Made by a program: the position numbers and the translations under genes
Source: Gemmatimonas sp.
Lineage (GTDB): Bacteria; Gemmatimonadota; Gemmatimonadetes; Gemmatimonadales; Gemmatimonadaceae
Direction: 5' to 3'
Length of the DNA: 64,000 nucleotides
NCBI GenBank assembly: GCA_965279375.1
Contig: OZ257156.1
Span: forward strand, 1,728,001-1,792,000
The notes under the pieces: model-generated
Seen by the model: only the letters and a program-made list of their open reading frames with translations
Told to the model about the DNA's origin: nothing
Database searches by the model: none
Shown here: positions 1 to 64,000 of the stretch, one piece after another
How the letters are laid out: the number at the start of each line of letters is the position of its first letter
Position numbering within the stretch: position 1 is the first letter of the stretch

Positions 1-1314
1 CAGCAGGACTTGCGCGGCGGCAATTCAGGCGTGGGCATCATGCTTACCAACACCACACGCAGCACCGACGCGTGGACGCGTGACGTGTTGCGCAGCGGCG
101 CCTGGACGGGCGGCCTCGATGCGCGCCACCGCTTTGGCGGCAATCGATTCCAGTTCTCGGCGCAGTTGGCCGGCAGTCGTGTGACCGGCACTGCCGAAGC
201 CATTGCACGCACGCAGCGCAGCAACGTGCATCTGTATCAGCGCAGCGATGCGACGCATCTGCGCTTTGACAGTACGCGCACGTCACTGGCGGGAACGATT
301 GCGCAGTTCTCGCTGGACAAGCAGGGCGGCGGTATCACGCGCTTCAGCACGAACGCGTGGTATGTCTCGCCGGGCTTCGAGATCAACGACCTTGGCTTCC
401 GCACGCGCTCCGATGAAGCGGGCGGCTCCGCGTGGTTTGCGCTTCGGCCGACCAAGCCCTTCGGCTTCTTCCGCCGTGGTCAGCTCAACTTCAATGCATG
501 GGCCACGACGAACACGAGCGGCCTGCCGATCGGCAATGGCGGCAACATCAACGGCAACGGGCAGTTCACGAACTTCTGGAACGCGTACCTCGGCTCGGGC
601 ATCAACAACGTCGTCGCGACGTACTCCGATCGCGATGCACGCGGCGGGCCGGCGGTGTACATGCCGCGTCGTCTGCAGATGTGGGCTGGTGTGGACGGGG
701 ACTCGCGCAAGGCGATTTCGCCCAGTTTCAACGTGAGCGGCGGGCGCCGCACTGATGGGCTGGGCAGCAGCTGGGATGCGAGCGTGGGCGGGCGCTTCCG
801 TATGGGCGGCCAGCTGAACGGCAGCGTGAACTTCGGCTACGGCCGCAACATCAACGACCAGCAGTGGGTGGGCAACTTCACCGACGCAGGCGCCACGTCG
901 TACACGTTTGCAAAACTGTACCAGTCCACGAGTTCGGTGACGATGCGCCTCAACTACACGCTGACGCCGACGCTCAGCCTCGAGAGCTACGTGCAGCCGT
1001 TCGTGAGCGTGGGCGAGTACACCAACTGGCGTGCGCTCGACGATGCGCGTTCGCCCGACACGGACAAGCGCTTCCAGCCGTACACGCTGCGCGGCACCGC
1101 CGACGGATTCCGCTTCGGTCAGCTGCGCACCAACAACGTCGTGCGCTGGGAGTATCGCCCGGGCTCCGTCCTGTTCTTCGTGTGGACGCAGGGACGCGAC
1201 ACCTTCACCAACGGTCCGACCGACTTCGGTGTGCAGCCGGGTTGGAACGATCTGCTGGCCGAACGCCCGCAGAACGTCTTCCTCATTAAGTCGAGCTACT
1301 GGTTCGGCCGGTAA
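1..1314 (+). CDS. DUF5916-family outer-membrane protein, C-terminal part (5'-truncated by window)
   Basis: Open frame from window edge; amphipathic beta-strands; family-like motifs SPGFEINDLGF, NNVVRWEYRPGSVLFFVWTQ; C-terminal KSSYWF. Confidence 0.7.
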   Translation, partial: QQDLRGGNSGVGIMLTNTTRSTDAWTRDVLRSGAWTGGLDARHRFGGNRFQFSAQLAGSRVTGTAEAIARTQRSNVHLYQRSDATHLRFDSTRTSLAGTIAQFSLDKQGGGITRFSTNAWYVSPGFEINDLGFRTRSDEAGGSAWFALRPTKPFGFFRRGQLNFNAWATTNTSGLPIGNGGNINGNGQFTNFWNAYLGSGINNVVATYSDRDARGGPAVYMPRRLQMWAGVDGDSRKAISPSFNVSGGRRTDGLGSSWDASVGGRFRMGGQLNGSVNFGYGRNINDQQWVGNFTDAGATSYTFAKLYQSTSSVTMRLNYTLTPTLSLESYVQPFVSVGEYTNWRALDDARSPDTDKRFQPYTLRGTADGFRFGQLRTNNVVRWEYRPGSVLFFVWTQGRDTFTNGPTDFGVQPGWNDLLAERPQNVFLIKSSYWFGR

Positions 1315-1494
1315 CGCCGGCCGCGCAACGCTGCTGCAGCGCTCGTGATGCGGCCGTGGTGCGGCAGTGATGCGGATCCCAGCGAGAGGGCACGGACTCA
1401 ATATTGCCGTGTACGTTGGTGCTGCCGGGACGACTCATCATGCGTCCCGCATCCCTCCGACGCGCATCCGTGCCCTCATTTCGAAGGAGTCCTG

Positions 1495-2145
1495 ATGTCC
1501 CTGCTCAGTGTTCGTCGTCTCGCGTCTGCCCGTAGCGCAGCGACGCTCGCCGCGACCGTGCTGATTGCCCTTTCGTCACGCCTGGTCCAGGCGCAGGGCT
1601 CCATCGGCGTCATTGCGGGTGCGAACTACTCGACGCTCAAGGGCGTGAACAGCCTCGACCAGCGCGATGGCACGATGGGTGGCATCTCGCTCGTGCTCCC
1701 CCTCGGCGGGTCGATCGCGCTGCAGCCTGAGCTGTTGCTCGCCACCAAGGGCGCCACCACGGGCGGGACGTCAGGCACGAAGGGCGTGAAGCTCAACTAC
1801 GCCGAAGTGCCGGTGCTCATCCGCGTTGGACTGCCAGGTGGTTCGCTGGTGAGCCCGCACGTGTACGCTGGCCCGTACCTCGGCCTGCAAGTGGACTGCA
1901 CGGTGCAGGGCACGAACTCGAAGTGCGACGACGTGCCGAGCATCAGCACCAAGTCGGTCGACGTGGGCGGCATCGCCGGCGGCGGCCTCGATCTCGCGGT
2001 CGGTGGACTCGTGCTGACCGCGGGCGTGCGCTACGACTTTGGTATCTCCAAGGTGGTCGAGTTCCAGACCTCCACCGTGCGCGAGTCGGCCAAAAACGGA
2101 TCCTTCGCGCTGTACGCGGGCGTTGCGGTGCGTTTCGGGCGATAG
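1495..2145 (+). CDS. Small outer-membrane beta-barrel (porin/PorT-like) protein
   Basis: GGAG RBS before ATG 1495; signal peptide ending VQA; LQPELL...KG, LNYAEVPVL, YAGPY, RYDFG; terminal aromatic strand. Confidence 0.7.
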   Translation: MSLLSVRRLASARSAATLAATVLIALSSRLVQAQGSIGVIAGANYSTLKGVNSLDQRDGTMGGISLVLPLGGSIALQPELLLATKGATTGGTSGTKGVKLNYAEVPVLIRVGLPGGSLVSPHVYAGPYLGLQVDCTVQGTNSKCDDVPSISTKSVDVGGIAGGGLDLAVGGLVLTAGVRYDFGISKVVEFQTSTVRESAKNGSFALYAGVAVRFGR

Positions 2146-2226
2146 CGCCGCGCAATAAGGCACGACACCACGCGGGGCCGCGCCGAGTGTTGAATCCTCG
2201 GTGCCGCCCACCGCGTAGCTTCCGGC

Positions 2227-2877
2227 ATGCTCTCGTCCTCTGCCATTGGCGCGCTCGATCGACTGAATCAGCGCATCATGCGCCACGCCGCCGCGACTCG
2301 GCTCACGTTGCTCTGCCGCATCCTCCTCGCGGTCGCCTTCATTCCCACGGGCACCGTCAAGCTGCTCGGTGAGCGATTCACGCGTCTCGGCGTCGATATG
2401 TCGGTCGGCTTCTTCTTCGAAGCGATGTTTCGCACCGGCCCGTATTGGCGCTTTCTCGGCTTCTCGCAGATTCTGGCAGGCGTGCTGTTGCTGTGGCCGC
2501 GCACGGCGTTCTGGGGAGCGGTGCTCTTTCTGCCGATTCTGGTGAATGTCGTGGGCATCACGCTCTCGATGGACTTTGCCGGCACGCCGGTCATCACCGT
2601 GGGGATGCTGCTGGCTAACCTGTGGTTGCTGGCGTGGGACTGGCCGCGCTGGCGTGCGGTGCTGCTGACCCCTGACACGCCGTTGTTGAGTGCGCGTTGG
2701 AGTACGCTCGAGCGCAGCGGCTGGGCGCTCGGCTTCTGCTCATTGCTTGGTTTCTTCTTCGCGGCGCGTGGCACCTTCGGTTCACGCATGGCGGGGCCGA
2801 TGGTCGGCGCTGGGCTGCTCGGCGGAGCGATTGTACTCGCTGCATGGGTGATCGAAGCACGACGGCCGCGCGTGTAA
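2227..2877 (+). CDS. DoxX-like membrane protein
   Basis: About six hydrophobic segments; RILLAVAFIPTGxxK, FFEAM..TG.YW.FLG..Q pattern. Confidence 0.6.
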   Translation: MLSSSAIGALDRLNQRIMRHAAATRLTLLCRILLAVAFIPTGTVKLLGERFTRLGVDMSVGFFFEAMFRTGPYWRFLGFSQILAGVLLLWPRTAFWGAVLFLPILVNVVGITLSMDFAGTPVITVGMLLANLWLLAWDWPRWRAVLLTPDTPLLSARWSTLERSGWALGFCSLLGFFFAARGTFGSRMAGPMVGAGLLGGAIVLAAWVIEARRPRV

Positions 2878-2952
2878 TCGCGACTCGCGTCCGACGCAGC
2901 CAACGCAGCCGTCGCGCGCCCACGCTACCGCTTCTCGGCTACCGAAGCTCGG

Positions 2953-3639
2953 CTAACGCAGCTCGACGCGACCGCGCCGTGTATCGAGCGTGGCGATCAG
3001 CGCGGGAAGCGCACCCGACGCGACCGACAATCCGAGCGCTGCCGAGTCAGCGCGCTGATCGACTGCTGCCCCGAGCGGTGCGTTCATCGCTGAGTTCAAT
3101 GCTGCCAGCTGCGCCGCGACCGAATCGGCGGCGGGATGTTCTGCGCGCAGATCAGCCAGTGTGACGCCTGCCGCAGCGTTTGCCGCTGGGTGTGGCGACT
3201 CGCCCCAGTCGATGAAGAACGGGACGAGTCCGTCAGCCACGAGTGGCGTGGGATCGGTCAGCTCCCACGACAGCAGCACACCATCGGGTCGTTGCCTCCG
3301 GCCGGCTGCGACCGCGCCGAGTGTGACGCCGCGCTCGGCGGCACGTGCGCGCAGCGCGGTCAGTCCAGTCGCCTTGGCTGCCCAGGTCACGAGGCGAGGC
3401 GCCGAGAGTGTGTCGATGGCGAACCAACGCGGGGCGGCGTGCTCCGGCTGCTCGGGATCAGGGCCAATGATTTCGAGGTACGACGTGGGGCTGAGGGCCA
3501 GCAAGGCATTGCGCGTGCCACGGCCAGGGTGCGCCCCGCCCGGTGACGGGCGCACGCCGAGCAGATTGGACAGCGCCTCGACCGACTCGGCGAGATTGGG
3601 CGTCGCGTAGACGAGATGGTCGAGTGTGTGCGGAGCCAT
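2953..3639 (-). CDS. VOC/glyoxalase-like family protein
   Basis: LDHLV, PGGAHPGRGTRNALL, YLEII, PFFIDW motifs. Confidence 0.8.
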   Translation of the reverse strand: MAPHTLDHLVYATPNLAESVEALSNLLGVRPSPGGAHPGRGTRNALLALSPTSYLEIIGPDPEQPEHAAPRWFAIDTLSAPRLVTWAAKATGLTALRARAAERGVTLGAVAAGRRQRPDGVLLSWELTDPTPLVADGLVPFFIDWGESPHPAANAAAGVTLADLRAEHPAADSVAAQLAALNSAMNAPLGAAVDQRADSAALGLSVASGALPALIATLDTRRGRVELR

Positions 3640-3725
3640 GGCTGAGCCTAACGCCTGTTCGCGTCTTGCCGAAGGCCGCGACTGGGACCGAGTTTATGAC
3701 TTCCCTTTCTCCACAGGCCGTCCCA

Positions 3726-5732
3726 ATGAAGCTCTTCGTTGCCCTGCTGGCCCTGCAGCAGCCATCCCCGCAAACGCCTGAGATCGCGCGCATCGTCGTG
3801 TCGCCGGCGAGTCGGACCATGACTGCTGGTGATACGCTGCGGTTGCGCGCTGAAGCGCGCGACGCTCAGGGGAACGTGATTCCCGGCGTGACCTTCCGTT
3901 ATCGGCTCGGCGGATCGGCCCGCTTCGAAGGACGCGTCGATTCGCTGGGGCTCGTGACGTCGGGCGCGACGGCCATTCTGCCGGTTACCGTGACGGCGAC
4001 GATGCCGGGCGGCAGACCAAAGTTCGAGGTGATCGAGATTCGCGCCCTGCCGGGAGTCGCGTCGCGCGTGGAACTCTCGCCGACATCGGCCAAGCTGGTG
4101 GTGGGGCAGCGGCTGCGCGCGACAGGGCGCGCCTTCTCCGCGGCCGGCGACAAGCGCGCCGATCGCGTGATGTGGAGTAGCTCCAACGCAAAGGTCGCGA
4201 CGGTAAACGACGTGGGGCTGATCGTGGCCACCGGCGCTGGCAGTGCGACGATCACGGGGACGGTAGGCAGTGCCAAGACCACGTTGCCGGTGACCGTGCT
4301 GGGTGGCGCGCTGGCGTCGTTGTCGTTGACGCCGGACAACGTGGAAGCGCGCACGGGCGATGTGCTGCGATTCGCGGTTAGGGCGAAGGATGCGACGGGC
4401 AAGAACGTTACCGGCCTGACGCCCACGTGGAGCTTCTCGCCGGGGCACGGTCAGATCGATGACGACGGAGCTTTTGTCGGCTACGAGGCCGGCGAGTACA
4501 CCGTGACGGCATCGTTCGGCACGCGCAGTGTGCAGTCCACGATCACGCTCGCCGAACGCGATGTGCGTCGTCCGCTGTCGTTGGTGGGGCGTCTGCCGCG
4601 CTCGCGTTTCACGACGGAAGAAGTCTGGATCCATCAGGACGGCAAGCACGCGTATCTGGGATCGGGCGGTGGCGGCGATGTGCTGTATGCACTCGACATC
4701 AGCAATCCAGCCAATCCGGTGGTGACCGACTCGATCATCTCCAACACGCGTCGCGTCAACGACGTGATGACGTTCCCCGACGGCAAGTTTCTCGTCTTCA
4801 CGCGCGAAGGCGCGAGCGATCGCAAGAACGGTATCGTGATTGCATCGCTGGAAGATCCGGCGCACCCCAAGCCCATCGCCGAGTTTACGGATGGCGTGAC
4901 GGGCGGTGTGCATTCTGCGTTCGTGTACAAGCAGGACAAGTACGGCACGTTCATTTATCTCACCAACGATGGCACCGGAGCGCTGCACATACTCGATGTG
5001 AACGACCCGTATCACCCGAAGGAAGTGTCGCGCTGGAAAACCGAAGGGCGCCCTGATGCCGGGCGTTCGCTGCACGACATCGATTTGCGCGATGGACTGC
5101 TGTACGCGAGCTACTGGAACGACGGGCTGATCGTGCTGGACGTGGGTAATGGTATCAAGGGTGGCTCGCCGTCCAATCCGCAGCTGGTGTCGCAGTACAA
5201 GTACGATCTGAACGCGCTCTACAAGCAGGTGGAAGTAGACGGCGGCCCGGGCTTCATTCGCGGTACGCATACGGCGTGGCGCCACAAGAACTACGTGTTC
5301 ATCGCCGACGAAGTGTTTCCCGCAGAGGGCCCCAAGGGGACGAAGGATGCGGCCGCTGGTCGCGCGTACGGCCGCCTGCAGGTGCTTGATGTGAGCGACA
5401 TCGCGCATCCCAAATCGATCGCGTGGTACGAGCCCGAATACGGCGGCGTGCACAACGTGTGGGTGGCCGGCGACACGCTCTACATGGGCGCGTACAACGC
5501 GGGCTTTCGCGTGTTTGATATCTCGGGCGAGCTGCGCGGCGATCTGCGTGCGCAGGGGCGCGAGATCGGTCACCTCAACACGGCCGATATGGATGGCAAG
5601 GTGAAGAACGCAGCCATGACCTGGGGCGTGGTGGTGAATCCCAAGGACGGACTCGCGTATGTGAACGACGACAACAACGGGCTGTGGATCGTGCGCATCG
5701 AACCCAAGCCAACCGTAAAGGTGGTGCCGTGA
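3726..5732 (+). CDS. Secreted Ig-like (Big_2) repeat + LVIVD-repeat beta-propeller protein, paralogue A (start 3696 also possible)
   Basis: WSSSNAKVATV Big_2 motif; repeated LDISNPANP/LDVNDPYHP/LDVSDIAHP blades. Confidence 0.75.
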   Translation: MKLFVALLALQQPSPQTPEIARIVVSPASRTMTAGDTLRLRAEARDAQGNVIPGVTFRYRLGGSARFEGRVDSLGLVTSGATAILPVTVTATMPGGRPKFEVIEIRALPGVASRVELSPTSAKLVVGQRLRATGRAFSAAGDKRADRVMWSSSNAKVATVNDVGLIVATGAGSATITGTVGSAKTTLPVTVLGGALASLSLTPDNVEARTGDVLRFAVRAKDATGKNVTGLTPTWSFSPGHGQIDDDGAFVGYEAGEYTVTASFGTRSVQSTITLAERDVRRPLSLVGRLPRSRFTTEEVWIHQDGKHAYLGSGGGGDVLYALDISNPANPVVTDSIISNTRRVNDVMTFPDGKFLVFTREGASDRKNGIVIASLEDPAHPKPIAEFTDGVTGGVHSAFVYKQDKYGTFIYLTNDGTGALHILDVNDPYHPKEVSRWKTEGRPDAGRSLHDIDLRDGLLYASYWNDGLIVLDVGNGIKGGSPSNPQLVSQYKYDLNALYKQVEVDGGPGFIRGTHTAWRHKNYVFIADEVFPAEGPKGTKDAAAGRAYGRLQVLDVSDIAHPKSIAWYEPEYGGVHNVWVAGDTLYMGAYNAGFRVFDISGELRGDLRAQGREIGHLNTADMDGKVKNAAMTWGVVVNPKDGLAYVNDDNNGLWIVRIEPKPTVKVVP

Positions 5733-7783
5733 TGACGTCTCTGACGAAGAGCACAACGAAGGTCCGCACGCGCGTCGTCGCATCGGCTGTCGTCGCACTT
5801 CCGTTGCTTGCGCTTCCCGCGGCGATGTATGCGCAGACGCCTGCCGTGGCCAAGGTGATCGTCACGCCCACGCCAGCGCGTGTGGTGGCTGGTGACTCGC
5901 TGCAGCTCAAGGCGACGGCGGTGGACGCGAGCGGCAACGTCGTACCCGGCGTGCGCATTCGCTTTCGTCAGGCCGCTGCACCGTTTGAAGGATCGGTGGA
6001 CAGCGTTGGGCTGGTGCGTGCTGGCGCGGTGAGCACCATTCCGGTTGTCGTGTCGGCCATTCAGCCCGGTGCCAAGCCAGTCATCGCGCAGCTGCAGATT
6101 TCGGTGGTGCCAGGTCCCGCCGCGACCATCGGCGGTCTGCCCGCATCGCTCAAGCTGGTGCGTCAGCAGAGCGTGAGCGTGACAGCGAAGGTCCACTCGA
6201 AAACCGGCGACGAGCGCGACGACGCCGTGACGTGGACGAGCAGCAGGCCCGCGGTTGCCACGGTGGGCAGCGACGGCTCCATCACTGCCGTCAGTGCTGG
6301 CACAGCGTCCATCACGGCGTCCGTTGGCGCGATCAAGCAGACCATCAACGTCGACGTCATCGCCACGCCCGTTCGTACGGTCGCACTCACGCCGTCGCGG
6401 CCCACCGCACGCACGGGTGACGTGATTCGCTTTACGGCGGTGGCCAAGGATGCGACCGGCAAGCCGATTGCCGGGCTGACACCCACGTGGGCCTTCTCTC
6501 CCGGCAAGGGTGAAATCGGAACCGATGGCGCGTTCGTTGGCTACGAGCCCGGTACGTACACGGTCTCGGCGCTGCTCGGCACGCAGGTGGCGCAAACCAT
6601 GATCACGCTCACCGCGCGCGACGTACGCCGTCCGGCCACGATGGTTGGCTCCGTGGTGCGCAGCGCCTTCGGCACTTCCGAAGTGTGGGTGCATCCCAAC
6701 GGCAAGGTCGCGTACCTCGGCACGATCCTCGGCGGTGATCGCGTTTACGTGATCAACGTGGCCGATCCCAGCAAGCCGACGATCGTCGACTCGGTGATGG
6801 TGAACGCGCGCACGATCAACGACATCATGACCTCCGAAGACGGCAAGGTCATGGTGATCACGCGGGAAGGCGCCGACAATCGCAAGAACGGCATCGTGCT
6901 CGCAACACTGGAAGATCCGCTGCACCCCAAGGTGGTCGGCGAGTTCACCGATGGTGTGACGGCCGGCGTGCACTCGGCGTACATCTACACGCAGCCAAAG
7001 TTCGGTATGCACGTGTATCTCACCAACGACGGCACTGGTGCGTTGCACATCATCGACATCAACGATCCGGCACACCCCAAGCAGGCCTCGGTGTGGAAGA
7101 CGCCGAGCAACGATGCTGGACGAACACTGCACGACATCGATGTGCGCGGTGGTGTGGTGTATGCGAGCTATTGGAACGATGGCCTCGTCATGCTCGATAT
7201 CGGCGAAGGGAGCAAGGGCGGATCGCCGTCCAATCCACAGGTCATCTCGCAGTACAAGTACGATCTCAACGCACTCTACAAGAACGTGGAGACCGTCGGT
7301 GGCCCGGGCTTCATTCGCGGTACGCATACGGCGTGGCGCAGCGGCAAGTATGTGTTCATCGCCGACGAAGTCTTCACGATGAAGGACATTCAGTCGCTGG
7401 AAGAGAAGCAGACGAGCCGTGCGTACGGACGCCTGCAGGTGCTCGACGTGAGCGACATCGCGCATCCCAAGTCAGTGGCGTTCTACGAGCCGGAGAACGG
7501 CGGCGTGCACAACATTTGGGTAGCGGGCGATACGCTCTACATGGGTGCGTACAATGCCGGCTTCCGCGCGTTCGATATTTCGGGTGAGCTGCGTGGTGAT
7601 CTGCGCGCACAGCAACGCGAGATTGCTGACTTCTATCCGTCAGACCCCAAGGGCTTCATTCCCAACAACACGATGACGTGGGGTGTGGTAGTGAAGAACG
7701 GCCTCGCCTACGTGAACGATGTGAATACGGGACTCGTGATCGTGAAGATCGAACCGAAGCCACCGGCCAAGGTGGTGCCGTAG
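5732..7783 (+). CDS. Secreted Ig-like (Big_2) repeat + LVIVD-repeat beta-propeller protein, paralogue B
   Basis: TGATG overlap with upstream gene; signal peptide; collinear with paralogue A over its full length. Confidence 0.75.
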   Translation: MTSLTKSTTKVRTRVVASAVVALPLLALPAAMYAQTPAVAKVIVTPTPARVVAGDSLQLKATAVDASGNVVPGVRIRFRQAAAPFEGSVDSVGLVRAGAVSTIPVVVSAIQPGAKPVIAQLQISVVPGPAATIGGLPASLKLVRQQSVSVTAKVHSKTGDERDDAVTWTSSRPAVATVGSDGSITAVSAGTASITASVGAIKQTINVDVIATPVRTVALTPSRPTARTGDVIRFTAVAKDATGKPIAGLTPTWAFSPGKGEIGTDGAFVGYEPGTYTVSALLGTQVAQTMITLTARDVRRPATMVGSVVRSAFGTSEVWVHPNGKVAYLGTILGGDRVYVINVADPSKPTIVDSVMVNARTINDIMTSEDGKVMVITREGADNRKNGIVLATLEDPLHPKVVGEFTDGVTAGVHSAYIYTQPKFGMHVYLTNDGTGALHIIDINDPAHPKQASVWKTPSNDAGRTLHDIDVRGGVVYASYWNDGLVMLDIGEGSKGGSPSNPQVISQYKYDLNALYKNVETVGGPGFIRGTHTAWRSGKYVFIADEVFTMKDIQSLEEKQTSRAYGRLQVLDVSDIAHPKSVAFYEPENGGVHNIWVAGDTLYMGAYNAGFRAFDISGELRGDLRAQQREIADFYPSDPKGFIPNNTMTWGVVVKNGLAYVNDVNTGLVIVKIEPKPPAKVVP

Positions 7784-7785
7784 CG

Positions 7786-8973
7786 ATGCGTCGCCTGTCT
7801 GCACTGATTGCGGCGAGTGCGCTGTCGTCACTTGGCGTCGGTGCGCCGCTGCTGGCGCAAATGCCGGCGTCGTCCGCGACACCGGCCGCGCCCACGCGCG
7901 ACTATCTCGTGCTCGTCGCGAGCGAGTCGGTGGATCGTGTCGCGCTCATTCGCTTCGGGGCCAACGGCGCCAAAGTCGAGCGCGAGCGATACGTCGGCTA
8001 CGTGCCAACCGAGGTCGTCGGTCCGCACGGCGTCGCGGTCTCCCCTGATGCCAAGCACTACTTCGTCACCACCGCACACGGCACGCCGTTTGGGCGTCTC
8101 ACCAAGTACAACGCTGAAACGAACGCGGCCGAAGGCAGCGTGATGCTCGGAAATTTTCCGGCGACCACGCAGGTCTCGCCAGACGGCTTCTATGTCTACG
8201 TCGCGAACTTCAACCTGCACGGCGAGATGGAGACGAGTGATGTCTCCGTAGTTGCGGCGGATGAAATGGTGGAGATCGCGCGCATCAACACCTGCACCAT
8301 GCCGCACGGCTCGCGCATCAATCGCGAGGGCACCAAGCACTACTCGGCGTGCATGATGGATGAGGAGTTGGTGGAGATCGACACGCGCACGCTCGGCGTG
8401 AGTCGCCACTTCTTCCTCACCAAGGGGAAGGAGATGGGCATGACCGGTGCGCCACCCGTGCGTGGCGCGGCCGCGCACGCCGGACACGACATGGGCGGCC
8501 ATGGCATGGAGCCACCCAAGCCCGGTGATGTCTCCTGCTCGCCCACCTGGGCACAGCCCTCGGCGGACGGCACGAAGGTCTGGGTGGCGTGCAACAAGTC
8601 GAGCGAGATCGTGGAGATCGATGCCGCCACGTGGACACTGACGCGTCGACTGCCAGCCGGGCCCGGCGTGTACAACCTGGGCATCACGACAGACGGCGCG
8701 AAACTGATTGCCACCAACAAGCGCGATGCGTCGGTGTCGGTGTTCGACGCAAAGAGTGGCAAGGAGCTGGCGCGCATTCCGACTACTCGCAAAGTCGTGC
8801 ACGGGATCGCCGTGTCCGACGACAACCGCTACGCGTTCATCTCGGTCGAAGGGATGGGCTCGGAGCCGGGCACAGTGGACGTGATCGATCTCACCTCGCT
8901 CAAGAAGGTCGCGAGTGTCGATGTCGGACAGCAGGCGGGCGGCATCGACTTCCTGCGGTCGGAGCGTCGCTGA
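7786..8973 (+). CDS. YncE/YVTN-type beta-propeller protein with His/Met-rich loop
   Basis: Signal peptide; blades GPHGVAVSPD, MPHGSRI, VVHGIAVSDD; insert HAGHDMGGHGM. Confidence 0.75.
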   Translation: MRRLSALIAASALSSLGVGAPLLAQMPASSATPAAPTRDYLVLVASESVDRVALIRFGANGAKVERERYVGYVPTEVVGPHGVAVSPDAKHYFVTTAHGTPFGRLTKYNAETNAAEGSVMLGNFPATTQVSPDGFYVYVANFNLHGEMETSDVSVVAADEMVEIARINTCTMPHGSRINREGTKHYSACMMDEELVEIDTRTLGVSRHFFLTKGKEMGMTGAPPVRGAAAHAGHDMGGHGMEPPKPGDVSCSPTWAQPSADGTKVWVACNKSSEIVEIDAATWTLTRRLPAGPGVYNLGITTDGAKLIATNKRDASVSVFDAKSGKELARIPTTRKVVHGIAVSDDNRYAFISVEGMGSEPGTVDVIDLTSLKKVASVDVGQQAGGIDFLRSERR

Positions 8974-9129
8974 ACGGACGATGAAATGAGGCGCATTTCA
9001 CGATCGGGGTGAATCGTGAAATGTCGGGTTGCGGCGTGCTGGATTTGCGGATTGGTCCCAAGTGGGGATAGAATCGCGATCCTGCCGCTCTCCAACGAGA
9101 GCCGCTCCCACCTTCCAGGAGTGTCCGAA

Positions 9130-11859
9130 ATGCACATTGGACGTTCGCGTTCCCTCAAATGCCGCACCGCCGCGCTGCTGGCCGGCCTGTGCGCTTCTGC
9201 GCCGTTGGCCGCGCAGACCACCGGTACGGTGCAGGGGAAAGTCACGACTGCCGGCTCTGACGATGGTCTACCCGGCGCTTCGGTGAGTTTTTCCGGTACC
9301 ACGGTTGGCGCGGTCACTCGTGCCGACGGTGCCTACCGCGTGGTCCTCAAGCCCGGCACCTACGAACTCCGCGTGCGGCTACTCGGATACTCGAGCAGGC
9401 GAGACACCGTTGTCGTTGCGGCGGGTGCCGCTGTCACGCGCAACTACGCGTTGTCCAAGTCGGCCACCCAGCTCGATCAGGTGGCGGTCACGGGATCGCG
9501 CGCGGGAGCGCGCACGGTGGTGACGAGTCCTGTGCCCGTGGACGTGCTCAATGCCACGGAGCTGACGCAGACGGGTCGCGTGGAAACGGCGCAGATGATT
9601 CAGGCCGTCGCACCGTCGTTCAACTTTCCGCGTCCCGCCGTTGCGGACGGAACCGACCACGTGCGACCTGCCACCCTGCGCGGACTCGGCCCGGACCAGA
9701 CGCTCGTGCTGGTGAACGGCAAACGCCGCTACACCAGCGCGCTGGTCAACAACAACGGCACGGTCGGTCGCGGTACGTCGGCGGTGGACCTCAATGCAAT
9801 TCCCGCGTCGATGATCGAGCGCATCGAGATCCTGCGTGATGGCGCCGCCGCGCAGTACGGCTCCGACGCGATCGCCGGCGTGATCAACATCATTCTCAAG
9901 GGCGCAGGCGGTGGCGGTGGCTCCGTTCAGACTGGCCAGTTCAACACCGATGTGCCAAGCCTCGGCAAACGCAACGACGGAGGCAACACGGCCGTCGGTA
10001 TCGACAACAGCGCGCGCATCGGCAACAACGGGTTCATTCACGGCGGACTCGAGTACCGCAACCGTGCGATGACCAATCGCAGCTTCGCCGACCCGCGCGT
10101 GCAGTTCTCCGCGACGGACCCTCGCGAGGCAACCGCGAATCGTTTCACGCACTGGTCAGGCGATGCGGCAACGGCCGATGTCGTCGGCATGTACAACGCC
10201 GGCATCAATCTCAATGGCGGCGCGCAGGTGTACTCGTTCGGATCGTTCGGACGTCGCGATGGCCGTTCCACGGGCTTCTTCCGTCGCCCGACACAGACCA
10301 CGCAGGTGGTGCGCTCCAAGTTTCCCAATGGATTCCTTCCCAACATCGGCAGCGAAATTCTCGACTATGCCGGCTCCGTCGGCATCAAGGGCGAGGCGAA
10401 GAAGTGGCGCTACGACGTGAGTCAGGTGATGGGTGGCAACTCCTTCAACTTCCTGATCAGCAATTCCGTCAACGCGTCGATGGGCGATCGCAGTCCCACC
10501 TCGTTCGATGCAGGTACGCTCGGATTCAAACAGGCCGTCACCAACCTCGACTTCTTCCGCGGCTTTGAAGCGGCGGGCAAGCCCTTGCGCGTCGCGACCG
10601 GCGCCGAAGTGCGGTGGGAAGGCTACTCGATCGCGGAAGGTGACAGCGCGTCGTGGATTTCCGGAGGTGAGCGTGCGCGAGACATCAACGGCAATCTCAC
10701 AACCGCGCTCGCGCTGCCGGGCTCGCAGGTGTTTCCCGGCTTCTCGCCCAAGGATGCGACCAATCAGTCGCGCACGGCGGTTGCGGCCTACGTGGATCTC
10801 GAGAGCGACGTGAGCAAGCAGCTGTTGCTCGGCGCGGCAGCGCGCATCGAGAACTTCAGCGACTTCGGATCGCAGGCAACGGGCAAGTTCACGGCGCGCT
10901 TCGCACCGTCGGAGAAGTTCGCGCTGCGCGGCGGTGCGGCGACGGGCTTCCGGGCGCCGTCGTTGCAGCAGAGCTTCTTCACCTCCACGGCCACGACGTT
11001 CTCCAACGGTCTGCCGGTCGACCTGCGCACGCTTCCTGTGGCCAGTCGCGAAGCACGGCTGCTCGGTGCACGTGATCTGACACCGGAAACGTCGATCAAT
11101 CTGAGCGCCGGCATCACGCTGCAGCCGACCAGTGCGTTCACGATCACGACGGACTACTACAACATCGCGATCAAGGATCGCGTCGTGCTCTCGGAGAATT
11201 TCCAGGGCGCCGCAGTTGCCAACTTCTTTGCGACGAACGGTTTTCCGCAGGTGAGCGGCGGTCGCTACTTCACGAACGCGATCGACACGCGCACGTGGGG
11301 GCTCGATGTGGTGGGCAACTACGGCGTGAATCTGGGCACGGCCGGTCAGCTGCGCTTCACCGCCGGCTACAATCAGAACAAGACGCGGGTGTCGCGCGTT
11401 GTCATCAAGACGCCACCGCAGCTCGCCGCGTTCAACGAGCAGCTCTTCGGTCGCGCCGAACGTGGCCGCATCGAAGTGGGTCAGCCGCGCAACAACCTGT
11501 TGCTGACGGGCATGTACGATCGGAAGCGCTTCTCGCTGACGATGCGCACGCAGCGCTTCGGCGAAGTGACGTCGATGGCGGCGTTGGCCACGGGCACCGC
11601 GCGTCAGGTGCCCGACCAGACGTACTCGGCCAAGTTCATCACCGATATCAGCGCGGCCTACCGCTTCTTCAATCGCGCAACGGTCACCCTGGGTTCGGAC
11701 AACGTGTTCGACGTCTATCCGGACCAGAACAAGGACCTGGGTGACGTGGCCACGGGCTACGGTGGTCAGGGCACGTTCGGCGTCTTCCGCTTCTCCGGCT
11801 TGTCGCCGTTCGGCTTCAACGGACGCTATGTCTACGCGCGGTTAGGCTTCAGCCTGTAG
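9130..11859 (+). CDS. TonB-dependent receptor
   Basis: AGGAG RBS; N-terminal carboxypeptidase-regulatory-like domain; plug motifs LRGLGPDQTLVLVNGKR and IERIEILRDGAAAQYGSDAIAGVINIIL; TGFRAPSL; terminal GRYVYARLGFSL. Confidence 0.93.
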   Translation: MHIGRSRSLKCRTAALLAGLCASAPLAAQTTGTVQGKVTTAGSDDGLPGASVSFSGTTVGAVTRADGAYRVVLKPGTYELRVRLLGYSSRRDTVVVAAGAAVTRNYALSKSATQLDQVAVTGSRAGARTVVTSPVPVDVLNATELTQTGRVETAQMIQAVAPSFNFPRPAVADGTDHVRPATLRGLGPDQTLVLVNGKRRYTSALVNNNGTVGRGTSAVDLNAIPASMIERIEILRDGAAAQYGSDAIAGVINIILKGAGGGGGSVQTGQFNTDVPSLGKRNDGGNTAVGIDNSARIGNNGFIHGGLEYRNRAMTNRSFADPRVQFSATDPREATANRFTHWSGDAATADVVGMYNAGINLNGGAQVYSFGSFGRRDGRSTGFFRRPTQTTQVVRSKFPNGFLPNIGSEILDYAGSVGIKGEAKKWRYDVSQVMGGNSFNFLISNSVNASMGDRSPTSFDAGTLGFKQAVTNLDFFRGFEAAGKPLRVATGAEVRWEGYSIAEGDSASWISGGERARDINGNLTTALALPGSQVFPGFSPKDATNQSRTAVAAYVDLESDVSKQLLLGAAARIENFSDFGSQATGKFTARFAPSEKFALRGGAATGFRAPSLQQSFFTSTATTFSNGLPVDLRTLPVASREARLLGARDLTPETSINLSAGITLQPTSAFTITTDYYNIAIKDRVVLSENFQGAAVANFFATNGFPQVSGGRYFTNAIDTRTWGLDVVGNYGVNLGTAGQLRFTAGYNQNKTRVSRVVIKTPPQLAAFNEQLFGRAERGRIEVGQPRNNLLLTGMYDRKRFSLTMRTQRFGEVTSMAALATGTARQVPDQTYSAKFITDISAAYRFFNRATVTLGSDNVFDVYPDQNKDLGDVATGYGGQGTFGVFRFSGLSPFGFNGRYVYARLGFSL

Positions 11860-11877
11860 TCGTCGCTGGCAGACACC

Positions 11878-11913
11878 AACGAGGGCGCGTGCCATGCGGT
11901 ACGCGCCCTCGTT
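11878..11913. terminator. Hairpin between convergent TBDR and ggt genes
   Basis: AACGAGGGCGCGT...ACGCGCCCTCGTT inverted repeat. Confidence 0.6.
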
Positions 11914-11939
11914 CTATCCGGTGCCCCTGCCGAAACGCT

Positions 11940-13658
11940 TCAGTACCCCTTGGCCAATCCAAATCCGCGCGGCTCACTCACGCCGCGCCACACGGTGCCG
12001 TCGCGGTGAATGCTTTGCACGGTTGCCAAGCCGCCCCACGGTGAACGCTTCACGGCGTGGCCGAGCGGGCGCATGAAGTTGGCGGCGCTATCTGCCCATG
12101 GAATGGCCTCCACCACGAGCGAATCCGGCACATCCTGGTGGTGGAACTGCGGAGCGGCCATCGCGTCGCCGATCGACTTGTTGTAGTCGAACACGCTGAT
12201 GATCAGATGCGCGACGGCCGTGATGATGTACGCGCCGCCAGCTGCACCCGTGACCAGCACCGGCGAGCCCGCCGAGTCGAGCACGATGGTAGGCGTCATG
12301 CTGGAGAGCATGCGCTTCCCCGGTGCGATCGCATTCGTCGATCCCTGCACGAGTCCCATTGCGTTCACCGCGCCCACTTTCGCGGTGAAGTCATCCATCT
12401 CGTCGTTGAGCAGAAACTGTCCGCCCGGCACGGTGAACGCGGCGCCGTAGCTTTCGTTGAGCGTCGTCGTGATGGACACGGCGTTCCCCTTCTCATCCAC
12501 AATGGAGAAGTGCGTTGTGTGGCGCTTGTCCTTGGGTGCCTCTGCTGCGGGGCTTCCCGACGACATCTCACCGATCTCTGCTGCCAGCGCGGCCGCCGTG
12601 TCCTTCGACAGGAACGACGCCACCGGGATAGTCACGAATGCCGGATCCCCGAGTAGGGAATTGCGACGCGCAAAGGCGCGACGCTCGGCCTCTGCCAGCG
12701 TGTGAATGGACGCAGGCGTGCGCCAACCCAGTGCTGCGACGTCCTTGCGCTCGAGGATGCCGAGGATGAGGCCGAGTGTGAGACCACCGGAAGAGACTGG
12801 CGGCATCGAGACGATGTGATGGCCGCGGTAGTCGAACTCGATGGGCGTGCGCCAAATCGGCTGATAGCCCGCGAGGTCTTCGTGTGTGATGATGCCGCCG
12901 CCCTGCTTCATTGCCGCAACGATCAGATCGGCCGTCTCGCCCTTGTAGAAGCCATCGCGCCCGGCATCGGCGATGCGCTGCAATACGGATGAGAGTTGCG
13001 GCGCGCGCCAGTTCTTGCCGATGGGAAGGAACTTGCCGTCTTGCAGAAAGAGCGCGGCACTGGCCGAGTCTTTCGCAAGTCGATGCGCACCATTCTCGTC
13101 GTCGTCACGGAACGCGGTGTCGATGGGGAAGCCAGTGACGGCGAGCGCCATCGCGGGCTTCACGAGCTCGGCCCACGGCTTCGAGCCGAACTTGCGATGC
13201 GCTTCGAAGAGTCCGGCCACGGAGCCGGGCACGCCGGCCGCGAGCGCGCCGGTGACGCTCTTGTCGGTGAGGTTGCCCTGCGCGTCCAGGTACATGTCGC
13301 GCGTCGCGGCTTTGGGCGCCGTCTCGCGGAAATCGAGCGCGACGCTTTGCCCGTTGATGCGCGCGACCATGAATCCGCCGCCGCCGACGTTGCCAGCGGC
13401 CGGGTACGTGACAGCCAGCGTCATCGCGACGGCGACCGCAGCGTCTATGGCATTGCCACCCTTCTTGAGCACCGCCAGTCCTGCTTCGGTAGCCAGCGGC
13501 GATGCGGAGACCACCATCGCCGAGTTGGCCGTCGCGACGACGGCCGGTCGCGCGAGCGACGACGAAGTGCCCCCGGTCGAGGTGTCGGCAGGGGCAGAGG
13601 CGGGGCCGCACGCGCCAAGGAGCGTGCAGGAGGTGAGCAGGATCGAGCGAGCACGCAT
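11940..13658 (-). CDS. ggt: Gamma-glutamyltransferase, predicted lipoprotein
   Basis: GGNAIDAAVA, GNVGGGGF, DFRETAP, catalytic HTTHFS, LNDEMDDF, PGKRMLSSMTP; lipobox LGAC. Confidence 0.95.
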   Translation of the reverse strand: MRARSILLTSCTLLGACGPASAPADTSTGGTSSSLARPAVVATANSAMVVSASPLATEAGLAVLKKGGNAIDAAVAVAMTLAVTYPAAGNVGGGGFMVARINGQSVALDFRETAPKAATRDMYLDAQGNLTDKSVTGALAAGVPGSVAGLFEAHRKFGSKPWAELVKPAMALAVTGFPIDTAFRDDDENGAHRLAKDSASAALFLQDGKFLPIGKNWRAPQLSSVLQRIADAGRDGFYKGETADLIVAAMKQGGGIITHEDLAGYQPIWRTPIEFDYRGHHIVSMPPVSSGGLTLGLILGILERKDVAALGWRTPASIHTLAEAERRAFARRNSLLGDPAFVTIPVASFLSKDTAAALAAEIGEMSSGSPAAEAPKDKRHTTHFSIVDEKGNAVSITTTLNESYGAAFTVPGGQFLLNDEMDDFTAKVGAVNAMGLVQGSTNAIAPGKRMLSSMTPTIVLDSAGSPVLVTGAAGGAYIITAVAHLIISVFDYNKSIGDAMAAPQFHHQDVPDSLVVEAIPWADSAANFMRPLGHAVKRSPWGGLATVQSIHRDGTVWRGVSEPRGFGLAKGY

Positions 13659-13861
13659 GAGGCAGGGGGCTGGGCGGAAGTCGTCGTGTTGGTGCGGTTG
13701 TCCCACACGAACCACACGAAGCTGGCCCCATTCACGCGTTCCCGAAAGGAAGCGAAGATGTGATACCCTGTGTCAACAGCGCAGGCGACGCTGCCGTCAC
13801 TGTCGTTCTCTCATGGCAGAGAGACTATATGCATTTATGCGCGGATGGTCCCTAGGACGGT

Positions 13862-13890
13862 TTGACAGCCTGTTGGAGCGCACGTAACCT
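13862..13890 (+). promoter_or_regulatory. Sigma70-type promoter of the susCD operon
   Basis: TTGACA(13862-67)-N17-TAACCT(13885-90). Confidence 0.65.
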
Positions 13891-14033
13891 AGGTCACCGA
13901 GTCACGCGTCCGTCACGAACGCATCGACTTTTTGCGTCGAAGGGATCCGGTTCCCACCAAGTGACATCAGCGCCATGACGTTCCACCGAACGTCCGCACG
14001 ACAGCTCGCTGATTACCACCACCCGGTACAGGC

Positions 14034-17000
14034 ATGATGAAGCAACGAATACTCACGGTGTTGATGGGCACGTTCCTCTGTGCGATGCCGCTGGCCGCAC
14101 AGACGAAGACGGTGAAAGGAACGGTGACGCGCGATGTCGGCGTGCCCCTGTCCGGCGTCTCCGTCGTCGTGAAGGGAACGACCACAAGCACCCAATCCGA
14201 TAACAGCGGCAACTACTCGATTCGCGTCGATGCCGGACAGGTGCTGCAGTTTCGTCTGATCGGCTACTTGCCTCGCGAACGCACGGTGGGCGTCGAGAAC
14301 GTGATCAGCGTGCAGCTCGAGAAGGCGGCAAGCAACCTCGATGCCATCGTTGTGACGGCACTCGGCCAAACCACGACACAGCGCAGTCTCGGTACGTCGC
14401 AGCAAACCGTTATCGGCGCGGATGTCGCGCAGACCGGTCGCGAGAACTTCATCAACGGCCTGCAGGGTCGCGTGGCCGGCGTGGAAGTGACGAGCACCTC
14501 GGGCGTGCCCGGTGCGTCGTCGTCCATCACGATTCGCGGCGTCAGCTCGATCAGCGGCAGCAACCAGCCGCTCATGATCATCGACGGCCTGCCGATGGAC
14601 AACAAGACGCTCAATACGGGCTCTCTGGCGTCCGACGGTCCGGGCTCGACGACGGCGTTCAGCAACCGCGGTCTCGACTTCACCAACCGCGCTGCGGACG
14701 TGAACCCGGAAGACATCGAGAGCATGGTCGTGCTCAAGGGTCCGGAAGCAGCCGCACTTTACGGTATCGACGCGGCCAACGGCGCGATCGTCATCACCAC
14801 CAAGCGTGGTCGCCCGGGCACCGGCGGCTTTGAGTACTCCAATCGCTTCCGTATCGATGCCACGCGGACGAAGCCGGAGCTGCAGCAGACCTACGGCCCC
14901 ACCGCGATCGCTGGCAACCTGCTCGGCCAGTTCTCGTACTTCGGCCTGCCGTACGCGACCGGCACCAAGTTCTACGACAACGTCGATGGCTTCTTCCAGC
15001 GCGCGATGTCGCAGCAACACAACGTCACGTTCAGCGGGGCGTCGGCAGACAATCGGGTGAACTACCGCATCGGTGTCGCGGCGAATCAGCAGGGAAGTGT
15101 GGTCCCCAACTCGGACTACACGCGAATCAACCTGACTGGTGCCGGTGGTGCGACGGTGACCAGCTGGCTCAAGGCCGACCTGTCGATGCAGTACGCGCAG
15201 TCGGATAACAACCAGGCGCTCAAGGGCGACAACGGCCCGCTGATCGGCTTGCTGCTCTGGCCGCAGACGGACGACGCCAAGGACTATCTGACGCCGGCCG
15301 GAACGCGTCGTCGCATCACGTCACTGGCAACGAACTCGGAGACGGACAACCCGTACTTCAGCGTCAACAAGAACCGCGTGACGTCGCGCAACGGTCGCCT
15401 GATCGCGAACCTTGGCCTGACGCTCACGCCGTTCAAGTGGGGCTACCTCAAGACCAACATCGGCTCTGACGGCTACACCAACGAGAACGTCATCCTGCGT
15501 CACCCGGAAAGCGCCGGCGTGGCCAACAACAGCCAGGGCATTCTCGACGATGCGACGGACGTGGTGCGCAACCTCAATGCGCAGACACTGTTCAACGTCA
15601 ACAGCATCAAGCTGACGAAGAACCTGTCCATCAACGGCCTCGTGGGAAATCAGGTCTCCGACTTCCGCTCTGAAGTGAGCGCGCTCGGCGGCCAGAACTT
15701 CCTCGACCCGAACTTCGTGTCGATCAACAACACGAGCATCCGCGTCAACCGCACCATCACCACGCAGCGTCGCCTCGTGAGCGCGTTCGGTAGCGCCACG
15801 GTGAACTACCACGACTACCTGTACGTGACGGCGACGGGTCGTAACGACTGGACCTCGACGATTCCGATCGAGCGCAACTCGTTCTTCTACCCCTCCATCC
15901 AGAGCAGCTTCATCTTCTCTGAAGCGTTCCCCGCGGTGGCGAAGTACGTGACTGGCAAGCTGCGCGCCAGCTATGCCGAAGTGGGCAAGGACGCGCGTCC
16001 GTACGCCTTCCGCCCGTCGCTGGAAAACAAGACGACCTCGTACGGCGGCTATGGCTACGGCTTCACCGGCCCGAACCTCAACCTGCGTCCCGAGTTCGCC
16101 ACGTCGTACGAGTACGGCACGGAGCTCGGCTTCTTCGACAACCGTCTTGGCCTCGACGTCACGACGTACCAGAAGGAAACGACCGATCAGATCGTGAATG
16201 ACATTCGTGGTTCGTATGCCACGGGCTTCATTCTGTTCAACCTGAACGGCGCCTCGACGCGCAACCGCGGTGTGGAAATCACGCTGCGCGGCACGCCGGT
16301 GCTCAAGCAGGGCTTCACGTGGGACGTGATCGCCAATTTCGAACGCGCTCGCGGCAAGGTGCTCGCGCTGCCGAATGCACTGCCTGAGTCGTACGTGTCC
16401 GACACGTGGCTGTATGGCAACGTCCGCAACGGCGTGCAGCCTGGCCTCTCCACGCGCTCGCTGACTGGTCTCTTTTACCTGCGCAACAGCAAGAAGCAGC
16501 TGCTGATCGACCCGACCACGGGCCTCCCGCTGCGTTCGACGGCGTTCATCGACGGCGGTTACGATCGTCAGCCCGACTACACCGTCGGCGTCACGAACAC
16601 CATCAAGTACAAGCGTGTCTCGCTCAGCTTCCTGCTCGACTTCCGGAAGGGCGGCGACGTGTTCAACGCGACGGAGCACTTCCTGACCTCGCGCGGCTTG
16701 ACCACGCGCACGCTCGATCGCGAGAAGCCGCGCGTGATCGATGGCGTGCTGCGTGACGGCAAGGAGAACAGTGCGACGCCGACCAAGAACACGATCGTCG
16801 TGATTCCGGCCCTGCAGCCGGCGTACTACACCAACATCAGCGAAGAACTGTTCATCGAGAAGAACATCAACTGGGTGCGTCTGCGTGACGTCACGCTGCG
16901 CACGACGCTGCCGGGCAAGTACTTCAAGGCCCGCGACGCGAGCTTCTATGTGACCGGCACCGATCTGTTCCTCTTCACCAACTACTCCGGTCTCGACCCG

Positions 17001-17111
17001 ATCGTGAACGGCAACAGCGCGGCAGTGGGCGGTTCGGGCGGCGTTGGCATCGACTACGGAAATTTCCCGATGCCGCGTGGCTTCGCCTTCGGCCTCAAGA
17101 TGGGGTACTAA
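14034..17111 (+). CDS. susC: SusC/RagA-family TonB-linked outer-membrane transporter
   Basis: VVTALG, LQGRVAGV, IRGVSSI, DVNPEDIESMVVLKGPEAAALYG..AANGAIVITTK; YPS and P.PR C-terminal motifs. Confidence 0.95.
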   Translation: MMKQRILTVLMGTFLCAMPLAAQTKTVKGTVTRDVGVPLSGVSVVVKGTTTSTQSDNSGNYSIRVDAGQVLQFRLIGYLPRERTVGVENVISVQLEKAASNLDAIVVTALGQTTTQRSLGTSQQTVIGADVAQTGRENFINGLQGRVAGVEVTSTSGVPGASSSITIRGVSSISGSNQPLMIIDGLPMDNKTLNTGSLASDGPGSTTAFSNRGLDFTNRAADVNPEDIESMVVLKGPEAAALYGIDAANGAIVITTKRGRPGTGGFEYSNRFRIDATRTKPELQQTYGPTAIAGNLLGQFSYFGLPYATGTKFYDNVDGFFQRAMSQQHNVTFSGASADNRVNYRIGVAANQQGSVVPNSDYTRINLTGAGGATVTSWLKADLSMQYAQSDNNQALKGDNGPLIGLLLWPQTDDAKDYLTPAGTRRRITSLATNSETDNPYFSVNKNRVTSRNGRLIANLGLTLTPFKWGYLKTNIGSDGYTNENVILRHPESAGVANNSQGILDDATDVVRNLNAQTLFNVNSIKLTKNLSINGLVGNQVSDFRSEVSALGGQNFLDPNFVSINNTSIRVNRTITTQRRLVSAFGSATVNYHDYLYVTATGRNDWTSTIPIERNSFFYPSIQSSFIFSEAFPAVAKYVTGKLRASYAEVGKDARPYAFRPSLENKTTSYGGYGYGFTGPNLNLRPEFATSYEYGTELGFFDNRLGLDVTTYQKETTDQIVNDIRGSYATGFILFNLNGASTRNRGVEITLRGTPVLKQGFTWDVIANFERARGKVLALPNALPESYVSDTWLYGNVRNGVQPGLSTRSLTGLFYLRNSKKQLLIDPTTGLPLRSTAFIDGGYDRQPDYTVGVTNTIKYKRVSLSFLLDFRKGGDVFNATEHFLTSRGLTTRTLDREKPRVIDGVLRDGKENSATPTKNTIVVIPALQPAYYTNISEELFIEKNINWVRLRDVTLRTTLPGKYFKARDASFYVTGTDLFLFTNYSGLDPIVNGNSAAVGGSGGVGIDYGNFPMPRGFAFGLKMGY

Positions 17112-17114
17112 ACC

Positions 17115-18683
17115 ATGAAGAAACTGTGCACCGCTCTCCTCGTTGGCGCGCTCGCGCTGCCGGCGACCAGCTGCAAGGATTTCCTCGACGTCAACACCAA
17201 TCCGAACGGACCGCAGTCGGTCTCGGCGAATCTGTATCTCGCGCCGATGCTGCACTGGATGGTGACGTCACCGCAGTTCGATGGCCGCTTCGTCGGTCGC
17301 TACACGCAACAGTGGGTGCTGACCGGTACGATCCTCAGCACGTGGGATCGCATGGGCTACGATCCCTCCAGCGACAACGGCGCGCAGCAGTGGCGCGACG
17401 TGTACTGGACGTTCGGGCAGAACCTCGTGGACATGACGGATAAGGCCAAGGCGGAAGAGCGCTGGGACCTGCTCGGCGTGGCCTATCTGCTCAAGGCGTG
17501 GGGCTGGCAGGTGACGACCGACCTGCACGGCGAGATCATCGTGAAGGAAGCGATCGATCAGACCAAGTTCGGCTTCAACTATGACTCGCAGGAGTACGCG
17601 TACCAGGAGATTCAGCGCCTGCTGAACGAGGCGATCACGAATCTCAAGCGGACCGACGGCGCCGTCGATGCGACCTACCTTGGCCGCACCGACAAGATCT
17701 ACAACGGCGACCGCGCGAAGTGGCTCAAGCTGGCGTACGGCATGCTGGCGCTCAACCTGAACCACTTCTCCAACAAGTCGTCGTACAAGCCGGCGGAAGT
17801 GATCGCTGCGGTGAACCAGTCGTTGGCGAGCAATGCGGACGATCCGCTGCTCACCTACCCGGCCACGCAGAATGACGAGATCAACTTCTACGGCCGCACG
17901 CGTGGCAACTACAACGCGTATCGCCAGACGCAGTTCGTCACCAACCTGATGAACGGCACCTTCACGGGCGGTCTGGTCGATCCGCGAATGAGCCGCATGC
18001 TCTCGCCTGCGCCTGACGGCGTGTATCGTGGCCTCGACGTGAACGTCGTCGGCTTCGGTGCGCTCTCCACGACCCAGCAGCCGAACAACTTCTACGGCTT
18101 CGCCGGCACTGGCGGATTGGGCGTCCCCGGCCGCTACATCTTCGACGACAAGGCGAAGCTGCCGGTGATGACGTACGCCGAGCTGCAGTTCATCAAGGCG
18201 GAAGCGGCGTACAAGCTGGGCGACAAGGCAACGGCCTATGCCGCGTATCTCGCCGGCGTCAGCGCACACTTCGACTTCGTCAACGCGCGCAACAGTGACA
18301 ACGGCCAGTCACCGACGCAGATCACCGCGGCGGAAAAGGCGGCCTATCTCGGCAATGCGTTCGTTGCACCGGGCGCGGCGAATCTGACGCTCACGCACAT
18401 CATGACGCAGAAGTACCTGGCCTTGTGGGGCTGGGGGCACAACGAGATCTGGATGGACATGCGGCGCTACCACTACACCGATGTCGATCCGGCCAGCGGC
18501 ACTCAGGTGTATCCGGGCTTCACGGCGCCGGTCAACCTGTATCCCGACAACAGCGGAAAGATCGTGCAGCGCATCCGCCCGCGATTCAACTCGGAGTATG
18601 TGTGGAACGTGCCGGCGCTGACCGCCATCGGCGGACTCGCGCTCGACTACCACACGAAGCCGCTCTGGATCACTCAACCGTAA
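17115..18683 (+). CDS. susD: SusD/RagB-family lipoprotein
   Basis: Lipobox TSC followed by DFLDVNTNPN; YAELQFIKAEA; IMTQKY; W.DMRR; directly after susC. Confidence 0.93.
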   Translation: MKKLCTALLVGALALPATSCKDFLDVNTNPNGPQSVSANLYLAPMLHWMVTSPQFDGRFVGRYTQQWVLTGTILSTWDRMGYDPSSDNGAQQWRDVYWTFGQNLVDMTDKAKAEERWDLLGVAYLLKAWGWQVTTDLHGEIIVKEAIDQTKFGFNYDSQEYAYQEIQRLLNEAITNLKRTDGAVDATYLGRTDKIYNGDRAKWLKLAYGMLALNLNHFSNKSSYKPAEVIAAVNQSLASNADDPLLTYPATQNDEINFYGRTRGNYNAYRQTQFVTNLMNGTFTGGLVDPRMSRMLSPAPDGVYRGLDVNVVGFGALSTTQQPNNFYGFAGTGGLGVPGRYIFDDKAKLPVMTYAELQFIKAEAAYKLGDKATAYAAYLAGVSAHFDFVNARNSDNGQSPTQITAAEKAAYLGNAFVAPGAANLTLTHIMTQKYLALWGWGHNEIWMDMRRYHYTDVDPASGTQVYPGFTAPVNLYPDNSGKIVQRIRPRFNSEYVWNVPALTAIGGLALDYHTKPLWITQP

Positions 18684-18690
18684 CCCAGCG

Positions 18691-19461
18691 ATGAAGACAT
18701 TCCGAACAATCGCCATGCTGCTGAGCGCCGTCGCGCTCGCCGCATGTGACAAGACTGCAGTCCAGGACATCACAGGTGCTCTGCCTGGGGCGCGCATCAA
18801 GTTCTTCAACTTCGGCGTGAACGCGCCGGCGGTGAATTTCTACGCGAACGACGCCAAAATCACCGCGATCCTCTCCGCCACAGGCGTCGAGTCCACAAAC
18901 GGTGTGGCCTCTGGCGGCGTTGGCTTGGGCGGCCTCTACTCGGCCGTCGAACCGGGGCAGTACACCCTTACCGGCAAGATCGCGGCAGCAGTGGACAAGG
19001 ACGTGGTGATCTCTCGTGCCACGACCACGCTCGCTGATGGAAAGGCGTACTCGTTCTACATCAGCGGCATCTACGACGCGACAGCGAAGAACGTCGAAGG
19101 CTTCGTGATCGAGGATGCATTTGCCGATACGCTCGATTTCAGAACCACGTCGGTGCGCTTCGTGAACGCCATCTCCAACGCCGCGCCGATGACGCTGTAC
19201 GTCAAGAACACCGCCACAGGCGTCGAGCAGGCGATCGGTGGAGCAACGGCGTACAAGTCGGGAACTGCGTTCGTGAAGATTCCGATTGGCGTGTACGATA
19301 TCAGCACGCGCTTCAACGGCGTGACGACCAACGCGATCAGCCGTACTGGCGTCACGTTCGCTGGCTTGCGTGACTACACCGTCGGCGCACGCGGCGACAT
19401 CACCGTCACATCCACCACGGCAGCCACTCGCCCGCAGCTGGACAACACGGCGAATCGCTGA
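18691..19461 (+). CDS. DUF4397-like lipoprotein
   Basis: Lipobox LAAC; two beta-sandwich repeats (ARIKFFN, SVRFVNAISNA); third gene of susCD operon. Confidence 0.7.
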   Translation: MKTFRTIAMLLSAVALAACDKTAVQDITGALPGARIKFFNFGVNAPAVNFYANDAKITAILSATGVESTNGVASGGVGLGGLYSAVEPGQYTLTGKIAAAVDKDVVISRATTTLADGKAYSFYISGIYDATAKNVEGFVIEDAFADTLDFRTTSVRFVNAISNAAPMTLYVKNTATGVEQAIGGATAYKSGTAFVKIPIGVYDISTRFNGVTTNAISRTGVTFAGLRDYTVGARGDITVTSTTAATRPQLDNTANR

Positions 19462-19481
19462 TTCATTGCACCGCACGTGAT

Positions 19482-19525
19482 ACACAACAGGCCCGCGGCG
19501 AACGCCGCGGGCCTGTTGTGTTTTT
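19482..19525 (+). terminator. Rho-independent terminator of the susCD operon
   Basis: ACACAACAGGCCCGCGGCG-AA-CGCCGCGGGCCTGTTGTGT followed by T-run. Confidence 0.85.
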
Positions 19526-19584
19526 GGTGGGTGCGCACGGTCGCTGGCGCCTGCCGTTCGGCATTCGCGCCGCACTGCGCGATG

Positions 19585-21306
19585 TCACCGGTTGGAGGGC
19601 CACTCCAGTCGAATACCGTCCTCACGCAGCTGCGACTGGAAATCGGCGAGGTGCCTGGCGTTGTTCCGCACACCGCGCGGCGACTCCTTGCGCTGCAGGC
19701 AGAACGCGACCAGTGCGCCGACACTTTCACCGATGTTCCATTCGATCGGATGCAGCCGATAGCACCCGTTGGTCAGATGCGTTACGCCGATGTTCTTGCA
19801 GGCCGGCAACACGTTCTTCATCCGCTGCGGGATCAGTGCGCCGAGCGGAATCTGAAAGGGCAGCGTGGCACCGTATCGGCCGCGGTCACCGCGCGTGGTG
19901 AGGTGCAGGTCCATGTTGTAGTGGCCAATGCCCACGCTGTCCGCGAATGGAGCAGCGGTAATTTCACTGATGGGACGATTCAGTTCGCGCGCACGAGACT
20001 CGGCCGACACATGCTGCTCCAGTACCGTGAACTCGGCCTTGATGCGACGGCTTTCGCGGACGTATGGATACTTGGCGAAGCCATCGTTCGTGCCCAGTAC
20101 ATCGGGGCGCAAACGCAGCCCCTTCCAGCCGACGCCGCCATCAGCGCGCGGTGCCTCGGTCTGGAGCCAGTACAGCAAGGAGAGTCCCAGCTGCTTGCTC
20201 GCCGCGAGATGCGACGTCTGCGCAGACCACTCTCGAGGTGACACATCGAGCAGTGAGCCGAACGAGTAGTCGTTGAGCCCCCAGTTTACGAGCGTGATGT
20301 CGCTGCGATGGGTCCCCGGCGTGAAGAGATCGCGATCGATGATGCGACGGTACGACCAATAGCCCGTGCGCTTCTCCGGGTCGAAACCGATCCGCTTGTT
20401 TGCCGGATCGTCAAAGCTGAGCAGCGGATAGGGATTGCCGTCGTCGGCGGTGATCAGGAGTTCGCGCCAGCGCGCATACTCGCGTGGACGATCGATCGTG
20501 TGATCTTCTCCGTGCAGGTAGTCCATGGCGTACACCATCGTGAACCCCTGCACGTTGTCGGGCTGATATTCCGCCTTTGCATGCGGCTCGCCCGTCTGCG
20601 CGATCGACTCAGCGCCAACGCGATACTCAGTGCCCGTCATCGGCAGCAGATCGCCCAATTCAGTCGCATCGGCGAAGTAGTCGGCGATCAGCGTCCGCTC
20701 GCGCCCTTCTGTTTCGTCGCGGAGGTGAACGGCGCGCACACGGTCACCGGCGACTGTTGCCCGTACCGTCCGATGTGTGAGCAGGATGCGCAGTTGGCCA
20801 TTCGCGACGAACGGCGCGAGCATTTCCTGCAACACGGCGAGCGCTACGCGCGGCTCCGCGCCAATGCGTGATACCCAGCAGTTGCCGGGATTCAGGCGTG
20901 CGTTGGCGCGTGCCCGGTCGGTAAGCGGCGTGTTGCGCCGATAGTAGTCGCGAATCGCGGCGCGCAGTGCCTGATAGCTTCGCGTGCCGCCCACTGTCTC
21001 GATCCACTGGTTCTCGTCTGGCGGTACTCCCTGCTGCGTGAGCTGGCCGCCGATCCAATCGGTCTCCTCGGACATGACGACACGGAGTCCGCGGCGTAAG
21101 GCGCCCAGCGCAGCGGCGCACCCGCCGAGGCCACCGCCGATGATGGCGAAGTCCGCGCGGATTTCTTCGTCGCTTCCGTCGGTACGCGATGTCGCCGGCG
21201 CACGGGTGACGGCGCGCGTGCGGCAGCCCGTCGCCGCGAGTATCAGCGGTGCCGCGAGCGCAGTGCGACTGAGAAACTCTCGGCGCCCGATGAGGTCATC
21301 ACTCAT
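19585..21306 (-). CDS. FAD-dependent oxidoreductase (FAD_oxidored-type), Tat-exported lipoprotein
   Basis: GRREFL twin-arginine, ATGC lipobox, IIGGGLGG Rossmann motif, DATELGD, PYVRESRR, GCYRLHP. Confidence 0.85.
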   Translation of the reverse strand: MSDDLIGRREFLSRTALAAPLILAATGCRTRAVTRAPATSRTDGSDEEIRADFAIIGGGLGGCAAALGALRRGLRVVMSEETDWIGGQLTQQGVPPDENQWIETVGGTRSYQALRAAIRDYYRRNTPLTDRARANARLNPGNCWVSRIGAEPRVALAVLQEMLAPFVANGQLRILLTHRTVRATVAGDRVRAVHLRDETEGRERTLIADYFADATELGDLLPMTGTEYRVGAESIAQTGEPHAKAEYQPDNVQGFTMVYAMDYLHGEDHTIDRPREYARWRELLITADDGNPYPLLSFDDPANKRIGFDPEKRTGYWSYRRIIDRDLFTPGTHRSDITLVNWGLNDYSFGSLLDVSPREWSAQTSHLAASKQLGLSLLYWLQTEAPRADGGVGWKGLRLRPDVLGTNDGFAKYPYVRESRRIKAEFTVLEQHVSAESRARELNRPISEITAAPFADSVGIGHYNMDLHLTTRGDRGRYGATLPFQIPLGALIPQRMKNVLPACKNIGVTHLTNGCYRLHPIEWNIGESVGALVAFCLQRKESPRGVRNNARHLADFQSQLREDGIRLEWPSNR

Positions 21307-21355
21307 CGCTGTCGATCAGACGACACGGATGTCGATGCGCGCTGCGGTCGCGCGT

Positions 21356-22804
21356 CTACTTGCTCCAAATGACGATACTGCCGCAGCCGCTCAAGCCGGG
21401 CACGAACTGCGGCGGTGCCTGACCCGCCGCATAGACCTCGATGCCCGCGATGTCCGAGGGGCGTATGAACGCATCCAGATCCGATGCATTGATGTCGTTC
21501 ATGACCTGGCCGTGGAGATAGATCGCAGGCGTACAGCGATCCGTGAACAGACCTCGCATGAGGACCTTGGTGTCGAGGTCGCCCGGTCGATCGACAAACA
21601 ATCCTCCGATGGAGAGAAACAGATCCGACGTCACGTTCGGCTGCCGACGCAGGATGTCGTCAGCGGTAAGGAAGCGTCCGAGCCCCGACTTCGCGCGATC
21701 ACGGAAGCCCGCCATCTCGACGAACCGATCGAACTTGGCGCGCACCTTCATCGTGTCCAACACCGACTGGAAGGTCGCGAGGTACACTTCGGCTGGGCGC
21801 GCGCCTTCGACCACATCGACGACCGTACGCTCCGGGTAGTAGCCGACGGCGCGAACCTCGAGCTGTCGTGTCCCCGAAGGTGCATCGGTGATCGTCCACT
21901 CACCTGCATCATTGGTGCGCGCCTGCGGGCCGTTGACGATGCGCACCGAAGCGCCAGCCAGCGGCTTACCGTTGCCGTTCGCGCGCACGCGTCCGCTCAT
22001 TCGCGTGCTGCCCACGTGCATCGACGCCGGCAATGCCGTGCTGTCGCTGCTCATCCTGGCTACGACGGTTTGCGCCGGTCCCACGTACAGATCGCGACGC
22101 AGGAGTCCTTCGAGCGGCACCTGTGCTTCCACGAGGTCGGTGCTGTCGGCGCCACGACTCGCCATCAGCTGCACGATGCCCTGCGCGGGCACATCGCACG
22201 CTGCATACCAGCCACTCTCCCGCGTCTTCACGATGCGGCGCGGCGTGCGGCGCTTCATGCCGCCTGCTCCGATGGAGAGCTCCACCCACTCGGCGATCAC
22301 GGTCGCATCGGCGATCGGCTCACGCGTGCGCGCGTCGCGCACAAAGCCAACGGTCACACCGCCACCGCTGCCTGCAGCGGCCGCTCCGCAGATCGCGGAT
22401 CGCACGCGGGCGGAAGACGGAATCGCGAGGTCGGCTCGTACATCGCGCGCTCCACTCACGGACACGGCGCGCAACATCGGCTCGAGCCCCAGCGAATCGA
22501 GCATCGGATGGAAGAATCCGATGGTGTACTTCCCATCGGGGACGCGCTCGAAGCGAAAGTGTCCCGCCGCGTCGGCCACGACCGTCTCGCCGAATTGCAC
22601 GTTCGTATCAGCGGCGACGAGCTGCACGGTCGCGCCGGGCAGGCCCTGTCGCGCGATGCTGTCGAAGACGAAGCCAACTATGACGTTCGACGGTGCGCTA
22701 CGGCCTGCTGCAGACGCGGAGGCGCGCGCGGCGACGGTTTGCGCGTGCAGCAGAGGCGACGCCAGCAGCAGCGCGGCAGCAACGGAGACAAGCGAAGAGC
22801 GCAT
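21356..22804 (-). CDS. Secreted protein with carboxypeptidase-regulatory-like domains and a C-terminal TonB-plug-like domain, no barrel
   Basis: Signal peptide; GLPGATV / PIADATV / PLAGASV domain starts; GRFLTADDI, PSDIAGIEVY, CGSIVIWSK end. Confidence 0.7.
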   Translation of the reverse strand: MRSSLVSVAAALLLASPLLHAQTVAARASASAAGRSAPSNVIVGFVFDSIARQGLPGATVQLVAADTNVQFGETVVADAAGHFRFERVPDGKYTIGFFHPMLDSLGLEPMLRAVSVSGARDVRADLAIPSSARVRSAICGAAAAGSGGGVTVGFVRDARTREPIADATVIAEWVELSIGAGGMKRRTPRRIVKTRESGWYAACDVPAQGIVQLMASRGADSTDLVEAQVPLEGLLRRDLYVGPAQTVVARMSSDSTALPASMHVGSTRMSGRVRANGNGKPLAGASVRIVNGPQARTNDAGEWTITDAPSGTRQLEVRAVGYYPERTVVDVVEGARPAEVYLATFQSVLDTMKVRAKFDRFVEMAGFRDRAKSGLGRFLTADDILRRQPNVTSDLFLSIGGLFVDRPGDLDTKVLMRGLFTDRCTPAIYLHGQVMNDINASDLDAFIRPSDIAGIEVYAAGQAPPQFVPGLSGCGSIVIWSK

Positions 22805-22977
22805 GATCGGACCTCGGCGTATCGATGCGTCGGGACGCGGCACGAGATCGACAGCAGCGTGAGATCCCGTGCGGCGCGGGCAGGAAGCCCTAACGCTTGA
22901 AAGCAATCCGCCCGAGGCGTTGTGCGGAAGTCCGCGGACGCCACGCCGGCGCCCGCGGACTGTCCCACCGGCTTCGC

Positions 22978-23937
22978 TTACGCTCGGCTCGTCCGACGGC
23001 GACGGCGCGCCACCAGCGCCATCGCCGCGAGACCAGCCGACATCAGGGCGTAGGTGGAGGGCTCGGGCACCACGTTCTGCGGGATGCCCGCCAACTGCGC
23101 CTGCAGCAGGCTGGTGTTCCCCGCCGTGAACATCGTGTTCATGGTGTGCGATGCATCGGCCAGCACAAACCCCGGCACCTGCTGCGGGACCGACGAACTC
23201 AGGAAGGTCGACATGAAGAAGCCGCTCCCCGGGTTCAGCGTGAAGGTCACCGAGCCACTGCCGGTGACCACACCCCCCGGGCCGGCCATCGAGCCATCCA
23301 GAAACACCTGCGAGAGGTCCAGATTGCTGCCGAGTGGTAGTTCCAACGCGAGGTTCGGATCGACGATCCCGTCGAAAATGCTGATGCCGCCCGACGTGCT
23401 CGCGAATATGCCCGAGTCAAACCCGGTCACGGGATCGACGAACCCCTGCATGATCGCGTCGATCGTATAGGAGATCGTGAAGGTCTCCGGCTGCGTTCCG
23501 GTGAACGTGTACCACTGCAGCGCATTCGCGACGGCGTTGACGTCGTAGTAGTAGCAGCAGATTCCGGAGTAGCCCGGCGGCGAGCCGGTCATGACGATGC
23601 TCTGCGCCAGCGTCTTCAGCTGCGCCGTTGCGAGGACGCCTTGCAGCTGTGCACTCGCGAGGTAGTTGAGGAAAGCCGGTTCGTTCGACCCCGGCGCAGC
23701 CCCTGTGAACGTGGTACTGGCACTGTTCTGGCCGACGCCGCCCACTTCGGTAATGCTCATCACACCGCCCGTCGGCTGGCAGGCGATGGTGGCGCAGGGG
23801 AAGTACCCCCAGTTCGAGATGCCGACAGCCTGTGTTCCCGGCTGGGTCATCTGCTGTGCTTCGGCGACCGTCGGCAGCATCGCCAGTAGCGCGCCGGTGG
23901 CCAAGGTCAACAAGGTTTGCTTCGCAACGACGCGCAC
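22978..23937 (-). CDS. PEP-CTERM sorting-domain protein
   Basis: GGAGGT RBS before GTG; signal peptide AEA; C-terminal VPEPSTYALM-TM-RRRRR. Confidence 0.9.
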   Translation of the reverse strand: MRVVAKQTLLTLATGALLAMLPTVAEAQQMTQPGTQAVGISNWGYFPCATIACQPTGGVMSITEVGGVGQNSASTTFTGAAPGSNEPAFLNYLASAQLQGVLATAQLKTLAQSIVMTGSPPGYSGICCYYYDVNAVANALQWYTFTGTQPETFTISYTIDAIMQGFVDPVTGFDSGIFASTSGGISIFDGIVDPNLALELPLGSNLDLSQVFLDGSMAGPGGVVTGSGSVTFTLNPGSGFFMSTFLSSSVPQQVPGFVLADASHTMNTMFTAGNTSLLQAQLAGIPQNVVPEPSTYALMSAGLAAMALVARRRRRTSRA

Positions 23938-24036
23938 GAGACCTCCACGAGTGTTCGGATGGACGCCGAGTTCCGGGGCAGGACTGCCTCCGGTCTCCCC
24001 TGCATCACTCGTGGCGCAACGCGGTGCGCAATCTGG

Positions 24037-26775
<2,739 letters not shown>

Positions 26776-26859
26776 GAAGGCGGCGTGCGTGGTTCAGGGC
26801 CGATCGACCACGCGGATGTGGTCCTTGCCATGCATGGCGTCAGATCGGCGCCGATTCGG

Positions 26860-27408
26860 TCACGCGCGGTCGGGCAACCCGAGATCGCGCGACACTTCCT
26901 TGCGCAGCCACGCGCGGGCGGCCGTCCAGTCCCGCTGCACCGTCTTGGGCGACACGGCGAGCGCGTCTGCCGTCTCGGTTTCCGTGAGTCCGCCGAAGAA
27001 ACGCATCTCCACCACCTGTGCCGCGCGCGGGTTGGCGACCGTCAGCCGCTCGAGTGCGTCGTCCAGTGCGAGCATCTCATCGGCTTCCTCGGTGCTCAGA
27101 AACGCCTCCACAGCCTCCAACGATTCAGCCACCACGCCGCTCCCCCGCTTGTCGGCGCGGATTCGACGTGCATGATCGACCAGGACGCGGCGCATCGTCG
27201 TGGACGCGATGGCGAAGAACTGCGTGGACTCGTCCGGTGGCAGCGCTTCGCTGGCGGAGATGCGCAGCCAAGCCTCATGCACCAGTGCGGTGGTGCCGAG
27301 GGTGTGGCCATCTGCCTCACGCCGAAGCTGCGCGTGAGCGAGCACTTTGAGCTCCTGATAGAGCTGTGGGGCGAGCGCGTCTGCCCAGGCGGAACGCGAG
27401 GAGGCCAT
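26860..27408 (-). CDS. ECF sigma factor, kinase-associated (ECF43/TIGR02999-like); start uncertain
   Basis: LYQEL..LAHAQL, HTLGTTALVHEAWLR, MRRVLVDHAR, VVEMRFFGGLT..ETA, TVQRDW..ARAWL. Confidence 0.9.
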   Translation of the reverse strand: MASSRSAWADALAPQLYQELKVLAHAQLRREADGHTLGTTALVHEAWLRISASEALPPDESTQFFAIASTTMRRVLVDHARRIRADKRGSGVVAESLEAVEAFLSTEEADEMLALDDALERLTVANPRAAQVVEMRFFGGLTETETADALAVSPKTVQRDWTAARAWLRKEVSRDLGLPDRA

Positions 27409-27526
27409 CCAGAAGGGTCGAAAGCAGAAGAGGCGAGCGGACTCAACCGAATGTCCATGAGAAGCGGGCACTCGTCCAGCAGGAAGACGATTCCCACTCC
27501 GCTCCGTTTCGTCCCCGCTCGGTAGG

Positions 27527-28906
27527 TCAGCGCCCCGCCGCCTGGCTCGCCGCGACCTTGGCGTTCTCCGCCGGCGTGCGCCCCACCGCTCGCACGTTCA
27601 CGATCTTGTTCAGGATGTCGAACCAGAACGGCGCGCCCAGCGACAGTGCCAGCGCCGTCAGCAACAGCCCCACCGCGCCCTTGAGCACCTGCGGGACATA
27701 GAGCTCCGCGTACAGCTGCAGCTTGGGCGGAATCTCCACGCGTCGCTCGCCCGTACCGGCCGTTCGCGACGTGAACCAGTCCGCCGCCTCGATGATCGTG
27801 CGCACGTTGGGCGGCACATCGTAGCCGATCGGGATGCCGAGTCGCTGCACGTTGGCGATCGACTGGGCGAAGTCCGCGCGTTCGGCGGCTGCCGCCGCGC
27901 TGGTGTCCGCGGTGAGCTGCTGCCGCAACGGATCGGGCGCGCGCACCGTGGCTTCGGCTTGCGCGACCAGCGCTTCGCGCAACACACGGTTAGACGACAG
28001 CGCGCGCACGATGCGAATCGTGTCGGCATTGGTGAAGAGCGTGACCAGCACCGCGAACATAAGCACGGTGAGCTTCGTCTTGCGCTTGTATAGCCCCGAG
28101 ACGCGCTCCATGGTGCTGTCGAACCACGTCGCGATGTGCGTGCGGAACGCGTTCACGTCACCCTGCGCTTCGTTGAGTGCGAGCAGCAACGGCCGACGGA
28201 CATGCTCGGGGAACTGCGCGATGGCGCGTCGCACCTCCAGTAGCGGCGTCGCCGACCCCGAGCTGCTCGGCGCGACGGTGTCGACGAGCGCAAGGACGAA
28301 CGTCTGCGTGGGGATATACGACGGAATACGCACCTTGTCGTCCCACGGCAGCAGGCGCCACGGCAGCTGGCTCAGGCCGGCGATGAGCGGATGCTCGTAG
28401 AACGACGCGAGCGTGAGATCGGCGCGCGTATGCGCCACGCGCTGCCGCGCATCGTTTAGCTGCGCAGCGAGTCCGGGCCACACGCTGTTCAGCGCAGCCT
28501 CCGCGCTCGCGCGCGACAGCAGCGCCGTGTCACGACGCGTGCGCGCCGCCGTCGTTGCGGTCTCTGATCGCGTCTGCGCGCACAGCTCCTCGTGGGACAG
28601 CGTTGCGTCTTCGGCCTCGTGCACCGCCGCCAGCCACGCGGTCACTGCGGCGTCGGCGGACTCCCTCGCTCGCGATTCGAGTTGCGTGTACGCGGAATGC
28701 GCGGCCGCCTCGGCCTGTGCGAGTGCCGTGATCGCCTTGGCGTCGACCTTGTCGGTGACGTTTCGCAGCAACGCATCGATTCCTGCCTTGAGCGTCGTCG
28801 CGCGCGAGTTGAACCATTGCGACAGCAGTTCGTTGGCCGCCGTGCACACGAGGCTCAACATCAGGTACACGAACACCAGGCCGAGTGCGACGTCGAGCGT
28901 TTGCAT
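27527..28906 (-). CDS. Conserved hypothetical membrane protein
   Basis: N-terminal LDVALGLVFVYLMLSL, PSYIP, WFDSTMERVSGLYKR, C-terminal LGAPFWFDILNK; Ala-rich helical insert. Confidence 0.65.
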   Translation of the reverse strand: MQTLDVALGLVFVYLMLSLVCTAANELLSQWFNSRATTLKAGIDALLRNVTDKVDAKAITALAQAEAAAHSAYTQLESRARESADAAVTAWLAAVHEAEDATLSHEELCAQTRSETATTAARTRRDTALLSRASAEAALNSVWPGLAAQLNDARQRVAHTRADLTLASFYEHPLIAGLSQLPWRLLPWDDKVRIPSYIPTQTFVLALVDTVAPSSSGSATPLLEVRRAIAQFPEHVRRPLLLALNEAQGDVNAFRTHIATWFDSTMERVSGLYKRKTKLTVLMFAVLVTLFTNADTIRIVRALSSNRVLREALVAQAEATVRAPDPLRQQLTADTSAAAAAERADFAQSIANVQRLGIPIGYDVPPNVRTIIEAADWFTSRTAGTGERRVEIPPKLQLYAELYVPQVLKGAVGLLLTALALSLGAPFWFDILNKIVNVRAVGRTPAENAKVAASQAAGR

Positions 28907-28917
28907 GGCAGCGAGCG

Positions 28918-29832
28918 TTAGGGGATACGGTGGCCCTTCGCGGCCGTCCAGAGCGCGTACCAGTCTTCGCGGTCGAGGACGAGGTGTGTAGCGGCGACGG
29001 CCTGCTGCACGCGCGCGAACTTGTTGCTGCCCACGATCGGCATCGGCTGCGAGGGGTGCGCGAGAATCCACGCGTACGCCAGCTGATCGACGGTGGCATT
29101 GCCGTACTTCGGCGAAAGCTCGGCGCACCGCTGCTGCACGCGAACGGCGGCCTCGTCGTCGGTGCGCATCAGGCGCCCCTGCGCCAACGGCGACCAAGCC
29201 ATCGGCGGCAGACGCAGTCGCTGCGCCTGATCGAACGTGCCGTCGTAGATCGGGTCCATGTGCAGCAAGCTGAATTGCAGTTGGTTGGTGACCAGCGGCT
29301 GATCCATGCGCGCGTTGAGCAGCTCGAACTGCTGGACGTTGTAGTTGGACACGCCGGCGCTGCGGATCTTGCCGTCGCGCAGCAGCCGGTTGAGTCCTTC
29401 GGCGGTGTCGTCCGCGCTGGTGAGCCAGTCGGGGCGATGCACGAGCAACAGGTCGATGTAGTCGAGCCCCATCAGGCGCAGTGACGTTTCGGCGCTCTTG
29501 ATGAGCCGTGCGCCCGACATGTTGTAGGAGGCGACTTTGCGTTCGGGGTGCGAGGCGCTGGGGATGTCGATGCCAGCTTTCGTGACGATCTCGAGGCGAT
29601 GCCTGAGCCCCTTGTCGAGCGAGAGCGCTTCACCGATCGCCTGCTCCACGCGATACAAGCCATAGATCTCGGCGGTGTCGATGGTGGTCACACCGACATC
29701 GACGCACTGCTGCAATCGCTCGAGCAGCGGTGCGGGTGCGGATCCGTCCGCGTCGTCCAATAGTCGCCACGTACCGTATACGAGGCGGGAAAACTCGGGG
29801 CCCGTGGGGCCCATGCGCACCCGGGAAGTCAT
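28918..29832 (-). CDS. Aldo/keto reductase (YdhF-like)
   Basis: GTWRL, IDTAEIYG, VTKAG, DLLLVHRPD, GVSN, WSPLAQG. Confidence 0.9.
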   Translation of the reverse strand: MTSRVRMGPTGPEFSRLVYGTWRLLDDADGSAPAPLLERLQQCVDVGVTTIDTAEIYGLYRVEQAIGEALSLDKGLRHRLEIVTKAGIDIPSASHPERKVASYNMSGARLIKSAETSLRLMGLDYIDLLLVHRPDWLTSADDTAEGLNRLLRDGKIRSAGVSNYNVQQFELLNARMDQPLVTNQLQFSLLHMDPIYDGTFDQAQRLRLPPMAWSPLAQGRLMRTDDEAAVRVQQRCAELSPKYGNATVDQLAYAWILAHPSQPMPIVGSNKFARVQQAVAATHLVLDREDWYALWTAAKGHRIP

Positions 29833-29984
29833 GCGCAAGAAACTACGCCCGATTCCGTGATACGGCTCGTCCCGGGATCGCGCGTGAAAGGGATGGTGCG
29901 CGCGGCAACCGTTCATTAATGGTTCACCTTGCTGCGGCGTCTGCCGCATTTCCTCTCGCGACGTCCTGCCTCCTCGTACCACCA

Positions 29985-30893
29985 ATGCGCCGACCTCTTG
30001 TCGCGAGCCTGCTGCTCGCCGCTTGCGCCGCCCCCCTTCGCGCTCAGACGCTCGACGACGCCGTCTTCATGGACCGTGGCGTCATCTGTGCCGGTCTCTT
30101 CTTTACGCACGACAGCTGGAAGGAGTACTGGGAAGGGCGACTCAAGCGCAGCAACGGCAATGTGGGCACCGTGACGACCCGCGATCTCGCCTACATGGGC
30201 GCGTACGGCCTGACCGATCGCATCACGCTGATGGCCTCGCTGCCGTACGTGCGCACCGCGGCCAGCCAGGGTCCGCTGCAGGGACAGAAAGGCGTTCAGG
30301 ATCTCACCGTGTCGGCCAAAGTGCGACTGCTTTCCACGCCATTCACTTCGGCGGGGACGATGAAAGTCATCGCCGTGGGCGGCTACGGAACGCCGGTGTC
30401 CGACTATTCGCCGGACTTTCTCCCGCTCTCCATCGGGATGGCCAGCAAGCGCGTGTTCGGACGCGCGACCGTGTCGTTCCAGAGCAAGCGTGGCTGGTAC
30501 CTCAACAGCTCCACCGGCTACACGTGGCGCTCCAACGTCACGCTCAATCGGCCCGCGTACTTCACCGAGGGGCGACTGACGCTCAGCGACGAAGTGCGCA
30601 TGCCCAATGTGGCCGACTACGTCATCGCCGCCGGCTATCAGCGCGCCGGCTTCCTGATCACGCTCCCGTACACGACGCAGCGCACCCTGGGCGGCGGAGA
30701 CATCCGCCGACAGGATATGCCGTTCGTTTCCAATCGCATGAACTTCTCCAAGCTCGAAGCCCGCGCGCAGTACACGCTCCCCAAACTCAAGGTGGCCAGC
30801 GTGTGGCTCGGCGCATCACGCGTGCTCGACGGACGAAACGTCGGACAGTCAACCGGCTACATGGCCGGACTCGTGCTCGCGGGGCGCCCGTAA
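29985..30893 (+). CDS. Hypothetical outer-membrane beta-barrel protein
   Basis: Signal peptide LRA-Q; alternating aromatic beta-strands; GRNVGQST near C-terminus. Confidence 0.6.
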   Translation: MRRPLVASLLLAACAAPLRAQTLDDAVFMDRGVICAGLFFTHDSWKEYWEGRLKRSNGNVGTVTTRDLAYMGAYGLTDRITLMASLPYVRTAASQGPLQGQKGVQDLTVSAKVRLLSTPFTSAGTMKVIAVGGYGTPVSDYSPDFLPLSIGMASKRVFGRATVSFQSKRGWYLNSSTGYTWRSNVTLNRPAYFTEGRLTLSDEVRMPNVADYVIAAGYQRAGFLITLPYTTQRTLGGGDIRRQDMPFVSNRMNFSKLEARAQYTLPKLKVASVWLGASRVLDGRNVGQSTGYMAGLVLAGRP

Positions 30894-30895
30894 CC

Positions 30896-32458
30896 ATGCG
30901 CACTCTCCGACTCTCTTCGCGCGGTTGGCTCGCGGCGGCCGGTGTGGCGCTCGTTGCGGCCACGCCGGTGGCGTGCAACAAGGACATCACCGCCACCGAA
31001 CAGCTACAGCCGTTGACGCCGGCCAGTGCGGACGCATCCGCGGGCAGCTGGCGTATGATTGTGCTGAGCGCGCCCACGCAGATCGCCGTCGCCGCGCCCT
31101 CCGCGGTCACGAGTGATGCGTACAAGGCGGAACTCACCGCGATCAAGGCATCGCAGGCGTCGCTGACGGCGGCCCAGCGCGCAAACATCGAATACTGGGC
31201 CGGCGGTGGCGTGTTGCGCTGGAATCAGATCCTGCGCGGACTCGTCGCACGCTACAACCTGCCGCCCGCGCCGCGCGCTGATGGATCCTATCCCATCCCC
31301 GACGCCAACAACCCGTTCGCCGATCCCAACTTTCCATTCGCGAACCCGCCGTATGCGGCGCGCGCCTACAGCTACGTGAGCGTGGCGCAGTTCGAAGCGC
31401 TCAAGAGCGCGTGGTACTACAAGTATCAGTTCAACCGGCCGTCGCCGTCGCGCACCGATGCGGCGGTACAAGCGCTCGCGCCGGTCACCGATTTGCCGTC
31501 GTACCCGTCGGAAGACGCCGTGCTGTCCGGCGTCACGGCGGAAATGCTCAAGCTGCTCTTTCCGGCCGCCATCGAAGAGATCACGCGTCGTGCCGCCGAT
31601 CAGCGCGAAGCCGCACTCCTCTCCGGCAAGGCGACAGCCAGTGACATCGCTGCCGGCCTCGCGCTCGGCAACGCCGTCTCGGCGGTCGTCATCACGCGCG
31701 CACGCGCCGACGGCACCGGCAACGCGGTGGGTAACGCCGCGCTCTGGAAGGCGCTGGCTGACAGCGCCACCGCACGCGGCGAGACGCCGTGGGTGAGTCA
31801 GGAGTCGCCGGCGCGCCCGCCGATGCTCCCGAATTTCGGATTCGTGCAAGCGTGGTCCATGAGCGCCGCCGATATAGCGGCCACACGCCCACCCGCGCCG
31901 CCTTCCACAAAGTCGGCGCAGATGGCGACGGAAGTCGCCGAAGTGAAATCCACGGTTAGGAACCTCACCTCCGCGCAGCGCGCGATCGCAGAGAAGTGGA
32001 ACGACGGCGCGGGAACGTACACGCCGCCGGGACACTGGAACGACATCGCCGCCGAGTACGTGCGTGATGCCCGCATGAGCGAAGTGCGTGCAGCGCGCAC
32101 GTTCGCGCTGCTGAACATGGCGATGCACGACGCATCGGTGGCGTGCTGGAATGCCAAGTACACCTACTTCAATCCGCGCCCGGTGCAGCTCGATCCGAGC
32201 ATCGGCACGAGTATCGGCCTCCCGAATTTCCCGGCGTATCCGTCGGGACATTCCACCTTCTCGGCGGCGGCGGCCTCCGTGTTGTCGTATCTGTTTCCCT
32301 CGGGCGCCGACGAGTTCGTGAAGCAGGCTGATGAAGCGGGAATCTCGCGCTTGTACGGCGGGATTCACTACCGTAGCGACATCGAGCGCGGCAAGGAGCA
32401 TGGCAAGGTCGTCGGTGGCTTCACGGTGCGTTTCGCGCAACAGGATCGCGCGAACTGA
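30896..32458 (+). CDS. PAP2/vanadium-haloperoxidase superfamily lipoprotein with two PAP2 domains
   Basis: Lipobox VAC; intact C-terminal motifs KYTYFNPRP, YPSGH, SRLYGGIHYRSD; degenerate N-terminal copy. Confidence 0.85.
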   Translation: MRTLRLSSRGWLAAAGVALVAATPVACNKDITATEQLQPLTPASADASAGSWRMIVLSAPTQIAVAAPSAVTSDAYKAELTAIKASQASLTAAQRANIEYWAGGGVLRWNQILRGLVARYNLPPAPRADGSYPIPDANNPFADPNFPFANPPYAARAYSYVSVAQFEALKSAWYYKYQFNRPSPSRTDAAVQALAPVTDLPSYPSEDAVLSGVTAEMLKLLFPAAIEEITRRAADQREAALLSGKATASDIAAGLALGNAVSAVVITRARADGTGNAVGNAALWKALADSATARGETPWVSQESPARPPMLPNFGFVQAWSMSAADIAATRPPAPPSTKSAQMATEVAEVKSTVRNLTSAQRAIAEKWNDGAGTYTPPGHWNDIAAEYVRDARMSEVRAARTFALLNMAMHDASVACWNAKYTYFNPRPVQLDPSIGTSIGLPNFPAYPSGHSTFSAAAASVLSYLFPSGADEFVKQADEAGISRLYGGIHYRSDIERGKEHGKVVGGFTVRFAQQDRAN

Positions 32459-32680
32459 AAGTCATCAGGCACACGAGGCTCGGCGATGAACCGCGCGCTG
32501 ATGTAGTAGTGACAACCGCGTGACCAACCGGCATGTCGTCATGGAAACATGCCGGGAACAATGCAGTGTGTTCGATGCTTCGGAGCTATGTAGGGCAATG
32601 CGAAGGCGTAAAGTGCTCAGCAGTCGGGTTCCTGACGCGTCATCGTTTCATCGCTGCACATCTCACACAGGATCTCGACC

Positions 32681-33094
32681 ATGCATGACATCATCGATAC
32701 CGCAGTAGCCGCAGGCACGTTCAAGACGCTCGCCGCGGCCGTCACCGCCGCTGGTCTCGTTCCGACGCTCAAGGGCGAAGGTCCGTTTACCGTGTTCGCG
32801 CCGACCGACGAAGCGTTTGCCAAGCTTCCCGCTGGTACGGTCGAGGCACTGTTGGCTGACATCCCGAAGCTGACCGCCATCCTCACGTATCATGTCGTCG
32901 CCGGCAAGGTGTTGGCTGCTGATGTCGTGAAGCTGGACGGCAAGGACGTCGCCACAGTGAATGGCGCAACGATTCACGTGTCGACCACGGGCGGCGTGAA
33001 GTTGAACGGCGCTGCGAATGTCGTCACCACGGACATCGAATGCACCAACGGCGTCATTCACGTGCTCGACGCGGTTATCCTGCCGCCGGCCTGA
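32681..33094 (+). CDS. Fasciclin (FAS1) domain protein
   Basis: [29 protein letters not shown]; no signal peptide. Confidence 0.93.
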
Positions 33095-33174
33095 TCTCGT
33101 AACGGTCGAACGGTGCTGCACAGGCCGGTTCGCTACTGAACCGCGCTCGAGTGCACCATCGGCGCGTCTCGTAA

Positions 33175-33218
33175 ACACAACGCCCGGTCATCCACTTTGG
33201 ATGCCGGGCGTTTTGTGT
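33175..33218 (+). terminator. Rho-independent terminator after fasciclin gene
   Basis: CGCCCGG(T)CATCCA-CTT-TGGATGCCGGGCG-TTTT. Confidence 0.75.
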
Positions 33219-33257
33219 CGCGTCATTCGCCGCAATCGGGATGTCGGCGCTGAGTGA

Positions 33258-34052
33258 TCAGCCCCGCTTGGTCCAAATAATCAGCGTGCCACAGGTCGTG
33301 AGCTGCTTGCCGAACTCCGCTGGAATGCTCGACAGGCCGCGGTAGTACTCGATACCAATCACGATGTCGGGGTTGATGCTGTTGAGGTCGAAGGGGATGT
33401 CGCCTCGCTTCCCTTCGTAGACCCACGTCCGATCGATCATCACCGACGCATAGCACGGTCGGCCCCGCGTCGCGCCACGCCCTGCGGACGCGTAGACGCC
33501 AAAGCCGCCGACCGATCGTGTCAGCATGATACCGGGAATGCGACGTGCCACATCGGAAAACTGCCCGTGCGACGCGTTCCGGATCATCGCCTCGTCGAAG
33601 AAGTCTCCCGACACCGTGCGCCGCCGACGCTCGAAATCCTCGAGGCCGAGCGGAATCGCATTCGCGGTGACGCTGACCTTGGCGACCGACTGCACACCGG
33701 CCGGTAGCGGTGTGAGCAGAATGTCCGCGTCCACGGTGTCTGACATCGCGAACGCCATGTACGTCTGCAGCGGCGCGAAGCCCACCTGATTCACCTGCAG
33801 CAGCTGTCGTCCGGGCGTGATGCCGGTGAAAACGAACTTGCCCGTGGAGTCGGTGACGACGCGCAGGTTGAGCGACGGCATGCTCAGCGTCGCTCCGGCG
33901 ATCGGTCGTTCGGCCGAGTCGCTCAGCACACGGCCGGAGAAGGTCGCAGGCCGGGAGGCCGGTTTCTGTGCAGATGCCGGCAACGCGCCAAGCAGCGCGC
34001 AACAGAGCGCGGCAGGCAAGGCACGAGCAACAACGAACAATGCGGGACGCAC
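33258..34052 (-). CDS. Secreted carboxypeptidase-regulatory-like + TonB-plug-like protein, no barrel
   Basis: GGAGG RBS before GTG 34052; signal ASA-Q; PIAGATL; INPDIVIGIEYY; CGTLIIWTK end; resembles C-terminal half of 21356-22804. Confidence 0.7.
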   Translation of the reverse strand: MRPALFVVARALPAALCCALLGALPASAQKPASRPATFSGRVLSDSAERPIAGATLSMPSLNLRVVTDSTGKFVFTGITPGRQLLQVNQVGFAPLQTYMAFAMSDTVDADILLTPLPAGVQSVAKVSVTANAIPLGLEDFERRRRTVSGDFFDEAMIRNASHGQFSDVARRIPGIMLTRSVGGFGVYASAGRGATRGRPCYASVMIDRTWVYEGKRGDIPFDLNSINPDIVIGIEYYRGLSSIPAEFGKQLTTCGTLIIWTKRG

Positions 34053-34235
34053 GCACAGCCTCCGCTGCGAGCCGAGTGCATCACGGTCGCCGGACGGGGT
34101 CGGGAAAGTATCTCGGAGGAGAAGCTCACGTCGCGCATCGAATGCGCAAGCCCGAGGATCCCTGCGATGCGGTCGGCGCGAGCGGGGAAAACATTCCTGC
34201 CGCACGAACGGCGCCTCGCCGCAACGCAGTCCGTG

Positions 34236-34904
34236 TCACACCCCGCGTACGACTCCAGCGCCTAGCCACACTCCCACAACGGTGCTGGCACAGGCCGCAC
34301 CCACGCGGATGGCCAGGCCGATCTGCTGGCTCAGGCTGCTCGCCAACCCGGCCACCGCACCCGTCATGATCGATACGAGACTCATCCCAAGGATCGTACC
34401 AACGCCGAAGACCACCAGGTAGACCAACTGCTCACTGGCTGAGCTTGCCGCGGCAACGATCAGGACCATCACGGCACCGCTGCCGGCCAGTCCGTGCGCG
34501 ATGCCGAACCCGAACGCGCCACGCGCCGAACGCAGGTTCTGGTGTGAATGGGGATGGGCGTGCGCGTGCGCAACTTCGTGGGCCGGCCCCTGCCGACGCC
34601 GGTGCCGACGCGCCTCCACTGCGAGCGTGCTCACGCCCAGCACGATCAGCAGCGCGGCTACTCCCAGCTCCGCCGTGCGGAAGAACGTGGCGGGGACGCG
34701 AATGCCCAACACGCTGATGCACAGCGCGACGACGCCCAATGACGCCGTGTGACCGATACCCCACGCCACACCCAGCCCCGATGCCGTGCGCCATCCATGT
34801 CGCGACGCCAACGTGGAGACCGCGGCCAGATGATCCGGTTCGAAGGCGTGACGGAATCCCACAAGAAACCCGATCCCGATCAGGGCGAAGATGGCGTGCG
34901 TCAT
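34236..34904 (-). CDS. Nickel transporter (NiCoT/UreH-like)
   Basis: RHAFEPDH (HX4DH) signature, WGIGH, His-rich loop HEVAHAHAHPHSH, HGLAGSG; ATGA overlap with hypF. Confidence 0.85.
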   Translation of the reverse strand: MTHAIFALIGIGFLVGFRHAFEPDHLAAVSTLASRHGWRTASGLGVAWGIGHTASLGVVALCISVLGIRVPATFFRTAELGVAALLIVLGVSTLAVEARRHRRRQGPAHEVAHAHAHPHSHQNLRSARGAFGFGIAHGLAGSGAVMVLIVAAASSASEQLVYLVVFGVGTILGMSLVSIMTGAVAGLASSLSQQIGLAIRVGAACASTVVGVWLGAGVVRGV

Positions 34905-37402
34905 TGCGGCCGGAACCGAAGAGCGTGGAAGTCGTTGCGGCCTGACGTCGCGACGGCGTCGTGCCTGGTCGAGAGCATCGTGGTCGAGATCTTCGTGGCC
35001 GCGATCATCGTGGCCGCGATCATCGCTTGCCCGAGCGCGATGCCCCCATCGTTGGGTGGCACACGCCGATGCGTCAGGACGCGAAAGCCCGCGGCGTGCA
35101 AGCGCTCGCGGGCGAGGGTCAGCAGCAACACGTTCTGGAAGACGCCGCCAGTGAGTCCGACCAGGTCGAGCTGGTGGCGATCGCGAACGCGCACGGCCAC
35201 GCGCACGATCGCATCGGCAATGGCCGAATGCATCCGCATGGCGATCAGCCCGCGATCGACGCCGCGTCGCAGGTCTCCGATTATGCGGCGCAACACCGGG
35301 GCCGCGTCGAACGTCATCGGGCGCCCCTCGGCTGCTGCAATCGCGAACACGTAGCCGCCCGTCCGATCGCGGCTGGGATCGTGACGCATCGCGCTCCACG
35401 CCATCGCCTCGAACTCCACGGCGGCCTGTCCCTCATAGCTCACGGTGGCCGGTCCGCCGCACAGGGCCGACGCCGCGTCGAGAAGTCGGCCCATCGAACT
35501 CGTCGTCACACAGCCAAAGCCACGATCGAGCTGCTGCGTGAGGACACGCCGCGATTCCGCGTTGATGGCGCGCTGGACGCCGTCCGGCGCATCCTCCCAC
35601 GCGACCCCGGCCGCATGCAACTGCGCCAGCGCCACGCGCGCGGGATGGCGCACCGCCGAGTCGCCGCCGGGCAGCTGTGTGGGGGCGAGGTGCGCGACAC
35701 GTTCGAAGCCGTGATAGTCGGCTACCAGCACCTCACCACCCCAGATCGTGCCGTCGGTGCCGTAGCCGGTGCCGTCGAACGCCACCCCGATCACGCGCTC
35801 ATGCGTCAGGCCATGCTCCGCCATCAGCGACGCCACATGCGCGTGGTGATGCTGCACTGTCATCACCGGCAGTCCGCGTTCTGCGGCCCAGGCACGCGCC
35901 ACCGCCGCCGACGCGTAGTCCGGATGGGCGTCGCAGGCGACGGCCATCGGTGTGGTCTCGAGCAGTGTGCTCAGATGCGACATCGTGGACGTGAGCAGCG
36001 CGCGTGTCTCGATGCCGGCTACGTCGCCGATGTGCGGACTGAGGAACGCGTGCTGGTCGCGCGTGATGCACAACGTGGCCTTGAGTTCGCCGCCGACGGC
36101 CAGCACAGACGGATAAGGCGCGCTCGTGACCGCACCGATCGAACCCGGCACGGCGGGAAGCGCGACGGGATACGGCGCGTACCCGCGCGACCGTCGGATT
36201 GGCAGCAGGTCGCCCCTCACCACGCGCATGACGGAATCATCGCATGGCATCGCGATCTCGCGGTCATGCAGCAGCAACCCGTCGCACAACGGTGCAAGTC
36301 GCGCGCGCGCCTCGTCGTTGGTGTAGGCGATCGGCTCGTCGCTCACGTTCCCTGACGTCATCACGAGTGGACCGTCCGCGGCCAACAGATGATGCAGTGG
36401 TGCATACGGCAGCATCACGCCCAGCAGATCGTGTCCCGGCGCGATGTTGGGAGCCAGCAGATTGTCGACGCGGGCACGCAGCAGGACGATCGGCGCTTCC
36501 GCGCTGCACAGGAGCGCGGCCTCCGCGTCGGACACCACGCCAACGCCGAGCGCCACGTCGATCGTTGCCACCATCACCGCGAGCGGTTTGGCCGCGCGCT
36601 GCTTCCGGTCGCGCAATCGCTGCACGGCGAGCGGATTGGTCGCGTCACACACCAGATGAAATCCACCGACGCCCTTCACTGCGACGGTGCCACCGGCCCG
36701 AATGCAGCGGAGCGCCGCGCCAAGGGGATCTCCGCTCCCGTCGCAGCCGGCGAGCATCTCCGCGGACGCGCTCGGTGAGCGCTCCCATGAGAGCTGCGGT
36801 CCACAGTCGGGGCAGGCGTTGGGCTGCGCGTGGAATCGACGATGGGTCGGTGTGTCGTACTCCCGCTGGCACGAGACGCACATGGTGAACGCCGCCATCG
36901 TCGTCTTCGCCCGATCGTACGGCAGGTCGCGCACGATGGTGTACCGTGGCCCGCAGTGACTGCAGTTGATGAACGGATAGCGATAGCGACGGTCCGTCGG
37001 GTCCCGCAGCTCGGCCAGACACGCGTCGCACGTCCCGATATCCTGGCTGACGACGGCTCGACGTTGACCGCCGGCGGCGGACACGGTACTCGCCACGATG
37101 CCAAAGCCCGTCGTGCCTCGCGGTGGAATCGATGCGCGCTCCACCGTCTCGATCCGCGCCTGTGGCGGGGCGTGGCGCTGCAGCGCGTCGAAGAAGCGTT
37201 CTACCGCGTCCGCATCTCCCTCGACTTCCAGAAACACGCCGTCCGCATCGTTGCCGACATGCCCCGTCAGCTCGCACTGCTGTGCCAACGCATGCACGAA
37301 GGGGCGAAATCCGACGCCCTGCACACCGCCACGCACGCGCGCGCGATCACGCACTTGCTCACGCACCTTCGCCGCCGCGGTCGATGTTGCCAGTGCGTTC
37401 AT
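34901..37402 (-). CDS. hypF: Carbamoyltransferase HypF
   Basis: VQGVGFRPFV, zinc fingers CDAC/CSHCGPRY/CVSC/CPDCGP, KGVGGFHL, HHHAH, DGTGYG, PPNDGGIALGQ. Confidence 0.97.
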   Translation of the reverse strand: MNALATSTAAAKVREQVRDRARVRGGVQGVGFRPFVHALAQQCELTGHVGNDADGVFLEVEGDADAVERFFDALQRHAPPQARIETVERASIPPRGTTGFGIVASTVSAAGGQRRAVVSQDIGTCDACLAELRDPTDRRYRYPFINCSHCGPRYTIVRDLPYDRAKTTMAAFTMCVSCQREYDTPTHRRFHAQPNACPDCGPQLSWERSPSASAEMLAGCDGSGDPLGAALRCIRAGGTVAVKGVGGFHLVCDATNPLAVQRLRDRKQRAAKPLAVMVATIDVALGVGVVSDAEAALLCSAEAPIVLLRARVDNLLAPNIAPGHDLLGVMLPYAPLHHLLAADGPLVMTSGNVSDEPIAYTNDEARARLAPLCDGLLLHDREIAMPCDDSVMRVVRGDLLPIRRSRGYAPYPVALPAVPGSIGAVTSAPYPSVLAVGGELKATLCITRDQHAFLSPHIGDVAGIETRALLTSTMSHLSTLLETTPMAVACDAHPDYASAAVARAWAAERGLPVMTVQHHHAHVASLMAEHGLTHERVIGVAFDGTGYGTDGTIWGGEVLVADYHGFERVAHLAPTQLPGGDSAVRHPARVALAQLHAAGVAWEDAPDGVQRAINAESRRVLTQQLDRGFGCVTTSSMGRLLDAASALCGGPATVSYEGQAAVEFEAMAWSAMRHDPSRDRTGGYVFAIAAAEGRPMTFDAAPVLRRIIGDLRRGVDRGLIAMRMHSAIADAIVRVAVRVRDRHQLDLVGLTGGVFQNVLLLTLARERLHAAGFRVLTHRRVPPNDGGIALGQAMIAATMIAATKISTTMLSTRHDAVATSGRNDFHALRFRPQ
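34966..35025. repeat. Four degenerate 15-bp tandem units in hypF 3' end
   Basis: TGGTCGAGAGCATCG/TGGTCGAGATCTTCG/TGGCCGCGATCATCG x2; encodes MIAAT-MIAAT-KISTT-MLST. Confidence 0.7.
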
Positions 37403-37440
37403 GGAGGAAGAGTCTGCGTCGCGCACCTCGTGCACGGAAA

Positions 37441-37457
37441 TAGCATGTTCATGCCAT
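37441..37457. promoter_or_regulatory. Putative 7-2-7 operator in the divergent hypF / DUF1641 promoter
   Basis: TAGCATG-TT-CATGCCA-T; 14 of 17 nt identical to site at 41930. Confidence 0.6.
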
Positions 37458-37526
37458 AACGTGCTCTGGTGCAAAGTCGTACCGTATCGCCTCCCACCCG
37501 AAGGTTCACGACCCCGGAGTCATCGC

Positions 37527-38312
37527 ATGGGCATCACACTCGTTGACGGCGACGCGTCACGACAGGAGCAGCTGCTCGCCAGACTGGCGGAACCGCAGAC
37601 AGCCGCCGCGTTGAACAAGCTCCTCGATCGCCTCGAAATCATCGTATTCGCCACCGAGGCGCTCGACGGCTTTCTGCATCGCGCCGACATCATCTCGGAT
37701 TCGGTGTCGGAATCCGTGGGTGATCTGCGCAAGATGGTTGGCGTCTCCGGTACCGCCGCGCTCATGTCTAAGCTGCCACAGCTCGCCGCAACGGGCGCGC
37801 AGGTCGCGGACGTCGCGCAGTCCCCGCCGGTGCAGCGCCTGCTCAACTCCGGACTGCTCGAAAAGCTCGGCGATCCGGAGACGATCGCCTCCATCAAGGG
37901 GCTCATCGACAAACTGGAGCTCGCGGTCTTCTCGCTCGAAGCGATGGATGGCTTCCTGCGCCGCGGCGACATGCTGGCCGATAACCTCGCCGACGCCGTC
38001 AACGACGCGCGCGGCATAGCCCCCGACATCGATCCGAAAAAGCTGCGGCAGGTGCTGGTGGACCTCCCCACGCTCGTCGAAGCGGGATCGACGCTGGTCA
38101 AGTCCGGCATGCTCGACCCCGAAGTCGTCATGCTGCTCGGCGAGGCCGGCCATGTCTTCGCCCGCGCCTACGACGATGCAAAGGGACACAAGCCGCAGAA
38201 CCTCGGCATCCTCGGACTCGCCAAGGCGCTGCGCGATCCGGACGTCTCGCGTTCGCTGGAGTTCGGCCTCCGCATCGCCAAGGCGTTCGGCAAGTCGCTC
38301 AAGGAGCACTAG
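37527..38312 (+). CDS. DUF1641 / HucM-like helical protein with internal duplication
   Basis: GGAG RBS; two L..P.....L..L.D.LE......EA.DGFL.R.D repeats; C-terminal GILGLAKALRDPDV....FG. Confidence 0.75.
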   Translation: MGITLVDGDASRQEQLLARLAEPQTAAALNKLLDRLEIIVFATEALDGFLHRADIISDSVSESVGDLRKMVGVSGTAALMSKLPQLAATGAQVADVAQSPPVQRLLNSGLLEKLGDPETIASIKGLIDKLELAVFSLEAMDGFLRRGDMLADNLADAVNDARGIAPDIDPKKLRQVLVDLPTLVEAGSTLVKSGMLDPEVVMLLGEAGHVFARAYDDAKGHKPQNLGILGLAKALRDPDVSRSLEFGLRIAKAFGKSLKEH

Positions 38313-38315
38313 CGC

Positions 38316-38708
38316 GTGCACGAACTCTCGCTGGCCCATGGCATCGTCGAGCTGGCGAGCGAGGCCGCCGAACGCGCGCAGGCCGCGCGCGTGACGGCGG
38401 TGCACCTGCGCGTCGGTCGCCTCTCTGGCGTCGAGGCGGGCGCGCTGCTCTTTTCGTATGACATTGCGGCGGCAGGCACGCCACTCGAAGGGTCGCGGCT
38501 CGTGATCGAGGAATTGCCGGTGGTGGTGTGGTGCGTGCCCTGCGGCGCACTGCGTGAGTTGCCGGGCGTGCAGCGCTTTCGCTGTCCCACCTGCGACACG
38601 CCATCGGGAGATATCAGACAAGGACGCGAGTGCGACGTGCAATCGATCGAGATCGAAGCCTCGCGCGTCGACTCGCTCGATGTTGAATCCTGCCAGCCCG
38701 TGTCGTAG
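38316..38708 (+). CDS. hypA: Nickel metallochaperone HypA
   Basis: MHELS start; CVPC and CPTC zinc finger; GRE. Confidence 0.96.
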   Translation: MHELSLAHGIVELASEAAERAQAARVTAVHLRVGRLSGVEAGALLFSYDIAAAGTPLEGSRLVIEELPVVVWCVPCGALRELPGVQRFRCPTCDTPSGDIRQGRECDVQSIEIEASRVDSLDVESCQPVS

Positions 38709-38748
38709 TGCGCGACGTCGTTCGATCCATCATCCGGACACATTCGTC

Positions 38749-39450
38749 ATGAGCAGTCCCCGCATCGTCGAAGTACGCGCTGGCGTCCTGAAGAAGAACG
38801 ACGAACTCGCACGCGCGCTGCGTGAGCGCTATACCGGCGCCGGTACCTTCGTCGTCAATCTCGTCTCCAGCCCGGGCACCGGAAAAACCGCACTGCTCGA
38901 AGCGATGTTGACCCGCCTGCATGCCAACGGCGTGCGCGTCGCGGCACTCGTCGGCGATCTGGAGACGGACAACGACGCACGCCGCCTCGCCCGCAGTGGC
39001 GCACCGGTTCGACAGATCAACACGCACGGCCGCTGCCACCTCGAAGCGGAGATGATCAGCACGCACCTCGAGGGCTGGCACCTCGATGACATCGAGATCC
39101 TCTTCGTCGAGAACGTCGGCAATCTCGTCTGCCCGTCGTCCTACGATCTGGGCGAAGCGATGCGTCTCGTCATGCTGTCGGTCACCGAAGGGGAAGACAA
39201 GCCGCTCAAATATCCGGGCATGTTCAACTCGGCCGACGTTGCAGTCATCACCAAGATGGACCTCGCCGTCGCCTGCGAGTTCGACGAACCGCTCGCCGTG
39301 GCCAACATCCGCGAAGTGCGCCCCGGCATGACGGTGCTCACCGTCTCGTCGAAACGCGGTGATGGGATGGACACGTTGCTGCAGGCGCTCACCGATGCCC
39401 GAAGTGCATGGCTGGCTGCTCGCGCCGAGGCCGCCGTCGGCGCGCTGTAG
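38749..39450 (+). CDS. hypB: Nickel-insertion GTPase HypB
   Basis: SSPGTGKT, CHLEA, ENVGNLVCP, SVTEGEDKPLKYP, TKMD. Confidence 0.97.
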   Translation: MSSPRIVEVRAGVLKKNDELARALRERYTGAGTFVVNLVSSPGTGKTALLEAMLTRLHANGVRVAALVGDLETDNDARRLARSGAPVRQINTHGRCHLEAEMISTHLEGWHLDDIEILFVENVGNLVCPSSYDLGEAMRLVMLSVTEGEDKPLKYPGMFNSADVAVITKMDLAVACEFDEPLAVANIREVRPGMTVLTVSSKRGDGMDTLLQALTDARSAWLAARAEAAVGAL

Positions 39451-39499
39451 ATTTGTGGCGTGACCCACGATCTGCGTTGTCACTCGTGAGCAGCCCGGC

Positions 39500-41248
39500 G
39501 TGAACGGCTCGCGCGCCTCACTCGATCGGCTCGCCGCGCTCCCGCCGCTGGCCGCACGTGATCGCGCCCTTGGCGCGATCGAGGCCATTCACGCCTGCGC
39601 ACGTGCCGTCGCACAGGAACCCGATGCGGTCGAGCTGGCGCGCGCGCTCGCGCATCAGCTGAGACGCACCCTGCGCGTGCAGAATGTGCTCGTCGCCTCC
39701 GTCACCGATGAACAGATCGTCGCCTGCACCTTTGCCATGTCGGGCGACGAGCTCCCCACCGACGATCAGCGCGACGCCATGCAGGCTCTCGCCGCGTGGG
39801 TGGTGCTACGCCGACAACTTTTCCTCGCCAACAACGACGAGCAGGTGATCGCCGGCGACGGCCGCCTGCTGTCGGAGCTCGGGTGGCGACAAGTCGTGGC
39901 CGTTCCCGTGCTGCATCATCAGGGACATCCACTCGCCGTCCTGCTGCTGGTGAGCCGTCGTGACGCGGGCGGCTTCAGTGCGGCCGATGTTCGCCTCGTC
40001 GAGACCGTCGCGGCCCCCGCCGCCGTCGCATTCGATCGCGCCACACTCCTCGGCCAGCTGCAAGAGTGGACGAATGGCATGGAGGCGCTGCTCACCTTCA
40101 GCTCGGCCGTCAATCGCCGCCGCGATCCGGCCACGCTGGTGCGCGACATGGTGGAGCATGCGGCACGGTTTCTCAGCGCCGATGGTGGGCGCGGCGGGGT
40201 CTGCGAAACCGTGCCCTGCAAGCCGCCCGTTACGCAGTTGCGCAGTGTCGCACGGTGGCACAACAACGGATGGATCGAGGAAGAGCGGACCTGGCGCGCC
40301 GATGAGGGCATTCCCGGTACCATGCTCGAAACCGAATTCCCGATCCTGATCGCCAGCTACGCCGATGATCGCCTCGCCGAGCCGGCGCTGATCGGTACGG
40401 TGCATCGCGCGATCGGTGTGCCGATCAAGAATGCGCACGATGTCGTGCTCGGCTTCTTCGAGTTGCACCGTGGTGAAGGGCGCCCCCCGTTCACCTGGCG
40501 CGACGCCGCGCTGCTGGAAGCGCTGGCTAGCACCATCGCCGTGGCCATCGACAACGAACGCCTCGCCGTGGAGCTCTCCACCAAGAGCGAGGAGGTACGT
40601 CAGCTCGCCGCGCATCATCTCCGACGTCTGGAAGACGAACGCCAGCACATCGCGCGTGAACTGCACGATGAGGCGGGGCAGGCGTTGGTGGCCGTGAAGC
40701 TGTCGCTGCAGGCGGCGACACGGCTCGTTCCCCCAGACCAGCCCGCGCTGCGCGAACAGTTGGACCATCTGCGCGGGCAGCTCAACGATGCCGCGACCCA
40801 GCTCAAGACGATGGCCCGCAACCTGCGCCCGCCCACGCTCGACCGCCTGGGGCTCGACATGGCGCTCGCGCAGCTGGCCGAAGAGACACAGGAGCGCATG
40901 GGGTGCGTCGTGCGACTGGAGATGGACTGGCATCCCAAGCGCCTCGCGCCGGAGATCGAGACGGCGCTCTTTCGCGTGACGCAGGAAGCGCTCACCAACG
41001 CGGCCAAGCATGCGGCAGCGCGCGAGGTCGCGATCTCGCTCACGTTCGACATGGCGCATGTGACGCTCCGCATCGTGGACAACGGCGCCGGCTTCGATGC
41101 ACGCGATGGCCGCGGCGGTCTCGGTATCATCGGCATTCGCGAGCGGATCGCCATGCTCGACGGCGACGTGCAGGTCATCTCCAGCTCCGGCGCCGGCACC
41201 ACGCTGGTCGCCCGCGTTCCCATTGCCGTCGGCGAGGCATCGCACTGA
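39500..41248 (+). CDS. Soluble GAF-GAF sensor histidine kinase (HisKA_3/NarX-type core)
   Basis: Two GAF-like segments (AVP...FSAADVRL; GVP...FTWRDAALL); ERQHIARELHDEAGQ, QEALTNAAKHA, DNGAGF, GLGIIGIRER; no TM. Confidence 0.9.
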   Translation: MNGSRASLDRLAALPPLAARDRALGAIEAIHACARAVAQEPDAVELARALAHQLRRTLRVQNVLVASVTDEQIVACTFAMSGDELPTDDQRDAMQALAAWVVLRRQLFLANNDEQVIAGDGRLLSELGWRQVVAVPVLHHQGHPLAVLLLVSRRDAGGFSAADVRLVETVAAPAAVAFDRATLLGQLQEWTNGMEALLTFSSAVNRRRDPATLVRDMVEHAARFLSADGGRGGVCETVPCKPPVTQLRSVARWHNNGWIEEERTWRADEGIPGTMLETEFPILIASYADDRLAEPALIGTVHRAIGVPIKNAHDVVLGFFELHRGEGRPPFTWRDAALLEALASTIAVAIDNERLAVELSTKSEEVRQLAAHHLRRLEDERQHIARELHDEAGQALVAVKLSLQAATRLVPPDQPALREQLDHLRGQLNDAATQLKTMARNLRPPTLDRLGLDMALAQLAEETQERMGCVVRLEMDWHPKRLAPEIETALFRVTQEALTNAAKHAAAREVAISLTFDMAHVTLRIVDNGAGFDARDGRGGLGIIGIRERIAMLDGDVQVISSSGAGTTLVARVPIAVGEASH

Positions 41249-41889
41249 TGCGCGGGCATCGCGTACTGGTGGTGGACGATCACGCTCTGGTACGCCGTGG
41301 CCTGATGGCGCTGCTTCAGTCGGAGGGGCGCTTTACCGTCGTCGGGGAAGCGGGGAACGGCGAAGAGGCACTCACGCTGGTCACGCAGCTCCGCCCGGAT
41401 ATCGTGCTGCTCGATCTCTCCATGCCGCGCATGGACGGTCTGGAGACGATTCGCCGCATTCGTCGCATGCCGATGCGTCTGCGCGTGCTCGTGCTGTCGA
41501 TGTACGACGACCTGCAGTTCATCGCACAGGCGCTCTCCGACGGCGCCGATGGCTACCTGCTGAAGGATGCGATGGACGATGAGCTCTTCACCGCGCTGGA
41601 CGCTGTGCTGCGCGGACAGCGCTATCTCGCCCGATCCATCGATCAATCACGCATCGCCGAAGTGGCCGTTCACTCGGTGGAGCTCACCCAGCGCGAGCGT
41701 GAAGTCCTGCAGCTCATCGCCGACGGCCACACCACGCAGCACGTCGCCGAGATTCTCTCTATCTCGCCACACACCGCCACACGTCACCGGGCCAACCTGA
41801 TGCACAAGCTGGACGTGCACAATCAGGTCGAACTCGTCCGGGCGGCGGTTCAGCGAGGGCTGATCGTGGTTCCCGGGCGCGGCGCCTAG
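41248..41889 (+). CDS. NarL/LuxR-family response regulator
   Basis: TGATG coupling; VVDDH, LLDLSMP, GYLLK; HTH LTQREREVLQLIADG...HRANLMHKL. Confidence 0.95.
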   Translation: MRGHRVLVVDDHALVRRGLMALLQSEGRFTVVGEAGNGEEALTLVTQLRPDIVLLDLSMPRMDGLETIRRIRRMPMRLRVLVLSMYDDLQFIAQALSDGADGYLLKDAMDDELFTALDAVLRGQRYLARSIDQSRIAEVAVHSVELTQREREVLQLIADGHTTQHVAEILSISPHTATRHRANLMHKLDVHNQVELVRAAVQRGLIVVPGRGA

Positions 41890-41929
41890 CCGCTGCTGCA
41901 TTCGCGGCCGTTGAAAAAATTCCGCCAGC

Positions 41930-41946
41930 TAACATGAACATGCCAT
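41930..41946. promoter_or_regulatory. Putative 7-2-7 operator upstream of hucS
   Basis: TAACATG-AA-CATGCCA-T; matches site at 37441. Confidence 0.6.
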
Positions 41947-42023
41947 TGTGAGCCCGTCGCCTCGACCCGACTGTATGCGGGCAACGAGCAAAGCACTTTC
42001 CCGTGCACGAGGAGATCGCATCG

Positions 42024-42995
42024 ATGGCGACCGTGTTGTGGCTGCAAGGCGGCGCATGTTCCGGTAATACCATGTCGTTCCTCAACGCTGAGGAGCCGAG
42101 TGCGTGTGACCTCGTCACCGACTTTGGCATCGACATTCTGTGGCACCCGTCGCTTGGCGTGGAGATGGGCGATCAGGCCAAGCAGATCTTCAGCGACCTG
42201 GCGTCGGGCAAGCGGCAGCTCGACATCTTCGTCTTTGAAGGCACGGTGATTCAGGGGCCCAACGGCACCGGTCGCTTCAACATGTTCGCCGATCGCCCTA
42301 TGAAGGACTGGGTGCGCGAGCTCTCCGCGCAGGCCGGGGCGGTCGTCGCGCTCGGCGATTGCGCCTGCTGGGGCGGCATCCCGGCCACCGAGCCCAACCC
42401 GGTCGACAACATCGGGCTGCAGTACCTCAAGCGCGCGCACGGTGGATTCCTCGGCGCGAACTTCAAGAGCAAGTGGGGGCTGCCTGTCGTGAATATCCCC
42501 GGCTGCCCGGCGCATCCGGACTGGGTCACGCAGATTCTCGTCGCCATCGCCGCCGGTCGTGCCGGCGACATCGCGCTGGACGAGTTGCAGCGGCCGCAGA
42601 CGTTCTTCAAGACGTTCACGCAGACCGGTTGCACGCGCAATCAGTACTTCGAGTACAAGCAGTCGGTGCCGGAGTTCGGTCAGGGCACGCGTCAGGGTTG
42701 CCTGTTCTACGAGCAGGGCTGCCGCGGCCCGATGACGCGCTCCCCATGCAATCGCATTCTCTGGAACCGCCAGTCGTCGAAGACGCGCGCCGGCATGCCC
42801 TGCACCGGTTGCACCGAGCCCGAGTTCCCGTTCCACGATCTCAAGCCCGGCTCTGTCTTCAAGACGCAGAAGATCAGCGGGACCATTCCGAAGGAAGTGC
42901 CCACCGGTTCGGATCACGTGTCGTACATGGCCCACGCGGCCGCCGCACGTGTCGCCGCGCCGAAGTGGTCCAAAGAAGACATGTTCGTCGTCTGA
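42024..42995 (+). CDS. hucS: Group 2a [NiFe]-hydrogenase small subunit
   Basis: GAGGAG RBS; LWLQGGACSGN, GDCACWGG, PGCPAHP, QTGCTR, GCRGP, CTGC; no Tat signal. Confidence 0.93.
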   Translation: MATVLWLQGGACSGNTMSFLNAEEPSACDLVTDFGIDILWHPSLGVEMGDQAKQIFSDLASGKRQLDIFVFEGTVIQGPNGTGRFNMFADRPMKDWVRELSAQAGAVVALGDCACWGGIPATEPNPVDNIGLQYLKRAHGGFLGANFKSKWGLPVVNIPGCPAHPDWVTQILVAIAAGRAGDIALDELQRPQTFFKTFTQTGCTRNQYFEYKQSVPEFGQGTRQGCLFYEQGCRGPMTRSPCNRILWNRQSSKTRAGMPCTGCTEPEFPFHDLKPGSVFKTQKISGTIPKEVPTGSDHVSYMAHAAAARVAAPKWSKEDMFVV

Positions 42996-43022
42996 TCACT
43001 CACCCGACTGGAGCAGCGTAAC

Positions 43023-44648
43023 GTGGCTACGGCAACTCAGCCCATGCCGTCCGACCTGCGGATCTCTCCGCTCGGACGTGTTGAAGGCGATCTCGATCTC
43101 AAGGTCAAAATCCGCGATGGCGTCGTCACCGACGCCTGGACCGAAGCCAGCATGTTCCGTGGCTTCGAGATCATCCTGCGTGGCAAGGATCCGCAGGCCG
43201 GTCTGATCGTCACGCCGCGCATCTGCGGCATCTGCGGAGGTTCGCATCTGTACAAGGCGTGCTACGCGCTCGACACGGCGTGGAAGACGCACGTGCCGCG
43301 CAACGCCACGCTCGTGCGCAACATCGCACAGGCCTGCGAAACCATTCAGTCCATTCCGCGCTGGTTCTACGCGCTGTTCGCGATTGATCTCACGAACAAG
43401 AACTACGCGCATCTCCCCGAGTACGACGAAGTGGTGCGGCGTTTCGCGCCGTTCGTCGGCACCAGCTACGAGTCGGGCGTCACTCTCTCCGGCAAGCCGG
43501 TGGAAGTGTACGCGCTCTTTGGCGGACAGTGGCCGCACTCGAGCTTCATGATCCCCGGTGGCGTGATGTGCGCCCCCACGCTTTCCGACGTCACGCGCGC
43601 CATCGCCATCCTCGAACACTGGAAGCGCGAATGGCTGGAGAAGCAGTGGCTCGGCTGCTCCATCGAGCGGTGGATGGAGATCAAGACGTACAAGCAGATG
43701 ATCGAGTGGGCCGACGAAAACGACAGCCAGCGCAACTCCGATTGCGGTCTGTTCATTCGGTTCGCACAGCGCGCCGGCCTCGACAAGTTCGGCAAGGGAT
43801 GCGGGGCCTATCTCACCACGGGTACCTACTTCCAGCCCGAGCTCTACGAGAACCCCACGGTCGAAGGGCGCAACGCGGCGCTCATCAATCGCGCCGGCAT
43901 CTACGACGGTTCTGGCTTCCATGAGTTCGATCATCTGAACGTGCGCGAAGATGTCTCGCGCTCGTTCTACCGCGGCCAGAGCTTCCTGCATCCGTGGCAG
44001 GGTGAAACCGAGCCGATCGATCCGCTCGATGGCCACAAGCAGGACAAGTATTCGTGGGCCAAGTCGCCGCGCTACAACGTGCCCGGCAAGGGCAGCATGC
44101 CGCTCGAAGCCGGTCCGCTCTCGCGCCAGGTCATCGCTGGCCAGGCCGCGACCGCTGGGCATCAGGATCACGATCCGCTCTTCCTCGACGCCATCACCAC
44201 CGTCGGCCCCAGCGTCTTCGTGCGCGCGATGGCGCGCATGCACGAGGTGTGCAAGTACTGGAAGCTCGCGCGCGGCTGGCTCGACGATCTCGATCTGCAC
44301 GACAAGTTCTACACCAAGCCGACCGAGTACACCGAAGGTCGCGGCTTCGGCGCCACCGAAGCGGCGCGCGGCTCGCTCGCCGATTGGATCGTCATCAGCA
44401 ACGGCCGCATCGAGAACTATCAGGTCATCACGCCGACCGCGTGGAATATCGGTCCTCGCGATGGCAACGGGGTGTTAGGACCGATGGAGCAGGCGTTCAT
44501 CGGCGCCGAGATCAAGGATCCATCCGATCCGGTGGAGATGGGCCACGTCGCCCGCTCGTTCGACTCGTGCCTCGTGTGCACGGTGCACGCGTATGACGAG
44601 AAGACTGGGAAAGAACTCTCCCGCTTCCGAATCGGCGAGATGGGATGA
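43023..44648 (+). CDS. hucL: Group 2a [NiFe]-hydrogenase large subunit
   Basis: GRVEGDLD, L1 PRICGICGGSH, L2 SFDSCLVCTVH plus cleavable C-terminal tail. Confidence 0.95.
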   Translation: MATATQPMPSDLRISPLGRVEGDLDLKVKIRDGVVTDAWTEASMFRGFEIILRGKDPQAGLIVTPRICGICGGSHLYKACYALDTAWKTHVPRNATLVRNIAQACETIQSIPRWFYALFAIDLTNKNYAHLPEYDEVVRRFAPFVGTSYESGVTLSGKPVEVYALFGGQWPHSSFMIPGGVMCAPTLSDVTRAIAILEHWKREWLEKQWLGCSIERWMEIKTYKQMIEWADENDSQRNSDCGLFIRFAQRAGLDKFGKGCGAYLTTGTYFQPELYENPTVEGRNAALINRAGIYDGSGFHEFDHLNVREDVSRSFYRGQSFLHPWQGETEPIDPLDGHKQDKYSWAKSPRYNVPGKGSMPLEAGPLSRQVIAGQAATAGHQDHDPLFLDAITTVGPSVFVRAMARMHEVCKYWKLARGWLDDLDLHDKFYTKPTEYTEGRGFGATEAARGSLADWIVISNGRIENYQVITPTAWNIGPRDGNGVLGPMEQAFIGAEIKDPSDPVEMGHVARSFDSCLVCTVHAYDEKTGKELSRFRIGEMG

Positions 44649-45214
44649 TGACGGAACGGACGCGTGAACCGATCGCCGATGCGATGAATCACGCAGGAGC
44701 GGGCCCGGCGAACATCACCGGGCCCGTTCGCACGCTGATCGTCGGCTGCGGAAACATCTTGCGCGGAGACGATGCGTTAGGCCCGATCTTCATTCGGCAC
44801 ATGTGGGACCGTGGGCTGCCGGACGGTGTGCGCTGTGCCGACGGCGGCACTGGCGGCATGGATGTCGCCTTCCAGATGCGCGGCGTGCCGCACGTCATTT
44901 TGGTCGATGCGTGCACCAGCGGCTCAGAGCCTGGCGCCATGTTCCGACTGCCGGGACTCGAGGTGGAGCACCTTCCGCCGCTCAAAGGCATCAACCTGCA
45001 CGCCTTTCGCTGGGATCACGCGCTCGCCTTCGCCCGCTGGCTGCTCAAGGACGAGTACCCGCAACGCGTCACGGTCTTTCTGATCGAGGCTGCGCAGTTC
45101 GCTCCCGGCGAACCACTCTCGCCCGCCGTCGATGCCGCCATGCGTAAGCTGATCGACATCATCGAAGCGGAGATCGCCGCCGAGTCGCTCGTGGAGGCGA
45201 TACCCGATGCCTGA
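44645..45214 (+). CDS. Hydrogenase maturation endopeptidase (HupD/HupW-like)
   Basis: GCGNILRGDDALG, DGGTGG, ILVDA, HAFRWDHAL. Confidence 0.93.
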   Translation: MMTERTREPIADAMNHAGAGPANITGPVRTLIVGCGNILRGDDALGPIFIRHMWDRGLPDGVRCADGGTGGMDVAFQMRGVPHVILVDACTSGSEPGAMFRLPGLEVEHLPPLKGINLHAFRWDHALAFARWLLKDEYPQRVTVFLIEAAQFAPGEPLSPAVDAAMRKLIDIIEAEIAAESLVEAIPDA

Positions 45215-45569
45215 GCAGGCGACGGCGACGGGCACGGTGACGGCGACAGTTGCCGCCACGTTCGAGGTGGAATTCACCGCGCACGGCTATCTCGTGCTCA
45301 CCCACGACGTAGCGCAGCAGTGCTTTCCCTTCGATGTGCTGCTGGCCATGCCCAAGGGGCGCGAGCTCTGGCTCTTGCCGACGCGCGGCGCCGCTGCGGG
45401 TGGACTGATTCTCAAGCAGCGCAATCTCTCTGGGGATCGCTGCGTGCTGATCCGCGAAGCGATCAACGACGCGCCGCTGCTTGGTCGCATGCCGGCGTTC
45501 TGGGACGCAAGCAACGGTGCGCTGCGCGTCGCGCTGCCGATCACGTTGCCACCCTCGATCTTCGGGTGA
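45207..45569 (+). CDS. Hypothetical protein in hydrogenase operon
   Basis: Overlaps upstream stop; operon position; GGLILKQRN..GDR. Confidence 0.65.
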   Translation: MPEQATATGTVTATVAATFEVEFTAHGYLVLTHDVAQQCFPFDVLLAMPKGRELWLLPTRGAAAGGLILKQRNLSGDRCVLIREAINDAPLLGRMPAFWDASNGALRVALPITLPPSIFG

Positions 45570-45573
45570 ACGC

Positions 45574-45804
45574 ATGGACGACGCCCCCTCGCCAGGTCGC
45601 GCGCTGCGCGCCACGGCTAGCATCGCGGAAGATCGCGGTCGCTGGGTGGTCTCGTTGACTGTGCTCAGCATCCCGGATCGTGACGACTACGTCACCACAC
45701 ACCGTATTGCCGACTACCCCACACGTCAGGCCGCCGAGGTTGCTGCGCGCTGGATCGTTGGGGCAGCGGATCGTCAATTTTCGCATCACCGCTGGGGATT
45801 CTGA
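45574..45804 (+). CDS. Small hypothetical protein in hydrogenase operon
   Basis: Fills operon gap; TGATG coupling to the next gene. Confidence 0.6.
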   Translation: MDDAPSPGRALRATASIAEDRGRWVVSLTVLSIPDRDDYVTTHRIADYPTRQAAEVAARWIVGAADRQFSHHRWGF

Positions 45805-47060
45805 TGGAGCCTGTTCACGTCGCTGCTGCGCACGCACTGCTGCGCCCGCAACCGCTCGGCATCTTTCCGTTCCCGGCGGGCTTGCTCCTGCTGCCGACCT
45901 CGCACGATCCGAGCGCCGTCACGGTGCTTGCGTCGTTGCTGCGCGGGGATGTCACGACGACGCTCCCCGCGGAGTGGGAGTTCTACGCGCGCGCGGTCGA
46001 CGGCGATCGCGACAGCGCCGCGGCCCTGCTGCAGGACGATCCCTCCACCATCGCGGCGTACAACCGCTTCGTGCTCACCGGCGACTACGCTTCACTCGAA
46101 CGTGCGCGAGAAGACGATCGCGACGCCGTGGTACGTCTCGCGGAACTCGCGGCGTTCGTACAGGGTGCGCGCGATGATGCGCCGGACGACGCAGGACTCG
46201 ATCACGAACTGCTCGCGGTGGCCCGCATGGCGCGCGCCGCACAGCATCTGGAGCACGAAGACGCTCCGCCAGCGCTTGTACTGCTGCGCGACGGCGCCGA
46301 CGCAGCGCGAGAGACGTCTCCGGTACTCTCGGCGCAGCTGCTGGCGCAGGCGGCGCAGTTGGCGGAGTCGTCCGATCACACCTTGGCGATCTCGCTCTGG
46401 CGCGAAGCGGTGCGACTCGCTGGCGACTCGCCGCTTGCGCAACTCAAATCGGAGCTGCTGCTCGGCCTCGCTCTCGCGTTGCATGCGACCGCCGAAGGAC
46501 GGCGCGGCGCACTGACCGAAGTGGTGCAACTCTATCAGGCGGCGCTGCACGCCGGTATCACGCTCGAAGGCACACCCGATACGTACGCGCTCGTGCAGAG
46601 CAACATCGGCTTGGCGTATGTCTCCATGCCCATGACCGACGCCGGCGACAAGATCCGGCACGCCGTGGCCGTCTCGTCGTTTCGTGAAGCGCTCAAGGTC
46701 TACACGCGCGAAGCCTTCCCCGAGCAATGGACCAGCACCATGCTCAACATGGCCAACGCGCTGCAGTATCTCGACTCTTCACATCGCGAGGAGAATCTCA
46801 TGCTCGCGGTGGATACGTACGAGGAACTGCTCGCGGTGCGCAACAAGGCCTACGATCCCGTCGGCTATGGACGCTTGCTCGCCAATCAGGCCAACGCGTT
46901 GGCGCATCTGGGCATCTTCTCCGCGGCGCTCGAGAAATTCAACGAAGCGTACAAGCTGCTGCACTGGCACGGCGAAGCAGAGCTTGCACACTCCATTCTC
47001 GAGCAGGTCGAACGCATCAACGCGCAGATGGGCACCGCACCCGACGCCTCGAACTCCTGA
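45804..47060 (+). CDS. TPR-repeat hydrogenase accessory protein
   Basis: PQPLGIFPFPAG N-terminus; helical repeats (NIGLAY, NMANALQY, NQANALAHLG). Confidence 0.8.
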   Translation: MEPVHVAAAHALLRPQPLGIFPFPAGLLLLPTSHDPSAVTVLASLLRGDVTTTLPAEWEFYARAVDGDRDSAAALLQDDPSTIAAYNRFVLTGDYASLERAREDDRDAVVRLAELAAFVQGARDDAPDDAGLDHELLAVARMARAAQHLEHEDAPPALVLLRDGADAARETSPVLSAQLLAQAAQLAESSDHTLAISLWREAVRLAGDSPLAQLKSELLLGLALALHATAEGRRGALTEVVQLYQAALHAGITLEGTPDTYALVQSNIGLAYVSMPMTDAGDKIRHAVAVSSFREALKVYTREAFPEQWTSTMLNMANALQYLDSSHREENLMLAVDTYEELLAVRNKAYDPVGYGRLLANQANALAHLGIFSAALEKFNEAYKLLHWHGEAELAHSILEQVERINAQMGTAPDASNS

Positions 47061-47079
47061 CTCGCTTCGGCATCTCGCT

Positions 47080-47454
47080 ATGGAACAGTACGCACGCCAA
47101 CAGTTTGACTTCTTCCTCAACACCGCGATCGAGCGCTTCATCGACCGCGTCGAGCAGCGCTGCGGAGGGCCCGTGCCGGCGCTGGCTCAGTTGCGCTCCG
47201 ATCCGAACGGCGAGGGGATGTGGCTCAGCGACTTCGTGATCGTGCTCTTTCGTGACTTCATGATCGACAACACCGGAGGCGCCTGCTTCGTGCTACAGGC
47301 GCTCGCGCGGCGTCCGGTACCGGTCGTTTCCACCGAGGGCCAGACCATCGATCAGGCGCTGCAGACGCTCGCGCGCGCTGCGTTCGCGGCGGTGCTCGAG
47401 GCAAAGTCCGCCGAGATGCTCGAACAACGGCTCGTCTTTCAGGTGACCGAATGA
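47080..47454 (+). CDS. Hypothetical protein in hydrogenase operon
   Basis: 124-aa ORF with ATGA overlap to next gene. Confidence 0.65.
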   Translation: MEQYARQQFDFFLNTAIERFIDRVEQRCGGPVPALAQLRSDPNGEGMWLSDFVIVLFRDFMIDNTGGACFVLQALARRPVPVVSTEGQTIDQALQTLARAAFAAVLEAKSAEMLEQRLVFQVTE

Positions 47455-48365
47455 TTGCCTCTGCCACGGGATCGGCTCCCGCCGCCACGCCAGTTTCGGC
47501 GCCGCCCGCACCATCCGGCGCCGCCGCCGAACTGGCCACGCTCGCCACCGCGGTTGACGACGCGCTCACGCAAGTGCGGGGCATGCCCATCGATCATCGC
47601 TCGCGCGCCATGGCGCTCAAAGAAGCGGTGGAGGCCTTTCATAAGAGTGGACTCACCACCATCGTGCGCGCGCTCAAGGCTGACCCGCGCGGCAAGGAGA
47701 TTCTGCTCGAGCTTGTTGACGATCCGTCGGTCTATGCACTCTTCGCGATGCACGGCATCGTCCGGGCCGATCTCTCCACGCGCGTAGCGCGCATCATCGA
47801 GAATCTGCGCCCGTACACGCAGTCGCACGGCGGCGACGTCGAACTGGTGGATGTGCGCGACGGCACCGTGTACGTGCGCATGCAGGGCTCGTGCAGCGGC
47901 TGCTCCATGTCCGCCGTTACGCTCCGCAACGGAGTGGAAGAAGCGCTTCGCGAACAGTGCCCGGAGATCAGCAAGCTTGAAGTGGTCCCCACAGAAGCAC
48001 CGGAGGATCCGGCGCCCGCGCTCGTCACACTCGGTCGCGCCGGTCGCGATGCTGGCTGGATTGCGGGACCAGCATTCAGCACCCTCGTCGAAGGCAAGCC
48101 CGCCGTGATGGAGCTCGCCAACGGCAAGAGCCTCGTGCTCATTCGCATCGGCGACGACGTACAGGCCTTTCACAATGCCTGTGCGCATCTGGGCCTCCCC
48201 ATCGATGGTGGCACCGTCAGCATCGAGGACAAGACGATCACCTGCCCGTGGCATGGCTTCCGCTTCGATTGCACCAACGGTGAATGCCTCACCGCGCCGC
48301 AGGCGCAGCTCGAAGGCGTGCCGCTGCGCATCACGGGTGATGTCATCTTCGTTCGTCCTGCGTAG
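47451..48365 (+). CDS. NifU-C + Rieske [2Fe-2S] fusion protein (HucE-like)
   Basis: RPY..SHGGDVEL...GSCSGC; Rieske NACAHLG and CPWHG. Confidence 0.88.
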   Translation: MIASATGSAPAATPVSAPPAPSGAAAELATLATAVDDALTQVRGMPIDHRSRAMALKEAVEAFHKSGLTTIVRALKADPRGKEILLELVDDPSVYALFAMHGIVRADLSTRVARIIENLRPYTQSHGGDVELVDVRDGTVYVRMQGSCSGCSMSAVTLRNGVEEALREQCPEISKLEVVPTEAPEDPAPALVTLGRAGRDAGWIAGPAFSTLVEGKPAVMELANGKSLVLIRIGDDVQAFHNACAHLGLPIDGGTVSIEDKTITCPWHGFRFDCTNGECLTAPQAQLEGVPLRITGDVIFVRPA

Positions 48366-48380
48366 ATCAGTGCATCGCAT

Positions 48381-49490
48381 ATGAAGCCGCGCGTACGCAT
48401 CGGTGCTGCATCGCCCTTCGGTCTGGCCCTGCCGTCGGCACAACCCACGGCATCGCAGCTCTACGCGCCGCGCGGCGTCTGGATGGACGACCGTCGGCTG
48501 ATCATCGCAGACTCGGGGAACCACCGCATCCTGATCTGGCACACCATGCCGGAGCAGGACGGATGCGACGCCGACGTGGTGCTCGGCCAGGCCTCCTTCA
48601 CTGCGGAAGGTCCGCGCGCCGCGGGTGCAGGTGCGGCCAACGGACTCCATCTCCCAACGGGAGTCTTGGTCCACGACGGCATGCTCCTCGTCGCCGATGC
48701 GTGGCATCATCGCGTGCTCGTCTGGAACGAACTCCCCACGCGCAGCAACACGCCGCCGTCCTTCGCCATCGGCCAGCCCGATCTCGAATCCACGCTTCCC
48801 AACGCTGGCGGCGCCATCACCGGCAATGCGCTCTATTGGCCGTACGGCATCCAGATCGTCAACGGCTGGCTCTGGATTGCCGACACCGGCAATCGACGAG
48901 TGCTGGGCTGGCCCGGCATTCCCACGCACGGGGAGCATGCAGCAGTCGTACTCGGCCAGGATGGCTTCGAGCGCGGCGACGAGAATCGTGGTGGTGCACC
49001 CACCTCGTGCTCGTTTCGGTGGCCACATGCCATCGCCGGCGACGCCAACTCGCTCTACATCGCCGATGCGGGCAATCATCGCGTGCTCGGCTGGTCCAGC
49101 ATCCCCACCGAAGACGCGCCAGCAACACTCGTCCTCGGCCAGCAGGATTTCTCGACGAACACCGAACAGCCGCATCGCAAGCAGGGCGCGCAACGCATGC
49201 GGTTCCCGTACGCGCTCGCGCTGCAGGACCGCACGTTGTACGTCGCCGACACCGCCAACAATCGCGTGCTTTTTTGGAACGACGTACCGACTGTTGGCGC
49301 GGGCGTTCCGGCGGACGAAGTCGTCGGCCAGCACGACTTCGATGCCTCGGGCGAGAATCGCTGGAAGTCCGTGCAGGACGACACGCTCTGCTGGCCATAC
49401 GGCATCGCCACCTGCGGCGATCGTTTCGCCATTGCAGACTCCGGAAACAACCGCGTCATGCTGTGGGACGCGGCGCTCTCCCCTCTCTAG
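48381..49490 (+). CDS. NHL-repeat hydrogenase accessory protein
   Basis: Six P.G....IAD.GN.RV repeats with VLGQ.DF linkers. Confidence 0.88.
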   Translation: MKPRVRIGAASPFGLALPSAQPTASQLYAPRGVWMDDRRLIIADSGNHRILIWHTMPEQDGCDADVVLGQASFTAEGPRAAGAGAANGLHLPTGVLVHDGMLLVADAWHHRVLVWNELPTRSNTPPSFAIGQPDLESTLPNAGGAITGNALYWPYGIQIVNGWLWIADTGNRRVLGWPGIPTHGEHAAVVLGQDGFERGDENRGGAPTSCSFRWPHAIAGDANSLYIADAGNHRVLGWSSIPTEDAPATLVLGQQDFSTNTEQPHRKQGAQRMRFPYALALQDRTLYVADTANNRVLFWNDVPTVGAGVPADEVVGQHDFDASGENRWKSVQDDTLCWPYGIATCGDRFAIADSGNNRVMLWDAALSPL

Positions 49491-49500
49491 GATTCGACTC

Positions 49501-49799
49501 ATGTGCCTCGCCGTCCCCGGTCGCATTGCGGAGATCTTCCACGCCAATGGCACACGCATGGCCCGCCTCGACTTCGGCGGCATCAAGAAGGACGTGTGTC
49601 TCGCGTATCTCCCTGACGCCGTCGTCGGCGACTACGCGATCGTCCATGTTGGCTTCGCCATCAGTCGCATCGACGAAGCGTCCGCGATGGAGACGCTGCG
49701 TCAGTTTCGCGAGCTGGGCATTCTCGAAGAAGAACTCGGCGAAGCGCCCATCGAGAGCTATGCCACGCCGCGCGACGAAAGCTGCCCGGTGATCCCGCT

Positions 49800-49803
<4 letters not shown>
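49501..49803 (+). CDS. hypC: Hydrogenase chaperone HypC
   Basis: [19 protein letters not shown]. Confidence 0.96.
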
Positions 49804-50909
<1,106 letters not shown>

Positions 50910-50952
50910 CGCGCGTACGCACCATCGCGATATCGCTGACTAAGCTTCTGTC

Positions 50953-52017
50953 ATGACCTCCGCGCCGACGTACGACATCAGCAACTGGAGCTGCCCGCTT
51001 CCGCTGCGCGACTATCCCAACATCGTCATCGGACACGGCGGCGGCGGCGCGCTCGGCAACGAACTCGTCGAGCATCTCTTCAAGCCGGCATTCTCCAACG
51101 AAACGCTCGACGGCATGACCGACTCGGCCGTCGTCACGCTGCCCGGTACGCGCATCGCCGTTTCCACTGACTCGTTCGTGGTTCGCCCGTTGTTCTTTCC
51201 GGGCGGCAGCATCGGTACGCTGGCGGTGAACGGCACCGTGAACGATCTGGCAATGAGCGGCGCCACGCCGCTCTACCTAACCGCCGGCTTCATCCTCGAG
51301 GAAGGCTTCGCGATGGAGTCGCTCGGCCGTATCGTGGCCGACATGGCGGAGGCGGCGCGTCGAGCCAACGTGCGCATCATCACCGGCGACACCAAAGTGG
51401 TGGAGCGCGGCCACGGCGATGGCTGCTACATCAACACCGCTGGCATCGGCGTCGTGACCGGAGATCGGGTCATCAATCCCAAGCGCGCCACCGCTGGCGA
51501 TGCCATTCTCGTGAGCGGCACACTGGGCGATCACGGCATGGCCATCATGAGCGTGCGTGAAGGGCTCGAGTTCGATACCACCATCGTCAGCGACTGCGCG
51601 CCGCTGCACGATCTGGTGCGCGTGCTGCTCGATGCGGCGCCGGATGTGCATGTGCTGCGCGATCCAACGCGCGGTGGTCTCGCGTCGTCGCTCAATGAAA
51701 TCGCGGGGCAGGCGGGCGTCGGCATGCTACTGCTCGAGAAGGACATCCCCGTGCGGCCGCAGGTGGCGGCAGCCTGCGAAATTCTGGGGATGGACCCGGT
51801 GTACGTGGCCAACGAGGGCAAGCTCGTCGCCATCGTGCCCCGCGATCAGGCGGAGGCGGCACTCGCCGCGATGCGCGCGCATCCGCTCGGCGCTGAGGCG
51901 GCCATCATCGGTGAAGTGACCGAGCGTCACCCGGGGCTGCTGGTGGCGCAGACGGCCATTGGTGCGAGCCGAGTGATCGCGATGCAACTTGGAGAGCAGC
52001 TGCCGCGCATTTGCTGA
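50953..52017 (+). CDS. hypE: Carbamoyl dehydratase HypE
   Basis: HGGGG, TDSFVV, GTVNDLA, GDTKVV, DPTRGG, NEGK, terminal PRIC. Confidence 0.97.
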   Translation: MTSAPTYDISNWSCPLPLRDYPNIVIGHGGGGALGNELVEHLFKPAFSNETLDGMTDSAVVTLPGTRIAVSTDSFVVRPLFFPGGSIGTLAVNGTVNDLAMSGATPLYLTAGFILEEGFAMESLGRIVADMAEAARRANVRIITGDTKVVERGHGDGCYINTAGIGVVTGDRVINPKRATAGDAILVSGTLGDHGMAIMSVREGLEFDTTIVSDCAPLHDLVRVLLDAAPDVHVLRDPTRGGLASSLNEIAGQAGVGMLLLEKDIPVRPQVAAACEILGMDPVYVANEGKLVAIVPRDQAEAALAAMRAHPLGAEAAIIGEVTERHPGLLVAQTAIGASRVIAMQLGEQLPRIC

Positions 52018-52044
52018 CGCGCCGTCTGTCTCCGGAGAGTCCCC

Positions 52045-52632
52045 ATGCTGAGCTGGTCGTCACCTTCGCGTGCGTTCGCGCTGCTTCGCGACGCCGCACT
52101 TCTATGCACGTTCATCGCCGCGAGCGCGGGCACCGCTGCGGCACAGCGTAGCAGCTCGCCCCCCGAACGGTGGGTGGGTACGTGGCGCGGCACGCTCCAG
52201 AACCTCGGCGCGGGCGACAGCGTCAAGCTCACCGTGCCTGTCACGCTCACGATTGCGCGTACGTCGGATCCGGCCGCCTTTCGTTGGCGCCATGTCTATG
52301 CCAACGACTCCACCAAGAACGTGAAGGACTACACCCTCAAGGTCGTCGATGCAGCCGCTGGCAAGTATCTCACCGACGAGAACAACGGCATCCTGATCGA
52401 CGAGTCGTTCGTGGGCGGCATGCTGGTGAGCGTCTTCTCGGTGGCCGATCAATACATCGAGAACCGCACGAGCGTGCGTGGCGATACGCTGGTGCAGGAG
52501 CTCATCGCGTGGAAGAACACGCCGCTGCGCACGTCCGGGGGCGCCGGTCCCAACGGCGAACGCGGAATGCCGGTGTCAGCATTCCGCGTGAGTAGTGTGC
52601 AGCGCGGTGTATTGGTGCGGGTGTCGCCGTAG
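52045..52632 (+). CDS. Hypothetical secreted beta-rich protein
   Basis: Signal peptide; WVGTWRGTL; DENNGILID. Confidence 0.6.
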   Translation: MLSWSSPSRAFALLRDAALLCTFIAASAGTAAAQRSSSPPERWVGTWRGTLQNLGAGDSVKLTVPVTLTIARTSDPAAFRWRHVYANDSTKNVKDYTLKVVDAAAGKYLTDENNGILIDESFVGGMLVSVFSVADQYIENRTSVRGDTLVQELIAWKNTPLRTSGGAGPNGERGMPVSAFRVSSVQRGVLVRVSP

Positions 52633-52650
52633 CGGCGACACTGTCTCACG

Positions 52651-53235
52651 TCAGTCCAACATGTCGCATAGCGAGATCGAAAGCCCGGGGAGCGGCTCCT
52701 CGCCGTCCAGAAGACCGCCCTCCGGTTCGTCTGCTGCGATGATCGTTTCGCTGCCATCCGCTCGATAGACTCGGGCCTGTCGTCGCGCTGGATCTATCAC
52801 CCACACCAGCCGACTGCCCGCGTTGAGCCAATCGCCAACTTTGGCGAGCACTTCCCCCGCTCGGTCACCCGGAGACAACACTTCGACCGCAAGATCGGGC
52901 GCGAACTCCGCGAAGCCACGCGGTACGTCCGTTGGAATTCGTGCCGCGCTGACGTACGCGACGTCAGGTGCGCGCACGGTGTCCGGGCCGCGTCGCAGCG
53001 TGAATCCCGTTTCGGCGGCGAGTACGCGTCCACGAGGGGCCGAAAGTCCCAGCGCCGTGCGCTCCGCGGTGAGATGAGTACTGATCGCCACCAGTACCCG
53101 CGCGGCGACGTCGCCGTGAAGCCACTCCGCTGGCTCGCGCACGATCAGCCGACCGTTCACCAACTCGGTGCGCATGTGCGGCACCGGGTTCTCCAGCAAC
53201 TCCTCCGCCGTCATCAGCACTGGTACCGGAGACAT
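52651..53235 (-). CDS. Uma2 (DUF820) family endonuclease-fold protein
   Basis: AAGGAG RBS; MTAEEL, ELVNG, RAPDVAY, PDLAVEVLSP, VWVIDP, LPG. Confidence 0.9.
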   Translation of the reverse strand: MSPVPVLMTAEELLENPVPHMRTELVNGRLIVREPAEWLHGDVAARVLVAISTHLTAERTALGLSAPRGRVLAAETGFTLRRGPDTVRAPDVAYVSAARIPTDVPRGFAEFAPDLAVEVLSPGDRAGEVLAKVGDWLNAGSRLVWVIDPARRQARVYRADGSETIIAADEPEGGLLDGEEPLPGLSISLCDMLD

Positions 53236-53329
53236 CGCGGCCCTCCTTCGAATCGCCCGAGAGTTTGTCATCCCCCCACGCTACGGCGCGCCGTCAACCG
53301 GACATCATCGCACGGCGCGCTCGCGCTCC

Positions 53330-54217
53330 CTACTTCACATTCGCCCGGAAGAACGCGACCGTCCGATCCCACGCCAGCTTTGCCGCCGTCGCATCGAACC
53401 GCGGGGTCGTGTTGTTGTTGAAGCCGTGCTGCGTGCCCGGGTACACGAACCGCTCGTAGCGCACTTCCGCAGCCTTCAGCGCCGTCTCGTAAGCGGGCCA
53501 GCTGTCGTTGATGCGCTGGTCCGTTTCTGCACTCTGAATGATGAGTGGCGCCTTGATCTTGGGTACTTCGGCCAGATCCGGCGACGAGCCATAGAACGCA
53601 ACGCCGGCCGAGAGGTCGCCTCCAAGCTGCGTGGCCAGGAAGTTCACCATGCCGCCGCCGTAGCAGAAACCCACGGCGCCGATCTTTCCTGTGCACTCGG
53701 GGCGTGCCTTCAGAAATCCGGCCGCGGCGATGAAGTCCTGTCGCGTCTTCGGCTGCTCGAGCTTGGGAAACACTTCGCGTGCCTTCTCTTCGTCGCCTGG
53801 ATAGCCGCCCAGCGGAAAGAGTGCGTCCGGCGCGAACGCCACGAATCCGTCCGTCGCCAATCGACGCGCGATGTCTTCGATGTGCGGGTTGAGACCGCGG
53901 TTCTCGTGAATCACCAGCACGCCGGGCGCCTTGCCACCGCTTGATGGCTTGGCGAGATAGCCGCGCATCGTGCCGTAGCCGTTGGGAGACGGATACTCGA
54001 TGTACTGCTGCTCGATGCGCGCGTCGTCGTGCGCAATGACCTGCGCCTCGAGGAACTTTGGGCTCAGCTGCTCCAGCAGCATCAGCGCCGTCACGCCACC
54101 CACCGCGTACTTGGACGCCTTCTCCAGGAAGCCGCGGCGATCGATCCCGCCGTGAACGTAGGCGTCGAACAGAATGAGAAGGTCCTGATCGAAATCGTGT
54201 GCGGTCTTCTGTTCCAT
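53330..54217 (-). CDS. Dienelactone hydrolase family protein (YghX-like)
   Basis: HENRGLNPHIED, GFCYGG nucleophile, HGF; RRGFL N-terminal motif. Confidence 0.92.
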   Translation of the reverse strand: MEQKTAHDFDQDLLILFDAYVHGGIDRRGFLEKASKYAVGGVTALMLLEQLSPKFLEAQVIAHDDARIEQQYIEYPSPNGYGTMRGYLAKPSSGGKAPGVLVIHENRGLNPHIEDIARRLATDGFVAFAPDALFPLGGYPGDEEKAREVFPKLEQPKTRQDFIAAAGFLKARPECTGKIGAVGFCYGGGMVNFLATQLGGDLSAGVAFYGSSPDLAEVPKIKAPLIIQSAETDQRINDSWPAYETALKAAEVRYERFVYPGTQHGFNNNTTPRFDATAAKLAWDRTVAFFRANVK

Positions 54218-54275
54218 GGCAGGGCGGGGCGGGAGTGAGTCGTGACCAGACGACGAAAAGCTACGGCGTACGACT

Positions 54276-54322
54276 ACGCCTCCGCGAGGAGTCGCCTTGC
54301 TGGCGTGTCCTCACGGAGGCGT
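54276..54322. terminator. Long intergenic hairpin between PadR and hydrolase genes
   Basis: ACGCCTCCGCGAGGA...TCCTCACGGAGGCGT inverted repeat; no U-tract. Confidence 0.4.
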
Positions 54323-54369
54323 TCTCCACCTGGCCTCCGCGAACGCACTGTCGCGATTCGCCGGTAGCG

Positions 54370-54981
54370 CTATCTCGTCGTCACGCCGCGTAGTTCAGCG
54401 GCGGCCTTCTCGAGAATCGCGGTGATCGCCGCAATCTGCTCCGGGCTCCGACGACCGTTCATCATCGCCGCACCAAACTCCTTGGCCAGCCCGATCATCG
54501 CCTCGCGTGCCGGACGCACGCCGTCACCAAAGACGGCATCGCCGAACTGACTCACGCGGTCGAACAGCTCGTCTACCACCGGACGATTCTCTGCGAGGTG
54601 CGCGCGACCCGCATCGGTGATGGCGTACACCTTCTTGCCGCCCTCTTCCGGTGTGGCCACCGCATAGCCCAGATCCTCGAGCATCGTCAGCGTCGGGTAG
54701 ATCGCGCCAGCACTCGGCGTGTATCGCCCGTGCGAGCGCTCCTCCAGCTCCTTGATGATCTCGTAGCCATGACGCGGCTTTTCATCGAGCAGGCGCAGGA
54801 TCACCAGCTTGAGATCCCCCTGATCGAACATTCGGCCGCCACCGAACGGTCCACCGCGCCGCTTCGGTCCGCCGCCGCCAAAGAACGCACTGAAATCGGC
54901 GTCGAACCCCGTCCACGGCCGACGGCTGCGGCAATCCGCGCCACGCGCGTCGAACCGCCATTCCTTGTGGTGATGCCACAT
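54370..54981 (-). CDS. PadR-family regulator, YqjI-like
   Basis: AAGGAG RBS; GDLKLVIL.LL...PRHGYEIIK...YTPSAGAIYPTL...KKVYAITDAG; His/Gly-rich N-terminus. Confidence 0.9.
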   Translation of the reverse strand: MWHHHKEWRFDARGADCRSRRPWTGFDADFSAFFGGGGPKRRGGPFGGGRMFDQGDLKLVILRLLDEKPRHGYEIIKELEERSHGRYTPSAGAIYPTLTMLEDLGYAVATPEEGGKKVYAITDAGRAHLAENRPVVDELFDRVSQFGDAVFGDGVRPAREAMIGLAKEFGAAMMNGRRSPEQIAAITAILEKAAAELRGVTTR

Positions 54982-54997
54982 GGTGTACTCCTTGTTG

Positions 54998-55073
54998 AGA
55001 TATGTCTCGCGCAATATCGAACGATATATCGCAAGATGTATCGTACGATAGTTCTCGCGATATATCGTGTCAA
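54998..55073 (-). promoter_or_regulatory. Sigma70 promoter of PadR gene overlaid by six phased CGATATATCG-like boxes
   Basis: Minus-strand TTGACA(55073-68)-N17-TATCGT(55050-45); 10-mers at 54998, 55010, 55022, 55034, 55046, 55058. Confidence 0.8.
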
Positions 55074-55125
55074 GTAGCCCGTGGTGCGGTCGCCAGCCGA
55101 GGGCTGGTGGCGGTACCTTCGCCCC

Positions 55126-56370
55126 ATGCGACTCCAATTCCTCGCCCGCTCTGCGGTCGCGCTCTTCGCGATCGCCACGCTGACTCCCGCGGCACAACCG
55201 CTCGGTGCGCAGGGTGGCGCTGGAGCCGCCGACACCAGTTGGGCCGCGCTGCAGGCCACGTTCCGGCGCTACGTCGCCTCGGACAGCATCGTGGGCGCCT
55301 CACTGCTCGTCGCTCGCAACGGCGTTCAGCTCCAGCGCGACAACGTCGGACTCGCCGACCGCGCGCTCAATCAGGGCGCCAACGACGCCACCATCTACCA
55401 CTGGGGCTCGATCACCAAGACGCTCACCGCCGTCGCCATCATGCAGCTTCGCGATCGCGGCAAGCTCTCCCTCGACGACCGCGTCACGCGCTGGCTGCCG
55501 GAGCTCCGGCGCATCCACAACCCGTACGGGTCTATGGATGACATCACCATCCGCATGCTGCTCTCGCACAGCGCCGGTACGCGCAACGGCACGTGGCCCT
55601 ACGGCGACGGCAGCGCGTGGCAGCCCTTCGAGCCCACGTCGTGGGAGCAGCTCGTCGCGATGATGCCCTATCAGCAACTGCTCTTCGCGCCCGGCACCCG
55701 TTACGGCTACAGCAATCCCGCGTTCGTCTATCTCGCGCGCATCATCGAAGCGATCACCGGCGATCCGTGGGTGCACTACATCCAGAAAAACATCTGGACG
55801 CCGCTCGGGCTCACGCACAGCTACGTCAACGGCACGCCCTATCATCTCGCCGCGGATCGCAGCAACAACTACACAGTCGTCCGCGACTCGCTGTCGGGTA
55901 ACGCTGCGTCGCCGTCGTTTCGTCTGATCGCCAACGGGCGTGACTTCGACCCGGGCATCACCATCCCCAATGGCGGTTGGAATGCGCCTGTCGGCGATAT
56001 TCTTGGCTGGGCAGCGTTTCTCACCAACGCCACGGGCGGCGAAGCGCGCGCCCAGAAGACGTTCGACACCGTGCTTTCCCGGAAGTCGCTCGACGAGATG
56101 TGGCGCGCCGTCGTACCGCTCGACAACACCAAGCCCGCTGAGGGCGCGATGGGGTTGTCATTTTTCCTCTACGAGCGCGGCGCCGAACGCATCATCGGTC
56201 ACACCGGCTCTCAAGCGGGCTTTCGCGCATTTCTGTATTTCAATCCGCGCAGCAAGCGCGTGGTCATCGCCGTCTACAACACCAGCAGCGACGTCATACT
56301 GAACGGCGCCGCCCAGGCACAACGTGCCCTGAACGACGCCGTCTTTCGCTATCTCGAGAAGGCGCCCTAG
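55126..56370 (+). CDS. Serine hydrolase, beta-lactamase/PBP-like superfamily
   Basis: Signal peptide; SITK (SxxK), LLSHSAG, YSN, HTG. Confidence 0.88.
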   Translation: MRLQFLARSAVALFAIATLTPAAQPLGAQGGAGAADTSWAALQATFRRYVASDSIVGASLLVARNGVQLQRDNVGLADRALNQGANDATIYHWGSITKTLTAVAIMQLRDRGKLSLDDRVTRWLPELRRIHNPYGSMDDITIRMLLSHSAGTRNGTWPYGDGSAWQPFEPTSWEQLVAMMPYQQLLFAPGTRYGYSNPAFVYLARIIEAITGDPWVHYIQKNIWTPLGLTHSYVNGTPYHLAADRSNNYTVVRDSLSGNAASPSFRLIANGRDFDPGITIPNGGWNAPVGDILGWAAFLTNATGGEARAQKTFDTVLSRKSLDEMWRAVVPLDNTKPAEGAMGLSFFLYERGAERIIGHTGSQAGFRAFLYFNPRSKRVVIAVYNTSSDVILNGAAQAQRALNDAVFRYLEKAP

Positions 56371-56386
56371 TCGGGGCGCCCAATGG

Positions 56387-56779
56387 TCACGGCAGCTTCT
56401 TGGCGTCGAACGGGAAGGCGCCCATGCCGGCGAGTTCGAGCTGGCCGACCATGGCGTTGTTGTCCTTCACCACGCCTGTGCCACGAAGCTCCGCCTGCTG
56501 GCCACCCATGTCGATCGTGAACGTGAACATCACGGTGTCGCCCGTGACGGTTCCGGTAAGCGGGCGGACACCGCCCATTTCAGGGATATCCCACGTGCCA
56601 CTCACCTTCCCACCTTCCTGCTTGAGCACCACTTCCGAGGTGCGCGTCTGGTCGGGGGCGGCGACGCTGAACGCCCACTTGCCGGTCACGTCGGCAAAGA
56701 GGTGCTGCGCGGCAGCGGTGACAGCGGAGAGCGACAGCATGGCCGCGGTCGCAATGGCGGCGATCTTGGTTCTGGTCAT
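56387..56779 (-). CDS. Hypothetical secreted beta protein
   Basis: Signal peptide AAA-Q; DVTGKW, LKQEGGKVSG. Confidence 0.7.
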   Translation of the reverse strand: MTRTKIAAIATAAMLSLSAVTAAAQHLFADVTGKWAFSVAAPDQTRTSEVVLKQEGGKVSGTWDIPEMGGVRPLTGTVTGDTVMFTFTIDMGGQQAELRGTGVVKDNNAMVGQLELAGMGAFPFDAKKLP

Positions 56780-57000
56780 GGCACGAGGGGCGAAAGGGGG
56801 GACTGAAATCTGACCACAAACCTACGCGCGAAGTCTACCCGGGTGTCAGCCCCCCGTTCGACTCACCGACTACTTCATCATGGTCGGCGCGGGGTAGGCG
56901 GGCCGGACTTCGACCGCGCCGGTGAGTGCCGACGGAATCCGGGCCGTAGGATGCCTTGCTCGAACATGCGCCAACGGTCGATCCGCTCGCACGTCCGCGT

Positions 57001-57044
57001 CGTGCGTCCCATTCGTGTGTCCCATTCGTGTGTCCCATTCGTGT
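57001..57044. repeat. 13-bp tandem repeat, about 3.4 copies, intergenic
   Basis: CGTG(C/T)GTCCCATT x3 + CGTGT. Confidence 0.85.
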
Positions 57045-57208
57045 ACACTCGCTGTCCTCATTTCCGGAAGCCGCCCACCGCGCGCAGAAGCTAAAGCGTT
57101 GCTGTCGAACGGTTTGAGCGCCGCCCATCGGGCCGACGGTTGAGGTACGGATAATGCTGCAACACGGTTGAAAGCTCCCCGCCGTCTTTTCCTTCCCGGA
57201 GTGGCACC

Positions 57209-58810
57209 ATGAAACGTGCATTGTCCGTCGCCAGGTCCGACCCGCAGGCTGCCACACGCGCGCGCGTCGCGCCCACGCCCGTTACACTGACGCCCGTCGC
57301 GCTCTCGATCATCGCGCTCTCCGCTGCGGCGCTGATGTCGCCGATCCGGGCCCACGCCCAGATCGCCAGCGCCCCGCTCGCCGACAGCTACGACCAGTCG
57401 CGGTACTCGGCCAACCAACTCGACAACCTCGTCGGGCCGATCGCGCTGTATCCGGACGCGCTGCTCGCACAGGTGCTGGTCGCCGCCACCTTCCCCGACC
57501 AGATCGACGACGCGGCCAGCTACGTGCGCGCCAACGGGACCTCCGGCATCGACGACCAGCCGTGGGACGTCAGCGTGAAGTCGGTGGCGCACTACGCCTC
57601 CGCGCTCAACATGATGGCCGATAAGAGCGACTGGACCGCCACCCTCGGTCGGGCCTACGCCAATCAGTCGAGCGATGTCATGGCCGCCGTGCAGCGCATG
57701 CGCCGCATGGCTGATTCGCAGGGCAATCTCGTCTCCAATCAGCAGCAACAGGTGGTGCGCGAGGCCGACAACTACGTCATCGTGCCCGCCCAGCCGCGCG
57801 TCATTTATGTGCCGGTTTACGATCCGGTCATCATCTACACGCGGCCGATCTTCAACCTCGGATTCTCGAGTCGCTTCTGGTCGTTTGGCGTCGGCTTCCC
57901 GATCGGCGGCTGGCTGTCATACGATCTCGATTGGGGACGGCGCTCGGTCTACTACAACGGTTGGAGTGACGCCTACTTCGCGTATGGCGGCGGCTGGCGT
58001 GCACGGTCTCGTCCGTTCGTGCAGATCACCAACATCTACGTGAATCCGCGCTATCGCGACGTGTATGTGAATCGCAACGTCGTGCATCGCACCGTGAACT
58101 ACCGCAACGTCGATCGCTACGCCGGCGTGCATCGCGACACGTACTTCGACCGTGACGGATACCGGAACGGTGGGCGAGTCAACGCGCGTGACGGCTATCG
58201 CGATGGCAACGCGCGTGGCGGTGACACTCGCAACGGCAACGATCGCGGCGGCGACAACCGCGGCGGAGACAACCGCAACGGAAGCACGCGTGGCGGCGAC
58301 AGTCGCAATGGTGACAACCGCAACGGCGACAACCGCGGTGGCGACAACCGCGGTGGATTCCCGTACGGCAGCGATCTCGGTCGACGCGCAGAACCGCGCG
58401 CGGATCGCCCTGCAGCGACGCCCGATGGCTACCGCGTGGGCTCCACCGACCGTGGCACCACACGTGATCAGGGCGGCATGGCGAACGCGCCGGAAAATCG
58501 CCGGCGCGAGCCGGTGGTCCGCAGCAACGACATGAGTGTTGCTCCGGACGTCGGGCGTCCGGCGCGAGACAATGGCAATCCGTCGTACGGTGGAAACAAC
58601 GGCGGATACGGCGGCGGTGATGCACGTGGCGCACGTCCCGAACGTGTGGAGCGCGCTGCACCGGCACCGCGCGCGGAGCAGCCGTCGGCACCCAGGCAGG
58701 AGCGTGCGCGCGAGTCAGCGCCGCGTCAGTCGCAAACTCGCTCCGCGCAGCCGCGGGGCGAGCGTTCCTCCAACAACGGCGATCGCGGCCGAGGACGTCA
58801 GGGCGCCTAG
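57209..58810 (+). CDS. DUF3300 domain protein with Arg/Gly/Asp/Asn low-complexity tail
   Basis: QLDNLVGPIALYPDALLAQVL, WDVSVK, DWT..LG.A, VM.AVQ..R, IYVPVYDP; RGGDN repeats. Confidence 0.88.
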   Translation: MKRALSVARSDPQAATRARVAPTPVTLTPVALSIIALSAAALMSPIRAHAQIASAPLADSYDQSRYSANQLDNLVGPIALYPDALLAQVLVAATFPDQIDDAASYVRANGTSGIDDQPWDVSVKSVAHYASALNMMADKSDWTATLGRAYANQSSDVMAAVQRMRRMADSQGNLVSNQQQQVVREADNYVIVPAQPRVIYVPVYDPVIIYTRPIFNLGFSSRFWSFGVGFPIGGWLSYDLDWGRRSVYYNGWSDAYFAYGGGWRARSRPFVQITNIYVNPRYRDVYVNRNVVHRTVNYRNVDRYAGVHRDTYFDRDGYRNGGRVNARDGYRDGNARGGDTRNGNDRGGDNRGGDNRNGSTRGGDSRNGDNRNGDNRGGDNRGGFPYGSDLGRRAEPRADRPAATPDGYRVGSTDRGTTRDQGGMANAPENRRREPVVRSNDMSVAPDVGRPARDNGNPSYGGNNGGYGGGDARGARPERVERAAPAPRAEQPSAPRQERARESAPRQSQTRSAQPRGERSSNNGDRGRGRQGA

Positions 58811-58821
58811 CCGTCGGCGCG

Positions 58822-58879
58822 CGCTGACAGCACACGGCGGTGTGTTGTCAGCGTTGCGTTGGAACGTTCAGCGCAACGC
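58822..58879. terminator. Two abutting hairpins between convergent genes
   Basis: CGCTGACAGCACAC/GTGTGTTGTCAGCG and GCGTTGCGTTG/CAGCGCAACGC. Confidence 0.55.
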
Positions 58880-58881
58880 GC

Positions 58882-60348
58882 TCAACGCTTTCGATCAGCG
58901 AGTTCCCGCTGCGCACCAGAGCGCGGCAGCAACACGCTGCACAGCACCATGGTCAGCACATTGAGCATCAGCGCGACGATCCCGATGTTGACATCGGTGA
59001 GCGCGGGCGGAAGTGACGGGAACATCGTTGGCAGCGTGAAGTCGCCAAGCGTCACCACGGCCACGGCGAGCTCGCCCACCACGATCCCCGCGATGGCACC
59101 CGCGCTCGTGACCATGCGCGACGGCATCAAACTGGCGAGCAAGCTCGGAAAGAGCTGCGTCACCATGCTGTAGGCCATCAGCAGCAGCGCGACCAGCGTG
59201 TCGCCGCCGCGGAACGTGAAGACCAGCGCCACCGCAGCGATTGCCGGCACCAATGCGCGCGCCAGGCGAACCGAGCCCGCTCCCTGCTGCGCGACCGCGG
59301 GCCTGAACAACCGCGACAGCGTGGTCGCGATCGTCATGAGAATGAGTGAGCCCGGCACCAATGCCGTGAGCAGCCCCGCCGCGCCAACGAACCCAACGAT
59401 CCACGGTCCGTACGCCAGCTTCGTCACGCGCAGCAATGCGAGATCCACATCCGCGCCCTTGAGTCCTGGAACGGACAACAGCGCTGCGAACCCCACGAAC
59501 AGCACGAACAGCAGAATGAGCTGATACAACGGCATCAGCGCGGCGTTGCGCCGAAACACATCGGCGCTCTTCGCGGAGAACAAACTGCCGAACGTATGCG
59601 GCCACATGTAGAAACCGCAGACCGTCATCAGCACGGTGCTGGCAAACCAGCTGGGCGACATCCCCACGTCCGGAAGCATCAGGAAGCCGGGATGCTCCGC
59701 GTTCACGCGAACGAACATCGCCGCGATGCCGCCGTGCAGTGTGTTGGGGAGTGCGATCGCGAGTCCGAGCACCGCCGCCAGCACCATCGCGTCCTTGAGC
59801 GCCGCCGTCATCGCCGATCCGCGAATGCCGGAGAGCGTCACGTACACCACGGTGGCGATGGTGCCAATCCAGATCGCCGTGGTGCTGCCGATCGCACCGT
59901 AGCTCGTTTCGGCCACGATGAGGCCCAACCCCTTGAGCTGCAGCACCAGATACGGAATGAGCGACGCGACACTCACCAGCGCGACCAGTCGCCCTAACCA
60001 CGCACTGTCATACGCCGTGGCGAAGTACTCCGCTTGCGACAGCACTTTCCATTGTGTGCCGCGGCGCCAGATCGCCGGCAGCAGCCAGTACGACATCACG
60101 TAGGCGACGGCACCGTAGGCCACGATGTAGAACGCCGGCGCGCCACGCCCGTACGCCCAACCGCTCCCGCCGAGAAAGGTGAACGTGGTGTACAGCTCAC
60201 CCGCCAGGAGCAGGAAGACCAGCCACGTGCCAAAGCCACGGCCTCCCATGCTCCACTGCTCGAGTGTCATGTCGCTGTGTGCGGCGCGCACGCTCAGTCC
60301 CAGCGCCAACAGCAGGGTCGCAGCCAGAATCGCGAGCGAGATACTCAC
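58882..60348 (-). CDS. Sodium:solute symporter family protein (YhjB-like)
   Basis: About 13 TM segments; WSMGGRGFG, GELYTTFTFLGGSG, GFYMWPH; GTGA overlap with upstream gene. Confidence 0.88.
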   Translation of the reverse strand: MSISLAILAATLLLALGLSVRAAHSDMTLEQWSMGGRGFGTWLVFLLLAGELYTTFTFLGGSGWAYGRGAPAFYIVAYGAVAYVMSYWLLPAIWRRGTQWKVLSQAEYFATAYDSAWLGRLVALVSVASLIPYLVLQLKGLGLIVAETSYGAIGSTTAIWIGTIATVVYVTLSGIRGSAMTAALKDAMVLAAVLGLAIALPNTLHGGIAAMFVRVNAEHPGFLMLPDVGMSPSWFASTVLMTVCGFYMWPHTFGSLFSAKSADVFRRNAALMPLYQLILLFVLFVGFAALLSVPGLKGADVDLALLRVTKLAYGPWIVGFVGAAGLLTALVPGSLILMTIATTLSRLFRPAVAQQGAGSVRLARALVPAIAAVALVFTFRGGDTLVALLLMAYSMVTQLFPSLLASLMPSRMVTSAGAIAGIVVGELAVAVVTLGDFTLPTMFPSLPPALTDVNIGIVALMLNVLTMVLCSVLLPRSGAQRELADRKR

Positions 60349-60551
60349 TGCTGATGTCGGTCGATCACGCCGATGAGCGCCATGCTCGCCGACGACAGCA
60401 GCGTTCCGATAACGATCCACGCCAAAAGGAACGGCATGCCGAGGACGAATGGCTCGATGCGATTGGCGAACCAAGGCGCGCCCAGCACCCACACGACCGG
60501 AATCAACGCGATCACGTGATGCGGCCGGAAGGCGCCGCGCTCGGCGGTCAC
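60345..60551 (-). CDS. DUF3311 (YhjC-like) small membrane protein
   Basis: Two TM segments; NRIEPFVLGMPFLLAW; precedes SSS gene. Confidence 0.85.
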   Translation of the reverse strand: MTAERGAFRPHHVIALIPVVWVLGAPWFANRIEPFVLGMPFLLAWIVIGTLLSSASMALIGVIDRHQQ

Positions 60552-60554
60552 AGG

Positions 60555-61751
60555 TCAGCCAAGAAGATCGAGCGTGGCCGCGACGAGATACTTGAGTCCC
60601 ACGCCCAGCGAGCGTTCGTCGATCTGGAAGCGCGGGTGATGATGCGGATACGCGATGCCTGCATCCACGTTGCCGGCGCCCACGAAGGCGAAGACGCCCG
60701 GCGCCTTCTGCTGATAGGCCGAGAAATCCTCGCCGCCCATACTGGGGCGCATCGGCGCGAGGATGTCGGCGCCAAAGGTGCGCTCCACCACCGAGGCCAA
60801 TCGCGCGGTCAACGCGGCGTCATTGACGACCGGTCGGTACCCGCGCTCGAAAGTGAGGTCGTAGGTGGCGCCGTGCGCTTCGGTGATCCCCTTGATGACG
60901 CGCTCCATCAACTGCGGTACGCGCGTGCGCACATTCGCGTCGAAGGTGCGATACGTACCCGCGAGATACGCCGCGTTGGGAATGACGTTGAACGTGGTAC
61001 CCGCGACGAACTGCGTCACGGAGACAACCACGTTGTCGAGCGGATCGACGTTGCGCGACACGATGTGCTGCAGCGCGGTGACCACCTGCGACGCAACGGC
61101 GATGGGGTCTACAGTCTCATGCGGTGCCGCAGCGTGTCCGCCCTTGCCGATGACGTGGCACTGGAAGGTGTCCGGTGCGGCCATCGCCGGCCCGGAAATC
61201 AGGCCGATCAAGCCGTAGGGCAGGGTGCTCCAGAGATGAAGCCCGATCACGTGCTGGACGCCGTCCATCACGCCCTGCTGCACCATCTCTTCCGCGCCGC
61301 CGGGGGAAAGCTCCTCGGCGTGCTGAAAGAAGAACCGCACTTCGCCACGCAGCGCATCGCGATGGCGTGCCAGTAGTGTGACGAGGCCGAGGACGATGGA
61401 GGTGTGTCCATCGTGCCCGCAGGCGTGCATCGAGCCTTCGTTGCGCGAGCGGTACTCGCTCTCGTGCTCTTCAAGGATGGGCAGCGCGTCGATGTCCGCG
61501 CGCACCGCGATCGTCGGGCCGGGCTGTGCACCCACCAGGCGCGCCATCACGCTCGTCTCGGTGGGGCGAGTGATCTCGAGCCCGTCGATGGAGGCAAGCG
61601 TTTCGCGAATGAAACGCGCGGTTTCGTGCTCCTGAAACGCCTGTTCCGGGTGCATGTGCAGGTGGCGACGCCACGCGATCACCTGCGGTGCGATCGCATC
61701 GGCCTCGGCCAGCAGTGACGGAAGATCGAGGGTAGGGGTGATCGTCGTCAT
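60555..61751 (-). CDS. M20D-family amidohydrolase
   Basis: RRHLHMHPE, RADIDALP, MHACGHDGH, AEE, GGEDF, HHHP.F. Confidence 0.93.
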   Translation of the reverse strand: MTTITPTLDLPSLLAEADAIAPQVIAWRRHLHMHPEQAFQEHETARFIRETLASIDGLEITRPTETSVMARLVGAQPGPTIAVRADIDALPILEEHESEYRSRNEGSMHACGHDGHTSIVLGLVTLLARHRDALRGEVRFFFQHAEELSPGGAEEMVQQGVMDGVQHVIGLHLWSTLPYGLIGLISGPAMAAPDTFQCHVIGKGGHAAAPHETVDPIAVASQVVTALQHIVSRNVDPLDNVVVSVTQFVAGTTFNVIPNAAYLAGTYRTFDANVRTRVPQLMERVIKGITEAHGATYDLTFERGYRPVVNDAALTARLASVVERTFGADILAPMRPSMGGEDFSAYQQKAPGVFAFVGAGNVDAGIAYPHHHPRFQIDERSLGVGLKYLVAATLDLLG

Positions 61752-61916
61752 GTGCTCGTCATCAGGATGAGTCTGGAGCGCGGGGCGTGCGTGAGCCCGC
61801 GACCTCTCGGACGTAACCTAGCGCTCGTCGAACCTTCTGCGCACGGGTTCCCAAGGGATGCGGTTCTGCAGCGGGCCGGATGCAACCGATTCGCGTAGAA
61901 TCGCGTAAGTTCCGCC

Positions 61917-62624
61917 ATGCCTCTTGCCCAGACCCCGCCCACCCCGCCCCCTGTGCCTGCCCCGCCATCCGTTCAGGGCGGCGCGGCGATCACCACCACG
62001 CAGCTGCAGCAGCGCCCGCTGACCAAGGCGGACGTCGATGCACTGCGGGCGCGACGCAACGAGCTCTCCAACCAGCTCAACTCCGCGCAGAACCGGCGGG
62101 ATGAGGCGGCCAAGGCGCTGTCCAAGAGCGAAGACGGTCCGGCGCGTGCGGGAATCGAGCAACGTCTCCAGGTGCTCGACCAACGCATTGTCCAGATCGA
62201 AACGGACATCGCGTCGAACGGAAGACAGCTTGCCGCGGCACCCGGCGCGTTGGTATCCAGCAGCGAGACCGCTCCGACGGAACGGTATGGACCGTTCAGC
62301 TCCGGGCAACTCACGGCGATCTCGATCGTGTCGATCGTGCTGATCTGGGCGCCGCTGGCCTTTGCCGGTGCCCGCGTGATGCTCAAGCGCTGGGCGCACC
62401 CCAAGCCGGCACCCCAGCTCATGGAGAACGCCGCGCGGCTGGAGCGGATGGAGCAGGCGGTGGACGCGGTCGCCATCGAGATCGAGCGCATCTCCGAAGG
62501 GCAGCGCTTCGTGACGCAGCTCATGGCCAAGCGCGCCGAGCCGATGGCGCTGAGCGAGGGAGCGGCACCGGCCGAGCCGATCAAGGTGGCCCAGCCGGAA
62601 CAGGTGTCCTTCGACCGTCGCTGA
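61917..62624 (+). CDS. Hypothetical protein: coiled coil, one TM, conserved-looking C-terminal helix
   Basis: Pro-rich start; heptad region; RLERMEQAVDAVAIEIERISEGQRFVTQLM. Confidence 0.7.
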   Translation: MPLAQTPPTPPPVPAPPSVQGGAAITTTQLQQRPLTKADVDALRARRNELSNQLNSAQNRRDEAAKALSKSEDGPARAGIEQRLQVLDQRIVQIETDIASNGRQLAAAPGALVSSSETAPTERYGPFSSGQLTAISIVSIVLIWAPLAFAGARVMLKRWAHPKPAPQLMENAARLERMEQAVDAVAIEIERISEGQRFVTQLMAKRAEPMALSEGAAPAEPIKVAQPEQVSFDRR

Positions 62625-62702
62625 CGCGAGAAGCGCTGACGCGAGAAGCGCTGACGCGAGAAGCGCTGACGCGAGAAGCGCTGACGCGAGAAGCGCTGAC
62701 GC
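62619..62702. repeat. 15-bp perfect tandem repeat (5 full copies + 9 bp)
   Basis: CGCTGACGCGAGAAG x5 then CGCTGACGC; complementary arm at 62710-62722. Confidence 0.95.
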
Positions 62703-62731
62703 CTTCAAGGCGTCAGCGACGGGGGCCTGCC

Positions 62732-64000
62732 TTACTGCATCGCCGCGCGGGCGGCGGTTGGCTTGAGGACCAGGTTCTCGATGAAGAACTCCATCATGCG
62801 ACCCTGCTGCAGGCCGGTATGACCGGCATCGGGCCCGACCTGCAGCTCGAACGACTTGCCCGCCTTCTGTAGCGCGGAGACGAGCTGCATGGTGTTGGAC
62901 GGATGCACGTTGTTGTCGGCGGTGCCGTAGTACAGCATCAGCCGCCCCTTGAGATCACCCGCGTACTTGGCCGCGCTGCCGATCTCGTAGCCCGGATTCT
63001 CCTGCGGAATCCACATGTAGCGCTCGGTGTAGATCGAGTCGTAGTTGCGCCAGTCGGTCACGCTGGACGACGCGCTGGCCGCCTGAAACACGTCCGGGTG
63101 GCGCAGCAGCGCCATCGCCGAGGCATAGCCGCCGTACGACGTGCCGAAGATGCCCACGCGCTGCAGGTCCACGTACGGCCGGTCCTTGAGCGCGCTCACG
63201 CCCGCCGCCTGATCGTCGATCTCCACCGTGCCGAGCTTCTGGTAGATCGCGTCCAGGAACTTCTTGCCGCGTCCCGCTGCACTGCGTGAGTCGAGCGACA
63301 GCACGATGAAGCCGTACTCCGCCAGCGCGCTTGGCGGCGCGAACGTCTCCCGCGCGCCGTTGGTGGCGGGGCCTGCGTACACCGTGACGAGCACCGGGTA
63401 CTTCTTGCTCGGATCGAAGTTGCTCGGCTTGGAGAGCAGACCGTGCAGCTCGGTCACGCCATCGGCCGCCTTGTACGTGTAGAGCTCCGCTGGCTTGAGC
63501 CCCAGTGCGGTGAACTTGCTGATGTCGCTCGTCGCCAGCTCGGCGACCTGCTTGCCCGTGGCATCGTGCAGGCGCGTGACCGGTGCCTTGTCGTGCGTCT
63601 GCGCGACGTCCACGAAGAACTTGCCGTCGGGCGAGAGCGAGATGGTGTGGTTGAACGCCGGATCGGTGAGGCGCTTGTCGTTCTTGCCATCGAGCGAGAC
63701 GCGATGCAGCTGCATCTTCATGTGGTTGTCGCCGTCGCGCGCCATGTACCACATCGTGTTCGTCTTCTCGTCCACCTTCACGATGTTCGCCACTTCGAAC
63801 GCGTGCTTGGTGATCGTGGAGATCAGCTTTCCGCTCAGATCGTAGAGGTAGAAATTTCGGAAACCCGAGCGCTCGGACGACCAGATGAAGCGCTGATTGT
63901 CGGCGAGGTACTGCTGCATCGGATGGTTATCCGTCCAGCTCGGGAGCCACTCCTCGCGCACCACCACGCGGCACGAGCCGTTGGCGGGATCGCACGCGGT
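62732..64000 (-). CDS. S9B dipeptidyl-peptidase IV family protein (5'-truncated by window)
   Basis: KKYPVLV.VYAGP, GTSYGG nucleophile, YDSIYTERYM, DNNVH, catalytic His in AGH. Confidence 0.92.
   Translation of the reverse strand, partial: TACDPANGSCRVVVREEWLPSWTDNHPMQQYLADNQRFIWSSERSGFRNFYLYDLSGKLISTITKHAFEVANIVKVDEKTNTMWYMARDGDNHMKMQLHRVSLDGKNDKRLTDPAFNHTISLSPDGKFFVDVAQTHDKAPVTRLHDATGKQVAELATSDISKFTALGLKPAELYTYKAADGVTELHGLLSKPSNFDPSKKYPVLVTVYAGPATNGARETFAPPSALAEYGFIVLSLDSRSAAGRGKKFLDAIYQKLGTVEIDDQAAGVSALKDRPYVDLQRVGIFGTSYGGYASAMALLRHPDVFQAASASSSVTDWRNYDSIYTERYMWIPQENPGYEIGSAAKYAGDLKGRLMLYYGTADNNVHPSNTMQLVSALQKAGKSFELQVGPDAGHTGLQQGRMMEFFIENLVLKPTAARAAMQ

Follow-up and report, generated by a model that had tools for sequence, protein, structure and literature searches.

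Two-component activators dedicated to hydrogenase genes are known from the HoxBC-HoxJ-HoxA system of Cupriavidus necator, in which HoxA is an NtrC-type regulator. In the mycobacterial DosS/DosT-DosR system, the kinase DosS has the architecture GAF-GAF-HisKA_3-HATPase. Its regulator, DosR, is reported to control the hydrogenase genes Hhy and Hyh (PMC13098282). At the yeaR promoter of Escherichia coli, NarL, the partner of NarX, binds a 7-2-7 site just upstream of the −35 element, centered at −43.5, a geometry that the structure paper calls distinct from canonical class II (PMC10853779). With Huc enzymes, aerobes can gain energy from the traces of H2 present in air. In Mycobacterium smegmatis, Huc is subject to GylR catabolite control. 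According to two papers from 2026, GylR, Crp1, and Crp2 do not bind the huc promoter of this species, and neither its direct regulators nor the underlying signals have been identified.

The locus described here lies in a window of 64,000 nucleotides from Gemmatimonas sp., the whole stretch of DNA that was analyzed. It encodes HucS and HucL, a HucM-like DUF1641 protein, and Rieske and NHL accessory proteins, which identify it as a group 2a (Huc) locus of the same enzyme class as that of M. smegmatis; its HucL shares 71% identity with a copy on a mycobacterial plasmid. On the forward strand, the gene for the DUF1641 protein (37527..38312), a homolog of the Huc membrane/quinone stalk HucM (7uus_Q, E 1.2e-10), is followed by the nickel-insertion genes hypA and hypB (38316..39450), a gene for a soluble GAF-GAF-HisKA_3-HATPase sensor kinase (39500..41248; H389 invariant), and one for a NarL/LuxR-family response regulator (41248..41889; D56 invariant, recognition helix SPHTATRHRAN). 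The group 2a hydrogenase genes hucS-hucL, a protease gene, accessory genes (TPR, NifU-Rieske, and NHL), and hypC, hypD, and hypE occupy 42024..52017 on the same strand, the accessory genes being those that PMC7784904 reports for Huc. Divergently, on the reverse strand, lies the carbamoyltransferase gene hypF (34901..37402, likely start ATG 37402), followed by a gene for a NicO-family nickel transporter (about 34236-34940).

The intergenic regions of this cluster contain two similar boxes, TAGCATGTTCATGCCAT (37441-37457) and TAACATGAACATGCCAT (41930-41946), identical at 14/17 positions, as the first-pass annotation had reported. The predicted operators within them, both palindromic, are TAGCATG-TT-CATGCCA (37441..37456), between the divergent hypF and the hucM-hypA-hypB-kinase-regulator operon, and TAACATG-AA-CATGCCA (41930..41945), upstream of hucS. 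The pattern originally derived from them, TRRCATGNNCATGYYA, matches only these two sites in the whole 5.31-Mb genome, and a position weight matrix (PWM) whose 16 training sites include both gives them its two highest scores genome-wide, 28.2 and 22.0 bits (next site 15.6). Taken alone, the pairwise likeness of the boxes is weak to modest evidence: 14/17 was reached in 27 of 1,000 shuffles of the two intergenic regions, which also share an unrelated 15/17 match without conservation in relatives. A second shared word, around GTGCAC, does not keep its position.

Conservation in orthologous loci carries the case for the boxes and decides it. The box was found at 31 promoters in three phyla, covering all 18 Huc loci that have hucS together with genes for a GAF-GAF-HisKA_3 kinase and a NarL-family regulator; absence of the motif from orthologous loci retaining the two-component genes had been named in advance as the finding that would count against it. 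The 31 sites have the consensus ATAGCAWG-NN-CWTGCTAT, two inverted heptamers with a 2-bp gap (symmetric form TAGCAWG-NN-CWTGCTA). The suggested scan of related huc loci recovered the motif, but not in its original wording, as the exact pattern TRRCATGNNCATGYYA fits 2/31 sites, both of them the window's own. The PWM, built from the 16 sites of 8 loci in the same phylum, recovered the box in 10/10 held-out loci possessing hucS and the pair. These loci include Holophagales, Bryobacterales, and Anaerolineales records, and their 15 sites reach 6.2-26.8 bits (shuffle p ≤0.05); the weakest sites (6.2, 6.2, and 7.6 bits) score at a level expected by chance about once per 10-20 kb and rest on their position. 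The position of box 1 is kept in 7/7 same-phylum relatives. In rearranged loci the box stays with the promoter (before hucM-hucS in L052, before hypA in L101), and in the fused operon of L100 it occurs at the head only. It was not seen before hypA in L052 or L098 (where only a hucM remnant is left), nor before the kinase gene of L101. At another locus, L096, where the pair and hypAB are kept and hucM is shortened, there is no box, and no hucS within 4.2 kb downstream.

Among 24 other hydrogenase loci, no box was found at a promoter in 46 upstream regions; 20 of these loci clearly lack the pair, while 4 (L205, L210, L211, and L212) have too little upstream DNA to show it missing, and in 2 (L198 and L212) the hydrogenase is more distant (HucL 41-43%). 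None of the upstream regions exceeded 2.8 bits (0/29 from 16 loci, and 0/17 from 8 named plasmid loci, the latter being 8 of 17 plasmid HucL matches). Nearby genes in comparison loci without the box instead encode AraC, sigma54-activator, TetR, or ECF proteins; the one mycobacterial locus compared, which is not that of M. smegmatis, differs from ours in having an AraC gene and no box. Ten Chloroflexota loci keep the order hucM-hypA-hypB-hucS, with kinase, regulator, and box all absent. The individual searches yielded 8/401, 4/301, 13/301, 2/351, 1/201, and 0/201 HucL-positive genomes, and the collection scans returned mostly generic paralogs, which were excluded from the counts (true orthologs at 3/80 genome loci and 7/80 metagenome loci). 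On a quick tree of HucS and HucL, box and pair map to 1-2 changes, so that their co-occurrence represents approximately one event rather than 18.

The spacing downstream of the box is fixed as well. The box adjoins a −35-like hexamer, and 17 bp beyond this comes, in 27/31 sites, a −10-like nAnnnT hexamer at offsets 38-40; the 13 control offsets gave 0-6 sites each. Because of this arrangement, the box center is predicted at about −43.5, a register derived from hexamer spacing rather than from mapped starts. This refines the earlier idea of a class II activator near −42: the predicted geometry is of the yeaR type, distinct from canonical class II. For hucM, the fixed spacing across loci suggests a sigma70-type core at 37457..37485 (forward strand), with a weak −35 TAACGT (37457-62), 17 bp, and −10 TACCGT (37480-85), and a predicted start near 37492. 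For hucS, the predicted core at 41946..41974 (forward strand) comprises −35 TTGTGA (41946-51), 17 bp, and a weak −10 GACTGT (41969-74), with a start predicted near 41981; at promoters located after the regulator gene, the box is followed by TT in 17/17 cases and then by G in 16/17. The element AC(C/T)GTAT does occur downstream of both boxes (ACCGTAT at 37481, ACTGTAT at 41970), but fits only 2/31 sites, both the window's own, and merely reflects the −10; it was ruled out as a second binding element. Divergent control of hypF, originally a guess, has gained support, as a mirror-offset nAnnnT was found in 10/12 divergent loci versus 1/17 controls. The predicted hypF promoter (37411..37440, reverse strand) consists of TTTCCG adjoining the box and a −10-like CAGACT (37416-37411) 8 nt ahead of the hypF ATG; with a start predicted near 37404, the transcript would be leaderless or near-leaderless. 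A plain sigma70 consensus scan found 0 promoters at the huc intergenic regions. A terminator scan found none between the regulator gene and hucS, so read-through from the hucM promoter into hucS may occur.

The regulator combines a PF00072 receiver, in which D10, D11, D56, and K106 are invariant, with a PF00196 LuxR/GerE helix-turn-helix, and its best PDB match is NarL (E 9.6e-44). Like NarX/NarL at yeaR, the huc system thus pairs a HisKA_3 kinase with a NarL/LuxR-family regulator, and it shares the single 7-2-7 site abutting the −35 at a (here predicted) −43.5, with TA at the outer ends. It differs in site sequence and base-reading residues: the recognition helix, near-invariant in 20/20 orthologs, departs from NarL at three base-reading positions (K188/V189/K192 replaced by T/R/A), and the NarL model score of 148 bits, against a cut-off of 250, places the regulator outside the NarL/NarP regulon proper. 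K174 and R178, which contact alphaCTD in NarL, are not kept, and orthologs are variable, mostly uncharged or acidic, at both positions; the activating surface should therefore differ from that of NarL. In five genomes of the same genus that gave no HucL match, regulator hits stayed below ortholog level (175-179 bits, versus 276-363). The putative regulon is also narrower, apparently a single cluster, with one box apparently serving two divergent promoters.

The sensors differ as well, that of huc being soluble and GAF-GAF, whereas NarX is a membrane nitrate sensor. The huc kinase shares its architecture with DosS, and its second GAF has DosT/DosS GAF-A as best PDB matches (E 1.6e-4). However, the heme-histidine loop is shortened, with no conserved His there among 115 homologs, and the target is Huc; the huc boxes are presumably not the DosR box. 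D290, E321, and H323 of the kinase are conserved. For the sensor ligand, the fold and atlas searches returned generic GAF/HisKA_3 matches only. In contrast to HoxBC-HoxJ-HoxA, which it resembles as a predicted two-component activator dedicated to hydrogenase genes, the window locus lacks a sensory hydrogenase and its regulator is NarL-type. The hucL of Gemmatimonas aurantiaca did not respond to 10% H2. What the huc kinase senses is probably not H2 itself but a small molecule in the cytoplasm or a metal.

Four things were observed directly: the boxes, the degree to which they are conserved, the constant distance between them and −35/−10-like hexamers, and the presence of the kinase-regulator pair wherever they occur. 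From these we infer that the boxes are probably the operator of the adjacent NarL-family regulator, which would activate the Huc operons once phosphorylated by the soluble GAF-GAF kinase. The phosphorylated regulator would bind the 7-2-7 palindrome just upstream of the predicted −35, and the dimer near −43.5 would recruit RNA polymerase at three weak promoters, those of hucS-hucL-...-hypCDE, of hucM-hypAB-kinase-regulator, and, from box 1, of the divergent hypF-nicO; activation of the second would create positive feedback. More speculatively, this might be a self-contained cassette that moves between phyla with Huc and gives a group 2a atmospheric-H2 hydrogenase its first direct transcription factor with an operator. 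In such a cassette one box would fire two divergent promoters with self-feedback, and a heme-less DosT-like GAF would respond to an undescribed signal, for example redox state or the availability of nickel.

Our literature search, mostly without subscription papers, found no paper on the kinase-regulator pair or the box motif; two text supplements of PMC7784904 contained no match for regulator or kinase, and the gene maps in its Fig. S4 may show the pair. In this literature, a direct regulator of this kind was not found described for a Huc hydrogenase. The operator would be new, its kind already known: a NarL-type 7-2-7 site at −43.5 is an established architecture, and the mycobacterial Huc question is not answered by this locus. 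It does supply a candidate regulator, a predicted 16-bp site, three predicted starts, and a soluble sensor in non-mycobacterial lineages, and what switches Huc on is therefore directly bench-testable there.

Palindromes that lie between divergent genes often serve as repressor sites. Here the box borders directly on the −35 position and the NarL alphaCTD-contact residues are not kept, so the same regulator could bind the boxes and repress, or activate in one direction and repress in the other. This is unlikely, as the core from −35 to −10 is always free of the box, the one exact register seen in 27/31 sites is more than steric repression would require, and cores too weak for a consensus scan are as expected of activator-dependent promoters. 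We consider it improbable that an unlinked regulator sensing redox, carbon, or nickel binds the boxes while the adjacent pair merely travels with the cluster, even though the tree reduces the co-occurrence of box and pair to nearly one event and L096 has the pair without the box. A global factor should have more sites than the two in this genome, the box is gone from related loci that lack the pair, and both its 7-2-7 form and its −43.5 register match the NarL family. Nor did the matches inspected in other genomes add promoter sites: at ≤2 mismatches in five genomes, 7/10 lay at huc promoters, 2 lay inside coding frames, and the last (L230) fell outside the inspected set. With no wider regulon seen there or in the window genome scan, the putative regulon is likely limited to the huc cluster.

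That the motif is a core promoter element of an alternative sigma factor (sigma54 −24/−12 or ECF) instead of an operator is a very remote prospect. Alphaproteobacterial Huc loci do carry sigma54 activators, and TGGCA...TGCTA by eye resembles the sigma54 motif; yet GG-N10-GC spacing occurs in 0/31 sites, on which a sigma54 −24/−12 promoter was rejected, the palindrome has separate −35/−10-like hexamers downstream, and the regulator has no AAA+ domain. That two short GC-poor words are alike by chance is hardly conceivable, for all that the shuffles and the non-conserved 15/17 match might suggest it, and is already refuted by box conservation across orthologous Huc loci: 31 promoters in three phyla keep the box while the 17-bp spacers diverge, with 6/22 positions identical even between the window's own two promoters.

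The Huc cluster comprises nicO and hypF on the reverse strand, followed by box 1 (37441-37456), a DUF1641 gene (37527-38312), hypA, hypB, genes for a sensor kinase (39500-41248, +) and a response regulator (41248-41889, +), box 2 (41930-41945), hucS, hucL, a protease gene, accessory genes, hypC, hypD and hypE. A sensory hydrogenase is absent from the locus. The DUF1641 protein is homologous to HucM, which forms the Huc stalk (7uus_Q, E 1.2e-10), a stalk type assigned to the quinone-transporting class in excerpts of PMC13524794. Its sequence matches the N-terminal segment of HucM twice (residues 16-68 and 109-256), which points to a duplication within the protein. The kinase is characterized by a GAF-GAF-HisKA_3-HATPase architecture without a clear membrane helix (hydropathy over 19 residues peaks at 1.4), and its homologues carry the source names Gemmatimonas, Gemmatimonadaceae and Acidobacteriota. 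The regulator combines a receiver and a LuxR HTH domain, with NarL as its best solved relative.

The first-pass annotation had described two 7-2-7 boxes, identical at 14/17 positions, with the word AC(C/T)GTAT 40 nt from each box start. Boxes and downstream 7-mers are present where it placed them, and its box pattern occurs nowhere else in the 5.31-Mb genome. A 14/17 likeness between the two intergenic regions was reached by 27 of 1000 shuffles, so that pairwise evidence alone is not strong. The same regions share a second, inverted 15/17 match around CGTGCACG (37424-37440, beside box 1, and 41998-42014, over the hucS ribosome-binding site), which has no fixed place in relatives and is not conserved. 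The case for the boxes therefore rests on comparison between loci.

HucL was detected in 8 of 401 genomes searched from the phylum, this one included. All seven relatives retain the kinase-regulator pair, and each carries the box at both promoters. A position weight matrix (PWM) built from the 16 sites of these eight loci (consensus ATAGCAWG-NN-CWTGCTAT) detected the box in all ten held-out loci that have both the pair and hucS, at 15 sites scoring 6.2-26.8 bits (shuffle p 0.05 or less); Holophagales, Bryobacterales and Anaerolineales records are among these loci. Absence of the motif from orthologous loci that retain the pair, named in the first-pass annotation as counter-evidence, was thus not encountered in either set. 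The box also relocates with the promoter: it precedes hucM-hucS in locus L052 and hypA-hypB-hucM-hucS in L101, and in L100 it is found solely at the head of a single fused operon. No box was found before hypA in L052 or L098, nor before the kinase gene in L101.

One locus, L096, has the pair and no box. It encodes a shortened hucM, hypA, hypB, kinase and regulator (1524-5433), has no hucS within 4.2 kb downstream, and is possibly a decayed or re-purposed cassette; L102 is too short to show whether a box is present. In L098 (about 6990-7125), hucM is reduced to a C-terminal remnant before hypA, the first box being lost and the hucS box kept. Genome G671 carries one Huc-like locus with pair and boxes (HucL 84%) and a second that lacks them (HucL 55%).

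Elsewhere, none of 29 upstream regions of 16 other loci exceeded 2.6 bits with the PWM, and none of 17 from 8 named plasmid loci exceeded 2.8 bits; among the 24 comparison loci, 20 clearly lack the pair and 4 are represented by sequence too short to judge this. The order hucM-hypA-hypB-hucS persists in ten Chloroflexota loci that lack kinase, regulator and box, and 5 of the 12 Chloroflexota genomes, searched whole, gave generic regulators only (196 bits or less, vs 276-363 for orthologues). Likewise, no orthologue-level regulator match was obtained in five genomes of the same genus that have no HucL match. Other Huc lineages have AraC, sigma54-activator, TetR or ECF genes near huc, as in a Mycobacterium plasmid (AraC), Thermus (ECF/anti-sigma), Runella (two TetR) and Alphaproteobacteria (sigma54 activator). 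A quick tree of HucS+HucL requires only 1-2 changes for the pair, which thus behaves as a cassette that arose about once, and the locus counts are not independent trials.

Of the 31 sites, 27 have an nAnnnT hexamer at an offset of 38-40 from the start of the box, vs 0-6 at 13 control offsets. The six bases directly after the box start with TT in 17/17 after-regulator promoters (TTG in 16/17), 17 bp upstream of the nAnnnT hexamer. With usual sigma70 spacing, the box would span -51 to -36, centred at -43.5. Excerpts of PMC10853779 describe a single 7-2-7 NarL site at yeaR, just upstream of -35 and likewise centred at -43.5, a mode its authors term distinct from canonical class II. The AC(C/T)GTAT word coincides with the predicted -10 and is not conserved as such, occurring at 2/31 sites. 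A plain promoter scan found 0 promoters, in line with weak promoter cores. A sigma54 reading was rejected, as 0/31 sites have sigma54 spacing. An A-tract (GAAAAAATT, 41914-41921) immediately upstream of box 2, in a genome of 65% GC, may serve as an UP-like element.

On the reverse side of box 1, an nAnnnT-type hexamer recurs in 10/12 loci with a divergent gene, vs 1/17 behind box 2. The perfect TAGCA half-site is on the left in 12/14 first promoters (right, 0), facing hypF; in other promoters the best half faces hucS (right 16/17, left 0). Between the predicted hypF -10 (37402-37416, -) and the ATG lie 8 nt here and 6 nt in loci L009 and L010, with no purine-rich stretch there in any of the three, which suggests that the hypF message is likely leaderless.

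These sites, their spacing and their co-occurrence with the pair make it probable that the phosphorylated regulator activates transcription at both boxes. The kinase would phosphorylate D56 of the regulator, whose dimer would bind both boxes and activate the structural operon, its own hucM-hypAB-kinase-regulator operon (positive feedback) and the divergent hypF-nicO; enzyme, stalk, nickel supply and maturation would then rise together. Use of the boxes for repression is unlikely, and binding by another regulator is less likely still. Across 20 regulator orthologues the recognition helix hardly varies, with T/R/A in place of NarL K188/V189/K192. NarL alphaCTD residues K174 and R178 are not retained. 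The PWM gave no third strong site in the whole genome; near-consensus matches in 5 other genomes fell at huc promoters in 7 of 10 cases, and 2 of the remaining 3 inside coding frames. A literature search returned no description of the pair or the motif; direct huc regulators in M. smegmatis are stated as unidentified in excerpts of PMC13098282 and PMC13289019, and the portion of PMC12976888 consulted contains no regulator terms. The observation is real, and the putative operator and regulon would be new, of a kind already known.

Of the two GAF domains of the kinase, the second is conserved (W258, F280, Y287, D290, E321, H323, W333), with no conserved cysteine among homologues. Its closest solved relatives are the GAF-A domains of DosT/DosS, whose haem-histidine loop is, however, shortened here. 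According to excerpts of PMC7784904, on strains not matched to any locus compared here, hucL in G. aurantiaca was unresponsive to 10% H2 and dropped 51-fold in stationary phase. A drop was also seen in C. aggregans and A. ferrooxidans, so control by growth phase is not peculiar to the pair.
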